A stretch of 64,000 nucleotides of DNA, taken from the NCBI GenBank assembly GCA_963840225.1, contig CAWIYH010000002.1, forward strand, positions 839,934-903,933. The letters run 5' to 3'. The position numbers and the translations under genes are program-made. The stretch is from an uncultured Acidobacteriota bacterium (GTDB lineage Bacteria > Acidobacteriota > Vicinamibacteria > Vicinamibacterales > CAVVIG01). Shown piece by piece: positions 1 to 64,000 of the stretch; the stretch's first letter is position 1, and each line of letters starts with the position of its first letter. The notes below the pieces were generated by a model. That model saw only the letters and a program-made list of their open reading frames with translations. It was not told the origin of the DNA and did no database searches.

Positions 1-246
1 GCCTGGGGACTGGGGCTCTTTCAGTTGCCGTTCATCGTCAACTTCTTCGCCAGCATCAAGTGGGGCCGCAAGGTCGCCGAGAATCCGTGGGATGCGACGA
101 CGCTCGAGTGGTCGGCGCCCTCGCCGCCCGGCCACGGCAACTTCCTGACCGAGCCGATCGTCTACCGCGGCCCGTACCAGGTACAGCGTGCCGGGCGCCA
201 AGAGCGACTTCACGCCGCAGTTCGAGCCGGAGCGCGCCTAGCATGA
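1..246 (+). CDS. ctaD: cytochrome c oxidase subunit I, C-terminal fragment (gene starts upstream of window)
   Basis: Frame 1 is open from nt 1. [42 protein letters not shown] is the conserved C-terminal region of heme-copper oxidase subunit I. The literal frame ends at TGA 244-246 (ATGA overlap with the next gene). The conserved-looking tail [19 protein letters not shown] lies in frame 2 (182-241), which implies a 1-nt insertion near 180/181. Confidence 0.8.
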
Positions 247-827
247 ACATCCCGTACACCGTCGAAGCACGGCCCGACACCGGGCTGACCAACGGCAAGC
301 TGGGCATCTGGCTGTTCCTCGCCTCCGAGGTCATGCTGTTCGGCGCCCTGTTCTCGTCCTACATCCTGCTGCGCGTGGGGGCGCCCGAGTGGCCGCACGG
401 CGAGCTGAGCGTCAAGCTGGGGACGATCAACACGATCATCCTGATCAGCTCGTCGGTGACGATGGTGATGGCCTGGGCGTCGCTGAAGATGCGCGACTGG
501 GCCAGGCACCGGCTGTACCTGAGCGCGACCTTCGTCCTCGCGGCGGTCTTCCTCGTCAACAAGTACTTCGAGTACAAGGAGCACTTCGAGGCGGGCCAGG
601 GGCCCTGGCACGACACCTTTTTCGCGATCTACTTCACGCTCACCGGGCTGCACGGCCTCCACATCCTCGGCGGGATGATCGTGATGGCGTACTTCCTCGG
701 GCCGGGCGCCAAGCTGTGGAAGACCAACCCGGATCAGTTCACGAACCGGATCGAGACGACCGGCCTGTACTGGCACTTCGTCGACCTCGTCTGGATCTTC
801 CTGTTCCCGGTGCTGTACCTGCTCTAG
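243..827 (+). CDS. ctaE: cytochrome c oxidase subunit III
   Basis: ATG at 243; 194 aa, multi-[36 protein letters not shown] and [22 protein letters not shown] are hallmark subunit III segments. Confidence 0.9.
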
Positions 828-893
828 CGCGCGGCGCCCTCGCGGGCGACGTATCGTCGGGCGGGCCGGTCATTGCCCGCCATGGAGACGTGA

Positions 894-1211
894 ATGCATT
901 CCGATCCGGCGGAAGTCAAGAAGAGCGTTCGCAGCTACCTGGTCGTGTTCGGCGCGCTCCTGATCTGCACCATCCTGACCGTGGGCGCGAACCAGCTGCA
1001 TTTCGCCGTTCCGATCGCGATTACGGTCGCGCTGGTCATCGCCAGCGTGAAGGGATCGATGGTGGCGAGCGTGTTCATGCACCTCAGCCACGAGAAGCAG
1101 TGGATCTACGGGGCGCTGCTCCTCACGGTCGTCTTCTTCATCGCCCTCATCTTCATTCCTGTGCTGACGATGGCCGATCACATCGGCACGGCGATTTCGC
1201 AGGCGCGGTGA
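894..1211 (+). CDS. cytochrome c oxidase subunit IV (small prokaryotic type)
   Basis: 105 aa with 3 predicted TM helices. VKGSMVASVFMHLSHEKQWIYG resembles the small bacterial subunit IV family. It sits directly after subunit III. Confidence 0.7.
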   Translation: MHSDPAEVKKSVRSYLVVFGALLICTILTVGANQLHFAVPIAITVALVIASVKGSMVASVFMHLSHEKQWIYGALLLTVVFFIALIFIPVLTMADHIGTAISQAR

Positions 1212-1216
1212 TCGGG

Positions 1217-1417
1217 ATGTCGCTGCGCCTGTTCCACCTGGTGTTCATCGCGCTCTCGGTCGTGCTGACGGCGTTTTTCGCGGCATGGGCCGCGGGCCAG
1301 TATCGCGCCGCCCACGACGCCGCCTACGCCGTGGCCGCCGGCCTTTCGCTCGTGACGGGCGCCGCGCTGGGCGTCTACGGCGCGGCGTTCCAGCGGAAGA
1401 CGAAGGGCTATCGGTAG
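1217..1417 (+). CDS. small two-helix membrane protein, unknown function
   Basis: 66 aa; the ATG is 6 nt after the subunit IV stop. Two hydrophobic helices (LFHLVFIALSVVLTAFFAAWAA; AVAAGLSLVTGAALGVYGAAF). No family recognised; coding status is inferred from position and hydropathy only. Confidence 0.4.
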   Translation: MSLRLFHLVFIALSVVLTAFFAAWAAGQYRAAHDAAYAVAAGLSLVTGAALGVYGAAFQRKTKGYR

Positions 1418-1476
1418 GAAGCGCCAGAAGGCGCTCAGACAAAAGGGGTCGGGGTTCAGGGCTAAGGGGGACGGAC

Positions 1477-1737
1477 GTGCGCAAGACCTTGTGGACCGTT
1501 CTGTTCGTCGCGGCGCCGCGTGCGGCGCTGGCCTGTCCGGTGTGCTTCGGTCAGAGCGACTCGCCCATGGCGTACGCGATGAACATGAGCATCCTCGTCA
1601 TGCTCGGCATCACGGGTGTGGTGCTTGCCGGCTTCGGCGGCTTCGTCGTGCACCTCATGCGCAAGGCCAGCGCGGCCGAGGCCGCCGAGGTCGGCGCGGC
1701 TCAGGCGATCGCGTCGGAGGGAACGGCGCGATGCTGA
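1477..1737 (+). CDS. small membrane protein with CPVC motif, unknown function
   Basis: GTG at 1477 with AAGGGGG (1464-1470) 6 nt upstream; 86 aa. Hydrophobic N-terminus, CPVCFGQ motif, then a TM helix (MSILVMLGITGVVLAGFGGFVV). Its end overlaps the next start by 7 nt. Confidence 0.45.
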   Translation: MRKTLWTVLFVAAPRAALACPVCFGQSDSPMAYAMNMSILVMLGITGVVLAGFGGFVVHLMRKASAAEAAEVGAAQAIASEGTARC

Positions 1738-2480
1738 AGCTGCTGGGACTGCCGATTGAAGCCTCGGCGCACGCGGCCGAGATCGACCAGATGATCGTGC
1801 TCATGCACTGGCTGATGTTCGTCCTGTTCATCGGCTGGGGCATCTACTTCGTCTTCGCCCTGTTCCGGTTCCGCCGGGGGGCCAATCCGACCGCCAGCTA
1901 CTCGGGCGCGAAGGGGCACCTGTCCAAGTACGTCGAGGTCGGCGTGGCCGTCGTCGAAGTGCTCCTGCTCGTCGGCTACGCCATTCCCGCCTGGGCCCGC
2001 CGCGTCAGGGACTTTCCGCCGGAGAAGGACGCCGTCGTCGTCCGCGTGGTCGGCGAACAGTTCGCGTGGAACGTCCACTACCCGGGTCCCGACGGAAAGT
2101 TCGGCCGCACCGACGTCAAGCTGGTGTCGGCGGAGAATCCGCTCGGACTCGATCGCAGCGATCCGAATGGGAAGGACGACATCACCACGATCAACCAGCT
2201 CAACCTGCCGGTCGACGAGCCCATCCTGATTCACCTGTCCACGAAGGACGTCATCCACAGCTTCGCCATCTACGAGATGCGCGTGAAGCAGGACGCCATT
2301 CCCGGCATGGAGATTCCGGTGTGGTTCACGCCCACGCGGGCGGGCGACTACGAGATCACCTGCTCGCAGCTCTGCGGCCTCGGCCACTATCGGATGCGCG
2401 GCTTCGTCACCGTGCAGAGTCAGGACGAGTTCCAGAAATGGCTCGCCGATCAGGAGAAGGAGCTGACGGCGACGAATTGA
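1731..2480 (+). CDS. ctaC: cytochrome c oxidase subunit II (cupredoxin, CuA-type)
   Basis: ATG at 1731; 249 aa. Two N-terminal TM helices, then a cupredoxin domain with the CuA ligand pattern H(VIHSF)...C-S-Q-L-C-G-L-G-H-Y-R-M. Confidence 0.85.
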   Translation: MLKLLGLPIEASAHAAEIDQMIVLMHWLMFVLFIGWGIYFVFALFRFRRGANPTASYSGAKGHLSKYVEVGVAVVEVLLLVGYAIPAWARRVRDFPPEKDAVVVRVVGEQFAWNVHYPGPDGKFGRTDVKLVSAENPLGLDRSDPNGKDDITTINQLNLPVDEPILIHLSTKDVIHSFAIYEMRVKQDAIPGMEIPVWFTPTRAGDYEITCSQLCGLGHYRMRGFVTVQSQDEFQKWLADQEKELTATN

Positions 2481-2488
2481 TCGGCTCC

Positions 2489-3472
2489 TCAGATGACGAG
2501 CTTCTGCCCGATGCCCCGCTCGGCGGCTCGGCGGTAGGCGAGGTCCGCCGCGGTCACGTCCTCGACCGCGAGCCCGAGCGACTTGAAGATCGTAATCTCC
2601 CGATCGTCGCGGCGGCCGCGCGTCCCGTTCTCCAGGTCCCCAATCTCGGCGACGATGTGATCCGGGCCGAACCGTCCCTCGGCGATGCCGAGCACGACAT
2701 CTCCCGACTCGACGAGCGCGGCGGCGCGCGAGTCGACGAACAGGCGGGATCGCGCCGTGAGCGCCGGATCGATTTCCCGCTGCGTCGGACGGCAGGCGCC
2801 GACCGCCATGACGTGGGCGCCCGGCTTGACCCAGCCGTCTTCGAGGACGGGCACCGGCGAGGATGTCGCCAGAACGATGAGGTCGGCGCCGACGACCGCC
2901 TCGCCGGCGTGATCCACGGCCTTGACGGGACACGGTGCGTGCGGCGCGACCTCCTCCGCGAACTTGCGGCGGCGCTCGCCGCTCGGGCTCCAGACCGTCA
3001 CGTGGCGCAGCTGGTGCACGCGCGTCAGCGCCTCGAGATGGCTTCGCGCCTGGACTCCCGACCCGATGATGCCGAGCGAAGACGCCCCGGGGCGCGCCAG
3101 CAGGCGCGACGAGACCGCAGAGACGGCTCCGGTGCGCGCTTCGGTGATGTAGCGACCGTCGAGCAGTGCGAGCAGGGCGCCGGTTTCCGGATCGAGAAGG
3201 ACGATCGTGGCGAGGTGGGACGGCAGGCCGCGCGCGGCGTTGCCGCCGAAGACGGTCACCAGCTTGGCGCCGAGCGCCTCGGGATTCCGCGCCAGCGCGG
3301 GCATCGACGCGAAGAACGCATGGTCGCCGTTCACCGGGATGACGGTTCGCACCGGCTGCTCGACGCGTCCGGTCGAGAATCGGCGCAGCGCCGACGCCAT
3401 CGTCTCGATCAGGTCATCCATCGTCAGCACGGAGGCGACGTCGGCTTCGGAGAGCAGCAGGAAGTTGATCAT
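2489..3472 (-). CDS. ornithine cyclodeaminase / mu-crystallin family protein (possible Delta1-pyrroline-2-carboxylate reductase)
   Basis: 327 aa. Family-typical layout with Rossmann segment LGIIGSGVQARSH and C-terminal ITIFKSLGLAVEDV. The ATG overlaps the upstream stop (ATGA at 3469-3472). Confidence 0.8.
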   Translation of the reverse strand: MINFLLLSEADVASVLTMDDLIETMASALRRFSTGRVEQPVRTVIPVNGDHAFFASMPALARNPEALGAKLVTVFGGNAARGLPSHLATIVLLDPETGALLALLDGRYITEARTGAVSAVSSRLLARPGASSLGIIGSGVQARSHLEALTRVHQLRHVTVWSPSGERRRKFAEEVAPHAPCPVKAVDHAGEAVVGADLIVLATSSPVPVLEDGWVKPGAHVMAVGACRPTQREIDPALTARSRLFVDSRAAALVESGDVVLGIAEGRFGPDHIVAEIGDLENGTRGRRDDREITIFKSLGLAVEDVTAADLAYRRAAERGIGQKLVI

Positions 3473-4455
3473 GGTGTCAGGGAAGCCGCGCTGGACGCGA
3501 GGTCCAGGGCCGGCCGGCGCGGGCGGGCGGCCGACGACCGTGCGCCGATCGCCTCGCGAATCGTGTTGACGTGGATCGTGACGATGGCATCGATGTCGGG
3601 CGCGTACCCGCCGCTCATCGTCACCGTCACGGGGACGGCCCGCTCGCGGCAGGCGGCGAACACGAGACGGTCGCGGGCCCGGAGGCCGTCGATCGTCAGC
3701 TTGAGACGTCCCAGCCGGTCGCCCTCGAACGGGTCGGCGCCCGCGAGGTAGAAGACGATGTCGGGCCGGTGGGCGTCGAGGGCGGACGTCAGGTGGCGGT
3801 CGAGCGCGGCGAGATACGCGTCGTCGAGGGTGCCATCCTCGAACGCGACGTCGTCGTCGCTCCGCTCCTTCCGGAACGGATAGTTGTTCGCGCCGTGGAG
3901 CGACAGGGTGAAGACCGCCGGCTCATCGCGGAAGATGGACGCGGTGCCGTTCCCCTGGTGGACGTCGCAGTCGATCACGAGCGCGCGCGCGATCGCGCCA
4001 TCGCGGCAGAGCGCGCTGGCCGCTACCGCGACGTCGTTGAACACACAGTAGCCCTCGCCCCGATCGCGGAACGCGTGATGGGTGCCGCCGGCGAGGTTCG
4101 CGGCGACGTCGAAGGCCCGGCCGCCGGGCAGTCCGGCCGCGAGCACCTCGCGTGCCGCCGCCAGGGTGGCGCCGACCGACCGCCGCGATCGCTCCACCAT
4201 CTGCGGCGACCAGGGAAACCCGATGCGCCGCTGCATCTCCGGCGAGAGCGCGCCGGTGGCGACTGCCTCCACGTACGACGGATCGTGGACGAGCCGCAGG
4301 TCGTCCCACGCCGCGGCGGCCGGGACGCGCAGGTCGCCGGCCGCGAGCACCCGTTCCTCGACGAGCCGCTCGCGCAGACGGCGGTACTTCCGCATCGGAA
4401 ACCGATGCGTCTCCGGCAACGGCAGCACGAAGACGTCGGAATAGAAGGCCCTCAT
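3469..4455 (-). CDS. histone deacetylase-family (arginase-fold) amidohydrolase
   Basis: 328 aa. Motifs GGTHHA, DCDVHQGNGT, GADPFEGD and SGGY are typical of HDAC/acetoin-utilisation-type deacetylases. Confidence 0.85.
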   Translation of the reverse strand: MRAFYSDVFVLPLPETHRFPMRKYRRLRERLVEERVLAAGDLRVPAAAAWDDLRLVHDPSYVEAVATGALSPEMQRRIGFPWSPQMVERSRRSVGATLAAAREVLAAGLPGGRAFDVAANLAGGTHHAFRDRGEGYCVFNDVAVAASALCRDGAIARALVIDCDVHQGNGTASIFRDEPAVFTLSLHGANNYPFRKERSDDDVAFEDGTLDDAYLAALDRHLTSALDAHRPDIVFYLAGADPFEGDRLGRLKLTIDGLRARDRLVFAACRERAVPVTVTMSGGYAPDIDAIVTIHVNTIREAIGARSSAARPRRPALDLASSAASLTP

Positions 4456-4502
4456 CGATCGGTGGCGGCCGGGGCGGCCGCGCGGTGCTACAGTTCTACC
4501 GC

Positions 4503-5513
4503 ATGATCCGCGTCAAGACAATCGACGCCCACGCGGCCGGGGAGCCGCTGCGGCTCGTCGTCGGCGGTTTTCCTTCTCCCCAGGGCCCGACGCTGCTCGC
4601 GCGGCGCAACTGGGTGAAACAGCATGCCGATCCCCTCCGGCGCGCGCTGATGCTCGAGCCTCGGGGCCATGCCGACATGTACGGCGCGGTCCTCACCGAA
4701 CCGGTCTCGCCCGGCGCCCACGCGGGCGTGCTCTTCATGCACAACGACGGCTACAGCACGATGTGCGGCCACGGCGTCATCGCCGTGACGACCATTGCGC
4801 TCGAACGCGGGCTGCTCATGCCGGGCGGCGACGGCACGGCCGTGGTGTACGACACGCCTGCCGGGATCGTCCGCGCGCGGGCGAAGGTTCAGCGGGCGGA
4901 TGGGCCGGACCGCATTCGGGTCGAGAGCGTCGCCTTCCTCAACGTCCCGTCGTTCGTACTGTATCCGGGCCTCTCGGTCCACGCGGCGGGCCGGGTCGTC
5001 CGCGCCGACGTGGCGTTCGGGGGGGCCTTCTACGCCATCGTCGACAGCGAATCGGCCGGCCTGAGGGTCCACCCGTCCCGGCTGCCGGAGCTTCGGCGGA
5101 TGGGAATGGAGATCAAGCGGGCGATCGAGGCGACGCACCAGGTCCTCCACCCGCTCGAGCAGGAGCTCGCCGGCATCTACGGCACCATCTTCACCGGTCC
5201 ACCCGACGACGAGGGCAGCGACCTGCGCAATGTGACGGTCTTTGCCGACGCCGAGGTCGACCGATCGCCCTGCGGCACCGGCACCGCGGCCGTGATGGCG
5301 GTCGTGGACGCGATGGGACTGCTGTCGGACGACAAGCCGTTCATCCATGAGAGCCTGATCGGCACGCGGTTCCGCGGCCGCGTGGCGGGCCGGACGATGG
5401 TCGGCCCGCACGAGGCGATCGTGCCCGAGATCGAGGGCTCGGCCTGGATCACGGGGGAACACACGTTCATCATCGACGAGTCGGACCCGCTCGCGAACGG
5501 GTTCCGGTTGTAG
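4503..5513 (+). CDS. proline racemase family protein (Cys/Cys type: proline racemase or 4-hydroxyproline 2-epimerase)
   Basis: ATG at 4503; the upstream part of the 453-aa ORF is Arg/Pro junk overlapping the HDAC gene. 336 aa. Catalytic-pair motifs STMCGHG and DRSPCGTG. Confidence 0.85.
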   Translation: MIRVKTIDAHAAGEPLRLVVGGFPSPQGPTLLARRNWVKQHADPLRRALMLEPRGHADMYGAVLTEPVSPGAHAGVLFMHNDGYSTMCGHGVIAVTTIALERGLLMPGGDGTAVVYDTPAGIVRARAKVQRADGPDRIRVESVAFLNVPSFVLYPGLSVHAAGRVVRADVAFGGAFYAIVDSESAGLRVHPSRLPELRRMGMEIKRAIEATHQVLHPLEQELAGIYGTIFTGPPDDEGSDLRNVTVFADAEVDRSPCGTGTAAVMAVVDAMGLLSDDKPFIHESLIGTRFRGRVAGRTMVGPHEAIVPEIEGSAWITGEHTFIIDESDPLANGFRL

Positions 5514-5567
5514 GCCGGACGGCGAGCGGCAGCGGACAGGAACGCGCGAGGATATCGTCGAGCCGAC

Positions 5568-5888
5568 TCAGCTCCGCAGATGCTGTCGCGCCAGCCGATC
5601 GAGCAGAAGCGCCAGCGGCTCGCCGTCGATGGCGAACGCCGAGATCTCCGGCGTCCACGACAGCTTGTAGCTTCTGGCGAGCGCGGACACCCAGATCTGG
5701 CGCACCGGGGCGTTCGGGCTGACGACGAAGCGGGTCTCGGACGGCTCTTCGAAGACCAGATTCAGGACGCCGTTGGCGAGCTCGATCTCGAAGCCCTCCT
5801 GATCGGCCAGCGGCAGGAGCGCCCGCTCGGCGGCCTCGAGCGCCTCGTCGCTCCTGATGCGGAATTCCTGTTCGGACAGCGTGGTCAC
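5568..5888 (-). CDS. cyaY: frataxin homologue CyaY (iron-sulfur cluster assembly)
   Basis: 106 aa, GTG start. Acidic N-terminal helix, then NGVLNLVFE...VVSPNAPVRQIWVSA, matching the CyaY/frataxin pattern. Confidence 0.75.
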   Translation of the reverse strand: MTTLSEQEFRIRSDEALEAAERALLPLADQEGFEIELANGVLNLVFEEPSETRFVVSPNAPVRQIWVSALARSYKLSWTPEISAFAIDGEPLALLLDRLARQHLRS

Positions 5889-6063
5889 GTCTCGACTAAA
5901 CCTTTGTTCGATGCCGTCCGTCTAATCCGATGAAAGGCAGGTGGACGGCAATGTATGACTGGACGTTCTCGTCGACGGCGGAGATGGTGGTCGGTCTGCT
6001 TCTCGTCGTCGTCATCGTCGCGGCGATGCTCGTGTAAGGACGAAGACCGCGAGCCATCGCGGG

Positions 6064-6966
6064 TCACTTCCGTTCGGATTCCTTCCCGGCAGTAGCCAGG
6101 TAGCTGCGACGCGCACGCGCGGTCATGCCTGGCTGCTTCACCTTCACCGACACCTTGTGGACCTTTCCGTCGAGTGCGGGAGGTACGAAGCCGATCACGT
6201 ACTGGCTGTGGAGCTGGTACGCGATGTGGGTGAAGGTCGGCGCCAGGTCGTTCGTGCGCTTCAGCTCGAAGTAGCCGCCCCCGGTCTCGTCCGCCAGCTT
6301 CTTCAACCCGCGGTCCGGGCGCGTGTGCACCACCTGGACGCCGTTGAAGAACGAGCTCTCCAGCCCGATGGCGTAGACCATGACGTCCTCGGCCCGCGCG
6401 CGGTCGATGACATTGCCCAGGCTGGCGTGGCTCTCGGTGTCGTCGCCGTCGGTGAACACCAGCACGACCCTCCGTCCCTCGATCCCCTTCAGCTCGTCAA
6501 TACTCGCCGCGAGGGCGTCGTACAACAGCGTGCCGTTGCCGTAGTCGAGGTCCCGGAGGTCGCCGGCGAGCTCGTCGCGATCGGACGTGAACTTCGAGCT
6601 GAACTGGATCTTGTCGTTGAACGCCCCGACGCGCCCCTTGTCGTCGGGCAGCAGCCGGATCACGAACTGCTCGGCCGCCTGCCGCAGCAGATCGATCGAC
6701 TCGGTCATGCTCGCGCTCGTGTCCAGCATGACGATGACGGTGATCGGCTGCACCTCGTTGTGGAACAGCTCGATCGGCTGCGGCTTCTCGTTGTCGAACA
6801 CCTCGAAATCGGCCTTCGTCAGGTTCGGGACGAGACGGTTCTGCGCGTCGGTCACCGTCGCAAAGACCGACACCAGGGCCGTCTGCGTGCGGAAGGTCGG
6901 CTGCTGCGCCGCCACGACGCCGCCGGACACGAGCGCCGCGAACACGAGGGCCGCTGGGGATCTCAT
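6064..6966 (-). CDS. secreted VWA domain protein (acidobacterial VWFA-related type)
   Basis: 300 aa with a signal peptide. MIDAS DxSxS (MLDTSASM), VVLVFTDGDD, and an overall layout like the TIGR03436-type family. Confidence 0.8.
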   Translation of the reverse strand: MRSPAALVFAALVSGGVVAAQQPTFRTQTALVSVFATVTDAQNRLVPNLTKADFEVFDNEKPQPIELFHNEVQPITVIVMLDTSASMTESIDLLRQAAEQFVIRLLPDDKGRVGAFNDKIQFSSKFTSDRDELAGDLRDLDYGNGTLLYDALAASIDELKGIEGRRVVLVFTDGDDTESHASLGNVIDRARAEDVMVYAIGLESSFFNGVQVVHTRPDRGLKKLADETGGGYFELKRTNDLAPTFTHIAYQLHSQYVIGFVPPALDGKVHKVSVKVKQPGMTARARRSYLATAGKESERK

Positions 6967-7021
6967 GATCCCAGCTTAACGCAACGGCTGTGTTCGTGCG
7001 AGCGGACCCGGGAAAAGGCGA

Positions 7022-10015
7022 CTATCGTCCGGCTCGTTTCGTCAGCGCATCGAGCTCCGTCCGGTAGAATTCCATCTGCGAACGCTGGTCGGCCGTCGGC
7101 CGCCCGGTCGAGTCTCCGAGCGATCGGTACAGGGTGGTGATGCGCGCCCGCAGCTCGCGCGCCGGCCGTCCGGCCTCGTCGTCGGGGGACGCGCCCCGCT
7201 CGTTCACCCGATCGACCAGCGCCGTCGCCGAGCGATACAGGTCCGCGATCGCGGTGAGCGCCGCGTTCCATTCCTGCCGTTCGGCCGCGCCCACCTGGAT
7301 TCGTGGATCGTCCTTCACGTCGACCGGCTGTTCGGTGCTGCCGCCGCCCGCAGACAGCCTGACGGTGTAGCGACCCGGCAGCACCAGCGGGCCGGGCAAC
7401 GGCTGCGCCCGCCGGCCGGGTTCGGACGCCTCGGGGGGCGGCAGGGGATCGCTCCTCAGGTTCCAGACCGCCCGGTTGATACCGGCGGCACCCGCCACGT
7501 GGAGCGTCGCGACGGTCGCCCCGGCCGCGTCGCGGACGGTCAGCGTGGCCGCCGGGTCGGGCGCGCGCAGGTAGAAGTCCACGATCGCGCCGGCGGGCGG
7601 ATTCTGACCGTGGAAGACCAGGTCGCCTTCGTGCGCCCTCGGGTTGAAGTAGCGTATCTCCTCGGCGGCGCGCACCGGAAAGAGATGCGCCGGGCGGGCC
7701 ATGACCTCCCCCGTCAGCTGTTGCAGCGACGCGATGTCGTCGAGAATCCAGACGCCGCGACCGTGGGTCGCCAGCACCAGGTCGTTGTCGCGGGGATGGA
7801 CGACCAGGTCGTTGACCGGCACGCGCGGCAGGTTGCTTCCGAACGCAATCCAGTGCCGGCCGGCATCGTTGGTCAGGTAGAGGCCGTGCTCGGTGCCGAT
7901 GTAGAGCAAGCGCGGGTTCTTCGGATCCTCGTGCACGGCGTGGATGACCCGCGCTGGCGGCAGGTCGCCGACGATCGACGTCCACGTGGCGCCGGAATCG
8001 GTCGAGCGATACAGGTAGTTGCCGAAGTCGTTGCTGCGGTGACCGTCGAACGACACGTAGACGGTCGCCGCGTCGTGCCGCGACGCCTCGATGCCCGACA
8101 CCCACATGCTCTCGGGGAGGCCCGCGAAGCGCCGCCTCACGTCGGCCCAGTGCCGCCCGTCATCCTGCGATACCTGGACGTTGCCGTCGTCGGTGCCGAC
8201 GTAGAGCAGCCCGCGCTTGAGCGGCGACTCCGCGATCTCGGTGAGGGTCGGGTAGTACGGGATGCCGTCGTCGAGCGCGGGGGTGGTCGGGCCCGGCAGC
8301 CGCCCCATGATGCGCAGCGTGCTGCGGTCGACCTGGGTCGTGAGATCGCCGAGCGAGGTCCACGTGTCTCCACGGTCGGTGCTCTTCCACAACCGGTTCG
8401 TCCCCGCGTACAGCGTGTCGGAGTCGAACGGCGACAGGATGAAGGGCGCGTCCCAGTTGGCGGGCGCCATCGCGTTGCCGAGCTCCGGCTCGACGGCGCC
8501 CCGCCTGCCCCACGTCTTCCAGTTGCGCCGCGCTTCGATGTGGCCCTGCCGGTCGCCGGGGCGGATATCGCGCTGCTCATTGGAAATCGAGTTGTTCCGC
8601 AGCAGCCCGAGGTACTGAGACTCGGAATAGAAGGTGCTGTCGTCGTTCGGATCGGCGAGGGCCTTGAAGCCATCGCCGCCGCACGTCCGGATCCAGTCGC
8701 CGCTGTCCACGCCGCTCGTGTAGGAGGTCGCGCTGGGGCCGCGCCAGCACCCGTTGTCCTGCAGCCCGCCGTACACCCAGTACGGGCGCCGCATGTCGAC
8801 GGCGACGTGGTACCACTGGCTGATCGGCAGCGACGTGACGTAGATCCATTTCACGCCGCGGTCGTACGACACGCCGACGCCGCCGTCGTCGGCCTTGAGC
8901 AGGTGGCGCGAATCGTGCGGGTCGATCCAGACCATCCGATCGTCGCCGTGCAGCGACTGTCGCGGCGACACGAATGTCTTGCCGCCGTCGTCGGAGTAGC
9001 TGTAGCTGACCATGTAGATCCGCCTGTCGTCGTTCGGGTCGACGCGGATCTGGCTGGCGTAGGTCGGTCGCGGGTTCCAGTCGCCCATCAACCGCCACGA
9101 TTCGCCCTTGTCGTTAGACCGGTAGATGCCGCCCTGCCGCTCCTCGTATGCGGTCGACGCGTTGTAGCGAAGGCCCTGCTCGACCGAGGCGTACACGACG
9201 CTCGGGTTCTTGCGATAGATCGAGATGCCGATGCGACCCAGCTCGCCCGAGGGAAGCCCGCCGGTCAGCTTCTTCCAGTGGGAGCCGCCGTCCGTGGTCT
9301 TATAGAGCGCGTTGCCCGGACCGCCGCCGTCGAACCCGTACGCGCGCCGCCGCCGCTGGTGCGCCGCCGCATACAGGATATTCGGGTCGGAGGGGTCCAT
9401 GGCGACGTCGCTGACGCCGGTGTCCTCGTCCAGCTGCAGCGAGGCCGTCCACGTCTTTCCGCCGTCGATCGACTTGTACAGACCGCGTTCCTTGTTCGGC
9501 CCCCACAGGTGCCCGAGCGCGGCGACGTACACGGTGTCCGGATTGGTCGGATGGAGGACGATGCGGCCGATATGCTCGCTGTCGCGGAGGCCCATGTTCG
9601 TCCACGTCCGGCCGGCGTCGACCGACTTGTAGGCGCCGTTGCCCCATCCCGAGCTTTGCCGGTTCGTGGCCTCGCCGGTCCCGACCCACACGACATCCGG
9701 GCTGGACTGGCTGACCGTCACGCAGCCGACCGACGCGACCGCCTCGTGCTCGAACACCGGAACGAACGTGGTGCCGTTGTCGGTCGTCTTCCAGACGCCG
9801 CCGGTGGCGCTGGCGACGTAGTACGTGCTGGTGTTGGATTCGACGACCGCGAGGTCGACGACGCGGCCGCTCATGGCAGCCGGCCCGATGGTGCGGAAGC
9901 TGAGGCCGGCGAGGGTCCCGGGCCGCAGGGGAGCGTCCTGGGCGGCGGGAGCCGCGGCGGACAAGGCGGTCGCGAGCGCAAACAGCAGGCCGGGCAGCGG
10001 ACGGGTTCGGGTCAT
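7022..10015 (-). CDS. secreted BNR/Asp-box repeat protein (sortilin/VPS10-like)
   Basis: 997 aa with a signal peptide. About ten S/T-x-D-x-G-x-T/S-W repeats (TTDNGTTF, SVDAGRTWT, SIDGGKTWT, TTDGGSHW, SNDKGESW, STDRGDTWT, SQDDGRHW, STDSGATWT, TNDAGRHW). Confidence 0.8.
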   Translation of the reverse strand: MTRTRPLPGLLFALATALSAAAPAAQDAPLRPGTLAGLSFRTIGPAAMSGRVVDLAVVESNTSTYYVASATGGVWKTTDNGTTFVPVFEHEAVASVGCVTVSQSSPDVVWVGTGEATNRQSSGWGNGAYKSVDAGRTWTNMGLRDSEHIGRIVLHPTNPDTVYVAALGHLWGPNKERGLYKSIDGGKTWTASLQLDEDTGVSDVAMDPSDPNILYAAAHQRRRRAYGFDGGGPGNALYKTTDGGSHWKKLTGGLPSGELGRIGISIYRKNPSVVYASVEQGLRYNASTAYEERQGGIYRSNDKGESWRLMGDWNPRPTYASQIRVDPNDDRRIYMVSYSYSDDGGKTFVSPRQSLHGDDRMVWIDPHDSRHLLKADDGGVGVSYDRGVKWIYVTSLPISQWYHVAVDMRRPYWVYGGLQDNGCWRGPSATSYTSGVDSGDWIRTCGGDGFKALADPNDDSTFYSESQYLGLLRNNSISNEQRDIRPGDRQGHIEARRNWKTWGRRGAVEPELGNAMAPANWDAPFILSPFDSDTLYAGTNRLWKSTDRGDTWTSLGDLTTQVDRSTLRIMGRLPGPTTPALDDGIPYYPTLTEIAESPLKRGLLYVGTDDGNVQVSQDDGRHWADVRRRFAGLPESMWVSGIEASRHDAATVYVSFDGHRSNDFGNYLYRSTDSGATWTSIVGDLPPARVIHAVHEDPKNPRLLYIGTEHGLYLTNDAGRHWIAFGSNLPRVPVNDLVVHPRDNDLVLATHGRGVWILDDIASLQQLTGEVMARPAHLFPVRAAEEIRYFNPRAHEGDLVFHGQNPPAGAIVDFYLRAPDPAATLTVRDAAGATVATLHVAGAAGINRAVWNLRSDPLPPPEASEPGRRAQPLPGPLVLPGRYTVRLSAGGGSTEQPVDVKDDPRIQVGAAERQEWNAALTAIADLYRSATALVDRVNERGASPDDEAGRPARELRARITTLYRSLGDSTGRPTADQRSQMEFYRTELDALTKRAGR

Positions 10016-10190
10016 CGGGGCGCTCCTGAAAAGGGAGCGGGCATCTTATCGCGCGCGGGAGGTCCGTTGGCTCAGGCGGGTACAACGGCTGACAAATGCC
10101 GAGTTGACAGGTCGGATATCGGACATGTACGCTGGCTATATTGAGACTGAGTCTCGTTTTCGAGACCCGATCCAGCACACTTCATCGGCC

Positions 10191-10973
10191 ATGCTGCAAG
10201 CGTTCGTCATCACGCTCCGCGAGGGTCTCGAGGCCTTCCTGATTGTCGCTATCAGCCTGTCGTACCTCCGGAAGTCAGGCCGCGTCCAGCTGGCGCGAGC
10301 GGTCCACTGGGGCATTGCGGCGGCGGTCGCCCTGAGCCTGGGTGGCGGGTACCTGCTGTACCACGCGGCCAACCAGGAGTGGCTCGACGGGCCGCTGGCC
10401 ATCGTGGCGGCCGTCTCGGTCACCTGGATGGTGGTCCACATGTGGCGCGCCGGACGGCACATGAGGCGCGATATCGAGGGGCGGCTCTACTCGTCCAGCG
10501 GCCGGCCAGGCGCGGGGGCCTTCGCGGGCGTCTTCCTGTTCACGGTCCTCATGGTGACGCGCGAGGGCATGGAGACGGCACTGCTGCTCCTGCAGCTCAG
10601 GGAGACGCTGAACCTGGCCGTGGGCGCCGCGGCCGGCGTCGCCGGCGCCGCCGCGGTGGCCTGGATGTGGTCCCGCTACGGCCACCGCGTCAACCTCATG
10701 CTCTTCTTCCAGGCGACCGCGATCTTCCTCTTCGTGTTCGTCGTGCAGCTGACGATTCGGGGCGTGCATGAAATGGCCGAGCAGAACTTCCTGCCTGCGA
10801 GCGCCCTCATCCACGATCGTACCGAGGCATGGGGCCCGGACAGCCCGTTCGGCCACATGCTCACCTATTCGCTCGTCGTGCTGCCGGCGATCTGGCTCGT
10901 GATTCGGTCGTCGATCTTCCGCCCCCGGCCGCGGCGGCGCGATGCGCTCCCGCAGAGCTCCGCCGTTCGCTAG
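10191..10973 (+). CDS. FTR1-family high-affinity iron permease
   Basis: ATG at 10191; 260 aa, multi-TM. Two REXXE iron-binding motifs (REGLEA, REGMET). Confidence 0.85.
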   Translation: MLQAFVITLREGLEAFLIVAISLSYLRKSGRVQLARAVHWGIAAAVALSLGGGYLLYHAANQEWLDGPLAIVAAVSVTWMVVHMWRAGRHMRRDIEGRLYSSSGRPGAGAFAGVFLFTVLMVTREGMETALLLLQLRETLNLAVGAAAGVAGAAAVAWMWSRYGHRVNLMLFFQATAIFLFVFVVQLTIRGVHEMAEQNFLPASALIHDRTEAWGPDSPFGHMLTYSLVVLPAIWLVIRSSIFRPRPRRRDALPQSSAVR

Positions 10974-11061
10974 CAGGGGCGCACAATCCCTCGGCCCACG
11001 TCGCGACTGAGACGAGTGGCGGTGCGACAGGTGCTTGGGCATCCGCCATGTCGATATCGTC

Positions 11062-12861
11062 TCAGACTGGCGGCGGGTCGGCCAGGACATCCGCGTCGGC
11101 GCCGCCACCGAGTTCGCCGACGAACGTCGTGAGAAGTTCGCGGACCCGATGTTGTGCCGCCCGCGGCCGGAACGAATGGCCCGCGCCGTCCACCACCACG
11201 GAGCGGATCGTCTCCTGGACGGCCGGGTTCCGGACCGCGCGTTGCGCATGGGCTTCGAAGTAGGCAAGTCCGTCGCCGCAAGCGCTGAAGACCAACAGCG
11301 TCCGGATTCGACGGCCAGCGATGGCCACGAGATCGCGCGCGAGGCCCTCGGGCGGTGTATGAGCGAACGCGGCGCTGAAACGGTGCGCGAGCCGTCGCGA
11401 CAGCGCTTCTGTCACGGTGCGAGTGAAGGCTGAAATCGACGCCTGCCCGCGCAGCGCCTTCGCCCATTTCTGCGGGGCGCGAATCGACTGCCGATACCGT
11501 TCGAGCTCACGCCCCTCGGCCAGCCATTTCGCTCCACCATCCGGCTCGCGCAGGTAAAGCGGTGGATTGATCGCCGCGACGGCGTCGACCTCGACGCCGT
11601 CGGCTGCGGCGCGAAAGGCCAGCCACGCGCCGGAGCACAGGCCGACGCCCACGACCGGTCGACCTGGCGCCGACGTTCGCAGGAACTCGATGGCCGCCCG
11701 CGCATCGTCGAACATGTGCGACGGGTAGGCGACTTGTGCCGTCGCGCCCGGAGGGGGCGCGCTGTCGCCGATGCCGCCGATGTCGAATCGCAGCACGACG
11801 TGCCCGGACGCGACCCACTGACGCGCGAGCGGGACGTACATCCGGTGCGGACCGATGTGATGTTCGACGCCGGTGTTGAAGAAGACGATCGCGGCACGAG
11901 AGCCCGGTCGGTGCGGTGTGCCGAGCACCCCGAACAGCCGCTCGTTTCGACCGAAGCGGACGGTCCGTTCGAGAACGCCATCGACGCGCGAAGCGTGATG
12001 CCCGGCGTCAGAGGACGCGGCGCGCCGGCGGTTCGTCGAACAGACAGGCCAGGCCGCAAGCCAGTCGACGATCGCGCGGATCGGGGCCTCTGGAACCGTC
12101 GCGAGCTGCGGCGGCACGAGCATCGCCTCCGTGCCGTCCGGACGAATCTCCGTGACACGACACCCGAGCTGCGTGAGCGTCGGCGCAACGGCCGAAACCG
12201 GCGTCCGACCGTCGCGGTGGACGATGAGGACGTCGCGGGCGGGGCAGGCCGCGATCGCGCCTGGCGTCAGGGTGGAGAGGCCATCCAGCGTGCTTCTGCT
12301 GATCGCATGTCCGGCGACGTTCAGTTCGTCGGGCGGATCGTCGGCGACGGCGTGGTCCTGCCGGCTCAACGCGGCGAGAGCTCTTGTTTCCCGCGCACAT
12401 TCGGAGCCGGACGCGAACGGACTCCACAGCACCAGACGATCGACGTCCGCCCCCGCCCCCGCATGCAGCGCGAGCAGCGCGCCCGCGCGAAGACCGACGA
12501 GCGCTACGCTGCGGGAAGCGGACAGGTCGCGGGCGACGGCCATGGCGTGCCGGACGCTGCGCAGCCAGGCGTCGACGCGATGGGGGTCGGCGTAGTCGCC
12601 GGCAGAATTGCCCGTCCCGTCGTAGTCGAGCCGCAGCACGTCGAACCCGGTCCGGGCGATCGAATCCGCGAGGATTCTCCACGCGTGATACGCCGACATG
12701 TACTCGTAGCCGAGCGGGGGACACAGCACGACGCCGGCACCTCTACGCAGATCCGCAGCCGGCGCATGGTGCCAGACGAACAGCGGACGTCCCTCGTCCC
12801 CCGGGATGAACCGGGCGGCTGCGGTGACCAGCGCTTCGTGGTGCGCGGTCTCAGGTGACAT
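11062..12861 (-). CDS. tandem alpha/beta-hydrolase-fold protein (two fused domains; Arg and Cys at the nucleophile elbows)
   Basis: ATG at 12861 (GGAG 7 nt upstream; alternative GTG at 12891). 599 aa. N-half: FDVLRLDYDGTGNSAGDY...VGLRAGALLA. C-half: VVLRFDIGGIGDSAPPP...VGLCSGAWLA. The start overlaps the GH2 stop by 11 nt. Confidence 0.75.
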   Translation of the reverse strand: MSPETAHHEALVTAAARFIPGDEGRPLFVWHHAPAADLRRGAGVVLCPPLGYEYMSAYHAWRILADSIARTGFDVLRLDYDGTGNSAGDYADPHRVDAWLRSVRHAMAVARDLSASRSVALVGLRAGALLALHAGAGADVDRLVLWSPFASGSECARETRALAALSRQDHAVADDPPDELNVAGHAISRSTLDGLSTLTPGAIAACPARDVLIVHRDGRTPVSAVAPTLTQLGCRVTEIRPDGTEAMLVPPQLATVPEAPIRAIVDWLAAWPVCSTNRRRAASSDAGHHASRVDGVLERTVRFGRNERLFGVLGTPHRPGSRAAIVFFNTGVEHHIGPHRMYVPLARQWVASGHVVLRFDIGGIGDSAPPPGATAQVAYPSHMFDDARAAIEFLRTSAPGRPVVGVGLCSGAWLAFRAAADGVEVDAVAAINPPLYLREPDGGAKWLAEGRELERYRQSIRAPQKWAKALRGQASISAFTRTVTEALSRRLAHRFSAAFAHTPPEGLARDLVAIAGRRIRTLLVFSACGDGLAYFEAHAQRAVRNPAVQETIRSVVVDGAGHSFRPRAAQHRVRELLTTFVGELGGGADADVLADPPPV

Positions 12862-15382
12862 CGACCGGCTCCGCCGCGACTGATATCGCACGGCCGTTCA
12901 ACGCCGACACGCTGCCCCGCGGCGCCGCCCCGCGCGCTTGCGCCGCCAGCCGGATGCATCTGGTCTGTCCAGGTTCGACGCTCACATAATTGTCGTCCGG
13001 CGTGAACTGATCGAACCCGATCGACACCGCATGCGCGAACCGTCTCGTCTCGAGGTACAGCGCGAAGCCGCCCGGCGCCGGTTCGACGCGGGCCGCGAGC
13101 CCGATGTCCCGCTCGTCGGGCGGCAGCGTCCCGGGGAAATAGCAGGCGTCGGCGAGCAGCGTGCCTGTCGCCCGGTCGCGCAGCGTCGCGGCAACCAGAT
13201 CGTGCGCGCGCGGTCCGAAGCGATAGGCGTCCGTGAGATCGCGAAAGCCGCCCGCGAGCGCGTCGACGTGAAGGGATGCAAAGCCGCGCGGCGCCACATG
13301 GATCCCGCGGTGATCCGGCGCACCATGCGGCAGCCCGTCCCGGTAGACGGTGAGCTGCAGGTTGCCGGCGACCGCGTCCACCGAGTCGTTGACGACGTGC
13401 AGCCACAATCCGTTGAGCCCCTCGTCGGCGAACAGGAGCGCGATCGGCGCGAGCGCGCGCTTGAGATACCAATACGCTGCCTTCGGGCGGCCCGTGGAAT
13501 CGACGATTCCCCATCCCGCACCCGGCTCGAGATCCTGTGCGAGCCAGACCAGCGCGCCACGACAGGTCGACCCTGGCCGGCGCCATTCGGCGAACGTCCG
13601 CAGCATCGCCTCTGCGGTCGCGATGCGGCCGAGCGTCAGATAGCGCTCCGGATCGCGGGAGCGAAGCGCGAGGGACGGGACGCCGAAGAGCCGTTCGACG
13701 TAGTGGTCCCTCACCTCTTCGAAGTCCCAGGCCGCGCCGCGATCGCGCGGCACGCGCGCCTTCCATCGCGGATCGTGTCCGATGCCGGATCTCCCACTCA
13801 ACACGAGGGCCACGGTCGGCTCGTCAGGAACGTTCGAGAACGCGAGGCACTCGGCCGCGAACCGCACCCCGGCGCGCCGCGCGTCGTCGAGCGGGCGGCG
13901 ATAGGCGCCCACCCCGTAGTAGTGGCTGACGCCGCTGTTCACCTGAAACGGGAACGTCCCGCCGATCGGGGTCGTCGGCAGCCAGACCGCGTCGGGCGCG
14001 ATCTCCCGCGCGAGCGCGCCGAGCGATTCGTCGCCGGCCGGGTTGGATCGCGTTGCGGCATCCAGGCCGAACATCGCCGCCTGCTGATCGACCTCGCTGT
14101 TGCCGCAGACGACGGCGAGCGACGGCCGCGACTGCAGCGCCCGAAGCACCTGCGCCGCCTCGAGCGTCGCGCTTCGCCGGAAGCCCTCGTCGGTCCAGGG
14201 GTAGTCCATGCTGGCGAACATCAAGTCCTGCCACACCAGGATGCCGAGTTCGTCGCAGAGATCGTGAAAGGCGTCGGCCTCGTAGGTCATCGTGCCGGGG
14301 ACGCGGATCATGTTGATGCCCCCGTCGCGCAGGCGCTCGAGCGCCGTGCGGTACGCCGACTCGTCCACGAGCAACCGATGGAGATCCAGCGGAGTCCAGC
14401 AGACGCCACGGCAGAACACCGGCACGCCGTTCAGGACGAGACCGAACGCCTGGCCGTCGGTGCCGCGATCGAGCTGGAGCGTTCGGAAGCCGACGCCTCC
14501 GAGGTCGACCGCCTCCGCCGCCGAGTCGACGCCGAGCGATGCGCGCACGCCGTACAGGGCCGGGCGGCCGTGTGTGTGAGGCCACCACCGCTCCGGCCGC
14601 GGCACGCGGACGAGCGCCGACAGATCGTACGAACCGTCCGCGCGCCGCGTCCCGGTCACAGACTGCGTGCAGTTGCCGACGCTCACGGCGCCTGCGACGC
14701 CGGCGCGCGCGCCGTCAGTCGTCCTCACCTGAAGATCGACGCTGACGACGCCGTCCTCACCGTCGATCCGTGCGTGAACCGCGGCGCGCTCGATCGCGAA
14801 GGCCGACGACTCGAGGGAAATGGGGCGCCACGGGCCGACCGGCGCGATCGGCGGGCACCAGCCCGGCATCCGCCCGAGCAGGGAGGTCCGGTACCACCGG
14901 AGGGCCTGGTGCGAGACGAGCTGTGCACGCCATCGGGGACGCGGGCGCTTCGGAGCGAGCAGCGGCGCGAGCGCGTGAAAGCGCAGGAGGAGCTCGTTGT
15001 CGGGCCGGATGGCGCCGTCGAGCTCCACGATATGCGCGAGAAACATGTTGTCCGACTGCAGGACGAGCCGGCCGTTCAGCCACACGTCGGCGATGGTGGC
15101 GAGTCCGCCGAACGTCATGCGGCGAACCCCGGAGCCGGCCGAAAACCGGCAGCGATACCACCAATCGTCCGCGTCGAGATCGATCATCCGATCGGACGTC
15201 CCCTCGCCGGCGGCCCGCAGAGCCGCCGCGACCGGCAGCGGGCTCTCGGAGCGAATCCAGCGGGCCTGCCGGGCGTCAAGAGCCTGCGGATCAAGCGCCG
15301 AACCGGGTGGCAGCCTCGCGACCTCCCAGCGGCCCCCGAGCGGGACGGCACGGCGCGGGCCCAGGATTCGGGCTGACGCCAT
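12851..15382 (-). CDS. glycoside hydrolase family 2 protein (beta-mannosidase-like), no signal peptide
   Basis: 843 aa. DVWLNGRLV sugar-binding-domain region, GINMIRVPGTMTYEADAFHDLCDELGILVWQDLMFA, a GNSE acid/base-type motif and FAAECLAF. Confidence 0.85.
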   Translation of the reverse strand: MASARILGPRRAVPLGGRWEVARLPPGSALDPQALDARQARWIRSESPLPVAAALRAAGEGTSDRMIDLDADDWWYRCRFSAGSGVRRMTFGGLATIADVWLNGRLVLQSDNMFLAHIVELDGAIRPDNELLLRFHALAPLLAPKRPRPRWRAQLVSHQALRWYRTSLLGRMPGWCPPIAPVGPWRPISLESSAFAIERAAVHARIDGEDGVVSVDLQVRTTDGARAGVAGAVSVGNCTQSVTGTRRADGSYDLSALVRVPRPERWWPHTHGRPALYGVRASLGVDSAAEAVDLGGVGFRTLQLDRGTDGQAFGLVLNGVPVFCRGVCWTPLDLHRLLVDESAYRTALERLRDGGINMIRVPGTMTYEADAFHDLCDELGILVWQDLMFASMDYPWTDEGFRRSATLEAAQVLRALQSRPSLAVVCGNSEVDQQAAMFGLDAATRSNPAGDESLGALAREIAPDAVWLPTTPIGGTFPFQVNSGVSHYYGVGAYRRPLDDARRAGVRFAAECLAFSNVPDEPTVALVLSGRSGIGHDPRWKARVPRDRGAAWDFEEVRDHYVERLFGVPSLALRSRDPERYLTLGRIATAEAMLRTFAEWRRPGSTCRGALVWLAQDLEPGAGWGIVDSTGRPKAAYWYLKRALAPIALLFADEGLNGLWLHVVNDSVDAVAGNLQLTVYRDGLPHGAPDHRGIHVAPRGFASLHVDALAGGFRDLTDAYRFGPRAHDLVAATLRDRATGTLLADACYFPGTLPPDERDIGLAARVEPAPGGFALYLETRRFAHAVSIGFDQFTPDDNYVSVEPGQTRCIRLAAQARGAAPRGSVSALNGRAISVAAEPVDVT

Positions 15383-15388
15383 CGCTCG

Positions 15389-16387
15389 TCATCTCCCGCC
15401 CGCGGCCGCGCCGCATCGTTCGGCGAGGCCGGTCATCACGCGATCCCACGCCTGCGCCATCGGATCGACCAGCGGCGCCGGATCGAACGGGCGTCGCGTC
15501 CGGACGACGCGCGCCGTCTTGAACTGGAGCGCCTTGGCCTGGGTCGCGATGAGATCGCACGAGTCGGTCAGCTGTTCGAGCCCGCGCTCGCCGTTCGCCG
15601 CGAGCCAGCGCAGGTAGGTCGCCGCCAGCTCGAACGCGGCACCGCACTGCCGCAGCGTGGCGAACGCGTAGCGATGGTAGTGCTCCAGCGTTGCGCCGGA
15701 CACGACCTCGAGGTCGTGGGACATCCGTGCCGCGTACCGCCGGAAGGGGTTGCTCGACGGCGCGCGCTCGAGATGGAGGCGCAGGCGATCGCGGGAGGCG
15801 TTCACCAGGGCACGCCCTGTCGATCCGGGACGCGGCGGCAGCTTGACCGCCTCGACGTAGGGCGGCAGACATTCCGGCCGCTCCAGATCCGCCGTGAGCC
15901 TCAGCACCCCGCTGAAATCGTCCCCTTGCAGCTCGAAGTAGCCGCCGTTGTGAAAGTAGCCGAGCCACGCGCCGCTTCGGTCGAGCGCCTGGATGCCGAT
16001 GGAGCTCTTGACGTGGTCGCGTCGATAGGACGTGCCGGCCGTATCGGGCAGAAAGAACGCATCGACCTCCACGATCGGCAGACGGCCGCGTTCGAGCTGC
16101 TCCTCGACGTGTCCGACGAGCCGATCCCAGATGGTCAGCTCGATCACGTCCACGCCGTACAACGCGTGCAGATCCTCGAGCGGGAACTTGAAGAACGTCC
16201 ACTGATCGCCTTCGAAGTCGACGGCGAACGTGAACGGCAGCGCAGCCGTCGGTTCGGCGTTCCACGCGTGCAGCAGCTCGATCCAGAGATCGACCGCGCA
16301 GTTGGCTTCGGGCCAGGTGCGGTCGCTGCCATGAACCGCATGCCGGACGTAGCGGGCCGCATCGATCGGCCAGAGCTGACGCCTCAT
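15389..16387 (-). CDS. DUF1839-like protein
   Basis: Internal ATG at 16387 forms an ATGA overlap with the ligase stop; the upstream part of the 512-aa ORF overlaps the ligase gene out of frame. 332 aa: MRRQLWPIDAARYVRHAVHGSDRTWPEANCAVDLWIELLHAWN... Family recognised from memory only. Confidence 0.65.
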   Translation of the reverse strand: MRRQLWPIDAARYVRHAVHGSDRTWPEANCAVDLWIELLHAWNAEPTAALPFTFAVDFEGDQWTFFKFPLEDLHALYGVDVIELTIWDRLVGHVEEQLERGRLPIVEVDAFFLPDTAGTSYRRDHVKSSIGIQALDRSGAWLGYFHNGGYFELQGDDFSGVLRLTADLERPECLPPYVEAVKLPPRPGSTGRALVNASRDRLRLHLERAPSSNPFRRYAARMSHDLEVVSGATLEHYHRYAFATLRQCGAAFELAATYLRWLAANGERGLEQLTDSCDLIATQAKALQFKTARVVRTRRPFDPAPLVDPMAQAWDRVMTGLAERCGAAAGGR

Positions 16388-17304
16388 AGGCCCAGCGCCG
16401 TCCGCACGGACGCCTTCCACCGGCCTCTGTCCAGGCCGTGCGTCCGGTAGAGTGCCAGCGCGAAGCGTTCGAGCCCGAACCCGACGCAGGAGGTGTGCGC
16501 GGCCGTGCCGTCGGACAGTCCAATGGAGAAAAGGCGCCCGAAATAGTCCTGGTGGTAGTTGAGCGATACCACCGCGGTCGGATGTTCGTCGCTCGAAATC
16601 GTCGCCGTGAACTCCAGCTTCAACCGCCGATCGCGCTGGCCGCCCGCCAGCAGCTTGCCCCCGCGGCCGAAGAAGGGATCCGCCGCCACCTCGCAGGCGG
16701 CCGGAAGTCCGAGCGACTCGAGCAGGTGCCGTGTCCGGTCGATCCACCCGTCGCGCCAGCGCACGACCTGTTCGGCCGCTCCGGCCCGGACGTGCTCGTG
16801 CATCCGGAACATCTGCATCCGCCCGATATCGTTCGACGGCTCGTGGCGGAAACAGTACGACATGACGTCGATCAGGCGCCCACCCGCCGGGAGCGCGCCG
16901 GTCAGCTGCGGATACACGGGGTAGCACGCGGCCGGCGTCAACACCACCGTCGCCGGGCGGAAGGAGGCGCTCCAGTCCTCATCGTGGTCGATCGAACGCA
17001 GCAGCGCCCGATGATCGTCCTCGCTGCCGTCGAAGTGATTGATGGTGCCGATCAGGTGCGGGAATGATTTCAGGTAGCCGCTCGCTTCGAAATGGCGGCG
17101 GTTCAGCACCGGCGGAAAGCGCATGACTTCCGGTCGATCCGCGGCGCCGATGCCGGCGACCAGCCGATCGACGCGATCGACGGTATCCTCGAACTCGGCG
17201 CTGCGTCCGTACACGCCTGGCACGCCGGTCTCGATCAGCAGGCCCTGCGCGATGATCTCGTCGCGGAAACCGACACGGGCGGCGACGCTCGAGCGGCCCG
17301 GCAT
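16384..17304 (-). CDS. amino acid:[acyl-carrier-protein] ligase (truncated SerRS-like class II aaRS core)
   Basis: 306 aa with no tRNA-binding arm. Class II motif 2 YCFRHE...FRMHE and motif 3 GFGLERFALALY. Cys (TPAACYPVY), Glu (RHE) and Cys (HTSCVGFG) sit at the Zn-ligand positions of methanogen-type SerRS homologues. Confidence 0.85.
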   Translation of the reverse strand: MPGRSSVAARVGFRDEIIAQGLLIETGVPGVYGRSAEFEDTVDRVDRLVAGIGAADRPEVMRFPPVLNRRHFEASGYLKSFPHLIGTINHFDGSEDDHRALLRSIDHDEDWSASFRPATVVLTPAACYPVYPQLTGALPAGGRLIDVMSYCFRHEPSNDIGRMQMFRMHEHVRAGAAEQVVRWRDGWIDRTRHLLESLGLPAACEVAADPFFGRGGKLLAGGQRDRRLKLEFTATISSDEHPTAVVSLNYHQDYFGRLFSIGLSDGTAAHTSCVGFGLERFALALYRTHGLDRGRWKASVRTALGL

Positions 17305-17307
17305 TCC

Positions 17308-18471
17308 TCAGTCGTCCTTGTGAACCAGGAGCATCGCGGCATTCGCGGAGGTGATGCGGTCGTTGCTGATCATGAGCGCCGCGCTGTGCGCGTCCCGCAA
17401 GTGGCGCCCCACCGAGTACGGTGAATCGTTGCGGTAGCCGCTGATGCCGCACACCGCCAGCACGCGCGCGACGATGTCCGGCGCCAGTCGCGCCGCGGAC
17501 GCTTTCAGGTTGTTCATCCTGATGGCGAATCCGACGCTGCCGGCGCCGTCGTCTTCACCCTGCGTTCGCTCGAAATCGGCGATCCCTTCGCGGATCGTCG
17601 CGCGCATGATCCCGAGATCGGCCACCGTTTCGGCCAGCCGGAACGCGCCCGGCGGAACGGAGCCCGGAGACCGCCGCGCTTCGGCCCGAACGAAGGCGCG
17701 CGCTCTTCCGACCGCGTCGCTCGCGAGGCCGAGCCACACGGCGCTCCACAATACGTGCGACACCGGCACCATGGTCCGGCCCGCGATGTCGGCGAACGCC
17801 ACGGGCAGGATCTGCTCGGGCGACGCGTGACCGTCGACCGTGAACCCGCAACTGCGGGTCCCGCGCATGCCGAGCGCATCCCACGCGCTCGTCGGCGTCA
17901 GGGTCGTGTCGCGCTTCCGCAGCAGCATCAGCACCTGATCGCCGGGCGCCGCGTCGGGCATGCGGCGCGCCGTCAGCAGGATGTCGTCGGCTTCCTGGCC
18001 GTAGGACACGACCGGAGCCTGCTTCGTGATCCGGACGCGGGCGCCTTCCCGGGTCGCGGCACAGACGCTCCGCCGCAGATCGCCGCCGGTTCCGATCTCG
18101 GACGTCGCGGAAGCGATGAGCCATTCGTGCCGGGCCAGATCGTCGAGGTACTGGCGGAAGAACCGCGACGCTCCGTGATGCCGGACGATGCACGCGACCT
18201 CGATCTGGTGCATGGCGAAGATCATCGCGGTGGATGCGCAGGCTCTCGCGAGCGTTTCGCAGCACTCCGCCAGCTCGCGGAGGGAAGCGCCCTGTCCGCC
18301 GAGCTCGCAGGGAACCAGTGCGCTCAACAGGCGTTCCTCGCGAATCGCGGCGAACGCCTCGTGCGGAAACCGGGCGTCGCGGTCGACGGCCTCGGCCCAG
18401 GGTGCGGCGGCCGATGCGGCAACGCGCCGGGCGGCATCGGCCAGCGAGCGGGCGGGCGCGGACACACTCAC
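17308..18471 (-). CDS. acyl-CoA dehydrogenase-fold flavoprotein
   Basis: 387 aa; GTG start in a GTGA overlap with the carrier-protein stop. ACAD layout (SATSEIGTGGDLR, WDALGMRGTRS, GYRNDSPYSVGRHLRDA). In a by-eye alignment the MCAD-type YEGT base position reads MISN, so the catalytic base may lie elsewhere. Confidence 0.8.
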   Translation of the reverse strand: MSVSAPARSLADAARRVAASAAAPWAEAVDRDARFPHEAFAAIREERLLSALVPCELGGQGASLRELAECCETLARACASTAMIFAMHQIEVACIVRHHGASRFFRQYLDDLARHEWLIASATSEIGTGGDLRRSVCAATREGARVRITKQAPVVSYGQEADDILLTARRMPDAAPGDQVLMLLRKRDTTLTPTSAWDALGMRGTRSCGFTVDGHASPEQILPVAFADIAGRTMVPVSHVLWSAVWLGLASDAVGRARAFVRAEARRSPGSVPPGAFRLAETVADLGIMRATIREGIADFERTQGEDDGAGSVGFAIRMNNLKASAARLAPDIVARVLAVCGISGYRNDSPYSVGRHLRDAHSAALMISNDRITSANAAMLLVHKDD

Positions 18472-18758
18472 GCGTGATCTCCGGTCAGATCCCGGACGTT
18501 CGCGCAGATGGCGGCGATCGACGCAAACGACCCGCGCTGCATCAATCGATCGGGAAACTCGACGTCGAATCGTTCCTCGATGGCGAGCATCAGGTTGACG
18601 CTGCCGTGCGACGTCAATCCCGCTTCGTACAGGTTGCTGTGGCGGTTCAACGCCCTCACGTCGACGCCGAGCCGCGCATGGTCGCGCAGGATCTGGCGGA
18701 CGGCCTCCTCGATCGCCGCCTGCACCGGAACGTCTTCTGCCTCAGCCACGGACGGCAC
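18468..18758 (-). CDS. acyl/aminoacyl carrier protein
   Basis: 96 aa, GTG start. Four-helix carrier-protein pattern with the candidate phosphopantetheine serine in LYEAGLTSHGSVNLMLAIEERF. Confidence 0.75.
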   Translation of the reverse strand: MPSVAEAEDVPVQAAIEEAVRQILRDHARLGVDVRALNRHSNLYEAGLTSHGSVNLMLAIEERFDVEFPDRLMQRGSFASIAAICANVRDLTGDHA

Positions 18759-19779
18759 CCCCGTGCTCAGCCATTAGCAATCCGTACGCCGACTGGTGTA
18801 GTGCGGTGTGCAGGAACGTCCGCAGCGAGGCGATCTGTCTTGCGTACCGACGGCGAGTGGACGAATCGAGGCCGAACACACCAACGGTGGCGAGGTATGA
18901 AAGGCCTACCATTCCGCCTTCAAGGATGAGCTTGCCGCCGCTCGTGGGCAGTCCGTTGCTCCGAAGCACGGCGCAGAGGGCAAACGTTGGAACCGCCCCG
19001 ACCATTGCCGGCCCGAGCGTCGCGCGGAGGAAGGAACCCAGCGGCACGGCCGCCTGCCGGCAGGCGGCCGGCGTGATGAAGATGAGGTGGCCGACGGCAA
19101 TGGGAACGACGGTCCCAAGCGCGACGCCGACCATCCCATACCGCCCAACCCAGACGAGACTCAGGACGAGATTCGCGATCGCCTCGGCCACCCATACCCA
19201 GGCGACCAGCCGATGTCTTCCGATCGCCACGAGAATGCTGTGCTGCGACGCGTTCGCGACGAGCACCACGCCCGCAAACGAGAGGATGTACAGCGGCATG
19301 ATGCTGGCCTCGAATCCCGGGCCCATCCACGCCCGGACGAGCGGGTGCGCATAGGCCACCAGGCAAATCGTCACGCCCACGACGAGCACCACGCCGACGC
19401 GCGCACCTTCGACGAGCGCCGAGGCGAGCCCGGCGCGATCGTTCGCCCCGCTGATTCCGACCGCCTCCGGAAACAGCATGCCACTGAACTGATCGCAAAG
19501 CCGGCGCTGGAAGACCGAGAGGCGCAAGGCCACGGCGTACACGGCGACCGCGGCGGTACCGAGGAACGCGCCGATGACGAGGTTGTCGAGGTTGAACGCG
19601 ACCTGATAGGCCATGTCGATCACGAACAGGTAGACACTGAGCGTCGTCACCTCGCGCCAGAGCGCCCGGCTGAAGAGCCGTGGGCGGATCTGCAGCGCCG
19701 GAAACACGCTCCGGGCCGTCTCCACGTACGCGAGATAGCCGGCGAGCGCAACGAGCGTCGTCGCGAGCACGAGCGTCAC
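18742..19779 (-). CDS. MOP/Wzx-type oligosaccharide flippase, C-terminal part (split gene)
   Basis: 345 aa, about 8 TM helices. Typical Wzx middle and C-terminal region (RPRLFSRALWREVTTLSVYLFV...). GTG at 19779 overlaps the stop of the N-terminal ORF (GTGA). Confidence 0.75.
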   Translation of the reverse strand: MTLVLATTLVALAGYLAYVETARSVFPALQIRPRLFSRALWREVTTLSVYLFVIDMAYQVAFNLDNLVIGAFLGTAAVAVYAVALRLSVFQRRLCDQFSGMLFPEAVGISGANDRAGLASALVEGARVGVVLVVGVTICLVAYAHPLVRAWMGPGFEASIMPLYILSFAGVVLVANASQHSILVAIGRHRLVAWVWVAEAIANLVLSLVWVGRYGMVGVALGTVVPIAVGHLIFITPAACRQAAVPLGSFLRATLGPAMVGAVPTFALCAVLRSNGLPTSGGKLILEGGMVGLSYLATVGVFGLDSSTRRRYARQIASLRTFLHTALHQSAYGLLMAEHGGAVRG

Positions 19780-20339
19780 CAGTCCTCCGCCGGCGACGAG
19801 CGCACGACGCAGGTGACGAGGGCGGTCGCGAGCGCGAGCCCGACATCGATACAGTTGTTCCGGACGAAGGCCTGCCTCGACGTGGCAACGGCGCCGAACA
19901 TGGTCATCGGAAAGCCGATCGCCACCCGCACGCCGAGGATGACGAGCACGGCGCGGGCGCTTCCGATATCGGAAGGCGCCAGGTGAGGAAACCGCGGGAT
20001 GCCAACCTGGGCCATGACGGCGGTGATCGCCAGCACGACCACGCCAATCCCGGCGTAGACGCAGAAAAAGGTGCTGACGATGCGATTGTCCCGGGTCTCG
20101 TCGCCCCGCGTGTCGGCCGCGACGATATGCCGAACGAGCCCGTTGTCATAGCCCAGGTCGAGCAGCGTGAAATAGGAGGTGATCGACGCGACGAGCATCC
20201 AGAGTCCGTACTGCGACTTGCCCAGATGCCCCATCGTGAACGGCATCAGGAAGATGCCGACGCCGATGTTCACCGCCAGCGCGAGGTATCGAGTGATGGT
20301 GCCGCCGACGAGATTGGTGGCGACGGTCCTGCCGGACAC
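19776..20339 (-). CDS. MOP/Wzx-type oligosaccharide flippase, N-terminal part (split gene)
   Basis: 187 aa, GTG start. N-terminal Wzx pattern (NLVGGTITRYLALAVNIGVGIFLMPFTMGHLGKSQYGLWMLVASI). It ends in a non-hydrophobic tail (RSSPAEDW*), while the other frame continues as a good TM helix. Confidence 0.75.
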   Translation of the reverse strand: MSGRTVATNLVGGTITRYLALAVNIGVGIFLMPFTMGHLGKSQYGLWMLVASITSYFTLLDLGYDNGLVRHIVAADTRGDETRDNRIVSTFFCVYAGIGVVVLAITAVMAQVGIPRFPHLAPSDIGSARAVLVILGVRVAIGFPMTMFGAVATSRQAFVRNNCIDVGLALATALVTCVVRSSPAEDW

Positions 20340-20452
20340 GGCTTAGCCGTAAGCAAAACACTAGCCCTGCGACGACGGGCTCGCAGGGAGACCGGCCTGG
20401 CGTCGCCGGCTCAACAGCGCGGGGTCGGCTCCTTGCCGCTTACAATCGTCCC

Positions 20453-20863
20453 GTGGCCACGAAACCTCCCATCGTCGTCGATTTGACGTGGACCGGCGAG
20501 CTGATCTTTTCCGCGACCAGTGGCGACACGTCGATGACCGTTGACAGCGCCGCCCGCGCCGGGCCGTCTCCCGTGCAGGCCCTGGCCGTCGCTCTCGCCG
20601 GCTGCATGGCGGTCGACGTCGCGCACATTCTCGCCAAGGGCCGCCATCCGCTCCGGGCGCTCCGGGCCCATTTGGTCGGCGACCGCGCCCAGGACGATCC
20701 GCACCGCTTCGTGCGGATGACGCTCCGCTTCGAGATCGGCGGCGGCGTTCCCTCCGAGGCCGTCGAGCGCGCGATCGCGCTCTCGCGCGACAAGTACTGC
20801 TCGGTGTGGCACTCGCTGCGGCAGGACATCGACTTCCAGGTGTCATTTGCCCTCGGCGCCTAG
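20453..20863 (+). CDS. OsmC/Ohr-family peroxiredoxin-like protein
   Basis: 136 aa, GTG start. PVQALAVALAGCMAVDV and SRDKYCSVWHSL carry the two conserved Cys of the OsmC family. Confidence 0.85.
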   Translation: MATKPPIVVDLTWTGELIFSATSGDTSMTVDSAARAGPSPVQALAVALAGCMAVDVAHILAKGRHPLRALRAHLVGDRAQDDPHRFVRMTLRFEIGGGVPSEAVERAIALSRDKYCSVWHSLRQDIDFQVSFALGA

Positions 20864-21926
20864 ACGGGCCTACATCGACTGGGCGCGTGCCCTGGCCGTG
20901 CTCCTCATGATCGAGGCGCACGTCGCCGACGCCTGGACGCGCGCGGGCTCGCGTTCGACCCTCGCGTTCCGCGACGCGGTCATCCTCGGCGGCTTCGCCG
21001 CGCCGCTCTTCCTCTGGCTCGCGGGCCTCTCGCTCGTCCTGTCGGCGTCTTCCACCGCCCGGCGCGCCGGCCGACGCTCGGCGGGCGTGCGGCGCGTATT
21101 CTTCCGCGGCCTGGAGATCTTCGGGCTCGCCTTCCTGTTCCGTCTCCAGGCGTTCGTCGTCTCGCCGGGCAGCTCGCCGTGGATGATTCTCCGCGTCGAC
21201 ATCCTCAACGTCATGGGACCGGCGATCGCCGCGTCGGCGCTTCTGTGGGCCGTTTCCTCGTCCCGGCCGCTCGTGGCCTCCCTCTTCGCGCTTGCCGCCT
21301 CCGTCATCGCGCTCGTCACTCCGCTCGTCCGTGAAGCCACGGTCATCGATCGCCTGCCGTCCCTCCTGCAGTGGTACCTCCGCCCCTCGGGAGCGTTCAC
21401 CAATTTCACGCTGCTGCCGTGGGCCGGCTTCGTGTTCGCCGGCGCCGCGGTCGGCGTGCTGGTAGCCGCGGCGGGCGACGGGAAGTCGGAGCGACGGCTC
21501 AACGCCGGACTCGCGGCGGCGGGTACCTTTCTGGTCGTCGGCGGCTTCGCCCTGGCGCAGAGGGCGACCCTGTACCGAGAATCGTCGTTCTGGACCAGTT
21601 CGCCGAGCTGGTTCGTCATCCGCCTCGGCATCATGATGCTCGCGCTGGCGTTGCTGTACGGCCTGGCGGCGCTCGCCGCGAGCCGTCGCGTCCGCATCGA
21701 GCCGCTCGAGGCGTTCGGGCGCCATTCGCTGTTCGTGTACTGGATCCACGTCGAGCTGGTGTACGGCTACGCCAGCTGGCTGTGGCGCAGGCGCCTGCCG
21801 CTGTGGAGCACGGCGATCGGGTACGCGCTGTTCGTGGTGCTGCTGTACGGGGTGGTGCGCCTCGAGGAGCAGTGGCTGGCCCGGCGGGCCGCGGGGCGGG
21901 TCCTGACTCAGAACGCCATCATGTAG
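20847..21926 (+). CDS. DUF1624 / heparan-alpha-glucosaminide N-acetyltransferase-like membrane acyltransferase
   Basis: 359 aa, TTG start. N-terminal RRAYIDWARALAVLLMIEAH and about 9-10 TM helices are typical of the DUF1624 family. Confidence 0.65.
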   Translation: MPSAPRRAYIDWARALAVLLMIEAHVADAWTRAGSRSTLAFRDAVILGGFAAPLFLWLAGLSLVLSASSTARRAGRRSAGVRRVFFRGLEIFGLAFLFRLQAFVVSPGSSPWMILRVDILNVMGPAIAASALLWAVSSSRPLVASLFALAASVIALVTPLVREATVIDRLPSLLQWYLRPSGAFTNFTLLPWAGFVFAGAAVGVLVAAAGDGKSERRLNAGLAAAGTFLVVGGFALAQRATLYRESSFWTSSPSWFVIRLGIMMLALALLYGLAALAASRRVRIEPLEAFGRHSLFVYWIHVELVYGYASWLWRRRLPLWSTAIGYALFVVLLYGVVRLEEQWLARRAAGRVLTQNAIM

Positions 21927-24109
21927 GTCATCTTCGCCGCGACGGATCGGTCGAGCATCCGGCCGTGGATCGTGTCTCGGTGGTCGTTGTAGACGAGGAA
22001 CAGATCGCTCAGGGCGTGATGGATCAGGTCGAAGCGGACGTTCGAGCTCCACTGCCGCACGTCGGTGTTGTACTGAATCAGCGCGTTCAGGAACGCGCGC
22101 GTCGAGAAGCTGTAGTCCACGCGGCCGGTGACCAGCGTGGTGTCGAACGCGCCGTGCGAGAGCCGGACGACGTTCTGGAGTACCGACAGGCTGGTGTTGA
22201 GCCGCGCGCTGAACCGGACGGTCGTCCCGGCCAGGTACGTCTGCTTGCGGCCGTCGTAGAACGTCCCGACGCCCACACGGCCGTTGAACGACACCGCGCG
22301 CCCCGTGCTGGTGTTCCCGGTCACGAAGTATTCGTCGTACTCGTAGCGCCCCGGGTCGACGACGACGTTCCGGGTGGTGTTGAGGGTGAACGGCTGCGTG
22401 AGCACTTCCAGGTTCGTGTTGCGCCCCAGCTCCATGAACGAGCCGTCCTGGAAGGTCAACGGCAGATGGAAGTCCATATAGCGCGAGTCGAAGAGGCCGC
22501 CGCTCGTCCGCGTGATGTTCATGAGCTGATAGTGCGGATAGACCTCGCGGAGCCAGCCGCTCACGGCAGACGGCCGCAGGTGCGTGCCGAACTTGAAGTC
22601 CGTGCGCGCGATGCCGACACGGGGGATGAACCCGAGCTCGTCGTTGAACCGGTCGCCGGTGGACGTGTACGCGAAGCTGGTGTCGATGACGTCGCCCCGG
22701 TACGACGTGCCGGCGCGCCACATCACGTCGCGCCCCGGCCCGCCGACGACCGACGCCGGGGACGCGGTCTTCGCGACCAGCCCGTTGAGGTTCAAGTTCT
22801 CGAAGAACCGGAAGTTCGCGTCGGTGCCGAAGAGCCGGTTGAATCCGCCCCCGTGGGGCTGTTCGTTCAGGACCATGACGCCGACGTCCGAGTTCGACAG
22901 CACGTTGCGGCGGAGGCGGACCGCCGTGAAGTTGGTTGCCGGCGCGGACCCGCTGCGCCGCTGCTGGATGTTGAGCGCGCCAATCGTGTAGGCGCCGGCG
23001 TGTCCCGTGAGCCGCGTGCCGCCGAGAATCGGCAACGCCTGTCCGTCGTCGGAGAGGCCGATGCGGCGGCTGAAGAAGAGCACGTTGTCGGGCAGCCCGT
23101 TGGTCCGTCCTCCGCCGCCCGGCCGGCCGCCTCCGCCCCCGCCGTTCGGCGTGCCGAACTGGAAGACGCCGGAGTTCTCGAGGAAGAAGTCCCGCTTCTC
23201 CGGGAAGAACAGACTGAAGCGGGTCAGGTTGACCTGCTGTTCGTCGGCTTCCACCTGGGAGAAGTCGGTGTTGACCGTGAAGTCCCACGTCAACCCGCTG
23301 GTGATCCCGTACTTCGCGTCGACGCCGCCCTGCAGGTTCCCGCTCGACGGGTCGGGGGCGACCGCGGTGCTGCTCGTCAGCACGTACGGCTTCAGGCGCA
23401 GGTCGCGCCCGGGACGGACCCCCGTGAGCCCCTGAAGGGTCCCCTCGAGTGACGTCCGCGTGAGCTCGAAGATCCGCGGTACGGGCGACCAGTAGCTGTC
23501 CTCGTTGAGATGGCGGATCCGGCGCAGGAAGTTGATGCCCCAGGTCTGTCGATCGTCGCTGGTGAAGCGGAGCGTCCGGAACGGGATTGCGATCTCGGCG
23601 GTCCAGCCGTTCTTCTGCATGCGGGTCCGCGCGTGCCAGATCCCGTCCCAGTTGCTGTTGACGTCGCGCCCCTCGTTGAACGTCTGCGCGTCCCACTTCG
23701 CGCCCATCGCGTTGATTGCGAACAGGTACCCGTTGCGGCCGTCGTCGAACGTGTCGAAGACGACCTCGAAGATGTCGGCGCTCGAGGTGTCGAAGTCCTT
23801 CTTCAGCTCGTTGACCAGGATAGGGTGGGCGTCGTGCGCGAATACGCCCAGATAGAGCGTGTCGGCATCGTACAGGACGCGGACCTCGGTCCGTTCCGTG
23901 GCCGGCTCGCCCTCGTGCGGCTCGGCCTGCGTGAAGCCGGTCGCGACCGGAGCGCTCAGCCAGGCCCGGTCGTCCAGCGCGCCGTCGACGACGACCGGCT
24001 TTCCGGCGGGAACGGCGCGCGCGACCCGGTCGCCGTTCGCTCCGGCGGCGCGAGCCACGGCCCCGGCGGCCAGCACGGCCACGACTACAACTGGGATGGT
24101 CCGTCGCAC
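21908..24109 (-). CDS. CBM9-like / DUF5916 outer-membrane beta-barrel protein
   Basis: 733 aa, GTG start, signal peptide. N-terminal VVDGALDDRAWLSAPVATGFTQAEP...WTAEIAIPFRTLRF (carbohydrate-binding family 9-like), followed by a long beta-rich region ending in an aromatic residue (MAF). Confidence 0.75.
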   Translation of the reverse strand: MRRTIPVVVVAVLAAGAVARAAGANGDRVARAVPAGKPVVVDGALDDRAWLSAPVATGFTQAEPHEGEPATERTEVRVLYDADTLYLGVFAHDAHPILVNELKKDFDTSSADIFEVVFDTFDDGRNGYLFAINAMGAKWDAQTFNEGRDVNSNWDGIWHARTRMQKNGWTAEIAIPFRTLRFTSDDRQTWGINFLRRIRHLNEDSYWSPVPRIFELTRTSLEGTLQGLTGVRPGRDLRLKPYVLTSSTAVAPDPSSGNLQGGVDAKYGITSGLTWDFTVNTDFSQVEADEQQVNLTRFSLFFPEKRDFFLENSGVFQFGTPNGGGGGGRPGGGGRTNGLPDNVLFFSRRIGLSDDGQALPILGGTRLTGHAGAYTIGALNIQQRRSGSAPATNFTAVRLRRNVLSNSDVGVMVLNEQPHGGGFNRLFGTDANFRFFENLNLNGLVAKTASPASVVGGPGRDVMWRAGTSYRGDVIDTSFAYTSTGDRFNDELGFIPRVGIARTDFKFGTHLRPSAVSGWLREVYPHYQLMNITRTSGGLFDSRYMDFHLPLTFQDGSFMELGRNTNLEVLTQPFTLNTTRNVVVDPGRYEYDEYFVTGNTSTGRAVSFNGRVGVGTFYDGRKQTYLAGTTVRFSARLNTSLSVLQNVVRLSHGAFDTTLVTGRVDYSFSTRAFLNALIQYNTDVRQWSSNVRFDLIHHALSDLFLVYNDHRDTIHGRMLDRSVAAKMTYMMAF

Positions 24110-24181
24110 AGACTCACACGCTACATGAGTTTGTGCTCAAAGAATGCAACGGTTTGTCTCTTGCCGCCAAAGCCCCACTCC

Positions 24182-26956
24182 CTATCGTGCCTCCTGCGTC
24201 GCCGGCGGCTTCGGCGCCGCCTTGAGATCATCGAAATTCAGGACGGTGTTGAACAGCAGGTTGAACTCGCCGTAGTTCTGCCAGCGGTAGCAGGGATTGC
24301 TGGCAAACAGCACGATCCGTCCCTTGCCGGTCGGGACGTCGACGATCGCGGGCCGATTCTTGATTTCGTTCGCGCCCTTCATCAGCCCGCTCAGCACGTT
24401 CGCCTCTCCTCCGGGGAACTGCATCAGAATCTCGCCCTTCTCCTCCTCGGGCACCCGGAGCAGCGGTCCGTTGGCGTAGCGCACCGCGATCTGCTTGGCG
24501 TCGTACCCGTAGAAGATCGGGCTCGCGGCCTGGAGGATGTCGGCGTTGACGATGGGCCCGGGCGCGTAGAACTGTCCTCCCGGCCGCTGGGCGTCGATCG
24601 TGCGGGTGAGGCCGAATTCGGGCGGGAAGTAACTTGCCACCCCGAGCGTCACGAGCACGCCGCCCTGGTCGACGAAGTTCTGGAACTCCTCGACTCCCTT
24701 GATGCCCATGCCGCCGGTGATGTCCTCGGACTGGCCGTACATGCCGAGGCTCTTGAATTCCGGGGACTTCTCGTAGTCCACCGGGTGCCCCTTCGGCTCG
24801 ATGTCGTACACGAGGCTCTTCGCGCTCCGCCCCTGGCTCGGGATCACGATGAGGTCGTACTTCGACCGCAGATCACCGCGCTTGACTTCGTCCTTGTAGA
24901 TCAGGTCGTAAGGGACCTCGAACTGGTCGAGAGCGAACCGGACCCAGCCGACGTCCTGCGTGCTGCCCCAGGTGCTGTAGATGGCCAGGCGCGGGATGTT
25001 CAGGTCGTGCTTCGGCACGTCGGGCATCGCGGCCAGCGGCGCCCCCTTCAATCCGAGCGCCTCGATCGCCTGGGCGACCCGCCGGCTCGTGTCGGCGACG
25101 AGGAACGAGCCCGCCGGGTAGTCGACACCGCCTGCCTTGAAAGGGCGCTCGGCCGCCTGCATCCTGACGTCCTTCAAGCGGTACCGCAGCGTGACCAGGT
25201 TGTTCGACCCGTTGTGCATCACGGCGTAGCCGGCAGCGGGCGTGCCGGTCGCGACGGTGCCCTTGACCGTGAAGTCCGTCGCGGGATCGGCGGGCACGTC
25301 GAGAATCGCCTTGTCGTCGATGGCCTTGACCTCGGCGTGCGCCATCAATCCCATCGTCCATGCGGCGTCGTCGTAGGTGCGGAGGTTCTGGTCCGGGTAG
25401 ACCTGCTTGTCGAGCAGCACCTTCACGAAGCGGCCGTACGGCTGGTTGCGCTTGATCACGTACGAGCCGGCCGGAAACGTGCCGTCCTTCACCTTGATTT
25501 CGCCGGTCGCGCGGCCGATTTCGATGCCCTGCTCCTTGAGGAGCCCGAGCATCCACGCCGACCTGGTCATGTCGCGCTGGTCGGACGGAATCACGTAGCC
25601 GAACGGCGCCTTCGTGCGGCCGTCGTTCAGCGAGTTCGCGCTCTTGGTGTAGAAGTTGTCGAGCAGGACCTTCGGGAAGCTCGAGGCGAGCTGCAGGGAC
25701 GACAGCACGCCGGTCTCCATGTAGTTCGTGTTGTTGCGCAGCGACCACATCACCTCGGCGTACGGCGGGTTCTCGCGATACCACTCCTTCTTCGTGTATC
25801 CGGGGCCGTCCGACGGACCGAACGGGTTGCGGTTGATGTGCCGCAGCATCGTGTTGGCCCCGCCGTTCGAGAAGGTCTCGTAGAAGCGCTGGAGCCCGTT
25901 GTGGTTCGACGCCGTGAAGGCGACGTACCCCGGCGAGAACGCGTCCACGTAGCCGTACCACCAGACGCCCGGCATGCCGTAGCTCTCGAGCCGGCTGACG
26001 TCCCAGTTCGCGAACCAGGGCACTTCGCTGTACGTGATCGGATCGAGCCCCGGGTTGTGCGGCGGCTCCGCGCCGTAGACGTAGAGGAACGGCACCGACT
26101 CGTGCAGGTCGTGCATCACGATCGGATGCCATTTCAGGTACCAGGCCAAAATGGCGCGCGAGGTCACCTGCGACGCGTTGATGTCGCGGTTGTTGTCGTG
26201 AAAGATGTACTTGCCCCAATAGGGAGGTCCGCCGAACGCGCTGTCCTCGCTCGTGTCGTTGATCTTGTGGTGGTAGTACCAGTCGACGAACCGGTCGCGG
26301 CCGTCCGGGTCGGCCGCCGGGAGAATCGACACGATAACGTGGTCGCGGATCTGCTCGTAGAGCGGCGACTCGTCGGCGACGAGGCGGTAGGCCAGCTCCA
26401 TCAGCATCTCGGAGGGACCGGTCTCGCCGCTGTGGAGGCCGCCCATGAAGTGGTAGATCGGCTTGGCCTTCGCGATGATCGCCTTCGCCGTCGCCGCGTC
26501 GGTCTTTCGCGGGTCCGCCAGGTCCGCCAGGTACTGGCGATCCGTGTCGAGATTCCTGATCGACTCTTCGGAGCCGATCATCACGTCCACGAGCTCCCGT
26601 CCTTCGTCGGTCTTGCCGATCGTGAAGACCTTGATACGAGGGGACTTGGCCGCCAGCGCGCGATAGTAGCGGTACAGGTCGGCCGAGTAGGTCAGCTTCT
26701 TCGGCTCGCCGATGTAGTGGCCGAGGACCGCTTTGGGCGTCGGAATGCCGGCGGCCAGGGGCAGATGATCCACGAGCGGGCTCATGAACTCCGGCTTCGT
26801 GGTCCATTCCTTTACGAGCCTGGCGTAGTCCTGGTCGTTCTTCTGCGGAAGCGCTGTCGTTGCACTGGATTGCGCAGAAGTTCCCGGACCTGCGGCCAGG
26901 AGGAGCGCCGCCAGAGCGGCTCCGATCAGCCGGCTGTGGCGCGTCGGCGATGCCAT
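24182..26956 (-). CDS. large secreted M14-family zinc carboxypeptidase-like protein
   Basis: 924 aa with a signal peptide. HSGE zinc motif (MGGLHSGETGPSEM), PAADPDGRD, and the HDLHES third-ligand region. Confidence 0.8.
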   Translation of the reverse strand: MASPTRHSRLIGAALAALLLAAGPGTSAQSSATTALPQKNDQDYARLVKEWTTKPEFMSPLVDHLPLAAGIPTPKAVLGHYIGEPKKLTYSADLYRYYRALAAKSPRIKVFTIGKTDEGRELVDVMIGSEESIRNLDTDRQYLADLADPRKTDAATAKAIIAKAKPIYHFMGGLHSGETGPSEMLMELAYRLVADESPLYEQIRDHVIVSILPAADPDGRDRFVDWYYHHKINDTSEDSAFGGPPYWGKYIFHDNNRDINASQVTSRAILAWYLKWHPIVMHDLHESVPFLYVYGAEPPHNPGLDPITYSEVPWFANWDVSRLESYGMPGVWWYGYVDAFSPGYVAFTASNHNGLQRFYETFSNGGANTMLRHINRNPFGPSDGPGYTKKEWYRENPPYAEVMWSLRNNTNYMETGVLSSLQLASSFPKVLLDNFYTKSANSLNDGRTKAPFGYVIPSDQRDMTRSAWMLGLLKEQGIEIGRATGEIKVKDGTFPAGSYVIKRNQPYGRFVKVLLDKQVYPDQNLRTYDDAAWTMGLMAHAEVKAIDDKAILDVPADPATDFTVKGTVATGTPAAGYAVMHNGSNNLVTLRYRLKDVRMQAAERPFKAGGVDYPAGSFLVADTSRRVAQAIEALGLKGAPLAAMPDVPKHDLNIPRLAIYSTWGSTQDVGWVRFALDQFEVPYDLIYKDEVKRGDLRSKYDLIVIPSQGRSAKSLVYDIEPKGHPVDYEKSPEFKSLGMYGQSEDITGGMGIKGVEEFQNFVDQGGVLVTLGVASYFPPEFGLTRTIDAQRPGGQFYAPGPIVNADILQAASPIFYGYDAKQIAVRYANGPLLRVPEEEKGEILMQFPGGEANVLSGLMKGANEIKNRPAIVDVPTGKGRIVLFASNPCYRWQNYGEFNLLFNTVLNFDDLKAAPKPPATQEAR

Positions 26957-27045
26957 GCTATAACTCCTTGCTTACGAGATGCTTGACTCGTCTTCCGCTC
27001 GAGCTGGATAGTGCCGACGCGGTGCAAAAACGGCGAAAAAACCCG

Positions 27046-27075
27046 TTGAGATGGCCGCCGTCCGGTCGATACAAT
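27046..27075 (+). promoter_or_regulatory. candidate sigma-70-type promoter (TTGAGA-N18-TACAAT) upstream of the DGQHR gene
   Basis: TTGAGA at 27046-27051 and TACAAT at 27070-27075, 55 nt upstream of ATG 27130, in a relatively A/T-rich intergenic region. Sequence match only. Confidence 0.3.
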
Positions 27076-27129
27076 CCGTCTCTTTGAGCCGGTCAGCGGG
27101 CCGGCCAGAGCGCCCGGGACCTAGAACCT

Positions 27130-28272
27130 ATGATCAATGTTGCCGCGATCCGCATGCAGCAGTTCGGGGTGCAATTCTACCAAGCTTCGCTCACGGCCAG
27201 TGACATCGACAAACTTGTTCGATTCGAGGTCCTGAGCTACGGCGAAGGCTCGCAGCCGCCGGTTCGGGGCGGCAAGGCGCGTCCGGGAGTCGCCCCCTCG
27301 AAAGTGAACTGGGACCTGCTCGAGCGCCGGATTGCGTCGAGCGAAAAGGCCTACCAGCGGCAGATCATCCGCCGGAAGATCGACGAGCTGGTGCAGTACT
27401 ACGAGCAGTGCCGGCAGGCGCGCGATCTCCCGTCGATTCCGGGCGCTGTCATCATCTCCTGCGACGAAAAGCTGTCTTTTCTGGCCGCCGGGGAGGATGG
27501 CCGGCTCGGGATTCTGAAAGTGCCCGAGCGCGAAGGGATCCTGCGCGCCATCGACGGCCAGCACCGTCTGCTCGCCCTTCACGCCGACATCGACCACTTT
27601 GCGGGGGAGGACTTCAGCGTTCCGGCCGTCATTTTCGACCGCCTGCCCGAAGACCACGTCGTCCAGATGTTCGTGACGATCAACGCCAAGCACACGCGGC
27701 TGAACGCGTCGCACCTGGTGAGCCTGTCGGGGCGCCAGCTGTACCGTGACGACAACCTCGCGACCGCACACGACGTCGTGCGCGCCTTGAACGACCGCGA
27801 GGATTCGCCGCTCTACGACGAGATCAAGCTGCTCGGCGTCGGCCACGGCCGTGTGGCCCAGGCGCCGCTGGCGCAGGAGCTCAAGAAGCTGTTCGCCTCG
27901 GACCTGCTCGGCACCACGCGCCAGACGGCCGACTTCCGGGAGGACGCGAGGAAGTTCTTCGTCAACTATTTCAAGCAGATAGCGCTCGTTTTCGGCGGCG
28001 CCTGGAACGGCCGGAAATACAGCATCAAGTCGGCGAACGCGCTGCGCGCCTTCGTCCGCGTCGCGCCGGACGTCATCCGCCGCCTGGACCAGGAGCACGC
28101 CGACCGGGCGGACTTCCGCGCCATCGGCCGGGTCATCGCCCCCTGGGGCCGGCGGATAGGGGACCTTCGCTTCGAAACCGAAGGCGCCTGGAAGCGCAGC
28201 GGCACGACCGTGGACTCGCTGGCCAAGGAGCTGCGCCTCGCCCTTCAATACCCCGAGGGGGCGGCCGTCTGA
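27130..28272 (+). CDS. DGQHR domain protein (DndB-like, ParB/sulfiredoxin fold)
   Basis: 380 aa. Eponymous motif AIDGQHRLLAL plus QMFVTINAKHTRLN. No dnd/dpd partner genes nearby. Confidence 0.85.
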   Translation: MINVAAIRMQQFGVQFYQASLTASDIDKLVRFEVLSYGEGSQPPVRGGKARPGVAPSKVNWDLLERRIASSEKAYQRQIIRRKIDELVQYYEQCRQARDLPSIPGAVIISCDEKLSFLAAGEDGRLGILKVPEREGILRAIDGQHRLLALHADIDHFAGEDFSVPAVIFDRLPEDHVVQMFVTINAKHTRLNASHLVSLSGRQLYRDDNLATAHDVVRALNDREDSPLYDEIKLLGVGHGRVAQAPLAQELKKLFASDLLGTTRQTADFREDARKFFVNYFKQIALVFGGAWNGRKYSIKSANALRAFVRVAPDVIRRLDQEHADRADFRAIGRVIAPWGRRIGDLRFETEGAWKRSGTTVDSLAKELRLALQYPEGAAV

Positions 28273-28305
28273 AGGGCCCGGCGCCCTGAACCGCCCGCCC
28301 CTTCC

Positions 28306-29394
28306 ATGAGAACGCTCTTCATCACCGGCGGCGCCGGGTTCATCGGATCGAACCTGGTGCGCCACGCCCTGGCGCACACGGCCCATCGCCTCGTCGTCGT
28401 CGACAGGCTGACCTATGCCGGCAGCCTCCGCAATCTCGAGGAGCCGCTCGAGGACGCCAGGGTCGTGTTCGTGCAGGCCGACATCGCGGATCGGGAGGCG
28501 ATGGCACGCCTGTTCCACGAGCACAGCCCCGCCGCGGTGGTCAACCTGGCGGCCGAGACGCATGTCGATCGGTCGATCGACAGCCCCCGGCTGTTCGTCG
28601 ACACGAACATCGTCGGCACCTTCGTGCTGCTGGAGGCGGCGCGGCGCTTCGTCGCCGGCCTGGCGCCCCCGGACCGGTCAGCGTTCCGGCTGCTGCACGT
28701 CTCGACCGACGAGGTGTACGGCACGCTCGGGACGACCGGAGCCTTCAGCGAAGAGAGCCCCTATAAGCCGAACTCTCCGTACGCGGCCACCAAGGCCTCG
28801 GCCGATCATCTCGTGCGCGCGTACCATCACACGTACGGCCTGCCGACGATCATCACCAACTGCTCGAACAACTACGGCCCGTATCAGTTTCCGGAGAAGC
28901 TGATTCCGCTCATGATCCTGAACGCGATCGAGGGGCGTCCACTGCCGATCTACGGTGACGGCGGCAACATCCGCGACTGGCTCCACGTCGACGATCACTG
29001 TGCGGGGCTGATGCTCGTCCTGGAGAAGGGCAGACCCGGCGTGCAGTACAACCTCGGCGGCGGGAGCGAGCGCACCAACCTCGAGGTCGTGGATCGAATC
29101 TGCGACGCGCTCGAGGAGACTCGGCCGGCGGCGGAGAACCCGTCCCTGGTGGGGCAGCGGGTCTCGTCGTATCGGGCCTTGAAGAGCTTCGTGCCGGATC
29201 GTCCCGGGCACGACCGACGGTATGCCATCGATGCGACCCGGGTCCGGCGGGAGCTCGGCTGGGCCGCGTCGCGGACCTTCGAGACGGGCCTTCGTGAGAC
29301 CGTCGCCTGGTACCTCGACCACCGCGACTGGTGCGAGCGGATCCAGGCCGGAGCCTACGACCGGCAGCGACTGGGGCTGGGCGCCCGGCCGTGA
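28306..29394 (+). CDS. rfbB: dTDP-glucose 4,6-dehydratase
   Basis: 362 aa. [36 protein letters not shown] (YxxxK). Confidence 0.95.
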
Positions 29395-30267
29395 CCAAAG
29401 GGATCATCCTTGCCGGCGGTTCGGGGTCCCGGCTGCATCCGCTGACGCGCGCCGTCAGCAAGCAGCTGATGCCGATCTACAACAAGCCGATGATCTACTA
29501 CCCGCTGTCGACGCTCATGCTCGCCGGCATCCGGGACATGCTCATCGTCACGACGCCGCACGATCAGGAGGCGTTCCGCCGACTGCTCGGCACCGGCGAC
29601 GAGCTCGGCCTGTCGTTTTGCTACGCGGTGCAGCCCAATCCCGGTGGGCTGGCGCAGGCGTTCGTCATCGGGCGTGACTTCATCGGCGGGGCCCGCGCGG
29701 CCCTCGCCCTCGGCGACAACATCTTTTACGGCGCGCATTTCTCGGACTACCTGCGCAGGGCCGTGGCGCGCGAGCGCGGCGCGACCGTCTTTGCCTATCA
29801 GGTCCGCGACGCCGAGCGCTATGGCGTGGTTCAGCTCGACGCAGACGGCCGGCCCCTGAGCCTCGAGGAAAAACCGGCGCGCCCGAAGTCGTCGCTGGCC
29901 GTCACGGGGCTGTACTTCTACGACAACGACGTCCTGAACATTGCCGGCGCGCTCCAGCCGTCCGCGCGCGGTGAGCTCGAAATCAGCGACGTCAACCGTA
30001 CAGTACCTCGAACGGGGCACGCTGCACGTCGAACGGCTCGGGCGCGGCGTCGCGTGGCTCGACACCGGCACCCACGAATCCCTGATGCAGGCGTCGAGCT
30101 ACATCCAGGCGATCGAAGAGCGCCAGGGGTTGATGGTGGCGTGCCTCGAGGAGATTGCCTACCGCATGGACTATATCGGGCGGGCCGACCTCGAGCGTCT
30201 CGCACGGTCGATGGCGTCGAGCACCTACGGACAGTACCTGCTCCGGCTCCTCGACCAGGAACCGTGA
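29391..30267 (+). pseudogene. rfbA: glucose-1-phosphate thymidylyltransferase, frame-disrupted at about 30000
   Basis: GTG at 29391 (GTGA overlap with rfbB). [37 protein letters not shown]... runs in frame 0 up to EISDVNR (29999). The conserved continuation [28 protein letters not shown]... is in frame +1 from 30001 to the stop at 30265-30267. Removing one base gives a 291-aa RmlA. Confidence 0.85.
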
Positions 30268-30268
30268 C

Positions 30269-30838
30269 GTGCGCGTCGTCAGCACCGAGATTCCGGGGGT
30301 GTTGTTGATCGAGCCGGACGTCCACCGCGACGACCGCGGATTCTTCGTCGAGACCTACCGCGCCGACGAGTACCGAGTCGGCGGCGTGCCGGGACCGTTC
30401 GTCCAGGACAACTATTCGCGCTCGGTCGCGCGGACGCTTCGCGGCCTGCACCTTCAGCTGCGGCGCCCGCAGGGAAAGCTCATCCGTGTGGTCAGGGGCG
30501 CGGTCTTCGACGTCGCCGTGGACGTCCGCCGCGGATCTCCGACGTTCCTCAAGTGGGTCGGCCTGACGCTGTCGGCTGAGAACTTCAGGCAGTGCTACGT
30601 GCCCCCAGGCATCGCGCACGGCTTCTGTGCCCTGAGCGAGATGGCAGACATCGAGTACAAGTGCACCGACGTGTACGATCCCGAGAGCGACGTGGGAATC
30701 GCGTGGAACGACCCGGCGCTGGCGATTGCCTGGCCGATTGCCGACCCCCTGCTCTCCGCGCGCGATCGAAAGCATCCGCCGGTGGCGGCACTCCTCGATC
30801 GGCTGCCAGTGTTCGCCACGGGGCCATCAGAATTGTAA
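30269..30838 (+). CDS. rfbC: dTDP-4-dehydrorhamnose 3,5-epimerase
   Basis: GTG at 30269; 189 aa. [35 protein letters not shown]. Confidence 0.9.
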
Positions 30839-31009
30839 GTTTCTCGACAAGGTCGTCACCCGCGTGTTTCTCCCGCCGCAGCGAACGCGTGAATCTGCTC
30901 GAAATCCGCGTCGCTGAAACGGGCACGCCCATTGCGATAGGACCAGTGCAATCGCCGGTCTGATTACGGCAGGGCGCCGTGAATGCTGGGGGAGCCAGAC
31001 CGGTGGGCC

Positions 31010-31047
31010 AAAGGGGCATCGCAATCACGCGGTGCCCTTTTGTTTTG
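31010..31047 (+). terminator. intrinsic-terminator-like hairpin with U-rich tail
   Basis: AAAGGGGCA (31010-31018) pairs with TGCCCTTTT (31033-41): 9 bp including one G-U, with a 14-nt loop, followed by GTTTTG. It lies 170 nt downstream of rfbC in an otherwise noncoding 410-nt stretch. The loop is longer than ideal. Confidence 0.3.
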
Positions 31048-31179
31048 TACCTCCCGATGTAGAATCGCGGTCGTGCGCGCGCGATTCAGGCTGCTGCGAG
31101 TAACGGCCGTGCTGGTTTTCGGTCCGGCGGTGCGCCTGGCTCGCCACGATCCGACCGGGTTGCCTTCACGGTCGGGTGT

Positions 31180-33075
31180 TCACAATCGAGGCACAGCCGG
31201 TCCGGCGCTTTGCGGCGGATCCGCTACCTCGGCTTCGAATGCGTCGTGACCATGCGAATCGACATCAACTCCGACATGGGCGAGTCGTTTGGCGCGTACA
31301 CCATCGGCCATGATGCCGGGCTGATGCAGGCGATCACGTCCGCCAACGTCGCGGCCGGATTCCACGCCGGCGATCCCTCGGTGCTTCGCGCGACCATCCG
31401 CCTGGCGAAGACCCACGGCGTTAGGGTCGGGGCGCATCCGGGTTTCCCCGATCTCGTCGGCTTCGGGCGCCGCGAGCTGAACGTCACGCCGCAGGAAGCC
31501 GAGGACTTCGTTCTGTATCAGGTGGCCGCGGTCGCCGGCGTCGCGGCCGCCGAGGGAGTGCGGCTGCAGCACGTCAAGCCGCACGGCGCGCTGTTCAATA
31601 TGGCCGTGCGGAACGCCGAGCTGTCCGCGGCCATCGCCCGAGCCGTCGCCGCGTTCGATCGCTCGCTCATCCTCTTCGGCCTGCCAGGCTCGGAGATCCT
31701 TGCCGCCGGCCGGGCCGCCGGACTGCGCGTTGCGGCGGAGGTCTTCGCGGATCGCGCCTACGAGCCGGACGGGTCGCTCGTCTCGCGGCGCAAGGCCGGC
31801 GCGGTGATTCACGATCCGGCAGCCGTCGTCGCGCGCGCGGTGCGCATGGCCAAGGAGCGCACGGTCGTCGCCGCCGACGGCAGCGTCGTGGCGCTCGAGG
31901 CCGAGACCATCTGCGTCCACGGCGACACGCCCGGGTCCGACGACCTCGCGGCGAGAATTCGGCAGGGACTCGAAGCCGCCGGCGTCGCCGTCAAGGCGAT
32001 TGCGTCGTAGTGCACCGGCCGCCTGCCCCCGGACGTACGCGCGAAGGGCCTCGAGCGCGTCCACGATCGAATCGCGCGCCACACGATTGACAATCGGCAT
32101 CGCGACCGGCCGCAGCAGCGTCGGCACCCTGCGGCTGAGGCTCAGGGTTTCCACACTCGCCACGACGCCCGCAGGCGTCTGAACGTACTGCCAGTACGAG
32201 TTCAGCCGCCACAGGAAGCCGCGGTTGCCGCCGCCGTCTTCGACGATTCGCGTCGCGATGCTCCGGCTGGCGGCCACGTCCTGCGAACGCCGGAAGAACG
32301 CCACCTCGTGCTCCGTGTCGTAGGTCACCGCGACCAGCGCGTGGCGCACGATCCGCAGGTACACCCGCAGCCGGCAGCCGTCGCGCGACAGGACTCGTGC
32401 GGCGACGACGTCCTTCTCGGGAGGCGGCGTACCTGGCCACAGGAGCCGATCGAGCAGCTCGTCCAGAGTCACGTCGGGCACGACAGCCGCCGCCCGCCAG
32501 TGCAGGACCGTTCCCCCGGGAATCTCGATCGTCTCGCCGACAGGCAGAGCGGGCTCGAAGTGGCGCCAGGCGGGGCGAGAATCGAGACGAGGTGCCGTTA
32601 GGGCGACGTATCGGTCCCATCCCGCAATCGTTTCTGGCCCAGGCCCGGAGGCGGACACGCGTGCTGGAGCGACGGCCAGAGACCAGGCCGTCAGCACCGC
32701 GACGAAGACCCATCGATCCAGCGCGAAGAAGTTCAGCGCGCCGGTGCAGGCGAGGGCGACGATGTTGGCGGCAACAGGGGTGAATCCGAAGAGGCCCACC
32801 AGTGCCCAGACGCACAGGACGTTGGAGACGAGCGACGTCGCGCCATTGGCCAGATGAAACCGCGCGAGCCGACTCAGCATTCGCGAATCGCCCGTGACGG
32901 TCCGGTCGCTCCACGTCCAGCGCTCGTGCCACGCGAAGTTGTGAAGGACGGCCAGCTCGACACCGATCGCCGTCGCCGCGACCGCCGTCCATCCGACCGC
33001 CGTCAGAATCGCGACAGCGGCAATCTGTACGAGGAAGCCGAGCGCCCCGACGACCGCAAACGCCGTCACCCTCAT
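31180..33075 (-). CDS. GtrA-like membrane domain fused to an uncharacterised soluble domain; 3' end uncertain
   Basis: ATG at 33075 (ATGA overlap with the upstream stop). The first ~125 aa form 4 TM helices with GtrA-like HNFAWHERWTW and FFALDRWVF. A ~220-aa soluble domain follows, ending around ...DSIVDALEALRAYVRG (~32030). The literal frame has no stop until 31180 and runs antisense through all of pxpA. A 1-nt change in the C5 run at 32026-32030 would end it at 31991. Confidence 0.6.
   Translation of the reverse strand: MRVTAFAVVGALGFLVQIAAVAILTAVGWTAVAATAIGVELAVLHNFAWHERWTWSDRTVTGDSRMLSRLARFHLANGATSLVSNVLCVWALVGLFGFTPVAANIVALACTGALNFFALDRWVFVAVLTAWSLAVAPARVSASGPGPETIAGWDRYVALTAPRLDSRPAWRHFEPALPVGETIEIPGGTVLHWRAAAVVPDVTLDELLDRLLWPGTPPPEKDVVAARVLSRDGCRLRVYLRIVRHALVAVTYDTEHEVAFFRRSQDVAASRSIATRIVEDGGGNRGFLWRLNSYWQYVQTPAGVVASVETLSLSRRVPTLLRPVAMPIVNRVARDSIVDALEALRAYVRGQAAGALRRNRLDGDAGGFESLPNSRREVVGPGRVAVDADGLGLERHDAAVGGDDRALLGHAHRARDDGCRIVNHRAGLAPRDERPVRLVGAIREDLRRNAQSGGPAGGKDLRAWQAEEDERAIERGDGSGDGRGQLGVPHGHIEQRAVRLDVLQPHSLGGRDAGDRGHLIQNEVLGFLRRDVQLAAPEADEIGETRMRPDPNAVGLRQADGRAKHRGIAGVESGRDVGGRDRLHQPGIMADGVRAKRLAHVGVDVDSHGHDAFEAEVADPPQSAGPAVPRL
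31252..32010 (+). CDS. pxpA: 5-oxoprolinase subunit A (LamB/YcsF family)
   Basis: ATG at 31252; 252 aa. MRIDINSDMGESFG, SANVAAGFHAGDP, GAHPGFPD, HVKPHGALFN, VFADRAYEPDGSLVSR and ICVHGD align along the full length with E. coli PxpA by eye. Confidence 0.9.
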   Translation: MRIDINSDMGESFGAYTIGHDAGLMQAITSANVAAGFHAGDPSVLRATIRLAKTHGVRVGAHPGFPDLVGFGRRELNVTPQEAEDFVLYQVAAVAGVAAAEGVRLQHVKPHGALFNMAVRNAELSAAIARAVAAFDRSLILFGLPGSEILAAGRAAGLRVAAEVFADRAYEPDGSLVSRRKAGAVIHDPAAVVARAVRMAKERTVVAADGSVVALEAETICVHGDTPGSDDLAARIRQGLEAAGVAVKAIAS

Positions 33076-33767
33076 GCCGCCCTCTCGGTCCCGGCGTTCG
33101 GCAGCGGCTCGGCGAGGTACAACGCCCGCGTGTTTCGGGTGGCCGAGACGAGGAAAACCACGCAGAGGCCCGCGGCGCCGATGGCCCCGCCGGCGTCGAG
33201 GAGTGGCACGGCGCCGAGACCGGGCAGCGTTGCGAAGGGATTGGACGCGACCCGGACGGCCGCGACGGCCAGCAGAATCCGGAGCTCGGTCGGCCCGAAG
33301 CCGCCGAACGACAGACGGAAGACTCCGGCGGAGTGCGTCGCGAGGTACGACTCGGCCGCCACGAGCACGTAGGCGACGAGCGCCGCGGAGGCGATCAGGG
33401 GATGCATGACTCCTGAGGCGCCCATTCCGGCGATAAGTGCCGTGACCCCGACCAGGTCCACGACGTGGTCGACATAGAAGCCGTATCTGGGCCGCTCGTG
33501 TCCGCGGACGCGGGCGACGGTGCCGTCGAGGCTGTCGCCGAACCAGTTGACGGCGAGCGCGCCGACGACCGCCGCCGCGCTCCACGGGCCGTCGGCGATT
33601 CGCGCGAACGCCGCGCCGGCGGCGAGCATCGCGGCGAAGGCCAGGAGGGTCAGTTGGTCGGACGTGACCCAGGCTGGCAGTCGCCGGGCCATGGCGCCGA
33701 GCAGGCGCGTTTCGGCCGGGGCCAGGACGCTTCCAAGTTCGCGCCGGTGGATTCCATGTGTCGTCAT
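33072..33767 (-). CDS. CDP-alcohol phosphatidyltransferase family protein
   Basis: 231 aa, multi-TM, GGGAGG Shine-Dalgarno. Signature D-G-x2-A-R-x8-G-x3-D-x3-D is present as DSLDGTVARVRGHERPRYGFYVDHVVD. Confidence 0.85.
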   Translation of the reverse strand: MTTHGIHRRELGSVLAPAETRLLGAMARRLPAWVTSDQLTLLAFAAMLAAGAAFARIADGPWSAAAVVGALAVNWFGDSLDGTVARVRGHERPRYGFYVDHVVDLVGVTALIAGMGASGVMHPLIASAALVAYVLVAAESYLATHSAGVFRLSFGGFGPTELRILLAVAAVRVASNPFATLPGLGAVPLLDAGGAIGAAGLCVVFLVSATRNTRALYLAEPLPNAGTERAA

Positions 33768-33918
33768 CGGGGCCTCCCGGTTTCACGAGATCCTCTGTCG
33801 ATCGGGAATGCGAGAACCGTGTCCGGCCCGGCTCACCGCGGCGATCGATCCACGGGCACCGGCCCCTGCGCAGCCCGGCTCCAATTAGCAGGACCACCGG
33901 AGGGCCGGACGGACTAGG

Positions 33919-35175
33919 ATGGCGCACGTGGACAACGCGCAGGGGCTGTTCGGCTGGTGGCGGTCGGCGGACGACCGCGCGCGTCGGGCGTTCGTGGCGG
34001 CATCCCTGGGCTGGATGCTCGATTCGTTCGACGTGATGCTCTATGCGATGGTGGTGGCGGCGCTCGTCGAGGACCCCCTGCTCCACCTCTCGCTGCCTGA
34101 GGCCGGCGTGCTCAATTCGGTCACGCTCCTGGCGTCGGCTGCCGGCGGCATCGTGTTCGGCGTCGTGGCCGATCGGCTGGGACGCAAGCGGGCCCTGATG
34201 ACGAGCATCCTGCTGTACTCGGTCTTCACGGCGCTCTGCGGCGCCGCGCAATCGGCCGTGCAGCTCGGGGTGTTCCGCGTCTTTCTCGGTCTCGGCATGG
34301 GGGGCGAGTGGGCGAGCGGGGCCGCGCTCGTGTCCGAGTCGTTCGGGACCGAGCACCGGGGGAAGGCGCTCGGCTTCGTGCAGAGCGCCTGGGCGATTGG
34401 ATACGGCGCGGCCGCGCTCGTGTACCTGCTCGTGGCTCCCCGCTGGGGCTGGCGCGGCGTGTTCTTCGTCGGCGTCGCGCCGGCGCTGTTCACCGTCTGG
34501 ATCCAGCAGCGTGTCGAGGAGCCGGCTATCTGGCGCGAGCAGAACCGCGTTCCGGCCTCCGGCGGCAGCCGCCTCGGCGAAGTGTTCCGCCACGGGCGCG
34601 GCGGCGTGACCGTGGCCGTCACCCTGATGAACGCGTGCACGATGTTCGGGTGGTGGGGGCTCAACTCGTGGATCCCCGCCTACCTGCGGCTCGATCCGGC
34701 GCGCGGCGGCGTCGGCCTCTCCGCGGCCACCATGTCGCTCTTCGTGATCGCCATGCAGGTGGGGATGTGGTTCGGATACGTCACGTTCGGGTTCATCGCG
34801 GACGCGATCGGACGCCGGCAGTCGTATGTGATCTACGTGCTCGCCGCGAGCGTGCTGCTGCCGGTCTACGGGGTCATTCGCGTGCCCTGGATGCTGCTCC
34901 TGCTCGGTCCCTTCGTGGCGTTCTTCGGCACCGGGTACTTCAGCGGCTTCGGGGCCCTTACGGCGGAGCTGTACCCGACGGCAATCCGCGCCACGGCACA
35001 GGGCTTCACCTACAACATCGGACGGGTCGCGAGCGCCGTGGCGCCGTATGCGGTCGCCTCGCTCGCCGAGACGCGCGGGTTCGGCCTCGCCTTCGGCCTC
35101 ACCGGCGCCGCCTTCCTGCTCGCAGCCGTGGCCTGGATCTGGATTCCCGAAACTCGCGGCACCGAGCTTCGCTGA
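33919..35175 (+). CDS. MFS transporter
   Basis: 418 aa, about 12 TM helices. MFS motif A-like GVVADRLGRKRAL and a second-half repeat FIADAIGRRQS. Confidence 0.85.
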   Translation: MAHVDNAQGLFGWWRSADDRARRAFVAASLGWMLDSFDVMLYAMVVAALVEDPLLHLSLPEAGVLNSVTLLASAAGGIVFGVVADRLGRKRALMTSILLYSVFTALCGAAQSAVQLGVFRVFLGLGMGGEWASGAALVSESFGTEHRGKALGFVQSAWAIGYGAAALVYLLVAPRWGWRGVFFVGVAPALFTVWIQQRVEEPAIWREQNRVPASGGSRLGEVFRHGRGGVTVAVTLMNACTMFGWWGLNSWIPAYLRLDPARGGVGLSAATMSLFVIAMQVGMWFGYVTFGFIADAIGRRQSYVIYVLAASVLLPVYGVIRVPWMLLLLGPFVAFFGTGYFSGFGALTAELYPTAIRATAQGFTYNIGRVASAVAPYAVASLAETRGFGLAFGLTGAAFLLAAVAWIWIPETRGTELR

Positions 35176-35234
35176 CGAAGGTATACTTTCGCGCGCGCCG
35201 GACGGCTTGTTCGGTGCCTCACGAGGACCGGATC

Positions 35235-36572
35235 ATGAGACTGCTGAATGCCGATCGCAGACTGACTGGAAGCGCCGCCCTCAGGCGCGCCGCACGGCTG
35301 GCGGCGCTGCTCTCGCTCGTATCCGCCCTTCCATTCGCGTCGCTCGCGTCGGCGCAGGGCCGGCAGACCGAGCAGGACGAGTACACGAAGTACGAGCTCC
35401 TGGCGCCCGACAGCGCCTCGTTCGCGATCGACTACGAGGTGACGGCGACGACACCGGGGGCGACGTACTTCTTCAACCCGATTCGAAAGGGCAGTGTCGC
35501 CAGCAACGAGTCGGTCTACGACATGATGACCGGGGCGCCGCTGAAGTTCGAACAGGTCAGCGGCCCCGACGCCAAGGCGAGCGGACTGGGCAACGCCGAC
35601 CTCGAGATGGACTACCTCCGGATCCACCTCGCCCGCCCGGTGCCGCCCGACGGAGGGCAGGCGCGGATCCGCATCATCAAGACCTACAAGGACCCGAAGA
35701 GCTATTACCGGGAGGGCGACGCCATCGTGTTCAACCGTCCCCTCGGCATCCGTCGCAACAGCGTCGTCCTCCCGGCCGGCTATCGGTTGACCGACTGCAA
35801 CGTGCCGTCGCAAGTGCTCTCCGAGTCCGACGGCCGTGTGAAGATCAGCTTCATGCACCAGGATCCGGGCCCGGCCGCGCTCATCGTCAAGGCGAAGCCC
35901 GGCGCGCTCACGGGGGCCGCGGCGGCGCCGCGCCCGCTGACGACCGCCCGAAGCTGGGAAGCCCCGCCGTCGCAGGGTCCGACCGAGCGCGCGCGGCTCT
36001 CAGAGCGCGCGCATCAGGACCGCGACATCGTGTACTTCCTGCAGGAGCCGTCCACGCACGCCTTCAGCCTGTATCACGACTACACCGAGTCGCGGGAGGG
36101 CGTGGACAACTACGTGAACGTCGTCCGGACCGGCAGCACGGTGTCAAAGCCGTCGGCGAAGATCCTCGATACTGGCGAAGCGCTCAAGGACGAGATCATG
36201 ACGGGCGCCCAGTTGAAGGCCTCGAAGATCGACACGCATGGCGAGGAGGTGCCCGACACGGCCCAGGTGGTCGTCGTCCGTTTTGCCCCCGTCAAGAAAG
36301 GACAGTCGGTCCGGCTGCGCATCTCGGAAACCTACACCGCGCCGCAAAGCTATCGCCTCGAAGGCGACGAACTCGTCTTCGACCGCAGCTTCGGCCGCCC
36401 ACGCAACTCGGTCGTGCTGCCGCGCGGCTGGTACCTCACGTGGCTGTCGATTCCCGCCGTGATTCGCCAGACGTCCGACGGGTTGACCCGCGTCGACTTC
36501 GTCAACGGACGCCCTGATGCGATCGATGTCCTGATCAAGGCCAAGAAGGCGCCGGCCGCGGCCTCGATGTAG
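35235..36572 (+). CDS. secreted protein with internal ~190-aa duplication, unknown function
   Basis: ATG at 35235; 445 aa, signal peptide (ALLSLVSALPFASLASAQG). The two halves align, for example IRIIKTYKDPKSYYREGDAIVFNRPLGIRRNSVVLPAGY versus LRISETYTAPQSYRLEGDELVFDRSFGRPRNSVVLPRGW. No family recognised. Confidence 0.6.
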   Translation: MRLLNADRRLTGSAALRRAARLAALLSLVSALPFASLASAQGRQTEQDEYTKYELLAPDSASFAIDYEVTATTPGATYFFNPIRKGSVASNESVYDMMTGAPLKFEQVSGPDAKASGLGNADLEMDYLRIHLARPVPPDGGQARIRIIKTYKDPKSYYREGDAIVFNRPLGIRRNSVVLPAGYRLTDCNVPSQVLSESDGRVKISFMHQDPGPAALIVKAKPGALTGAAAAPRPLTTARSWEAPPSQGPTERARLSERAHQDRDIVYFLQEPSTHAFSLYHDYTESREGVDNYVNVVRTGSTVSKPSAKILDTGEALKDEIMTGAQLKASKIDTHGEEVPDTAQVVVVRFAPVKKGQSVRLRISETYTAPQSYRLEGDELVFDRSFGRPRNSVVLPRGWYLTWLSIPAVIRQTSDGLTRVDFVNGRPDAIDVLIKAKKAPAAASM

Positions 36573-36577
36573 ACGAG

Positions 36578-37156
36578 ATGCGGCCGGCGGGAACGGTGTT
36601 TCAGACCCTGGCGTTCGTCGTCTCGGCCCTCGTCACGCTCGCAGGGTCTGCGTCGGGCGCGCCGCCGGCGCCAGACGCGTCGACCGTTCGTGTCGAGGTC
36701 GAGTTCCTCGCCGACGGACGCTGCGCCGTCAGCGGCGTCGGCGAGGGATTTCACGCCAGCATGACCTACCTGCCCTCGCCGGCGGTCCGGCCGGCGGCGG
36801 AACTGCGCTGCACCGTTCCGTCGGCGCCCAGGGGACGGCCGGTCGCGCTCAGGGTGGTCCTGCCGCCGGGCGTCCAGCCCTTCGGCGACGACTTCCCGCG
36901 CCTGTCGTGGTCGCAGCAGGACGGGCGCTGGGTCGGCGCGGCGCTGCTGCCGGCCTCGCCCGCCTTCGTCAGCGTGCCGCAGCCGGGAGCCGCGCCGCCG
37001 GCGCGGTGGGTCGACGGCTTCGCGCCGCCCACACCAGGGTCGCCGCTCGGTCTGAACTTCTACGGCTGGTTTGCGTTCGCCGCGGGATTCATCGCGGCCT
37101 ACTTCACATGGGCTCGGGCCATGGCGGCCCGCGATCGCAGGCGCGCGGGACGGTGA
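36578..37156 (+). CDS. signal-peptide protein with C-terminal TM anchor, unknown function
   Basis: 192 aa; starts 5 nt after the upstream stop. N-terminal signal sequence, Pro/Ala-rich body, C-terminal helix LNFYGWFAFAAGFIAAYFTWA followed by basic residues. The stop overlaps the symporter start (GTGA). Confidence 0.5.
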   Translation: MRPAGTVFQTLAFVVSALVTLAGSASGAPPAPDASTVRVEVEFLADGRCAVSGVGEGFHASMTYLPSPAVRPAAELRCTVPSAPRGRPVALRVVLPPGVQPFGDDFPRLSWSQQDGRWVGAALLPASPAFVSVPQPGAAPPARWVDGFAPPTPGSPLGLNFYGWFAFAAGFIAAYFTWARAMAARDRRRAGR

Positions 37157-38544
37157 GCGTCTTTGCGACCGTCCTCGTCGCCTATTTCTGCGGCATCGTC
37201 ACGCTGGGCTGGCTTGGATACCGGCGCACGCGCACGGCCGCGGACTTTATCGTCGCCGGTCGCACGCTCGGCGCCCTGGTCGGCGGCGCGACTCTCGTCG
37301 CGACCCAGATCAGCGCCGGCACGTTCGTCGGGACCGTGGGCCTCCACTACATGGCCGGCGTCTGCTTCGCCTGGGTGTGGCCCGGTGCATGGCTCGGCTG
37401 GATCGTGTCGGCCGTGTTCGTGGCGCCGAAGCTGCGTGAGTCGGGGGCCCTGACCGTGCCCGATTTCTTCGGCCGCCGCTACGGACCCGCGGCGCGCACG
37501 GTATCTGCCGCCCTCATTGTCGTCGCGTACACGATCTTCCTGGTCGCCCAGTACAAAGCGAGCGGCATCATTGTCGAGGCGGTGCTCGGATGGCCCCAAT
37601 GGACCGGCATCGCGCTCGTCCTGGCCAGCACGGCCGTCTATTCGCTGCTCGGCGGCCTGCACGGCGGCGCGCGGATCGATCTGCTGCAGAGCCTCGTGAT
37701 GGTGGCCGGCGTCGTCGTCGCCGTCCCGGCGCTGCTCGATCATCTCGGCGGACTTGACGGGCTGGCGCGCCAGCTCGCCATTGTCGACCCGCGGTTGATC
37801 GGCTGGTTCTACGGCTGGCGGGAGCTGCTGGCGTTCGGGGCGTCGTTCGGGCTGTCGCTCGCCGCAACCCCCCTCGAGATTACGCGCTTCATCGCCATGC
37901 GCGACGTCGCGACGACGCGGTACGCGGTCGGGGTGGCGCTGGTCTTCCAGGCGATCATCGGCGCCGCCATCATGATGATCGGCCTGTCGATGCGCGCCCT
38001 GTTTCCGGATCTCGCGACCGGCGATCTCGCGAGCTCGGTGATGGCCGCGCACGTCCTCACGCCGGCCACCGGAGCGCTGCTCATCGCGGCCGCCTTCTCG
38101 GCCATCATGAGCACCGTGAACGCGTTGCTGCTCGTGGCCTCGGCCAGTGTCGTGCACGATGTCTGGGCGCCGGTTTCGCGCTACCTGACGACCGATCGGC
38201 GTCAGCTCCTGGCCAACCGGGCCACGATCGTCGTCCTGGCGCTCGTGCCCGTGTGGTTCGCCATGCACGAGGTGCCGCTCGTCCAGTTCATCGTGCTGTT
38301 CCAGGCGAAGCTCGTGGCGAGCTTCTTCTTCGCGCCGGTCGTCATCGGGCTGAACTGGCGGCGCGCCACCTCGAGCGGGGCGCTCGCCGCGATGCTGGTC
38401 GGGCTTGTCGTCTGCCTTGCGTGGACGCTCCCCGGGCACCCGCCGCTCGGGCTGGACGCGATCTTCCCCGGAGTGGCAGCCAGCATCGTCGCGTTCGTGG
38501 CGGTGAGCTGGTGGACGGTCGGCGTCCGCGCCGTCGCGGGTTGA
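37153..38544 (+). CDS. sodium:solute symporter (SSS) family transporter
   Basis: GTG at 37153; 463 aa, about 13 TM helices. DFIVAGRTLGALVGGATLVATQISAGTFVG and TVPDFFGRRYG are typical SSS N-terminal motifs. Confidence 0.85.
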   Translation: MSVFATVLVAYFCGIVTLGWLGYRRTRTAADFIVAGRTLGALVGGATLVATQISAGTFVGTVGLHYMAGVCFAWVWPGAWLGWIVSAVFVAPKLRESGALTVPDFFGRRYGPAARTVSAALIVVAYTIFLVAQYKASGIIVEAVLGWPQWTGIALVLASTAVYSLLGGLHGGARIDLLQSLVMVAGVVVAVPALLDHLGGLDGLARQLAIVDPRLIGWFYGWRELLAFGASFGLSLAATPLEITRFIAMRDVATTRYAVGVALVFQAIIGAAIMMIGLSMRALFPDLATGDLASSVMAAHVLTPATGALLIAAAFSAIMSTVNALLLVASASVVHDVWAPVSRYLTTDRRQLLANRATIVVLALVPVWFAMHEVPLVQFIVLFQAKLVASFFFAPVVIGLNWRRATSSGALAAMLVGLVVCLAWTLPGHPPLGLDAIFPGVAASIVAFVAVSWWTVGVRAVAG

Positions 38545-38653
38545 GCGCTACAATCTGGCTGCCCGCACGAGCGGACGGCCGGGCGCCGCGCACCTCCGAC
38601 GCGCGCCGACCTTTTCGAGGTCAGCCAGTCGCGACCTAGGACGGACGAGGACC

Positions 38654-40441
38654 ATGTTCAACGACTCCGCTCTCGAATCCGCGGTTCTGCGCGCCATCTC
38701 CACCGACGAGCCGGCGAAGTTGCTGGAGCGCTTCGCGACCCTGACGCGCGAGTCGGGAACACCCGACGAGCACGCCGCCGGCGAGTACATCGCCGAGCGG
38801 CTGCGCGCGTTGGGCATCCCGGTCACGGTGCATCGTCCCGATCTGTTTCTGAGCATTCCCGAACGATCCGAGGTGGTCGTCAACGGCGAGCCGATGCGGT
38901 CGCGGCCGCCGGCCTTCGCCGTGTCGACCGACGGGGCCGAGCTCAGCGGCGACATCTGCTACGTGCCGTCGAAGTACGCCGGCGGGACCGGCGATCTGTT
39001 CGACACGCCGTCGGCCGCCTCCGCCCAGCTTGCGTCCGACCCCGTCGCGGGACGAATCGTGGTGACCGAGGGCTATTCGATGCCGGGCACGGTCCTCGCG
39101 TTCGAGCGTCGCGGCGCCATCGCGCAGATCTTCATCCAGCCGGGGACGGACATCCACGAGGGCATCTGCACCTCGATCTGGGGCGCGCCGACGCCCGACT
39201 CGCTGCCGCGGAAGCCGCATACGCCGGTGGTCTCTGTGAACCAGGCGGACGGTCAGCGGCTCATCGCGCTGGCGGCCAGGAGCGGCGCCCGCGCGACGCT
39301 GCGCACCTGGCTGCGGGAAGGCTGGGCGCCGTGCCTGCTGCCGGTGGCCGAGATCCGCGGCACGGAGGACCCGGACGAGTTCCTGCTCGTTCATGGCCAC
39401 TACGATTCCTGGTACGTCGGCATCGGCGACAACGCGACCGGCGACGCGACGCTCCTCGAGCTCGCGCGCGTGCTCCACGGCGTGCGCGATCGCCTGAAGC
39501 GGAGCGTGCGCATCGCATGGTGGCCGGGCCACTCGACCGGCCGGTACGCGGGGTCGACCTGGTATGCCGACACCTTCGCCGACGATCTCGACGAGTGGTG
39601 CATCGGCCACCTCAACATCGACTCGCCCGGCTGCCGCGATGCCACCGCCTACGAGGAAGTGATGTGGATGGCCGAGGCGGCGGCGTTCTGCACGGATGCC
39701 ATCGCGGCCGCCGTCGGCGAGCGCGCGAAGGGGATGCGGCCGCTCCGCGCCGGCGACTACTCGTTCAACCAGATCGGGCCGACCGCCTTCTACATGCTGC
39801 TGTCGAACATCCCGCTCGACGAGCGGAAGCGCCGCGGCTACTACGCCGTGGGCGGCAACGGCGGCAGTCCGACCTGGCACACCCCGAACGACCTCCCGGC
39901 GGTGGCCGACCTCGGCATCATGCGCCGCGATCTCCAGGTGTACCTGACGACGATCGTGCGGATCCTGAACGCGCCGCTCTATCCCTACGACTACGGCGCG
40001 GCCATCGAGGAGATCTCGGGGGCGGTGGCCGCCTACCAGACCCGAGCCGCCGGCGCGGTCGATCTGGCGCCCCTGGTGTCCGATCTGGCCCGGCTGAGGG
40101 ACGCGTTCTCGGCCTGGCGCCTGGACGCCGAACAGTTCGCCGGCGGCGGACGCGAGGCGCGGCGCGCCGTCAACGAGACCCTGCGGCGGCTCGCCCGGAT
40201 CCTTGTGCCGATCAACTACGCTCGTGGCGAGCGGTTCGACCACGACCCCGCCGTGAAGCTGCCGGTGGTGCCGCGGCTCGAAGCCGCCAATCGCGTCGCG
40301 TCGGCTCCGCCGGCCGAGCGGCCGTTCATCCAAACGGCCCTCGTGCGCGAGCGGAACAAGATCCGGGCGATGCTGCGGGAGGCGTCGCGCCTCCTCGCAG
40401 CTTCGGTCGTCGAGCCCGCCGGGCGTTCTACTGGACGGTGA
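38654..40441 (+). CDS. M28-family metallopeptidase with PA domain
   Basis: 595 aa. Zinc-ligand regions LLVHGHYDSW, GIGDNATGDATLLE, IAWWPGHSTGRYAGS and TWHTPNDL. Confidence 0.8.
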   Translation: MFNDSALESAVLRAISTDEPAKLLERFATLTRESGTPDEHAAGEYIAERLRALGIPVTVHRPDLFLSIPERSEVVVNGEPMRSRPPAFAVSTDGAELSGDICYVPSKYAGGTGDLFDTPSAASAQLASDPVAGRIVVTEGYSMPGTVLAFERRGAIAQIFIQPGTDIHEGICTSIWGAPTPDSLPRKPHTPVVSVNQADGQRLIALAARSGARATLRTWLREGWAPCLLPVAEIRGTEDPDEFLLVHGHYDSWYVGIGDNATGDATLLELARVLHGVRDRLKRSVRIAWWPGHSTGRYAGSTWYADTFADDLDEWCIGHLNIDSPGCRDATAYEEVMWMAEAAAFCTDAIAAAVGERAKGMRPLRAGDYSFNQIGPTAFYMLLSNIPLDERKRRGYYAVGGNGGSPTWHTPNDLPAVADLGIMRRDLQVYLTTIVRILNAPLYPYDYGAAIEEISGAVAAYQTRAAGAVDLAPLVSDLARLRDAFSAWRLDAEQFAGGGREARRAVNETLRRLARILVPINYARGERFDHDPAVKLPVVPRLEAANRVASAPPAERPFIQTALVRERNKIRAMLREASRLLAASVVEPAGRSTGR

Positions 40442-40817
40442 TGGTGCCGACCATGCCGGGGTGGATGGTGCAGTGATACGTGAACGTGCCGGCGGTGCTC
40501 ATCGTGGCCGGCGTGCTGGTCGCGCCGGCGTTGAGGTTGCCGGTGTTGAACGAGCCGCCGTCCTGCGTGGCGGTGTGCGTGATGCTGTCGTTGTTGTGCC
40601 AGGCGATCGTCTGTCCGACACGCATCGTGACCGGGCTTGGCGAGTACGACTGGTTGCCGCGGTCGCCCTGGATGCCGACGGTGACGTCGGCGGTCGATGT
40701 GCCGCCCGACGGCCCGGCAGGATTGGCGTTGGATCCGGAACTGCCGCACGCGGACGCCGACATGGCGGCGGCGGCCGCGAGCAGCACGATTGACATTCGA
40801 ACACGACTGAACAACAT
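40428..40817 (-). CDS. cupredoxin (plastocyanin/azurin-like) lipoprotein
   Basis: 129 aa with a lipobox-like AMSASAC. Type-1 copper ligands: H in SITHTAT and C/H/M in YHCTIHPGMVG. Confidence 0.8.
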   Translation of the reverse strand: MLFSRVRMSIVLLAAAAAMSASACGSSGSNANPAGPSGGTSTADVTVGIQGDRGNQSYSPSPVTMRVGQTIAWHNNDSITHTATQDGGSFNTGNLNAGATSTPATMSTAGTFTYHCTIHPGMVGTITVQ

Positions 40818-40982
40818 GAACGATCCCTCCGTTAAGACTTGCTGCGTCGCGTGAGGGCAAGGGCCGTGCCGCCGGAAACCGCGGGAATCCCGCGGCAGTT
40901 CGGCGCCGCTGCCGAGGCTTTACGGCGCGCGGCGTAAACCGTTACGGGTTGGGAAAGTCGTCGATTCAGCAGAGGAGCGGCT

Positions 40983-42032
40983 ATGCGGCCATGGCGAGTG
41001 ACGGCGGGAGTGGCGGCGGCGGCACTGGGAGCGGCGGCGGTCGCGGCCTCGCAGCGCGGGGCCGGCGCAGTGAAGACGCTCGAGCCGACGCCCGAGACGG
41101 TGGCGTACGGCTACTACGACGCCGCCGCGCCGCCGGTGATGCGCGTCCACTCGGGCGACACGCTGCGCGTGCACACCCTCATCACGTCGACGCCCCAGCG
41201 GCTGGAAGGCGCCGGCGTGGCGAGCGATCAGGTGGAGCCCGCGCTGCGAGAGATCGTCGAGAAGGTGACGAACAAGGGCCCGGGCGGCCACATCCTCACC
41301 GGGCCGATCTACGTCGAAGGCGCAGAGCCCGGCGACGTCCTCGAAGTGCGCGTCACGGCGATCGAGCTCGCGATTCCGTACGCCTACAACGCGTTCAGCA
41401 CGCGCAGTGGCTTCCTGCCGCACGACTTCACGGAAGGCCACATGAAGATCGTGCCGCTCGATGCCAGGCGGATGGTCGCGCGCTTTGCCGACGGGATCGA
41501 GATCCCGCTGCATCCCTTCTTCGGCAGCATGGGCGTGGCGCCGCCGCCCTCGTCCGGACGCGTCAGCAGCGCGCCGCCGGGCAAGCACGCGGGCAATCTC
41601 GACAACAAGGACCTCATCGTCGGGTCGACGCTGTACATCCCGGTCAACGTGCCGGGCGCGCTCTTCGAGGTCGGCGACGGGCACGCGGCGCAGGGTGACG
41701 GCGAAGTGGACATCACCGCGCTCGAGACCTCCCTGATCGGAACGTTCCAGCTCGTCGTCCGGAAGGACCTGCACCTGACCTGGCCGCGCGCCGAGACGCC
41801 CACCGACTACATCACGATGGGGATCGACGCCGACCTGACCGAGGCGACGCGCATCGCAACCCGCGAGATGATCGATTTCCTCGCGACGACGAAGCACCTG
41901 TCGCGCGAGGACGCGTACATGCTGACCAGCGTCGCCGGCGATCTCGCGATTACCCAGCTCGTGGACGGACCGATGGGCGTTCACGTCCGGATGCCGAAAG
42001 CCATCTTCTCGGGTTCGACGGCTCCCCGGTAG
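40983..42032 (+). CDS. acetamidase/formamidase family protein
   Basis: 349 aa with an N-terminal signal-like segment. GPIYVEGAEPGDVLEV, HAGNLDNKDL and FEVGDGHAAQGDGEVD are family-typical. Confidence 0.8.
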   Translation: MRPWRVTAGVAAAALGAAAVAASQRGAGAVKTLEPTPETVAYGYYDAAAPPVMRVHSGDTLRVHTLITSTPQRLEGAGVASDQVEPALREIVEKVTNKGPGGHILTGPIYVEGAEPGDVLEVRVTAIELAIPYAYNAFSTRSGFLPHDFTEGHMKIVPLDARRMVARFADGIEIPLHPFFGSMGVAPPPSSGRVSSAPPGKHAGNLDNKDLIVGSTLYIPVNVPGALFEVGDGHAAQGDGEVDITALETSLIGTFQLVVRKDLHLTWPRAETPTDYITMGIDADLTEATRIATREMIDFLATTKHLSREDAYMLTSVAGDLAITQLVDGPMGVHVRMPKAIFSGSTAPR

Positions 42033-42041
42033 GCGCGGGGT

Positions 42042-42752
42042 TCACTCGACGTGCACGATGCGGTCGGCGACCTTCGGGAATCGCGCGAAGACGGCCGGGT
42101 CGTTCTCGACGAGCACGTCCGGCGTTTCCGCCATCACGTCGCGGCGGTCGCCAGCCAGGACGAACCGGCTCGTGTGCGACTGGACGACCAGGTACTGGCA
42201 GCGGCAGTCGTCGCCGCGGCCGACGTGGAACTCGATCCCTGAAATCGAGACGTCGTCGTCGCCGCGGACGAGCGTCATGAGCCCGGCTATGTTGCGGCGG
42301 ATCAGCCCCAGCAGGTCTTCGGGGTCGAGGCCGCGATGCAGGCTGGGTTCGGCCCACGCCTCGCCGGCTGCATAGTCGAAGGACGACTGCTGGATCCAGA
42401 CGCGGGCCGCAGGAAACAGGTCGATGCCCCCGGCTTCGCGCGACGTCATGCGCGTGAGGAATACATCGGTCACGTCCGCGGGCTCGAGTCCCAGTGGACC
42501 GACGGCTTCCGCCGGCGACATCGCGTCGCGGGCGCCGGCCCGCCGGAGGCGGGACGGACGGTGAACGCCGGTATCCACCAGCGCCACGCGGCCGTCCGCC
42601 CCCTTCAGGACCCAGAACGACGCCGGCCGTCCCTCGACCGTCGCGTACCGGACGGCATAGACGTCGTACTTGTCGGCTTCGGCCCGGAGCCCAAGGCTGG
42701 CAAGGGCCACCACGGCCGCGACGAGCAGCGCGAGAGCGAGCCGCGCCATCAC
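42042..42752 (-). CDS. secreted metallo-beta-lactamase-fold-like protein lacking the HxHxDH motif
   Basis: 236 aa (GTG at 42752 in a GTGA overlap, or ATG at 42749), with a signal peptide. VALVDTGV...DVFLTRMTSREAGGIDLFP aligns by eye to lactonase-type VILTHLHFDHAGG, but every metal ligand is replaced. Confidence 0.45.
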   Translation of the reverse strand: MMARLALALLVAAVVALASLGLRAEADKYDVYAVRYATVEGRPASFWVLKGADGRVALVDTGVHRPSRLRRAGARDAMSPAEAVGPLGLEPADVTDVFLTRMTSREAGGIDLFPAARVWIQQSSFDYAAGEAWAEPSLHRGLDPEDLLGLIRRNIAGLMTLVRGDDDVSISGIEFHVGRGDDCRCQYLVVQSHTSRFVLAGDRRDVMAETPDVLVENDPAVFARFPKVADRIVHVE

Positions 42753-44452
42753 CCGGTCCCGTCACGCAGCGCGCGGCGCAACACCTTGCCGACCAGCGTC
42801 CTGGGCAGGTCCGGTCTGAAGACGATGCGGACCGGGATCTTGTAGGGGGCGAGCTGCTCGCGGCAGTACGCCCGCAGCTCCTGCTCGGTCGCCGTGTGGC
42901 CGCCGCGCAGGACCACCCACGCGTGCACGACCTCGCCCTTCACCGGGTCGGGGATGCCGGCCACCCCCACCTCCGCAACCGCCGGATGCGTTGCGAGCGT
43001 CTCTTCCACCTCGCGCGGCCACACCTGGTAGCCGCTGGTCTTGATGAGGTCCTTCTTCCGGTCGACGATGAAGAGGTAGCCGTCCTCGTCGAGGTACCCG
43101 AGGTCGCCCGTGTGCAGCCACCGGCGCGTGCCGTCGGGCTCCACGTGATCGCGCAGGACGGACACGGTCTCGTCCGCGCGGTCCCAGAAGCCGATCATCA
43201 GCTGGGGAGCGGAGATGGCAATCTCGCCCACTTCGCCCGCGCCGAGCGCCTGCGAGCCGTCCTCGTTGTCGAAGATGCGCACGTGGACGTCCGGCAGCGG
43301 CATGCCGACCGAACCCATCTTGTTGACGCCACCGACCGGGTTGATGCAAAGCGCCATCATCGCTTCGGTGAGCGAGTAGCCTTCGACGAGCCGGCCGCCC
43401 GTCATCGACTCGAACCGCTGCTTGGTGTCGGCCATGAGCGCGGCGGCGCCGGAGAAGCAGATCTTGATCGACTTGAAGTCCGCCTTGCCGCTCCGCACGG
43501 CCGGGTGGTTCAGCAGCGCGATGAACAGGGTCGGCACCCCGGTGAAGAACGCCGGCTTGACGCGCCGGATCGTCGCGAGGAGGTCGTTCAGATCCCGCGG
43601 GTTCGGCACGATCGCGAGCGGATTCTGGGTCATGAAGGCCAGCGCCTGCACGCCGACGTTCGCGTACACGTGGAAGAGCGGCAGGGGCAGGCAGATCGTG
43701 TCGGTCAGGCGGCCGAGGACGGAGTTCGTCCACGCGACGATCTGCCGTCCTGTCATCGTGTACGACCCGTGCTGGCCGAGCGCGCCCTTGGGCGTGCCGG
43801 TGGTGCCTCCGCTCAGCAGCAGGACCGCCGGGTCGTCGATGGTGAGGGGCTCGCGCGCCGGCCGGCGGGCCCGGTTGACGAGCAGCAGGTGCGCGAAGTC
43901 GTGATCGCCCGGCGCCAGCGCCACGCGGTCCCCTTCGCGCCGCTCGCGGAGCAGGGTGAACAGCGCCTTGAGCAACGGGGGAAAGTGATCCTTGATGTTG
44001 GTCGCGATGACGCGGCGCAGCGGCGTCCGCGGCTGCACGTGCTTCACGCGCGCGTAGAACCGGGTCAGGGTGACGACCGTCTCGACGCCGTGATCGCGGA
44101 GCGGCTGCTCGATTTCGTGCTCGGTGTAGATCGGGTTGAGCGGCGCCACGATGGCCCCGAGCTTCCACGCGCCGAACTGGGCGATGAAGAACTGCGGGCA
44201 ATTGGGCAGGATGAGCGCCACGCGGTCGCCGCGCCGCACGCCCAGACTGGCGAACGCGGCCGCGCAGGCGTCGCTCAAACGCTCCAGGTCGCCGTAGGTG
44301 ATCGTCGCGCCCTTGAACAGGAGCGCAGGATGGCGCGGCCGCTCCCGCGCGCCGTCGCTCAGGTAGTCGAGCAGCGTACGGTCCGGATATGGACCGACGC
44401 TCGCCGGCACACCGGCGTCGTAATGCGCGAGCCACGGCGCGTCGACGGACAT
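42749..44452 (-). CDS. long-chain fatty acid-CoA ligase (AMP-binding superfamily)
   Basis: 567 aa. AMP-binding motif LLLSGGTTGTPKGA, plus YGLTE-like GYSLTEA, TGDLGYLDEDGYLFIVDRKKDLIK and the C-terminal GKVLRR. Confidence 0.9.
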   Translation of the reverse strand: MSVDAPWLAHYDAGVPASVGPYPDRTLLDYLSDGARERPRHPALLFKGATITYGDLERLSDACAAAFASLGVRRGDRVALILPNCPQFFIAQFGAWKLGAIVAPLNPIYTEHEIEQPLRDHGVETVVTLTRFYARVKHVQPRTPLRRVIATNIKDHFPPLLKALFTLLRERREGDRVALAPGDHDFAHLLLVNRARRPAREPLTIDDPAVLLLSGGTTGTPKGALGQHGSYTMTGRQIVAWTNSVLGRLTDTICLPLPLFHVYANVGVQALAFMTQNPLAIVPNPRDLNDLLATIRRVKPAFFTGVPTLFIALLNHPAVRSGKADFKSIKICFSGAAALMADTKQRFESMTGGRLVEGYSLTEAMMALCINPVGGVNKMGSVGMPLPDVHVRIFDNEDGSQALGAGEVGEIAISAPQLMIGFWDRADETVSVLRDHVEPDGTRRWLHTGDLGYLDEDGYLFIVDRKKDLIKTSGYQVWPREVEETLATHPAVAEVGVAGIPDPVKGEVVHAWVVLRGGHTATEQELRAYCREQLAPYKIPVRIVFRPDLPRTLVGKVLRRALRDGTG

Positions 44453-44486
44453 GCCGCGCCGATTATAGCTGACGGCCGACGCCCGC

Positions 44487-45449
44487 CTAGGGACGCCTGC
44501 CGGCCAGGAGCATGAGCAGCAGCGCCTTCTGCGCGTGCAGCCGGTTCTCGGCCTGGTCGAAGACGACCGACTGCGCCGACTCGAACACGTCGGCCGTCAC
44601 CTCTTCGCCGCGGTGCGCGGGAAGGCAGTGCATGAAGAGCGCGCCGGACCCGGCGGCGGCCATGAGGTCCGCGTTCACCTGGTACCGCGCGAACACGCGT
44701 CGGCGCACCTCGGCCTCGGCTTCCTGTCCCATCGACGTCCACGTGTCGGTATAGACGGCGTCGGCGTCCCGAACGGCGTGGAGCGGTTCGGCGACCAGGC
44801 GCAGCCGCGCGCCGTGGCGGGCGACGGCTTCGGCCTCGCGCACGACGGACTCCGGCAGCTCGTAGCCTTCGGGGCTCGCGACGTGGACGTGGACGCCGAC
44901 CATGGCGGCCGCGTGCGCCAGCGACGCGGCGACGTTGTTGCCGTCGCCGACGTACGCGATGGTGCGTCCGCGCAGCGGCCCGAGCCGCTCCTGCAGGGTG
45001 AGCAGGTCGGCGACCGCCTGGCACGGGTGCTCCTGGTCGGTGAGCGCGTTGACCACGTGCAGCCGTCCTGCGGCGGCCGCGAACTCCTCGAGCACCTGCT
45101 GCGAGAACGTGCGGATGATCACCGCGTCGACCCACCGCTCGAGGTTGCGCGCGACGTCGGCGACCGGCTCGCGCCGGCCCAGCGCCACGTCCGGCTGCAG
45201 GGCGACGACGTGGCCGCCGAGCTCGCGGATGGCGATCTCGAAGGTGGAGCGCGTGCGGAGCGACGGCTTGTCGAACAGCATCGCGACGTGCCGCCCGTCG
45301 AGCGCGTCGGCGGTCGGCGCGTGGCGGCCGAGCGCGCGCTCCGTCTTCACCTGCGCCGCGAGGGCGAGACAGCGCTCGAGGTCGGCGGCCTCGAAATCGA
45401 GGACCGACAGGAAATCCTTGCGGCGCGCGATGGTGGCTGATGGCGTCAT
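44487..45449 (-). CDS. argF: ornithine carbamoyltransferase
   Basis: ATG at 45449 (AGGTGA 5 nt upstream; an in-frame GTG at 45458 is also possible). FDKPSLRTRSTFE, HPCQAVADLLT, HCLPAHRGEEV. Confidence 0.9.
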   Translation of the reverse strand: MTPSATIARRKDFLSVLDFEAADLERCLALAAQVKTERALGRHAPTADALDGRHVAMLFDKPSLRTRSTFEIAIRELGGHVVALQPDVALGRREPVADVARNLERWVDAVIIRTFSQQVLEEFAAAAGRLHVVNALTDQEHPCQAVADLLTLQERLGPLRGRTIAYVGDGNNVAASLAHAAAMVGVHVHVASPEGYELPESVVREAEAVARHGARLRLVAEPLHAVRDADAVYTDTWTSMGQEAEAEVRRRVFARYQVNADLMAAAGSGALFMHCLPAHRGEEVTADVFESAQSVVFDQAENRLHAQKALLLMLLAGRRP

Positions 45450-45537
45450 CCCTCTCACCTGTCTCGGGGCGCGGCCCCGCGGCCTGCCGCCGCTCGCCGG
45501 TCCGGTTCGCGGCGTGAGATGCCGGCACGCTCCGGCA

Positions 45538-46740
45538 TCAGGTCCGGTAGTCAGCGTTGATCCGCACGTACTCGGCGCTCAAATCGCACGTCCAGACCGT
45601 GGACATCGAGCGCCCGGCGCCCAGGTGCACGCCGATGCTGACCTCGCGGCCTTTCAAGTGAGCGGCCGCCGCCGGCGCGTTCTCGTCGTGCGGCCGCCCG
45701 TCGCGGAAGAGCACGGTGTCGCCGATGGCGACGGCCGCCCGGCGCAGCTCGAACGCCACGCCGGCGCGTCCAGCCGCGGCCACCAGCCGGCCCCAGTTCG
45801 GATCGCCGCCGTGGACGGCGGTCTTGACGAGCGGAGAGTTGGCGATGGCCTTCGCCGCCCGCCGGGCGTCGGCGTTCGACGCCGCGCCGGTCACGGTCAC
45901 CGTCACCAGCTTGGTCGCCCCCTCGCCGCCGCGCACGATGCCGAGCGCCAGCTCGCGGCACACCGCCCGGAGCGCCCCCGCGAAGGTGGCGTAGCTCGCC
46001 TCGTCGATGGCGACGCCGCTGGCGCCGCTCGCCATCAGGAGCACGCAGTCGTTCGTCGAGCACTCGCCGTCGACGGTGATGGCGTTGAACGTGTCGTGCA
46101 CGACCTCGCGCAGCGCCCGATCGAGCAGCGCCGGCGGCAGCGACGCATCGGTGGTCACGAAGCCGAGCATCGTCGCCATCATCGGCTCGATCATCCCGGA
46201 GCCCTTGGCCATGCCGCCGACCGCGACGTCGATCCCGTCGACGGCCGCCCGCGCGAACGCCTCTTTCGGAAACGGATCGGTCGTCATGATCGCGTGTGCC
46301 GCCGCCGACCCGCCGTCGACGCCCAGCGAGCGCACGGCCTCGGGAATGGCGGCGCGAATCCGGTCGATGGGGAGCGCCACGCCAATGACGCCGGTCGAGG
46401 CGACCAACACGCGATCCGGCGTGCAGCCGAGCCGATCCGCCGTCGCCTCGGTCATCGTCCGGGCCGCCGCGATGCCGTCCTCTCCGGTGCACGCGTTGGC
46501 GCAGCCGCTGTTCACGATGACGCCGCTGACGAGCCCGCCGGACCGCGACAGGTGATCGCGCGAGACGACCACGGGCGCCGCCTGCGCCAGGTTCGTCGTG
46601 AAGACCGCCGCCGCCGTCGCCGGCGCCTCCGGCACGATGAGCGCGAGGTCGAGGCCGCCGTTGGCCTTGATGCCGGCGCTGATTCCCGAGGCGCGGAATC
46701 CGCGGGGGACGGTGACGCCACCCGTCGCCGTTGCGCTCAT
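45538..46740 (-). CDS. argJ: bifunctional glutamate N-acetyltransferase / amino-acid acetyltransferase
   Basis: 400 aa. PRGFRASGISAGIK, NSGCANACTG and the autoprocessing site MIEPMMATMLGFVTTDA. Confidence 0.9.
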   Translation of the reverse strand: MSATATGGVTVPRGFRASGISAGIKANGGLDLALIVPEAPATAAAVFTTNLAQAAPVVVSRDHLSRSGGLVSGVIVNSGCANACTGEDGIAAARTMTEATADRLGCTPDRVLVASTGVIGVALPIDRIRAAIPEAVRSLGVDGGSAAAHAIMTTDPFPKEAFARAAVDGIDVAVGGMAKGSGMIEPMMATMLGFVTTDASLPPALLDRALREVVHDTFNAITVDGECSTNDCVLLMASGASGVAIDEASYATFAGALRAVCRELALGIVRGGEGATKLVTVTVTGAASNADARRAAKAIANSPLVKTAVHGGDPNWGRLVAAAGRAGVAFELRRAAVAIGDTVLFRDGRPHDENAPAAAAHLKGREVSIGVHLGAGRSMSTVWTCDLSAEYVRINADYRT

Positions 46741-47264
46741 CGGGCGGCCGCGTGCGCCGCCGGCGCGTGAACGTCCGGTGCGCGCTCGCGCAGCTCCTCG
46801 AGCGGTAGCACCATCGCGTACTGGCCGCAGCGGCGGAAGAGCGGGCAGCGTACGCAGTCGGTGTGGACCTTCTCGGGCAGCCAGAGGTGCGGCACGATCG
46901 AGAAGCCCATGTGGATGAAATAGCCCGGCACGTGCGTGAACGCGCAGAGCGTGTCGAAGCCCTCACGCCGGGCGCGGCGCCGGAGCTCGGCGACCAGCTC
47001 CCGCCCGATGCCCGCCCCGCGCGCGCCGCGATTCACGGCGAGCGACCGGACCTCGGCCACCGTCGGACTGAGCGGTGCCAGCTCGGCGCAGCCGACGATC
47101 CGGCCGGCTCGCGTCGCCACGACGAAGCGCGGCGCATGGACGTCCAGCTCGCCCGGCGAGCGCGGGAGCAGACGGCCTTCGGTGAGGTTCGCTTCGATGA
47201 GCGCGTGCAGCTTCGGCGCATCCCCCGGATCGCCCGTACGGAGCGCAAGACGGGCTCGCGTCAT
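46737..47264 (-). CDS. GNAT N-acetyltransferase inside the arg operon (candidate short-form N-acetylglutamate synthase)
   Basis: Internal ATG at 47264 (ATGA overlap with the argD stop); its stop overlaps the argJ start (ATGA). 175 aa. Acetyl-CoA loop VNRGARGAGIGREL; C-terminal CVRCPLFRRC. Confidence 0.7.
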   Translation of the reverse strand: MTRARLALRTGDPGDAPKLHALIEANLTEGRLLPRSPGELDVHAPRFVVATRAGRIVGCAELAPLSPTVAEVRSLAVNRGARGAGIGRELVAELRRRARREGFDTLCAFTHVPGYFIHMGFSIVPHLWLPEKVHTDCVRCPLFRRCGQYAMVLPLEELRERAPDVHAPAAHAAAR

Positions 47265-48469
47265 GACTGTTTCTCCACCGCGGCGAGGGCCGCGTCCAGC
47301 CGGTCGAGTGCGATGTCGGCGTCCGCCTCGCCGAGGACCAGCGGCGGCAGCAGGCGAACGACCGTCTCCGACGTGCGATTGACGACGACTCCGCGCTCCA
47401 GTCCCGCCGTGACGACGGGCGCGGCGTCCCTGGACAGGTCGAGTCCCCACATGAGCCCGCGGCCGCGGACCTCCCTGACGATTGGATGAGCGGACGCCAT
47501 CGCGCGCAGCCGGTGCTCGACGTGCCGTCCGACGCGGTTCACCTGCTCGAGCAGGCCGCCCTCGATCAGCTCCTGCACCACCGTGAGGCCCGCCCGGCAG
47601 GCCAGCAGGTTTCCGCCGTAGGTCGTCCCGTGATCTCCGAACGCGATGGTGCGGGCCACGTCGTCGCTCACCAGGGCGGCGCCAATCGGCACGCCGCCGC
47701 CCAGCGCCTTGCCGACCGACACGAGGTGCGGCCGGAGCCCGAGCGACGCGAAATGGAACGGCTGGCCGGTGCGGCCGAGCCCGCACTGGACCTCGTCGGC
47801 GATGAGGAGCGCCCCGGTCGTCGCGGAGGCCTCGCCGAGCGCGCGCGCGAACTCCGGGGTCAGCGGACGCACCCCGCCTTCGCCCTGGATCGGCTCTGCC
47901 ACGATGGCGGCCGTGCGGGTCGACGCCGCCGCAAGGAGCGCGGCCGGATCGTTGACCGGGACGAAGCGCACCGTCGGCAGGAGCGGCCCGAACGGCGCGC
48001 GATAGTGCTCGTCCGACGTAATCGAGAGCGATCCGAACGTCCGCCCGTGAAACGACTCCTCGAGCGCGATGAACTCGGCGCGCGGCTCGCCGCGCGAGTA
48101 CCAGTAGCGACGTGCGAACTTGAGGCAGGCTTCGACCGCTTCGGTGCCGCTGTTGCAGAAGAACGCGCGCGGCAGGCCGGAGAGGCCCGCCAGGCGCTCG
48201 GCGAGCTGCCCCTGCAGCGGGTGATAGAAGAGGTTCGACGTGTGAATCAGCGTGGCCGCCTGGTCCGCGATCGCGCGGGCGAGCCGGGGGTGCGCGTGGC
48301 CGAGCGACGCGACGCCGATCCCGGACAACAGGTCCAGGTACTCGCGGCCGTCCGTGTCGAAGAGACGGACGCCGTCGCCGCGAACGAAAATCACGGGGTA
48401 CCGTCGATAGGTCTGCAGCACATGGCGCGCTTCGCGCGCCTGGATTTCCTCGCTCGTCGTCGTGGTCAT
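47261..48469 (-). CDS. argD: acetylornithine aminotransferase
   Basis: 402 aa. Class III aminotransferase: FFCNSGTEAVEA, LIADEVQCGLGRTG, and the PLP lysine region VSVGKALGGG. Confidence 0.9.
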   Translation of the reverse strand: MTTTTSEEIQAREARHVLQTYRRYPVIFVRGDGVRLFDTDGREYLDLLSGIGVASLGHAHPRLARAIADQAATLIHTSNLFYHPLQGQLAERLAGLSGLPRAFFCNSGTEAVEACLKFARRYWYSRGEPRAEFIALEESFHGRTFGSLSITSDEHYRAPFGPLLPTVRFVPVNDPAALLAAASTRTAAIVAEPIQGEGGVRPLTPEFARALGEASATTGALLIADEVQCGLGRTGQPFHFASLGLRPHLVSVGKALGGGVPIGAALVSDDVARTIAFGDHGTTYGGNLLACRAGLTVVQELIEGGLLEQVNRVGRHVEHRLRAMASAHPIVREVRGRGLMWGLDLSRDAAPVVTAGLERGVVVNRTSETVVRLLPPLVLGEADADIALDRLDAALAAVEKQS

Positions 48470-49320
48470 CGCGTCAGTTGGTGACTCATGGAAGGCAGGT
48501 CCTCGGGCCTGCGGTGAACCAGCGTCGCCGTCGCGGGCGCATTTCCCCAGGCCGCCGTCTCGAGCGCGATCGGATCGCGTCCGTCGACGATGACGACCTC
48601 CGGGACGCCCTCGGTCAGGGCGTGCGCGCAGGCAGTGAGCTTTGCGACCATGCCGGCCGTGGCGGTGCCCTCTTCGACCAGCCGCTCGATTCCCTCGAGG
48701 CTGGCGCCGGCGACCGTGCGGCCGTCGGGGCCGAGGACACCCGGTGTCGTTCCGGCGATGATCAGGCGGCGGGCCCCCAGCCGAGCCGCGAGATGGCCCG
48801 CGAAGGTGTCGGCGTTGACGTTGAGGAGGCAGCCGGACGGATGGATACCGACGCTGGCCACGACCGGCACATAGCCGGCATCCACGAGCGTCGCGAGCAG
48901 TCTCGAGTCGGACGTTCGGGAAGGCACGCCGACCTCGCCCAGGTCGACCGTGCGACCGTCTGTCGCGCGATGCGCGGGCGCCCGCTCGGCCAGCCCGCAG
49001 CCCGCGTCGGCGCCCGTGAGACCCACGGCCCGTACGCCGGCCGTGGTGAGCGCGGCGACGAATCGCGTGTTCACCGTTCCCGCAAGCACGCCGACGACCA
49101 CGTCGAGCGTCGCCGCATCGGTGATCCGGAGTCCGTCCACCTGCCGTTTCTCGAGGCCGGCCCGGCGGAGCGCCGCGTCGATCTCGCGGCCGCCTCCATG
49201 GACGACGACGGTCGGAGCCGCGGCCGCGATGGCCGCCACGGCCGAGACCACGGCCGGGAGCCGATCCCGATCTTCGAGCAGCTCGCCGCCGAGCTTCAGG
49301 ACGATTCTCGCGCCGCTCAC
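48466..49320 (-). CDS. argB: acetylglutamate kinase
   Basis: GTG at 49320 (GTGA overlap with the argC stop); 284 aa. IVLKLGGELL, VVVHGGG, NVNADTFAG. The upstream part of the 650-aa ORF is out-of-frame overlap with argC. Confidence 0.9.
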   Translation of the reverse strand: MSGARIVLKLGGELLEDRDRLPAVVSAVAAIAAAAPTVVVHGGGREIDAALRRAGLEKRQVDGLRITDAATLDVVVGVLAGTVNTRFVAALTTAGVRAVGLTGADAGCGLAERAPAHRATDGRTVDLGEVGVPSRTSDSRLLATLVDAGYVPVVASVGIHPSGCLLNVNADTFAGHLAARLGARRLIIAGTTPGVLGPDGRTVAGASLEGIERLVEEGTATAGMVAKLTACAHALTEGVPEVVIVDGRDPIALETAAWGNAPATATLVHRRPEDLPSMSHQLTR

Positions 49321-50378
49321 AGGAGACCGGTCTCCTCGGAGAGCCCGAGCATCAGGTTCATGTTCTGCACGGCCTGCCCGGCCGCGCCCTTGAGCAGGTT
49401 GTCGATGACCGAGACGAGCACGGCCCGACCGGCCCCGTCGACCCGCCAGCCGATGTCGCAGAAATTCGTGTGCGCGACATGCTTGACTTCCGGCAGGGAG
49501 GCGCCCGTCAGGCGCACGAACGGCGCGTCGGCGTACGCGCGCGCGTAAACGGCCGCGAGCGTGTCGGCGGTGTGCCCCGGCGCCAGCCGCGCGTAGATCG
49601 TCGCGAGGATGCCGCGATCGATCGGGACCAGATGGGGCACGAAGGTGAGCTCGTGGCGGTCGGACGTTCCGGTGCCGGCGAGGCCCTGCGCGATTTCGGC
49701 GGCGTGCCGATGGTCGAAGACGCCGTAGGCCGACACGCTGCCGTGGCACTCGGAAAAATGCGTGCGCTCCGACGGCGCCTTGCCGGCGCCCGACACGCCC
49801 GACTTGGCGTCGACGACGATGTCCGAGGCGGGCGCGAGGAGGCCGGCGTCGGCGAGCGGCGCCAGCGCGAGCAGGGCGGCCGTCGGGTAGCAGCCCGGGT
49901 TGGCGATCGCGCGCGCACCCGCGATTGCCGCGCGCCGCCGCTCGCTCAGCCCGTAGACGACGCCGTCGGGCACGCGGGCGGTCTCGGGGTACCAGCGCGC
50001 GCGCGCGGCGGCGTCGGCCAGCCGGAACGCGCCGGACAGATCGACGACGCGGACGCCGGCGTCGACGAGCGACGGGGCAAGGCCGGCGGCGGCGCGGTCG
50101 GGCAGCGCGAGAAAGACGAGGTCGGCGTCGCGCGCCAGTGCCTCCGCGTCGAGCGGGCCGACCGCGCCGCTCCAGATCCGCGCCAGCGCCGGGAGCCGCC
50201 GGCTCGAGGCGCCCTCGCTCGACGCCATGGCCGCGGTCAATGTCACCGCGGGATGGCGGGCGAGGAGGCGCACGAGCTCCTGGCCGGCGTAGCCGGTGGC
50301 GCCGGCGACGGCGACGCGGAGGACGGCGGCGTCGGCGGTCTGGTCGGGCACGATCCGGTCGCGCAGATCGGTATGCAT
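49317..50378 (-). CDS. argC: N-acetyl-gamma-glutamyl-phosphate reductase
   Basis: 353 aa. VAGATGYAGQELVRLL and the catalytic Cys in NPGCYPTA. Confidence 0.9.
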   Translation of the reverse strand: MHTDLRDRIVPDQTADAAVLRVAVAGATGYAGQELVRLLARHPAVTLTAAMASSEGASSRRLPALARIWSGAVGPLDAEALARDADLVFLALPDRAAAGLAPSLVDAGVRVVDLSGAFRLADAAARARWYPETARVPDGVVYGLSERRRAAIAGARAIANPGCYPTAALLALAPLADAGLLAPASDIVVDAKSGVSGAGKAPSERTHFSECHGSVSAYGVFDHRHAAEIAQGLAGTGTSDRHELTFVPHLVPIDRGILATIYARLAPGHTADTLAAVYARAYADAPFVRLTGASLPEVKHVAHTNFCDIGWRVDGAGRAVLVSVIDNLLKGAAGQAVQNMNLMLGLSEETGLL

Positions 50379-50426
50379 CGGAAAGAATACTTATACACGC
50401 CGTTCCGCGAGGGATCAACGGAAATC

Positions 50427-50444
50427 GATGAATAAAAATTCATC
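50427..50444. promoter_or_regulatory. ARG box (ArgR operator) in the divergent argC/argR promoter region
   Basis: gATGAATAAAAATTCATc contains a perfect 16-bp palindrome (50428-50443). It matches the ARG-box consensus TNTGAATWWWWATTCANW and the Bacillus AhrC-type CATGAATAAAAATTCA. It is the most A/T-rich spot of the region, about 50 nt from the argC ATG and 57 nt from the argR ATG. Confidence 0.65.
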
Positions 50445-50500
50445 ACGGCCGCGGATTCGTGTATCCTGTGGTGCCGGGCCGGCGTGCCGCGCCGGCGTCC

Positions 50501-50953
50501 ATGAAAACGCGCCGCCAAGCCGTCATTCTCGAGCTCGTCGACAGCGAGCCGCTCCACAGCCAGGAGCAGCTGTGCCGCCGCCTGCGCCAGCGGGGATTCG
50601 AAGCCACGCAGGCGACGATCTCGCGCGACGTCAAGGAGCTGGGGCTCGTCAAGCGCGCCGCCGACGGGGCGTACCGCCGGCAGGCCGTGGACGCGCCGAA
50701 CCCCGAGACGGCGCTGACCGCGCTCGAGCGCGCGGCCGCCGAGTTTCTCGGGCGCGTCGAGCGCGTGGATCAGCTCGTCGTCATCCGGACCGGCGTCGGC
50801 CAGGCGCAGCCGCTCGCGCTGGCGATCGACCGCGCGCAGCTCGAGGGCGCGGTCGGGACCATCGCCGGCGACGACACGATTCTGGTGATCACGCGCGACG
50901 CGCGGCGCGCGGCGGCGCTCGCCAGGCGTCTGGAGGAATACGCGGGACAGTAA
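50501..50953 (+). CDS. argR: arginine repressor
   Basis: ATG at 50501 chosen (the ORF opens at GTG 50459); 150 aa. Winged-helix SQEQLCRRLRQRGFEATQATISRDVKELGLVK and C-terminal oligomerisation/arginine-binding GTIAGDDTILVI. Confidence 0.85.
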   Translation: MKTRRQAVILELVDSEPLHSQEQLCRRLRQRGFEATQATISRDVKELGLVKRAADGAYRRQAVDAPNPETALTALERAAAEFLGRVERVDQLVVIRTGVGQAQPLALAIDRAQLEGAVGTIAGDDTILVITRDARRAAALARRLEEYAGQ

Positions 50954-50994
50954 AAGGGGCTCACGGCTGAGGGTTCAGGGTTCAGGAGCGTGCG

Positions 50995-52221
50995 ATGGAA
51001 CGGATTGTGTTGGCCTATTCGGGCGGCTTGGATACGTCGGTGGCGATCCCCTGGCTCGCGGAGCAGTACCGCGCCGAGATCATCGCGGTCACGATGGACC
51101 TCGGGCAGGGCAAGGAGCTCGAGGCGGTGCGCGATCGCGCGTTGGCCACCGGCGCGGTCCGCGCCCACGTCCTCGACCTCCGCGAGGAGTTCGCGCGCGA
51201 CTACATCCTGGCGGCGCTCAAGGCCGACGCCATCTACGAGGATCGCTATCCGATGGCCACCTCGCTCGGGCGGCCGCTCATCGCGCAGAAGCTGGTCGAG
51301 ATCGCCGAGATCGAGGGGGCGACCGCCGTCGCGCACGGCTGCACCGGGAAGGGCAACGACCAGGTGCGCCTCGACGTCACGACGCGGGCGCTCAACCCGT
51401 CGCTGCGGGTGGTCGCGCCGGCCCGCGACTGGGGCATGACGCGGCCGCAGGAAATCGAGTACGCCCGCGCCCGCAACATCCCCGTGCCCGCCACGGTGGC
51501 GAGCCCGTACAGCACCGACAGCAACCTCTGGGGGCGCTCGATCGAGTGCGGCGTCCTCGAGGACCCCTGGCGCGAGCCGCCCGAGGACATCTACACGCTG
51601 ACCCGGTCGCCCGCCGACTGCCCCGATGAGCCGGCGTACGTCGAGCTCACGTTCGAGCGCGGCGTGCCGACCGCCATCAACGACGTCTCGATGCCGTTCG
51701 TCGACCTCATCGGCAATCTCAGCACGATCGCCGGCGCGCACGGCATCGGGCGGATCGACATGGTCGAAAACCGCCTGGTCGGCATCAAGTCGCGCGAAAT
51801 CTACGAAGCGCCGGCCGCCGTCGTCCTGCACGCCGCCCACAAGGAACTGCAGAAGCTGGTCACCGCGCGGGACCTCGATCGCATGTGCCGCCTCGTCAGC
51901 GCGCGGTACGCCGACGTGGTCTATGACGGCACCTGGTTCACGCCGCTGCGGGAGGCGCTCGACGCGTTCGTCGCCAGCGTGCAGGAGCGGGTCACCGGCG
52001 TCGTGCGGCTGAAGCTCTTCAAGGGCGACTGCCGGATCGTCGGGCGGAAGTCCCCCTACGCGCTCTACGAGCACGCGCTCGCCACCTATGACGCCGGCGA
52101 CCAGTTCGATCAATCGGCCGCGGTCGGCTTCATCAAGATCTTCGGCCTGCCGGTCGAAACCGCCGCGCGCAAGGCGCCCGACGTGCAGCGGAAGGCGCCA
52201 AAGGTGACGGCAGGCGCGTGA
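50995..52221 (+). CDS. argG: argininosuccinate synthase
   Basis: 408 aa, with GGAG upstream. AYSGGLDTSV and AHGCTGKGNDQVRLD. Confidence 0.95.
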   Translation: MERIVLAYSGGLDTSVAIPWLAEQYRAEIIAVTMDLGQGKELEAVRDRALATGAVRAHVLDLREEFARDYILAALKADAIYEDRYPMATSLGRPLIAQKLVEIAEIEGATAVAHGCTGKGNDQVRLDVTTRALNPSLRVVAPARDWGMTRPQEIEYARARNIPVPATVASPYSTDSNLWGRSIECGVLEDPWREPPEDIYTLTRSPADCPDEPAYVELTFERGVPTAINDVSMPFVDLIGNLSTIAGAHGIGRIDMVENRLVGIKSREIYEAPAAVVLHAAHKELQKLVTARDLDRMCRLVSARYADVVYDGTWFTPLREALDAFVASVQERVTGVVRLKLFKGDCRIVGRKSPYALYEHALATYDAGDQFDQSAAVGFIKIFGLPVETAARKAPDVQRKAPKVTAGA

Positions 52222-53603
52222 TGTCGACCCTGTGGTCGGGCAGGTTCGATGTCGCGCCGGACGCCGAGACGTTCGAATTCGGCGCCTCTTTCCGCTTCGA
52301 TCGGCGCTTGTTCGAGGATGACGTGACCGGCAGCCGCGCCTGGGCGCGCGCGCTGCACGCGGCGAGGGTGCTGTCGGGCGAGGAGGCGAGCGCGATCGAC
52401 GAAGCCCTGGCGGCGATTCTTGCGCGCGGGCGCTCGGATCCCTCGTTCGTCGCGGGAGACGACGAGGACGTGCACAGCTTCGTGGAGCGGCAGCTCGTCG
52501 AGCGGCTCGGCGACGCGGGCCGCCGGCTGCACACTGGCCGTTCGCGCAACGAGCAGGTGTCGGTCGACCTGCGGCTGTACCTGATGCGCCGGATTCCGCG
52601 CCTGCAGGCCGCCGTCGCGCGGCTCATCGCGGCGCTTGCCGCGCAGGCCGAGGCGGCCGGCGACGCGCTGATGCCCTCCTTCACCCACCTGCGGCCGGCG
52701 CAGCCGATCCTCGTCGCCCATTTCTTCCTGGCGCACGCCTCCGCCCTCCGGCGCGACTGCGATCGGCTCGGTGCGGCGCGCGCCGAGGCCGATGCCCTGC
52801 CGCTCGGATCGGGCGCCGTGGCGGGGACGAGCTATCCGGTCGACGTGGCGGCGCTGGCTCGCGACCTCGGCTTCAGCCGCCGCGTCGAGAACAGCGTGGA
52901 CGCCTCCTCGGATCGAGACTTCGCGGTGTCCTTCCTGTTCGCCGCCTGCCTGGCGATGGTTCACTTGAGCCGTCTCGCGGAGGACCTGGTGATCTTCTGC
53001 GGAGACGAGTACCGGTTTTTCGAGCTGTCGGACGCTCTCAGCACCGGCAGCAGCATGATGCCCCAGAAGAAGAACCCCGACCCGCTCGAGCTCGTCCGAG
53101 GCAAGAGCGGCCGGGCCATGGGGCACCTCGTGGGCCTGTTGACGGCCATGAAGGGGTTGCCGAGCGGCTACAACAAGGACCTGCAGGAAGACAAAGAAGC
53201 GGTGTTCGACGCAGAGGACACCCTGGCGGGCTCGCTGGCGGCGGCCAGGGCCGTCGTGACCGGGTTGACCCTGGACCGCGAGCGCGCCGGGGCGGCGGCA
53301 TCAGGCTTGCTCCTGGCCACCGACGTCGCTGATTATCTGGTCGGTTGCGGTGTGCCTTTCCGCCGTGCCCATGAGATCGTAGGCGCCCTCGTACGAAAGC
53401 TCGTCGCTGAGCGTCGCGATTTCAGGTCGCTGACGCTCGATGACTGGCGAGCGGCGAGCGAACACTTCGGCGCGGACGTGATCGAGCGGGCCACCGCGCG
53501 CGCGTCGGTCTCGGTGAAACGGACGCCGCAGTCCACTGCGCCGCAGGCAGTGGCCGCGGCCCTGGCGGACGTGCGGGAGTGGTTGTCCCAGATGGCGCCA
53601 TAA
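52218..53603 (+). CDS. argH: argininosuccinate lyase
   Basis: 461 aa (GTG at 52218 overlapping the argG stop, or ATG at 52221). LWSGRF, and the fumarate-lyase signature GSSMMPQKKNPD. Confidence 0.95.
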   Translation: MMSTLWSGRFDVAPDAETFEFGASFRFDRRLFEDDVTGSRAWARALHAARVLSGEEASAIDEALAAILARGRSDPSFVAGDDEDVHSFVERQLVERLGDAGRRLHTGRSRNEQVSVDLRLYLMRRIPRLQAAVARLIAALAAQAEAAGDALMPSFTHLRPAQPILVAHFFLAHASALRRDCDRLGAARAEADALPLGSGAVAGTSYPVDVAALARDLGFSRRVENSVDASSDRDFAVSFLFAACLAMVHLSRLAEDLVIFCGDEYRFFELSDALSTGSSMMPQKKNPDPLELVRGKSGRAMGHLVGLLTAMKGLPSGYNKDLQEDKEAVFDAEDTLAGSLAAARAVVTGLTLDRERAGAAASGLLLATDVADYLVGCGVPFRRAHEIVGALVRKLVAERRDFRSLTLDDWRAASEHFGADVIERATARASVSVKRTPQSTAPQAVAAALADVREWLSQMAP

Positions 53604-53613
53604 AGGCAGCCTA

Positions 53614-53643
53614 TTGCCACTCCGAAGCAAGCTCTGCTAATAT
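53614..53643 (+). promoter_or_regulatory. candidate sigma-70-type promoter (TTGCCA-N18-TAATAT)
   Basis: TTGCCA at 53614-53619 and TAATAT at 53638-53643, in the 93-nt gap after argH and about 54 nt upstream of ATG 53697. Sequence match only. Confidence 0.35.
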
Positions 53644-53696
53644 TGCAGCGCCTTTCGCACTTCTTTCCCCGCCAGAGGCTCCTTCTGGAGAGTTGG

Positions 53697-54404
53697 ATGC
53701 AGCAGCGCCAGCTTCGGCTTGGTGACGTTCTGGACGATTATTGTCCTCGCGAGCGCCGCATTACCAATCACGCCGTCGTCGCCATGGTCGGCCCGGATGT
53801 GAAGCAGACGCGCTGCACGACGTGCGACGCCGAGCACGAGTACAAGCACGCGCGTGTGCCCCGGCAGCGCCGCAAGCCCGACACGCCCGCCGCCTTGTAT
53901 TCGCAGGTGCTGGCCGGCGGGCCCAAGCGTGTCGTTCACGAGCCGTCGGCACCCGAGGTCCCTCCCGAGGAACCGGCGGCTGCCATGCCTGAGGATCTGT
54001 CGACGCTCGAGGCGAATGAGCCTGCAGCGGTCGTGGCGGCGACCGAGCCGGGCGCGACGTCGGTCGAGAGCGACGAAGAGGACGCATCGCGCGACGACGA
54101 GTTCGACGGCCCGGTGCACCGCCCGCTGATTCGCGCGACGCTCCCGCGTCCAGAAGGCCAGCCGCCGCCGACGCGGCCGGCGCCCGAATTCACAATCCGC
54201 CAGCCGGGCGGCCGCCCCGGTCGCTTCCGGCCGCGGCCGGGACGCGGCGGCAAGGCCGGCGGCTTCTACGGCAACCGTCCCAACGGCACTTCGTCGGGCC
54301 CGCCGACGCGCGGCGGCGCGCCGCGCAGCGGCGGAGGGCGCCCGTCGATGAACGCGCGGCCCGCGAGCCACCAGCACGGCCGCGGCCGCAAGCGCTCCAA
54401 ATGA
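53697..54404 (+). CDS. zinc-ribbon-like protein with long Arg/Gly/Pro-rich disordered tail, unknown function
   Basis: ATG at 53697 (GGAGAG upstream; the ORF opens at TTG 53643); 235 aa. N-terminal DYCPRERRITNH...RCTTCDAEHEY (Cys/His cluster), then a low-complexity acidic segment followed by an RG/PG-rich segment. Its stop overlaps the fabI start (ATGA). Confidence 0.5.
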   Translation: MQQRQLRLGDVLDDYCPRERRITNHAVVAMVGPDVKQTRCTTCDAEHEYKHARVPRQRRKPDTPAALYSQVLAGGPKRVVHEPSAPEVPPEEPAAAMPEDLSTLEANEPAAVVAATEPGATSVESDEEDASRDDEFDGPVHRPLIRATLPRPEGQPPPTRPAPEFTIRQPGGRPGRFRPRPGRGGKAGGFYGNRPNGTSSGPPTRGGAPRSGGGRPSMNARPASHQHGRGRKRSK

Positions 54405-55174
54405 CCGACCTCGCCGGCAAGCACGGACTCATCGTCGGCGTCGCGAACAAGCGATCGATTGCGTGGGCCATCGCGCAGGCCGCGGCAGGGGCCGGCGCGC
54501 GGCTGGCGTTGACCTACGCCACGGAGCGGCTCGAAGAGAACGTCCGCGAGCTTGCGGCCACGCTCGACGATCCCCTCGTGCTGCCGTGCGACGTCGCGAG
54601 CGACGATCAGATCGCGGCGGTCGCTCAAACGCTCGACCGCGAGTTCGGCGGTCTCGATTTTCTGGTGCACGGCGCCGCGTTCGCGCCGCAGGCGGAGTTG
54701 TCGAATCCCTTCGTCCAGACGAGCCGCGAGGGCTTTCGCATCGCGCTCGATGTCAGCGCCTACTCGCTCGTCGCGCTCACGCGCGCCGCGGTGCCGCTGA
54801 TGGAGCGTCGGGGCGGGGGCAGCGTCCTGACCCTCACCTATCTCGGCAGTCAACGCGTGTTCACCAACTACAACGTGATGGGCGTCGCGAAGGCGGCGCT
54901 CGAGGCGTCGGTCCGCTACCTCGCGAGCGACCTCGGCCCGCAGAACATCCGCATCAACGCCATATCGGCCGGTGCAATCAAGACGCTGGCGGCCTCCGGC
55001 ATTTCGGGCTTCTCGAGCATTCTGCAGGTCTACCGCGACCGGGCGCCGCTTCGCCGCGGCGTCGACCAGCGCGAAGTGGCCGAGGCCGCCCTGTTCCTCC
55101 TCGGGCCCGGGTCGCGCGCCATCACGGGCGCGGTGATTCCGGTGGACGCCGGATTTCACGCCATGGGCATCTAG
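54401..55174 (+). CDS. fabI: enoyl-[acyl-carrier-protein] reductase (NADH), FabI type
   Basis: 257 aa. GVANKRSIAW and YNVMGVAKAALEASVRYLA (Y-x6-K). Confidence 0.9.
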   Translation: MTDLAGKHGLIVGVANKRSIAWAIAQAAAGAGARLALTYATERLEENVRELAATLDDPLVLPCDVASDDQIAAVAQTLDREFGGLDFLVHGAAFAPQAELSNPFVQTSREGFRIALDVSAYSLVALTRAAVPLMERRGGGSVLTLTYLGSQRVFTNYNVMGVAKAALEASVRYLASDLGPQNIRINAISAGAIKTLAASGISGFSSILQVYRDRAPLRRGVDQREVAEAALFLLGPGSRAITGAVIPVDAGFHAMGI

Positions 55175-55225
55175 CTTGCACCCGCCACCACTGTCCGGGC
55201 TGAGACCGCCGGGCATGGAGGTGTC

Positions 55226-55603
55226 ATGATCCGACTCGACAGAACCGCCCGCCGACTCGTCTGGCTCGTCGTCCTGGCCCTGGCCCTGCCGCTCGTGCTG
55301 GCGGCATGCGGCAAGACGGTCGGCGAGACGGTCGACGATGCGACCATCACGGCGCGCGTCAAGACGGCGCTGCTCAACGATCCGAACGTCGGCGCGATGA
55401 AGATCGACGTCGACACCACCAAGGGCATCGTCACGATGTCCGGCGTCGTGCGGTCGAAGGCCGAGGAGGCCCGGGCCGTCCAGATCGCGCGCGGCATTCC
55501 CGGCGTGCGTGACGTCAAATCGACGCTGCAGGTCAACGGAGGAGAGAACCTGCAACGCTCCTCCGGTCGATCGCGGCCTTCGGCTACCACTCTTCGATCT
55601 TGA
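55226..55603 (+). CDS. BON-domain lipoprotein (OsmY-like)
   Basis: 125 aa, with GGAGG upstream and lipobox LAAC. BON pattern DDATITARVKTALLNDPNVGAMKIDVDTTKGIVTMSGVV...A..IARGIPGVRDV. Confidence 0.75.
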   Translation: MIRLDRTARRLVWLVVLALALPLVLAACGKTVGETVDDATITARVKTALLNDPNVGAMKIDVDTTKGIVTMSGVVRSKAEEARAVQIARGIPGVRDVKSTLQVNGGENLQRSSGRSRPSATTLRS

Positions 55604-56276
55604 TCCGCTCACTCGCGATCCCGAGCGACTCGAGGAGACGCGGAATCTCGTCGACGAGCGCCGGCGGCCCGCAGATGAAGCACAGCGTCTCCGGCACGCG
55701 GATGAGTGGCGCGAGCTCGGAGCGCCCGATGCGGCCGCGCGGGCCGTTCCAGTCCACCTCGGGCGGGCGGGTGACCGTCTGGCGCAGCGCGATCCGCCCC
55801 GCGCGCGCCAGCGTCCGCAGTTCGTCGCCGTACGCGAACTCGCTCGGCCTGCGAGCGCTGTAGGCGAACCCGATCGTCGCGCCGGGCAGACCGAGCGCCT
55901 CCTGCAGCATCGCGTGCAGGGGGGCCACCCCCGTGCCCCCGGCGACGAAGAGAAAATGCCGCTCCGCCGGCTTCTCCGGAAACGTGAACGTGCCAATCGG
56001 TCCTTCGACGTCGACGAGCGCTCCCGGCCTGAGCGTGACGTTGGCGCCGGGTTCGCCGGTCTCACCGACGCCCATCAGGAGCTCCAGCCAGCCGTCGCGC
56101 CCAACTGACGCGGGCGACGCCGCGAGGGAGTACGGGCGCCGCTCCGGATGGCCGTGCGCGGCGACGAGCACGGCCTGACCGGCCTGGTATGGAAACGGCT
56201 CGTCGATGGCAAGGCGGACGATGCGCGCGCGGGGCGTCACGGGCAACACCTCGCGGATCGGAAGCGTCAGCAGCAC
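55584..56276 (-). CDS. ferredoxin-NADP reductase-type FAD/NAD(P)-binding oxidoreductase
   Basis: 230 aa, GTG start. FAD motif RPYSL, NAD(P) motif FVAGGTGVAP, C-terminal FICGPPALV. Confidence 0.8.
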   Translation of the reverse strand: MLLTLPIREVLPVTPRARIVRLAIDEPFPYQAGQAVLVAAHGHPERRPYSLAASPASVGRDGWLELLMGVGETGEPGANVTLRPGALVDVEGPIGTFTFPEKPAERHFLFVAGGTGVAPLHAMLQEALGLPGATIGFAYSARRPSEFAYGDELRTLARAGRIALRQTVTRPPEVDWNGPRGRIGRSELAPLIRVPETLCFICGPPALVDEIPRLLESLGIASERIKIEEW

Positions 56277-56297
56277 GAGAGACTATGCTATCTCACG

Positions 56298-56522
56298 ATG
56301 CCGATGGTCCGTCGCATCCGGGGCGTCGTGCTGCGGCTGGCGCGTCGGCGCCCACTCGCGATCGCGCTGGGCGGCGTCCTCGCGGCGCCCGCGGTCTGGA
56401 TCGAATGGAGCGGCCGGTTCAACGCCTGGTGGGTGCAGGGCCTCGCCCTGATCGCCGGCGCGACGGGGCTGGCGCTTCTCTGGACCGGACTGACTGGTGT
56501 CCCGCCCGACTGGCGTGAATGA
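56298..56522 (+). CDS. small two-helix membrane protein, unknown function
   Basis: 74 aa from the internal ATG at 56298. Basic N-terminus and two hydrophobic segments. Called on hydropathy and position only. Confidence 0.3.
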   Translation: MPMVRRIRGVVLRLARRRPLAIALGGVLAAPAVWIEWSGRFNAWWVQGLALIAGATGLALLWTGLTGVPPDWRE

Positions 56523-56532
56523 GGCGCTGCGG

Positions 56533-59025
56533 CTACAGGATGCCCGTGGCCGAGCGTTCCAGCTCGGCGTCGGAGATGTCCGTCACCGCGCGCAGGGCCG
56601 CTTCGGATCCCCGTGAAGGCAACTGGCGCTTCCGGCGGGCCTTGTCACGATACATGCGGCTGTCGGCCGTCGCCAGCAGCGTCTCGTACGCATCGCCATC
56701 GTGCGGGAACACCGCCGCGCCGACGCTGATCGCGAGCTGGACCGCCTTCCCGGCCCGCGGCTCGAACACGATGCCGTCGACCGCCCGCTGCAGCTCGAGC
56801 CGCTTGCGCTCCGCCTCCTCGCCTCCGCATCCCGACAGCACGACGATGAACTCGTCGCCCGCGTACCGCACGCAGATGTCGTAGGGGCGAATCGCCGTGC
56901 GCAGGACGCCGGCGACTTCCCTCAGCGCGCGGTCGCCAATGTGGTGCCCGTACGTATCGTTGATCTCCTTGAAGTTGTCGAGGTCGGTGACCAGCAGCGA
57001 GACCTCGGACTTCAGGCGCTGGGCGCGCGCGAGCTCGTGCGTCAGGTGCACGAACATGAATCGCGTGTTGGGCAGCCCCGTCAGCGGATCGGTCAGCGAG
57101 TCCTCCTGCGTTTGCTCGAAGACCATCGAGTTGTAGATGACGGCCGCGGCCTGCTCTGAAATCCGATCGAGGAGCCGCCGGTGGTCGTCGGTGTACACGA
57201 GCGGCGAGGTGTGGTAGACGGCCATCGTGCCGATGAATCGCTCGTTGAACACGAGGGGGCAGACCAGTGCGGAGTGGAGCGCGGTCTCGATCGGCCGTCC
57301 GGCGGCCTCGAAGTCGGCGCTCGGCCGCGCGTTGACGAGCGGGCGCCGGTTGCGCGCCACCCAGCCGGTCAGGCCGTGCCCGCTCCGGATGGTCAGCTGC
57401 TGGATCAGCTCGGCCTCGACGCCGGTGGCAAACCGGCACCCCAGCATGTCGGTCTCCTCGTTGTGGAGGAACAGCGCGCAGCAGGAGAAGGGCACGAGGT
57501 TGCTCAGCTTCGACGAGATGAGCGCCATCGTGTCGGCCACGCCCAGGCTGCTGCCCATCGCCTGCGCGATCTCGTACAGCGCGTAGATCTCGCGATGCGC
57601 GAGGGCGATGTCCTGGAACACGTTGGTCCGGCTGGAGGGCGCGGACTCGGTCACCAGGCCGACGGCCGGCTGGGCGGCGGGGGCGTGCGTGGCGACCCGC
57701 GTGAGCTTGCGCGAAGGCTCCTGGCTCGCGTCCGCCTCGGCGCGCAGGTCCGGGTACATGTGGATGAACGCCTCGACCACGTTCGGGTCGAGCGCCTTGC
57801 CGCTTTCCTGCCGCAGCAGCCCGATCGCGGCCTCGAGGTCCATCGCCTTGTGATAGGGGCGGTCCGACATCAGCGCGTCGAAGTAATCCACCACCGCGAG
57901 GATCCGCGCGCCGAGCGGAATCTCCTCGCCGCGCAGGCCGGCCGGATAGCCCTTGCCGTCCCACCGTTCGTGGTGACTGAGGATGAGCGGAGCCACGGGG
58001 TACGGGAAGGGAACGCCGCTGATGATCTCGGCGCCCACCTGGGGATGGATCCGGATCTTCTGGAATTCCTCCTGCGTGAGCGGTCCGGGCTTCGACAGGA
58101 TGTGCTCGGGCACGGCGAGCTTGCCGATGTCGTGCAGGAGCGCCGCCGTCTTCACCCCGTGGATCTCGGTATCGGACATCCCGAGCGTCTTGGCGATGCC
58201 GGCGGCGTACACCTGCACGCGGCGGATGTGGCTCTGCGCGGTCTGGTCCTTCGCGTCGATGGCGAGTGCCAGCGCTTCGATGGTCGCGAGGTGGAGGTCC
58301 GAGACCTGCTGCACGTGGCGCTGCTGATCCTGCACGCGCCCGAGGTAGACCTTGTACGTGCGGTACGTCAGATAGAGCGGCGCGGCCAGGAACCACGCGA
58401 TCCAGTACCCGCCGGTGTCCACGATCCAGGCGCCCATGGCTGCGACGCCGGCGCCAACGAAGTAGCTCGGCGCGCTCCAGAGGAAGTTCTCGTTCCAGAC
58501 CCGCGAGATCGGCTGCCCGGCCGAGAGTGCGATGGCGGTGGCGATGAGGGCCGTGTTGCAGACGAAATACGTGGTCGCGGCGCCGACGAGGGGCTTGGGA
58601 ACCGCGGCCAGCGAGAAGGGCGCGGTCGGCGCGGCCCCGCCGAGCCACGCGTAGGCGGCCCCCGCCGCCTTGACCGTGATCACGAGGCTCGCCATGCTGA
58701 ACAGCGTCCGGTGCACAGGATTGCGCGTGTGCATCCGGAACGTGCACTGGCTCCAGGCGCTCACCGCGGCCACCAGCATCGTCGCATCGGCCCCGATCAG
58801 GAGCAGCGATGCGAAGTCCACCGCGTACGACACCGACATGGTCGAGCGGCTGTTGGCGAGCGGGAGGTGGACCTTGAAGGCCGAGGCGAGCGAGGACAGC
58901 AGCAGGAGCCCGACGAAGAGAGCCGGCTTGGGAAGAGCGAGGGGTGCCGAGCGGATGAGCAGCGCCATGCCCGCTGCGAGCACGGCCCCGACGTACAGCC
59001 GCGCTCCAATCGGCAGGTCGCGCAT
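56533..59025 (-). CDS. membrane-bound HD-GYP / GAF / GGDEF (AGDEF) c-di-GMP signalling protein
   Basis: ATG at 59025; 830 aa. About 8 TM helices; HD-GYP domain (HDIGKLAVP, SHHERWDGKGYPAGL); GAF-like region; GGDEF domain (DLDNFKEINDTYGHHIGD, RYAGDEF) with an RxxD I-site (RPYD) 5 residues upstream. The upstream part of the 1377-aa ORF overlaps the activator gene out of frame. Confidence 0.85.
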   Translation of the reverse strand: MRDLPIGARLYVGAVLAAGMALLIRSAPLALPKPALFVGLLLLSSLASAFKVHLPLANSRSTMSVSYAVDFASLLLIGADATMLVAAVSAWSQCTFRMHTRNPVHRTLFSMASLVITVKAAGAAYAWLGGAAPTAPFSLAAVPKPLVGAATTYFVCNTALIATAIALSAGQPISRVWNENFLWSAPSYFVGAGVAAMGAWIVDTGGYWIAWFLAAPLYLTYRTYKVYLGRVQDQQRHVQQVSDLHLATIEALALAIDAKDQTAQSHIRRVQVYAAGIAKTLGMSDTEIHGVKTAALLHDIGKLAVPEHILSKPGPLTQEEFQKIRIHPQVGAEIISGVPFPYPVAPLILSHHERWDGKGYPAGLRGEEIPLGARILAVVDYFDALMSDRPYHKAMDLEAAIGLLRQESGKALDPNVVEAFIHMYPDLRAEADASQEPSRKLTRVATHAPAAQPAVGLVTESAPSSRTNVFQDIALAHREIYALYEIAQAMGSSLGVADTMALISSKLSNLVPFSCCALFLHNEETDMLGCRFATGVEAELIQQLTIRSGHGLTGWVARNRRPLVNARPSADFEAAGRPIETALHSALVCPLVFNERFIGTMAVYHTSPLVYTDDHRRLLDRISEQAAAVIYNSMVFEQTQEDSLTDPLTGLPNTRFMFVHLTHELARAQRLKSEVSLLVTDLDNFKEINDTYGHHIGDRALREVAGVLRTAIRPYDICVRYAGDEFIVVLSGCGGEEAERKRLELQRAVDGIVFEPRAGKAVQLAISVGAAVFPHDGDAYETLLATADSRMYRDKARRKRQLPSRGSEAALRAVTDISDAELERSATGIL

Positions 59026-59083
59026 CAACTGCCCCAGACGAATTTGTGTCGCACTGGAGTGACTCGGGTGAGCGGATACCGAG

Positions 59084-59100
59084 CGCGGATGATATGCCAG
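59084..59100 (-). promoter_or_regulatory. candidate sigma-54 (-24/-12) promoter
   Basis: The minus strand reads CTGGCATATCATCCGCG, giving GG-N10-GC spacing. The -24 half (CTGGCA) is good; the -12 half is weak (CCGC versus TTGC). It sits in the 98-nt gap between the sigma-54 activator stop and the HD-GYP/GGDEF start. Confidence 0.35.
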
Positions 59101-59123
59101 GTGGGCATCACTGAATCCGTTTT

Positions 59124-60506
59124 TCAGGTCCGGCGCCCGATCTTCTGTGCATCGGCCTCGCGCCGCCGGCGCGCTGCCGGCCCCCGGGGCTCGGGCTCGA
59201 GCTGGTACTCGAGAATCTTGCGGTACAGGGTGCCGCGGCTGATGTCGAGCACCCGCGCGGCCTCCTTCTTGTTCCAGTGGACCGCCTCGAGGACCCTGAC
59301 GACGTGCGCCCGTTCGGCCTCGGCGAGCGACGGCAGCCGATCGCCCGAGTGCTGCACGACCGGCGCGGTCGCGTTCAGGAACTCGATGTCGGTCGCTCGA
59401 ATCGTCCGGCCCGGCGCCGACAGCGCGGCGCGCGACACCGTGCTCTCCAGCTCGCGGATGTTGCCCGGCCACTGATACGCCAACAGCACGTCGAGCGCCT
59501 CGCGGGAAAAGGCCTTGCTGTCGAGCGGCATGCCCTGGGCGGCGCAGTAGCGGTTCAGGAACCGCTGCGCCAGCACCGGGATGTCGACCTGGCGCTCGCG
59601 CAGCGAGGGCAGGCGGATGGCGAACGCGTTGACGCGGTAGTACAGATCCTCCCGGAACCGGCCGTCGCGGACGAACTGCTCGAGGGGCCGGTTGGTGGCG
59701 GAGATGAGCCGGAAGTCGACCTCGATCGACTTCTGGCCGCCGAGACGCTCGAAGCGCCGCTCTTCGAGGACCCGCAGCAGCTTCGCCTGCGCCACGATCG
59801 ACAGGTCGCCGATCTCGTCGAGGAACAGCGTGCCTTCGTTGGCGAGCTCGAGCCGGCCCGGCTTGCGATCGTGCGCGCCGGTGAAGGCGCCTTTCTCGTA
59901 GCCGAAGATCTCCGACTCGAACAGCGTGTCGGGCAGCGCCGCGCAGTTGACCGCCTGGAAGCGCGCCTGGCTCCGGCGGCTCAGCTCGTGGATCATCCGG
60001 GCCACGACCTCCTTGCCCGATCCGGTCGGACCGAGGATGAGCACCGAGATGTCGGACTTGGCCGCGGTCCGAATCCACTCGAAGACGATCAGCATCTTCT
60101 CGTCGCGGCCGATCATCTCGCGGAACCGCTGGACCGATGGCGACTGATCCTCGCTGCTGACGGTCGCGCGGCGCTCGAGGAACTGGTCGAGCAGCTCCGA
60201 CAGCGGGGCGTCGACCGGCCGCTCGGCCGCGTAGCCGTCGGGCGAGGCGCCCGAGCGGCGCGCGACGCCGAAATCCGCCAGCTCGCGCACGCAGTTCTCG
60301 ACGTCCAGGCGCAGGCGCCCGAAGGTCTGCATCAGGGCGTCGACGTCGAAGTTCTCGCCGGCTCGAGAGTGCAGATATCGGAGGATACCCGCCCGAAGCG
60401 GCGACTGCACAAGGGTGCGAAACCGTGCGTCGAGGTCGGCCGGTTCGGTCTGCCGCACGGCGGCGGCCGCACTGGCGCGGCGCGCGCTGAAGGTCAGATC
60501 GTCCAT
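59124..60506 (-). CDS. sigma-54-dependent transcriptional activator (bEBP) with atypical N-terminal domain
   Basis: 460 aa. AAA+ Walker A GPTGSGKE, sigma-54 contact loop EKGAFTGA, Walker B LFLDEIG, WPGNIRELE, and a C-terminal Fis-type HTH (NKKEAARVLDISRGTLYRKI). The N-terminal ~125 aa contain no receiver/PAS/GAF motifs that I can recognise. Confidence 0.9.
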   Translation of the reverse strand: MDDLTFSARRASAAAAVRQTEPADLDARFRTLVQSPLRAGILRYLHSRAGENFDVDALMQTFGRLRLDVENCVRELADFGVARRSGASPDGYAAERPVDAPLSELLDQFLERRATVSSEDQSPSVQRFREMIGRDEKMLIVFEWIRTAAKSDISVLILGPTGSGKEVVARMIHELSRRSQARFQAVNCAALPDTLFESEIFGYEKGAFTGAHDRKPGRLELANEGTLFLDEIGDLSIVAQAKLLRVLEERRFERLGGQKSIEVDFRLISATNRPLEQFVRDGRFREDLYYRVNAFAIRLPSLRERQVDIPVLAQRFLNRYCAAQGMPLDSKAFSREALDVLLAYQWPGNIRELESTVSRAALSAPGRTIRATDIEFLNATAPVVQHSGDRLPSLAEAERAHVVRVLEAVHWNKKEAARVLDISRGTLYRKILEYQLEPEPRGPAARRRREADAQKIGRRT

Positions 60507-60629
60507 GGTGGGCGTCTGGTATATCGGCCGTTGGGCGCCGCCTCTGCAGGGGCGCCCTCTCGCCAGCCAACTGGGCAGATGTTAAGCTTATTTCCGCCAG
60601 ACGAGGCGTCCCAACCAGGAGGTCACCAG

Positions 60630-61769
60630 TTGCCGCATCGTGCCCCCGGCTCGCCCGGGCACTCACCCCAGCAGTTCCTGTCCGGCAGGCCGATTCGCTA
60701 CTATCGCCCCCGCGGCAGCGCCGACCTGCGCCGTCTCGTCGACGAGGGATTCCAGGCGTTCAACGCCGGCCGGCTCTCGGAAGCGTGCGCCATCTTCAGC
60801 GACAAGATGCTCGCGCCCGATCACGACACGACGATCGGCCTGACGGTCGCGGGCGCGCTCACCCCGGCGGGGCTCGGCGGATGCGTCATCGAGCTGATGG
60901 ACCGCGGCCTGGTCGACTTCGTGATCTCCACCGGTGCCAACCTGTACCACGACCTGCACTACGCCCTGAACTTCACCCTGCGCCGCGGCTCCCCGTTCCT
61001 CGACGATGTCGAGCTGTACGAGCAGGGCGTCATCCGCATCTACGACATCCTGTTCCCGGCGACCGTCCTCCTCGAGACCGACGCTTACATTCGCGACTTC
61101 ATCGTGCGCTCGGGCCTGAACGAGCCGATCTCGACCGCCGAGTTCCACTACCGCCTCGGGCGCGATCTGCTGCAGCGGTTCCCCGGCTGCGAGGAGCATT
61201 CGGTGCTGGCGCGTGCGGCGGTCGCGGGAGTGCCGATCTACACCTCGTCGCCGGGCGACAGCTCGATCGGCATGAACATCGCGTACCACGAGCTCATGAC
61301 CGGCAGCCGCTTCATGATCGATCCCAACAAGGACGTCAACGAGGTGTGCGCGATCGTGCTGGCCGGTAAGAAGAACGGCTGCGTGATCCTCGGCGGCGGA
61401 TCGCCGAAGAACTTCTACCTCCAGGCGCAGCCGACGCTCTGGGAGGTCTACGGCATCCCGAAGGGCGGCAACGACTACTTCATCCAGATCACGACCGACC
61501 AGGTCGTCTGGGGCGGCCTCTCGGGGGCGACGCCGGCCGAAGCCGTCAGCTGGGGCAAGGTCAACCCCGGCGTGCTGCCCGACACGGTGGTGGCGTACTG
61601 CGATTCCACCATCGCGTTCCCGCTCTTCTGCGAGTACGCGGTCGGCTCGCCGAACGGCCGCCGCGCGCGCAAGGAGCTCGTGCACAAGCGCGACGATCTC
61701 GTGGCGGTGCTCGCGCGCGACGCCAAGGCCGCTCTGCAGAAACGGGAGAACGAGGAGGTCAGGTCGTAG
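60630..61769 (+). CDS. deoxyhypusine synthase family protein
   Basis: TTG at 60630 preferred (GGAGG at 60618-60622, 7-nt spacer); an in-frame ATG at 60579 is also possible. GLTVAGALTPAGLGG, STGANLYHD and GGGSPKNF are DHS-like motifs. Confidence 0.8.
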   Translation: MPHRAPGSPGHSPQQFLSGRPIRYYRPRGSADLRRLVDEGFQAFNAGRLSEACAIFSDKMLAPDHDTTIGLTVAGALTPAGLGGCVIELMDRGLVDFVISTGANLYHDLHYALNFTLRRGSPFLDDVELYEQGVIRIYDILFPATVLLETDAYIRDFIVRSGLNEPISTAEFHYRLGRDLLQRFPGCEEHSVLARAAVAGVPIYTSSPGDSSIGMNIAYHELMTGSRFMIDPNKDVNEVCAIVLAGKKNGCVILGGGSPKNFYLQAQPTLWEVYGIPKGGNDYFIQITTDQVVWGGLSGATPAEAVSWGKVNPGVLPDTVVAYCDSTIAFPLFCEYAVGSPNGRRARKELVHKRDDLVAVLARDAKAALQKRENEEVRS

Positions 61770-61776
61770 GTCTGCG

Positions 61777-62193
61777 ATGGGGACGCTGTCGTCGGAGCTG
61801 GCGCCGCACGCCGGGCGGATTTCGCCGCGTCCGCGCATCTACGTGGATGCGAACGTGCCCGCCGGACTCGTCGCCTTCATGCGCACGCGCCTGGGCTGGG
61901 ACGTGCTCTTCGTGATGGAGGAGGACGGGTTGCGCCGCGCCCCGGACCTGCGCCACTACCGGCTCGCGCACCAGCTTCGGCGGACCCTGGTCACGATGGA
62001 CCGCGACTATCTCGACGATCGGCGCTTTCCGCCGGACGAGGGCGGCGGGGTCCTCGTCGTGAGCGCCCCTGACGAGCGGGCGCTGATCGCGCTCCTCGGC
62101 CGCATCGATCGCGCCAACGCGCTGCCGCCCGCCGGCCACAAGCTGCATCTGCACACCGACTGGGGGCGCCGGGCGGACGCCGCGGTCGATTGA
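61777..62193 (+). CDS. PIN-like protein (DUF5615/Mut7-C-like), putative
   Basis: 138 aa. IYVDANVPAGLVAFMR..GWDV.....E...R.APDL....A....RTLVTMDRDY........GGVLVV follows the DUF5615 PIN-like pattern by eye. No adjacent antitoxin-like ORF. Confidence 0.45.
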   Translation: MGTLSSELAPHAGRISPRPRIYVDANVPAGLVAFMRTRLGWDVLFVMEEDGLRRAPDLRHYRLAHQLRRTLVTMDRDYLDDRRFPPDEGGGVLVVSAPDERALIALLGRIDRANALPPAGHKLHLHTDWGRRADAAVD

Positions 62194-62215
62194 GCCGGGG
62201 TTCGACGCCCGTACC

Positions 62216-63118
62216 ATGACTTCATCGACGATGCTCGGCCTCGAACTGCGGACCTCCTCGGTCGTCGCCGTGTCCACCGACGCCGCGGGGGGCGTCACCG
62301 CGCGCGCCGAGCGGCCGTGGGGAGCCGACGCCGGGCGGGCGGCCCTCGAGGCGCTGGCCCAGGTGGCCGGCAGCGCCTCGCAGTCGCCGTTGGGCGTCGC
62401 GGCGGTCGCGCCGCAATCCGACGCGGTGCGATCGGCGCTCGCCGCGCTCGCCGATCGCTTTACCGGCCGGTTCGCGAAGGACGGGGCCGCGGCGTCCGGC
62501 ACCGCCGGTGCGCTGGCCGAGCTGGCGTTCGGCGCCGCGCGCGGTTCCCGCCACGTCGTCTACTTCGCGGTCGGAGAGCACGCGAGCGCCGGTGTCTTGT
62601 GCGCCGGCGTGCCGCTAGTCGGGGCCCACCGGCGCGCCCCCGCCGCGTCCTGGCTGGCGCTCAATCCGGTCGAGCGCGAAGACTACCGTCGCGCCGGGTG
62701 CCTCGAAGCCGAAGTGGCGTCGGCAGGCGTCGTACGGCGCATCGTCTGGCGCATCAAGGCGGGTGATGGCTCGTCGGTCCAGCAGATGGTGAACGGCGAT
62801 CTGTCCGCCATCACGCTCGACCACGTGCTCACGGCCGCGCGACAGCGCGACGGCGTCGCGGTGTCGGTCGTGCGCGACACCGCCAAGTACCTCGGTATGG
62901 CCGCGGCGAATCTGGTCGCGATCACCGATCCGGAGCGGCTCGTGGTCGGCGGCATGATGGCCTCGGCTGCCGACCTCCTGCTCGAGCCGCTTCGCGTGGA
63001 GATCGCGCGGCGCTTGCCGGCTGTCATGATGGAGAGCCTGACCATCGTCCCCGCCGCCCTCGGCGACGACGCGCCCGCGATCGGGGCGGCGCACCAGGCC
63101 GGAGTCGCCCTTCCATGA
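62216..63118 (+). CDS. ROK-family-like protein with degenerate phosphate-1 motif
   Basis: 300 aa. ROK-like middle and C-terminal regions (YFAVGEHASAGVL, YLGMAAANLVAITDPERLVVGG, ALGDDAPAIGAA), but the N-terminal DxGxT is replaced by LGLELRTSS. Confidence 0.6.
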   Translation: MTSSTMLGLELRTSSVVAVSTDAAGGVTARAERPWGADAGRAALEALAQVAGSASQSPLGVAAVAPQSDAVRSALAALADRFTGRFAKDGAAASGTAGALAELAFGAARGSRHVVYFAVGEHASAGVLCAGVPLVGAHRRAPAASWLALNPVEREDYRRAGCLEAEVASAGVVRRIVWRIKAGDGSSVQQMVNGDLSAITLDHVLTAARQRDGVAVSVVRDTAKYLGMAAANLVAITDPERLVVGGMMASAADLLLEPLRVEIARRLPAVMMESLTIVPAALGDDAPAIGAAHQAGVALP

Positions 63119-64000
63119 TCGTCCTGTCGGGCGCCGATCTCGTGCTGCCCGACCGGATCCTCTCGCCCGGCACGCTCGTGATCGACGGCGACCGCATCGT
63201 CGACGTCCGCGCCGGAGTGATCGCCGGCGGTGCACCGCATCCGTCGTTCGCCTTCCACGGCCACCACATCCTCCCCGGCTTCATCGACGTCCACATCCAC
63301 GGCGTGGGCGGCGTGGACGCGCTCGACGGCGTCGATGCGGTCGGCGCGATCGCCGCGCGGCTGCCGCAGTACGGCGTCACCGCCTTCTGTCCGACCAGCG
63401 TCGCCTGCGCGCCCGATGCGCTGCGGATGCTGCTGACGGCGGTGCGGGACGCCCGCGCCGCGCCGCCAAGGCTCGCCGCACGTGTGCTGCCGGCTCATCT
63501 CGAGAGCAACTTCATCAGCGCCGAGTACCGTGGCGCCCAGCCTGCCCGCTGCCTGCGCCTGCCGCGGGGAGCGCTCGACGGGGCCCGGCCCGCAGCCGCG
63601 CAAGCGACCGACGCCACGACGGCCGACGCGACGGACTTCACCGGGGTCGACATCATCGCCGAAATCGAGCGCGCCGCGCCTGACGTCGGCATCGTCACCC
63701 TCGCGCCCGAGCTCGAGGGCGCGATCGATCTCATCGGTTGGCTGCGCGCTCACGGGCAGCGCGTGTCGCTCGGTCACTCAGGCGCCAGCTTCGACGAGGG
63801 GGTCGCGGCGATTGCCGCGGGCGCCAGCCAGGCGACGCACCTGTTCAATCGGATGCCGCCGCTCGGACACCGGACACCGGGACTCGTCGGAGCGATCCTG
63901 CAAAGCGACGAGGTTGCGTCCGAGCTGATTTGCGACGGGTTCCACGTGCACCCGGCGGTCGTCGGGACGACGATCGCCGCCAAGCGGCCGTCGCGCGTGA
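63115..64000 (+). CDS. nagA: N-acetylglucosamine-6-phosphate deacetylase (3' end beyond window)
   Basis: ATG at 63115 (ATGA overlap with the ROK stop); open to the window end and absent from the ORF track because it has no stop. Self-translated: MIVLSGADLVLPDRILSPGTLVIDGDRIVDV...ILPGFIDVHIHGVGGVD...ESNFIS...LGHSGA...ATHLFNRMP... Confidence 0.85.
   Translation, partial: MIVLSGADLVLPDRILSPGTLVIDGDRIVDVRAGVIAGGAPHPSFAFHGHHILPGFIDVHIHGVGGVDALDGVDAVGAIAARLPQYGVTAFCPTSVACAPDALRMLLTAVRDARAAPPRLAARVLPAHLESNFISAEYRGAQPARCLRLPRGALDGARPAAAQATDATTADATDFTGVDIIAEIERAAPDVGIVTLAPELEGAIDLIGWLRAHGQRVSLGHSGASFDEGVAAIAAGASQATHLFNRMPPLGHRTPGLVGAILQSDEVASELICDGFHVHPAVVGTTIAAKRPSRV

Follow-up and report, generated by a model that had tools for sequence, protein, structure and literature searches.

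We found that eight genes on the minus strand of a 64,000-nucleotide stretch of Acidobacteriota DNA (the window) form a real operon around an aaRS-derived amino acid--carrier protein (CP) loader, and that this operon adds a member to a known, functionally unsolved multi-phylum cassette. We read it as an ortholog of the Atu2573-type cassette, in which CP-templated acyl transfer would most likely decorate a sugar or glycan, and give this reading a probability of roughly one half. Amino acid--CP ligases have been a textbook aaRS paralogue since 2010; their reaction is known and their purpose is not, and a 2022 review still called their role unknown. As described in the first-pass annotation of the window, eight co-directional ORFs run from 20339 down to 11062, and the operon is borne out by the ORF coordinates and by a coding-type composition (GC3 of 0.80-0.88 versus GC2 of 0.42-0.56 across the eight ORFs). 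Protein lengths were the same in public gene calls, and profile and structure searches upheld the family identities originally assigned. The sequence at all seven junctions was checked and agreed with the annotation: the two flippase fragments meet at GTGA (19776-19779), the C-terminal fragment overlaps the CP gene by 17 nt (18742-18758), CP and the ACAD-fold flavoprotein share GTGA (18468-18471), a 3-nt gap precedes the ligase (17305-17307), ligase and DUF1839 share ATGA (16384-16387), a 6-nt gap separates DUF1839 from GH2 (15383-15388), and GH2 overlaps the double hydrolase by 11 nt (12851-12861), so that stop and start overlap at five of the seven. The operon is flanked by a convergent FTR1 gene (9825-10973, plus strand) and a divergent OsmC gene (20453-20863, plus strand). 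The promoter region is presumed, from its position between the flippase and OsmC starts, to be the divergent intergenic segment at 20340-20452; a promoter scan gave no signal above shuffled background, and a terminator scan was likewise uninformative.

The 306-aa protein (16384-17304, minus strand) is clearly an amino acid--[carrier protein] ligase, and from its sequence CP aminoacylation is predicted. It scored 430 bits with the NCBIfam equivalog for amino acid--[ACP] ligase (NF005479; cut-off 357) and matched the Bll0957 structures 4h2w and 3mey at E = 2e-79. Motif 2 (YCFRHE), motif 3 (GFGLERF) and the Cys/Glu/Cys trio C127/E155/C273, all pointed out previously, are found here and do not vary among 70 orthologs; the trio presumably corresponds to the Zn ligands of the Bll0957 structure. 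The annotation had argued for such a ligase over a SerRS, and the profile and structure matches agree. Were the protein instead a degenerate SerRS acting in translation, better scores with SerRS models would be expected than the 59 and 42 bits obtained (cut-offs 611 and 490). Moreover, the type-2 SerRS match (E = 1e-10) covered the core only (query 116-298 versus residues 308-503 of a 527-aa chain), and the tRNA-binding N-terminal domain is absent, leaving the class II catalytic core alone. The companion idea, that the eight genes are unrelated adjacent units, is at odds with the overlapping junctions and with a gene order that recurs in 80 loci across phyla. Both ideas are practically refuted by the ligase scores, the core-only match and the 80-locus conservation.

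The closest characterized relatives are Bll0957/Bsr0959 of Bradyrhizobium and Atu2573/Atu2571 of Agrobacterium, the ligase systems reportedly described by Mocibob et al. in 2010 and 2013. The ligase belongs to the same family (43% identity to Bll0957, ~50% to the Agrobacterium loci) and has, as in these systems, a dedicated CP adjacent to it and the same Zn ligands; in Bradyrhizobium the gene for the CP is separated from that for the ligase by an ACAD gene (bll0958), as it is here. Two differences were found: the operon is headed by a flippase gene in this clade only, and where Bll0957 has an Ala immediately behind its second Zn Cys (CVAFG), a Gly stands in this protein and in each of the 70 orthologs retrieved (CVGFG). 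The ligase family comprises at least 5938 protein clusters (E<=1e-10) and is very common among soil and plant-associated bacteria.

The dedicated CP (96 aa; 18468-18758, minus strand) is encoded two genes upstream of the ligase. It was recognized by the PP-binding profile and by NF005480/PRK07081 (95 bits, cut-off 72), and 74 orthologs share its G47 and S50 without exception, with Ser50 the predicted phosphopantetheine site. A dedicated PPTase gene occurs at the operon head in two of the loci compared (L088 and L089). Homologues of the ligase load Gly or Ala onto their CPs (PMC5370406; PMC9437257). In the pathway that we propose, the Zn-dependent ligase would likewise adenylate a small, Gly/Ala-class amino acid, which would then be thioesterified to the phosphopantetheine of Ser50; this loading step has been seen in vitro for homologues and is inferred for the operon.

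To place the operon in a wider context, its neighborhood was compared across 80 genome loci from Alpha- and Betaproteobacteria, Gemmatimonadota and Myxococcota, a comparison that the first-pass annotation had proposed and in which gene order proved to be conserved. The series CP-ACAD-ligase-DUF1839-GH2 was present in fixed order and strand in about 75 of the 80, spanning at least three phyla. Since order and strand recur in this way, the arrangement is far beyond chance. Counted gene by gene, the ligase loci held CP in 78 cases, ACAD in 80, DUF1839 in 79 and GH2 in 75 (the last being 75 of the 78 loci whose contig reaches far enough), and the linkage of DUF1839 to both CP and ligase held in 79 of 80. 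The linkage of DUF1839 and GH2 to the ligase/CP pair, which had been drawn from the window, is not peculiar to this operon but the invariant core of the family, Agrobacterium Atu2573-type loci included.

The flavoprotein encoded between CP and ligase (17308-18471, minus strand) has the ACAD fold, with Acyl-CoA_dh_N, Acyl-CoA_dh_1 and Acyl-CoA_dh_2 above their cut-offs and Acyl-CoA_dh_M below (20.1 bits versus 33.3). It lacks the canonical catalytic Glu: in an alignment extended by hand, the YEG Glu position is occupied by I/V368 in 74 of 74 orthologs, and the protein is therefore no standard alpha,beta-dehydrogenase. Three histidines (H88, H98, H239) are invariant. Its PDB matches were dehydrogenases and ACAD-fold oxygenases, equally weak, and sugar N-oxygenases of the KijD3/DnmZ type were as near to it as ACADs. 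Once the amino acid is tethered, this enzyme might oxidize or oxygenate it, e.g., converting the amine to an imine or 2-oxoacyl group, or hydroxylating the nitrogen, although it could use an amino sugar, and not the CP thioester, as its substrate.

A clue to the transfer step came from the DUF1839 protein (15389-16387, minus strand), which we predict to be a papain-fold, CP-dependent transacylase (amide synthase). It matched PF08893 over 312 of 313 profile positions (390 bits, gathering cut-off 22.5, E = 1e-116), and no similarity to solved structures was found at the sequence level. An AF2 model (pLDDT 84.5, pTM 0.87) consists of an alpha/beta region (residues 1-182) followed by helices (191-331). 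When this model was searched with Foldseek, it matched AziU3/U2, CtaG and CcbD over the full length (E = 6e-7 to 3e-4, TM 0.5-0.6, probability 1.00), whereas ordinary papain-like proteases gave TM values of just 0.2-0.3. A papain-like N domain joined to a helical C domain is the architecture of the CtaG-type class, to which a 2026 paper also assigned BtrH and AsbE (PMC12865890). Since the DUF1839 model shares the CtaG/CcbD/AziU3 fold class, which includes BtrH, the analogy with butirosin biosynthesis drawn in the first-pass annotation is strengthened. Enzymes of this type use Cys-His-Asp/Glu for ping-pong transfer from a CP, and the acceptor of CcbD, like that of BtrH, is the amine of an amino sugar. 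In DUF1839, no variation was seen among 67 orthologs at C30, T116, H146 and D157; the model places C30 at a helix start and H146 at a strand end, and the spacing of C30-H146-D157 (116, 11) resembles that of C11-H128-D144 in CtaG (117, 16). We therefore regard C30-H146-D157 as a candidate catalytic triad on grounds of conservation and spacing, although the arrangement put forward in a 2023 survey is C-(T/S)-H (PMC10318531). By analogy with CcbD, BtrH and CtaG, Cys30, the candidate nucleophile, would take the acyl group from the CP as a thioester, and an amine, probably that of an amino sugar, would attack this thioester to form an amide.

Comparison with CcbD/LmbD (served by the CP of CcbZ/LmbN), BtrH (with BtrI) and CtaG also marks the limits of the likeness. 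The two-part fold predicted for DUF1839, the N-terminal Cys with a downstream His and the predicted CP-thioester donor are common to all, while sequence similarity is not detectable. The loader is an aaRS-derived ligase here and an NRPS adenylation domain or ATP-grasp enzyme there, and an antibiotic cluster is the setting of those systems, as opposed to a conserved cassette that spans phyla.

The GH2 enzyme (12851-15382, minus strand) is beta-mannosidase-like by its Pfam N-terminal domains and by matches to beta-mannosidase structures (E = 5e-53). It shares with enzymes such as BtMan2A the multidomain architecture and an intact catalytic pair, E430 and E511 aligning with the acid/base and nucleophile Glu of BtMan2A, and 68 orthologs keep both without exception, as they do 115 further residues. 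In contrast to BtMan2A-type enzymes, the Asp of the WDW motif is not kept (the motif reads GW-x-P, and the Asp aligns with G174 or C176 in two alignments), the enzyme is cytoplasmic, and it sits in a biosynthetic-looking operon. Its N terminus was found to hold neither a hydrophobic segment nor a signal peptide, in line with what had been said of it. We know of no CP-dependent acylation system that includes a glycoside hydrolase, and for this reason the invariant GH2 has no ready explanation; within the proposed pathway, it would be catalytically competent and may act on the acceptor or on the product, breaking a beta-glycosidic bond.

The last gene (11062-12861, minus strand) encodes two fused alpha/beta-hydrolase domains. 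Residues 17-164 resemble TIGR03101 (109 bits, cut-off 202.75) and residues 305-581 resemble TIGR03100 (103 bits, cut-off 168.45). The N half, with G/R at the nucleophile position, is dead, and the C half, with G407-x-C409-S-G411 and H562 invariant, has Cys409 as its predicted nucleophile. The family counts 1841 representatives (E<=1e-30), mostly of 570-650 aa. The NCBIfam models that match best, TIGR03101 for the N half and TIGR03100 for the C half, are hydrolase 2 and hydrolase 1 of the exosortase-A (EpsH1) EPS loci, which also hold an ACP, an acyl-CoA-ligase-like enzyme and a decarboxylase. Common to the operon and those loci are two alpha/beta-hydrolases, an ACP and an ATP-dependent loader, set in a polysaccharide context; the fusion of the two halves is a difference. 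Because both scores fall below the curated cut-offs, however, the analogy with exosortase-A loci made earlier stands only at the level of nearest family, and among ten annotated flanking genes we noticed no exosortase or PEP-CTERM gene. In the pathway, the double hydrolase would serve, by way of Cys409 and His562, as a thioesterase or a second transacylase that works at the membrane together with the Wzx-type flippase.

The flippase gene itself is broken by a 2-nt insertion, which accounts for the split MOP/Wzx gene recorded in the first-pass annotation. The N-terminal fragment (187 aa, ~4 TM; 19776-20339, minus strand) matched Polysacc_synt and WZX_like, both weakly, and the C-terminal fragment (345 aa, ~8 TM; 18742-19779, minus strand) matched Polysacc_synt_3 at 35.6 bits (cut-off 23); neither reached a specific flippase subfamily among the NCBIfam models. 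In three related loci (L002, L003 and L087) the flippase is a single 524-aa ORF. Residues 1-179 of the N fragment and the C fragment each align at 81% to the intact L002 flippase, the latter to its residues 180-509. With tblastn the frame was seen to change between L002 residues 179 and 180, and DNA alignment placed two extra bases (GC) in the window at 19801-19802.

A link to glycans was also looked for in what surrounds the cassette elsewhere. Polysaccharide-assembly genes lie within 10 kb in 34 of 82 loci (26 with a flippase, 26 GT4, 16 Wzz/GNVR, 3 GT2, 3 Bac_transf and 2 polysaccharide deacetylase), and the arrangements in which flippases were seen number at least four. In nine Rhizobium genomes, flippase and double hydrolase are fused in one ORF. 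The link to a flippase, suggested from the window alone, therefore recurs with Wzx-type proteins; however, it belongs to the variable part of the cassette (26 of 82 loci) and is frameshifted here. An alternative is that the product of the cassette is a soluble small metabolite, e.g., an N-(modified aminoacyl) amino sugar or some other amide, with the polysaccharide genes mere neighbors; export would then fall to whichever transporter is nearby (MOP, MFS). In its favor, the characterized members of the DUF1839-like fold (CtaG and CcbD, and BtrH and AsbE; PMC12865890) all serve small-molecule pathways, 48 of the 82 loci are free of polysaccharide genes out to 10 kb, several lineages have the six-gene unit by itself, and Phyllobacterium plasmid p_3 has, immediately upstream and in place of the flippase, an MFS pump of the MDR type. 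We nevertheless consider it unlikely, because the transporters near the cassette are Polysacc_synt (Wzx-type) proteins and not MATE pumps, GT4, Wzz/GNVR, GT2, Bac_transf and deacetylase genes accompany them in several independent arrangements, the flippase-double hydrolase fusion ties the two together, and conservation this strict across phyla would be unusual for a specialized metabolite. The operon in the window holds no glycosyltransferase, which counts against the glycan reading. If a glycan is nonetheless the target, the lipid-linked unit would leave via the Wzx-type flippase.

An envelope component may also be served by a ligase and a small CP in other ways. DltABCD attaches D-Ala to teichoic acids and Vibrio AlmEFG attaches Gly to lipid A, each with a membrane protein and a hydrolase-fold transferase. 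Were the operon to work in this manner, a membrane lipid or lipid A, and not a glycan, would be aminoacylated, with the double hydrolase as the final transferase. The two share an ATP-dependent ligase, a dedicated CP, a hydrolase-fold transferase and a membrane protein, and the CP weakly matches DltC models. Yet the ligase is a class II aaRS core here and an ANL ligase there, and the flavoenzyme, predicted papain-fold transacylase and GH2 are additions of this operon. Aminoacylation of a lipid would leave both an invariant GH2 with an intact active site and the Wzx/GT4/Wzz neighbors unaccounted for, and profile searches of the operon's ORFs revealed no MBOAT or lipid A acyltransferase homologue. 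Considering these points, we judge it improbable.

Decoration of a sugar or glycan has in fact been proposed before. Aravind, de Souza and Iyer (2010; Biol Direct 5:48; PMC2922099), in a note that they added in proof, independently described this conserved neighborhood with a gene set of ACP, redox enzyme, the conserved ORF Atu2574 (now DUF1839), glycosidase and surface-polysaccharide genes, and suggested that an amino acid is ligated to the amino group of a cell-surface sugar, essentially the suggestion that the first-pass annotation made for an aminoacyl group on an exported glycan. We found no experimental test of the hypothesis in the literature; the comparative evidence gathered here supports it, short of proof. 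Our results differ from that account in that the redox enzyme, called Rossmann-fold there, has the ACAD fold; Atu2574 was then without structural support, and the double hydrolase and its fusion to the flippase were not mentioned. First seen here are the match of the DUF1839 model, the invariant Glu pair of GH2, the Glu-less ACAD, the half-dead hydrolase and the recurrent flippase. A more specific version, which we put forward tentatively and regard as doubtful, is that the cassette is a multi-phylum route that places a flavin-oxidized, Gly/Ala-derived acyl group (e.g., a glyoxylyl, pyruvoyl or N-hydroxy-aminoacyl amide) on Wzx-exported glycans, using an aaRS-derived loader, a protease-fold amide synthase (DUF1839), a catalytically active cytoplasmic GH2 as an obligatory biosynthetic partner, which would be unique to it, and a double hydrolase physically coupled to the flippase.

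The analysis proposes concrete roles for a CcbD-like amide synthase (DUF1839, Cys30), a non-dehydrogenase ACAD-fold enzyme, a GH2 with a retained active site and a hydrolase that has a Cys nucleophile and is linked to a Wzx flippase. Should the glycan reading be true, rhizobia, agrobacteria, Burkholderia and Gemmatimonadota would carry an overlooked surface modification. The window itself contributes little to this, namely one further example and the flippase-first gene order. Beyond the OsmC gene, a CBM9/DUF5916 protein with a signal-peptide-like N terminus (21908-24109, minus strand; Pfam CBM9_1 and DUF5916) may, with low confidence, be a lineage-specific accessory. It has no homologue in one locus (L086); in another (L002), a homologue (54% identity) directly follows the double hydrolase, their stop and start overlapping.

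The first-pass annotation had described eight minus-strand ORFs running from 20339 down to 11062, and both the ORFs and the seven junctions between them were recovered exactly as listed. In all eight, GC3 was 0.80-0.88, matching the excess expected for genuine genes (the sequence is 69% G+C), protein lengths were identical to those of the public gene calls, and profile searches confirmed the family claimed for each ORF. The finding is real and the annotation is correct. Since the operon is flanked downstream by a convergent FTR1 permease gene and upstream by a divergent gene for an OsmC-like protein (20453-20863, plus strand), the eight ORFs constitute the entire co-directional block. A promoter and terminator scan of 10700-20700 produced nothing exceeding the shuffled background, and the count of terminator-like sites in the operon region was likewise not above it. 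On the operon strand, 26 nt before the flippase start codon, there is a G+C-rich stem-loop (8 pairs) with a T-run after it (20365-20388, minus strand). Rfam searches gave zero matches at the gathering score in the window and, across seven homologous loci, a sole match, a TPP riboswitch before thiC (locus L038, 8276-8387, minus strand) that lies immediately upstream of the Agrobacterium cassette and is unrelated to it. Rfam therefore offers no riboswitch clue to the amino acid.

The 306-aa protein had been read as an amino acid:carrier-protein ligase rather than a SerRS, and this identity stood, as it scored 430 bits against NF005479 (amino acid--[acyl-carrier-protein] ligase; cut-off 357) and only 59 and 42 bits on SerRS models. 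Its match to the Bll0957 crystal structures (E = 2e-79) far exceeded that to type-2 SerRS (E = 1e-10), which was confined to the catalytic core. C127, E155, C273, motif 2, and motif 3 are invariant among 70 orthologs, and the closest named relatives belong to the Vicinamibacterales (63%) and Gemmatimonadales (59%). The 96-aa carrier protein (CP) scored above the cut-off of the PRK07081 ACP model and its Ser50 is invariant. The window operon is without a 4'-phosphopantetheinyl transferase gene; in two loci with 64-67% identical ligases (L088, 8126-8590; L089, 8102-8578), an ACPS-type gene of this kind is the first in the operon, implying a dedicated supply of holo-CP. Homologues of the ligase load Gly or Ala, according to a 2017 review (PMC5370406), and in a Bradyrhizobium phaR mutant bll0957 and its acd neighbour bll0958 were each up ~3-fold (PMC10888616).

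An alignment-based scan with one genome per species yielded 80 loci. Their gene neighbourhoods, which the first-pass annotation had proposed comparing, were examined by tblastn with the window proteins and then by clustering of all adjoining ORFs. The order and strand of a core consisting of CP, ACAD-fold protein, ligase, DUF1839, and GH2 were constant in essentially all loci (CP in 78, ACAD-fold protein in 80, DUF1839 in 79, and GH2 in 75). Linkage to DUF1839 and GH2, which had stood out in the first-pass annotation, is thus the defining feature of the whole family and not peculiar to the window operon. Two of the five loci lacking GH2 are truncated by contig ends; the genuine exceptions are L012, L071, and L025 (2553-4409), the last of which has neither DUF1839 nor GH2 and passes directly from the ligase to the double hydrolase. 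GH2 is frameshifted and split over two frames in L078, and what looked like fusions of DUF1839 with GH2 (L039, L043) were discarded as ORF-extension artefacts with stop codons within their translations. Hosts of the cassette include Rhizobium, Agrobacterium, Neorhizobium, Shinella, Bosea, Methylobacterium, Methylosinus, Azospirillum, Burkholderia, Hydrogenophaga, Gemmatimonadota, and Myxococcota, and a close metagenomic relative carries a Vicinamibacterales label. Because the gene 5' of CP differs by lineage, the conserved operon normally begins at CP. The window operon adds one more case to a cassette that is already known and widespread yet unsolved in function; its flippase-first gene order is lineage-specific, and the flippase itself is frameshifted.

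Some surroundings of the cassette are confined to particular hosts. In L008, L016, L018, L029, L036, and ~20 other Rhizobium-group loci, it adjoins efp, EpmA-like, and EpmB-like genes (roughly 5300-8400), the EpmA-like protein being a class II LysRS paralogue and the EpmB-like protein a radical SAM aminomutase, so that a second aaRS-paralogue system stands beside it. These genes were rejected as cassette components since they are absent outside Rhizobium-group loci, and their adjacency is probably lineage synteny. In L085, the cassette is borne on plasmid p_3 of Phyllobacterium sp. 628 (NZ_CP050300.1, 116862-126218), with repABC alongside and LuxR- and LysR-type regulators nearby.

The DUF1839 profile matched its protein end to end (E = 1e-116). 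Searches of PDB sequences with the single protein or a 35-sequence profile returned nothing meaningful, and fold comparison alone succeeded. The AlphaFold2 model (pLDDT 84.5, pTM 0.87) pairs an alpha/beta N domain with a C domain made up entirely of helices, and Foldseek against the PDB matched it over its full length to three structure groups (TM 0.5-0.6): AziU3/U2 of the azinomycin pathway (E = 6e-7), CtaG of the closthioamide pathway (E = 2e-6), and CcbD of the celesticetin pathway (E = 3e-4). Ordinary papain-like proteases reached a TM of 0.2-0.3 at most. CtaG and CcbD are carrier-protein-dependent ligases that work by a ping-pong mechanism with a Cys-His-Asp/Glu triad, and CcbD transfers a CP-bound prolyl group onto an amino sugar, at its amine. 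The same fold has been reported for BtrH and AsbE (PMC12865890), and in a 2023 survey DUF1839 was grouped with papain-like proteins, with glycan processing at the cell wall as its guessed role (PMC10318531). C30, T116, H146, and D157 are invariant among 67 orthologs; in the model a helix begins at C30 and a strand ends at H146, and the Cys-to-His spacing is 116 residues, compared with 117 in CtaG. These residues suggest C30/H146/D157 as the putative triad of DUF1839.

The ACAD-fold protein has Ile or Val at the position of the catalytic Glu in 74/74 orthologs, with H88, H98, and H239 invariant, and is equally near to ACAD-fold oxygenases (DszC, KijD3, DnmZ, and ORF36) and to true dehydrogenases. 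Standard alpha,beta-dehydrogenation is unlikely; on a glycyl group this reaction is impossible. GH2 matched beta-mannosidase structures at E = 5e-53 and, as had been noted in describing it as free of a signal peptide, has no N-terminal hydrophobic segment at all. Aligned to BtMan2A, its E430 (GNSE) falls on the acid/base and its E511 (AAEC) on the nucleophile, and both, with 115 further residues, are invariant among 68 orthologs. GH2 does not keep the Asp found in the WDW motif of beta-mannosidases. On these residues, GH2 is probably active.

The last gene of the operon encodes two fused alpha/beta-hydrolase folds, of which the N half best matched exosortase-A-associated hydrolase 2 and the C half hydrolase 1, both under the curated cut-offs. 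Since Gly or Arg occupies its nucleophile position, the N half is inactive. In the C half, both a G-x-C409-S-G elbow and H562 are invariant, and a Cys nucleophile of this kind would fit thioester exchange. At E<=1e-30 the family has 1841 representatives; almost all are 570-650 aa long, with matches spanning the whole protein, and a member lies within 10 kb of the cassette in 47/80 loci, usually directly after GH2 or convergent to it. A Gemmatimonadales locus (L005, 14347-17970) has two such genes in tandem, and one database protein of 1184 aa (P0253), ~2x the size of the double hydrolase, has alpha/beta-hydrolase domains along its whole length.

Jointly, the two flippase fragments of the window are 81% identical to a relative's unbroken 524-aa flippase; the frame switches between residues 179 and 180, owing to two extra bases near 19801-19802. 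Since the gene is intact in the relatives L002, L003, and L087, the frameshift is specific to the window's assembly, and may be either real or a sequencing error. Because tblastn with the window's flippase halves reached only the closest relatives, it understated the association; a recount using a profile built from the locus flippases, then phmmer with individual flippases, found one in 26 of 82 loci. There are at least four arrangements: the flippase heads the operon in the clade of the window, directly precedes the double hydrolase within a convergent operon (nine Rhizobiales loci), stands between GH2 and the hydrolase in Breoghania and Roseibium, where a deacetylase and a GT2 gene accompany it, and is fused to the double hydrolase in one 1100-aa ORF in nine Rhizobium genomes. 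This ORF has no internal stops and contains the Pfam domains of both proteins, thereby tying the double hydrolase to the flippase.

Polysaccharide-assembly genes occur within 10 kb of the cassette in 34/82 loci; besides the flippases these are GT4 (26 loci), Wzz/GNVR (16), GT2 (3), Bac_transf (3), and polysaccharide deacetylase (2), counts which exceed the number of independent events since the loci are phylogenetically non-independent. The varied flippase arrangements argue against pure synteny, and we give a probability of about 0.5 to amino-acid-derived decoration of an exported glycan. Weighing against a glycan are the 48/82 loci without polysaccharide-assembly genes within 10 kb and the MDR-type MFS transporter directly upstream of CP in the plasmid locus L085; a small exported metabolite as the product is a less probable alternative. 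That the cassette instead aminoacylates a lipid, in a Dlt- or Alm-like manner, seems quite improbable. For glycan decoration, the ligase would load a small amino acid onto CP, as shown for homologues only, and the flavoenzyme may oxidise or oxygenate the tethered group. Cys30 of DUF1839, considering its fold and linkage, would then accept the acyl group and pass it to an amine, probably that of an amino sugar. GH2 would cleave a beta-glycoside in either the acceptor or the product, and the fusion suggests that the Cys-nucleophile hydrolase and flippase act at the membrane. Least explained by this model are the invariant cytoplasmic GH2 and the presence together of two candidate Cys transacylases.

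The cassette neighbourhood was already reported in a 2010 note added in proof by Aravind, de Souza and Iyer (PMC2922099), who linked a SerRS-like ligase to an ACP, a redox enzyme, the uncharacterised conserved ORF Atu2574, a glycosidase, and surface-polysaccharide genes. They proposed that an amino acid is ligated onto the amino group of a cell-surface sugar, with Atu2574 forming the amide and the redox enzyme modifying the aminoacyl group. The glycan-decoration hypothesis of the first-pass annotation is sound, with structural and comparative support, but was anticipated by that note. A 2022 review still called the biological role unknown (PMC9437257). Our literature search turned up no experimental work on the pathway, and no functional study was found for Atu2571-2575, bll0955/0956, DUF5916, A281G, or a carrier protein with GH2 and exopolysaccharide. 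The structural and comparative support added here makes a hypothesis of the 2010 type directly testable.

A secreted CBM9_1/DUF5916 protein is encoded 1.6 kb upstream of the window operon on the same strand (21908-24109, minus strand). In L002, a homologue of 54% identity (16216-18516, plus strand) directly follows the double hydrolase, with stop and start overlapping. As a ninth component it was kept at low confidence, being adjacent in L002 only, merely near in the window, and missing in L086; possibly it is a surface component particular to the lineage. The literature search yielded no paper in which DUF5916 is mentioned. Genes for a sugar-nucleotide 4,6-dehydratase (28273-29394, plus strand) and a dTDP-4-dehydrorhamnose 3,5-epimerase (30134-30838, plus strand), adjoined by one for a DndB-like protein (27088-28272, plus strand), lie 8-10 kb upstream, and the sugar-nucleotide genes have no evident connection with the operon. 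Closer by, and divergent from the operon, is a gene for a membrane acyltransferase of the Acyl_transf_3/HGSNAT type (20847-21926, plus strand); O-acylation of polysaccharides is common among Acyl_transf_3 proteins.
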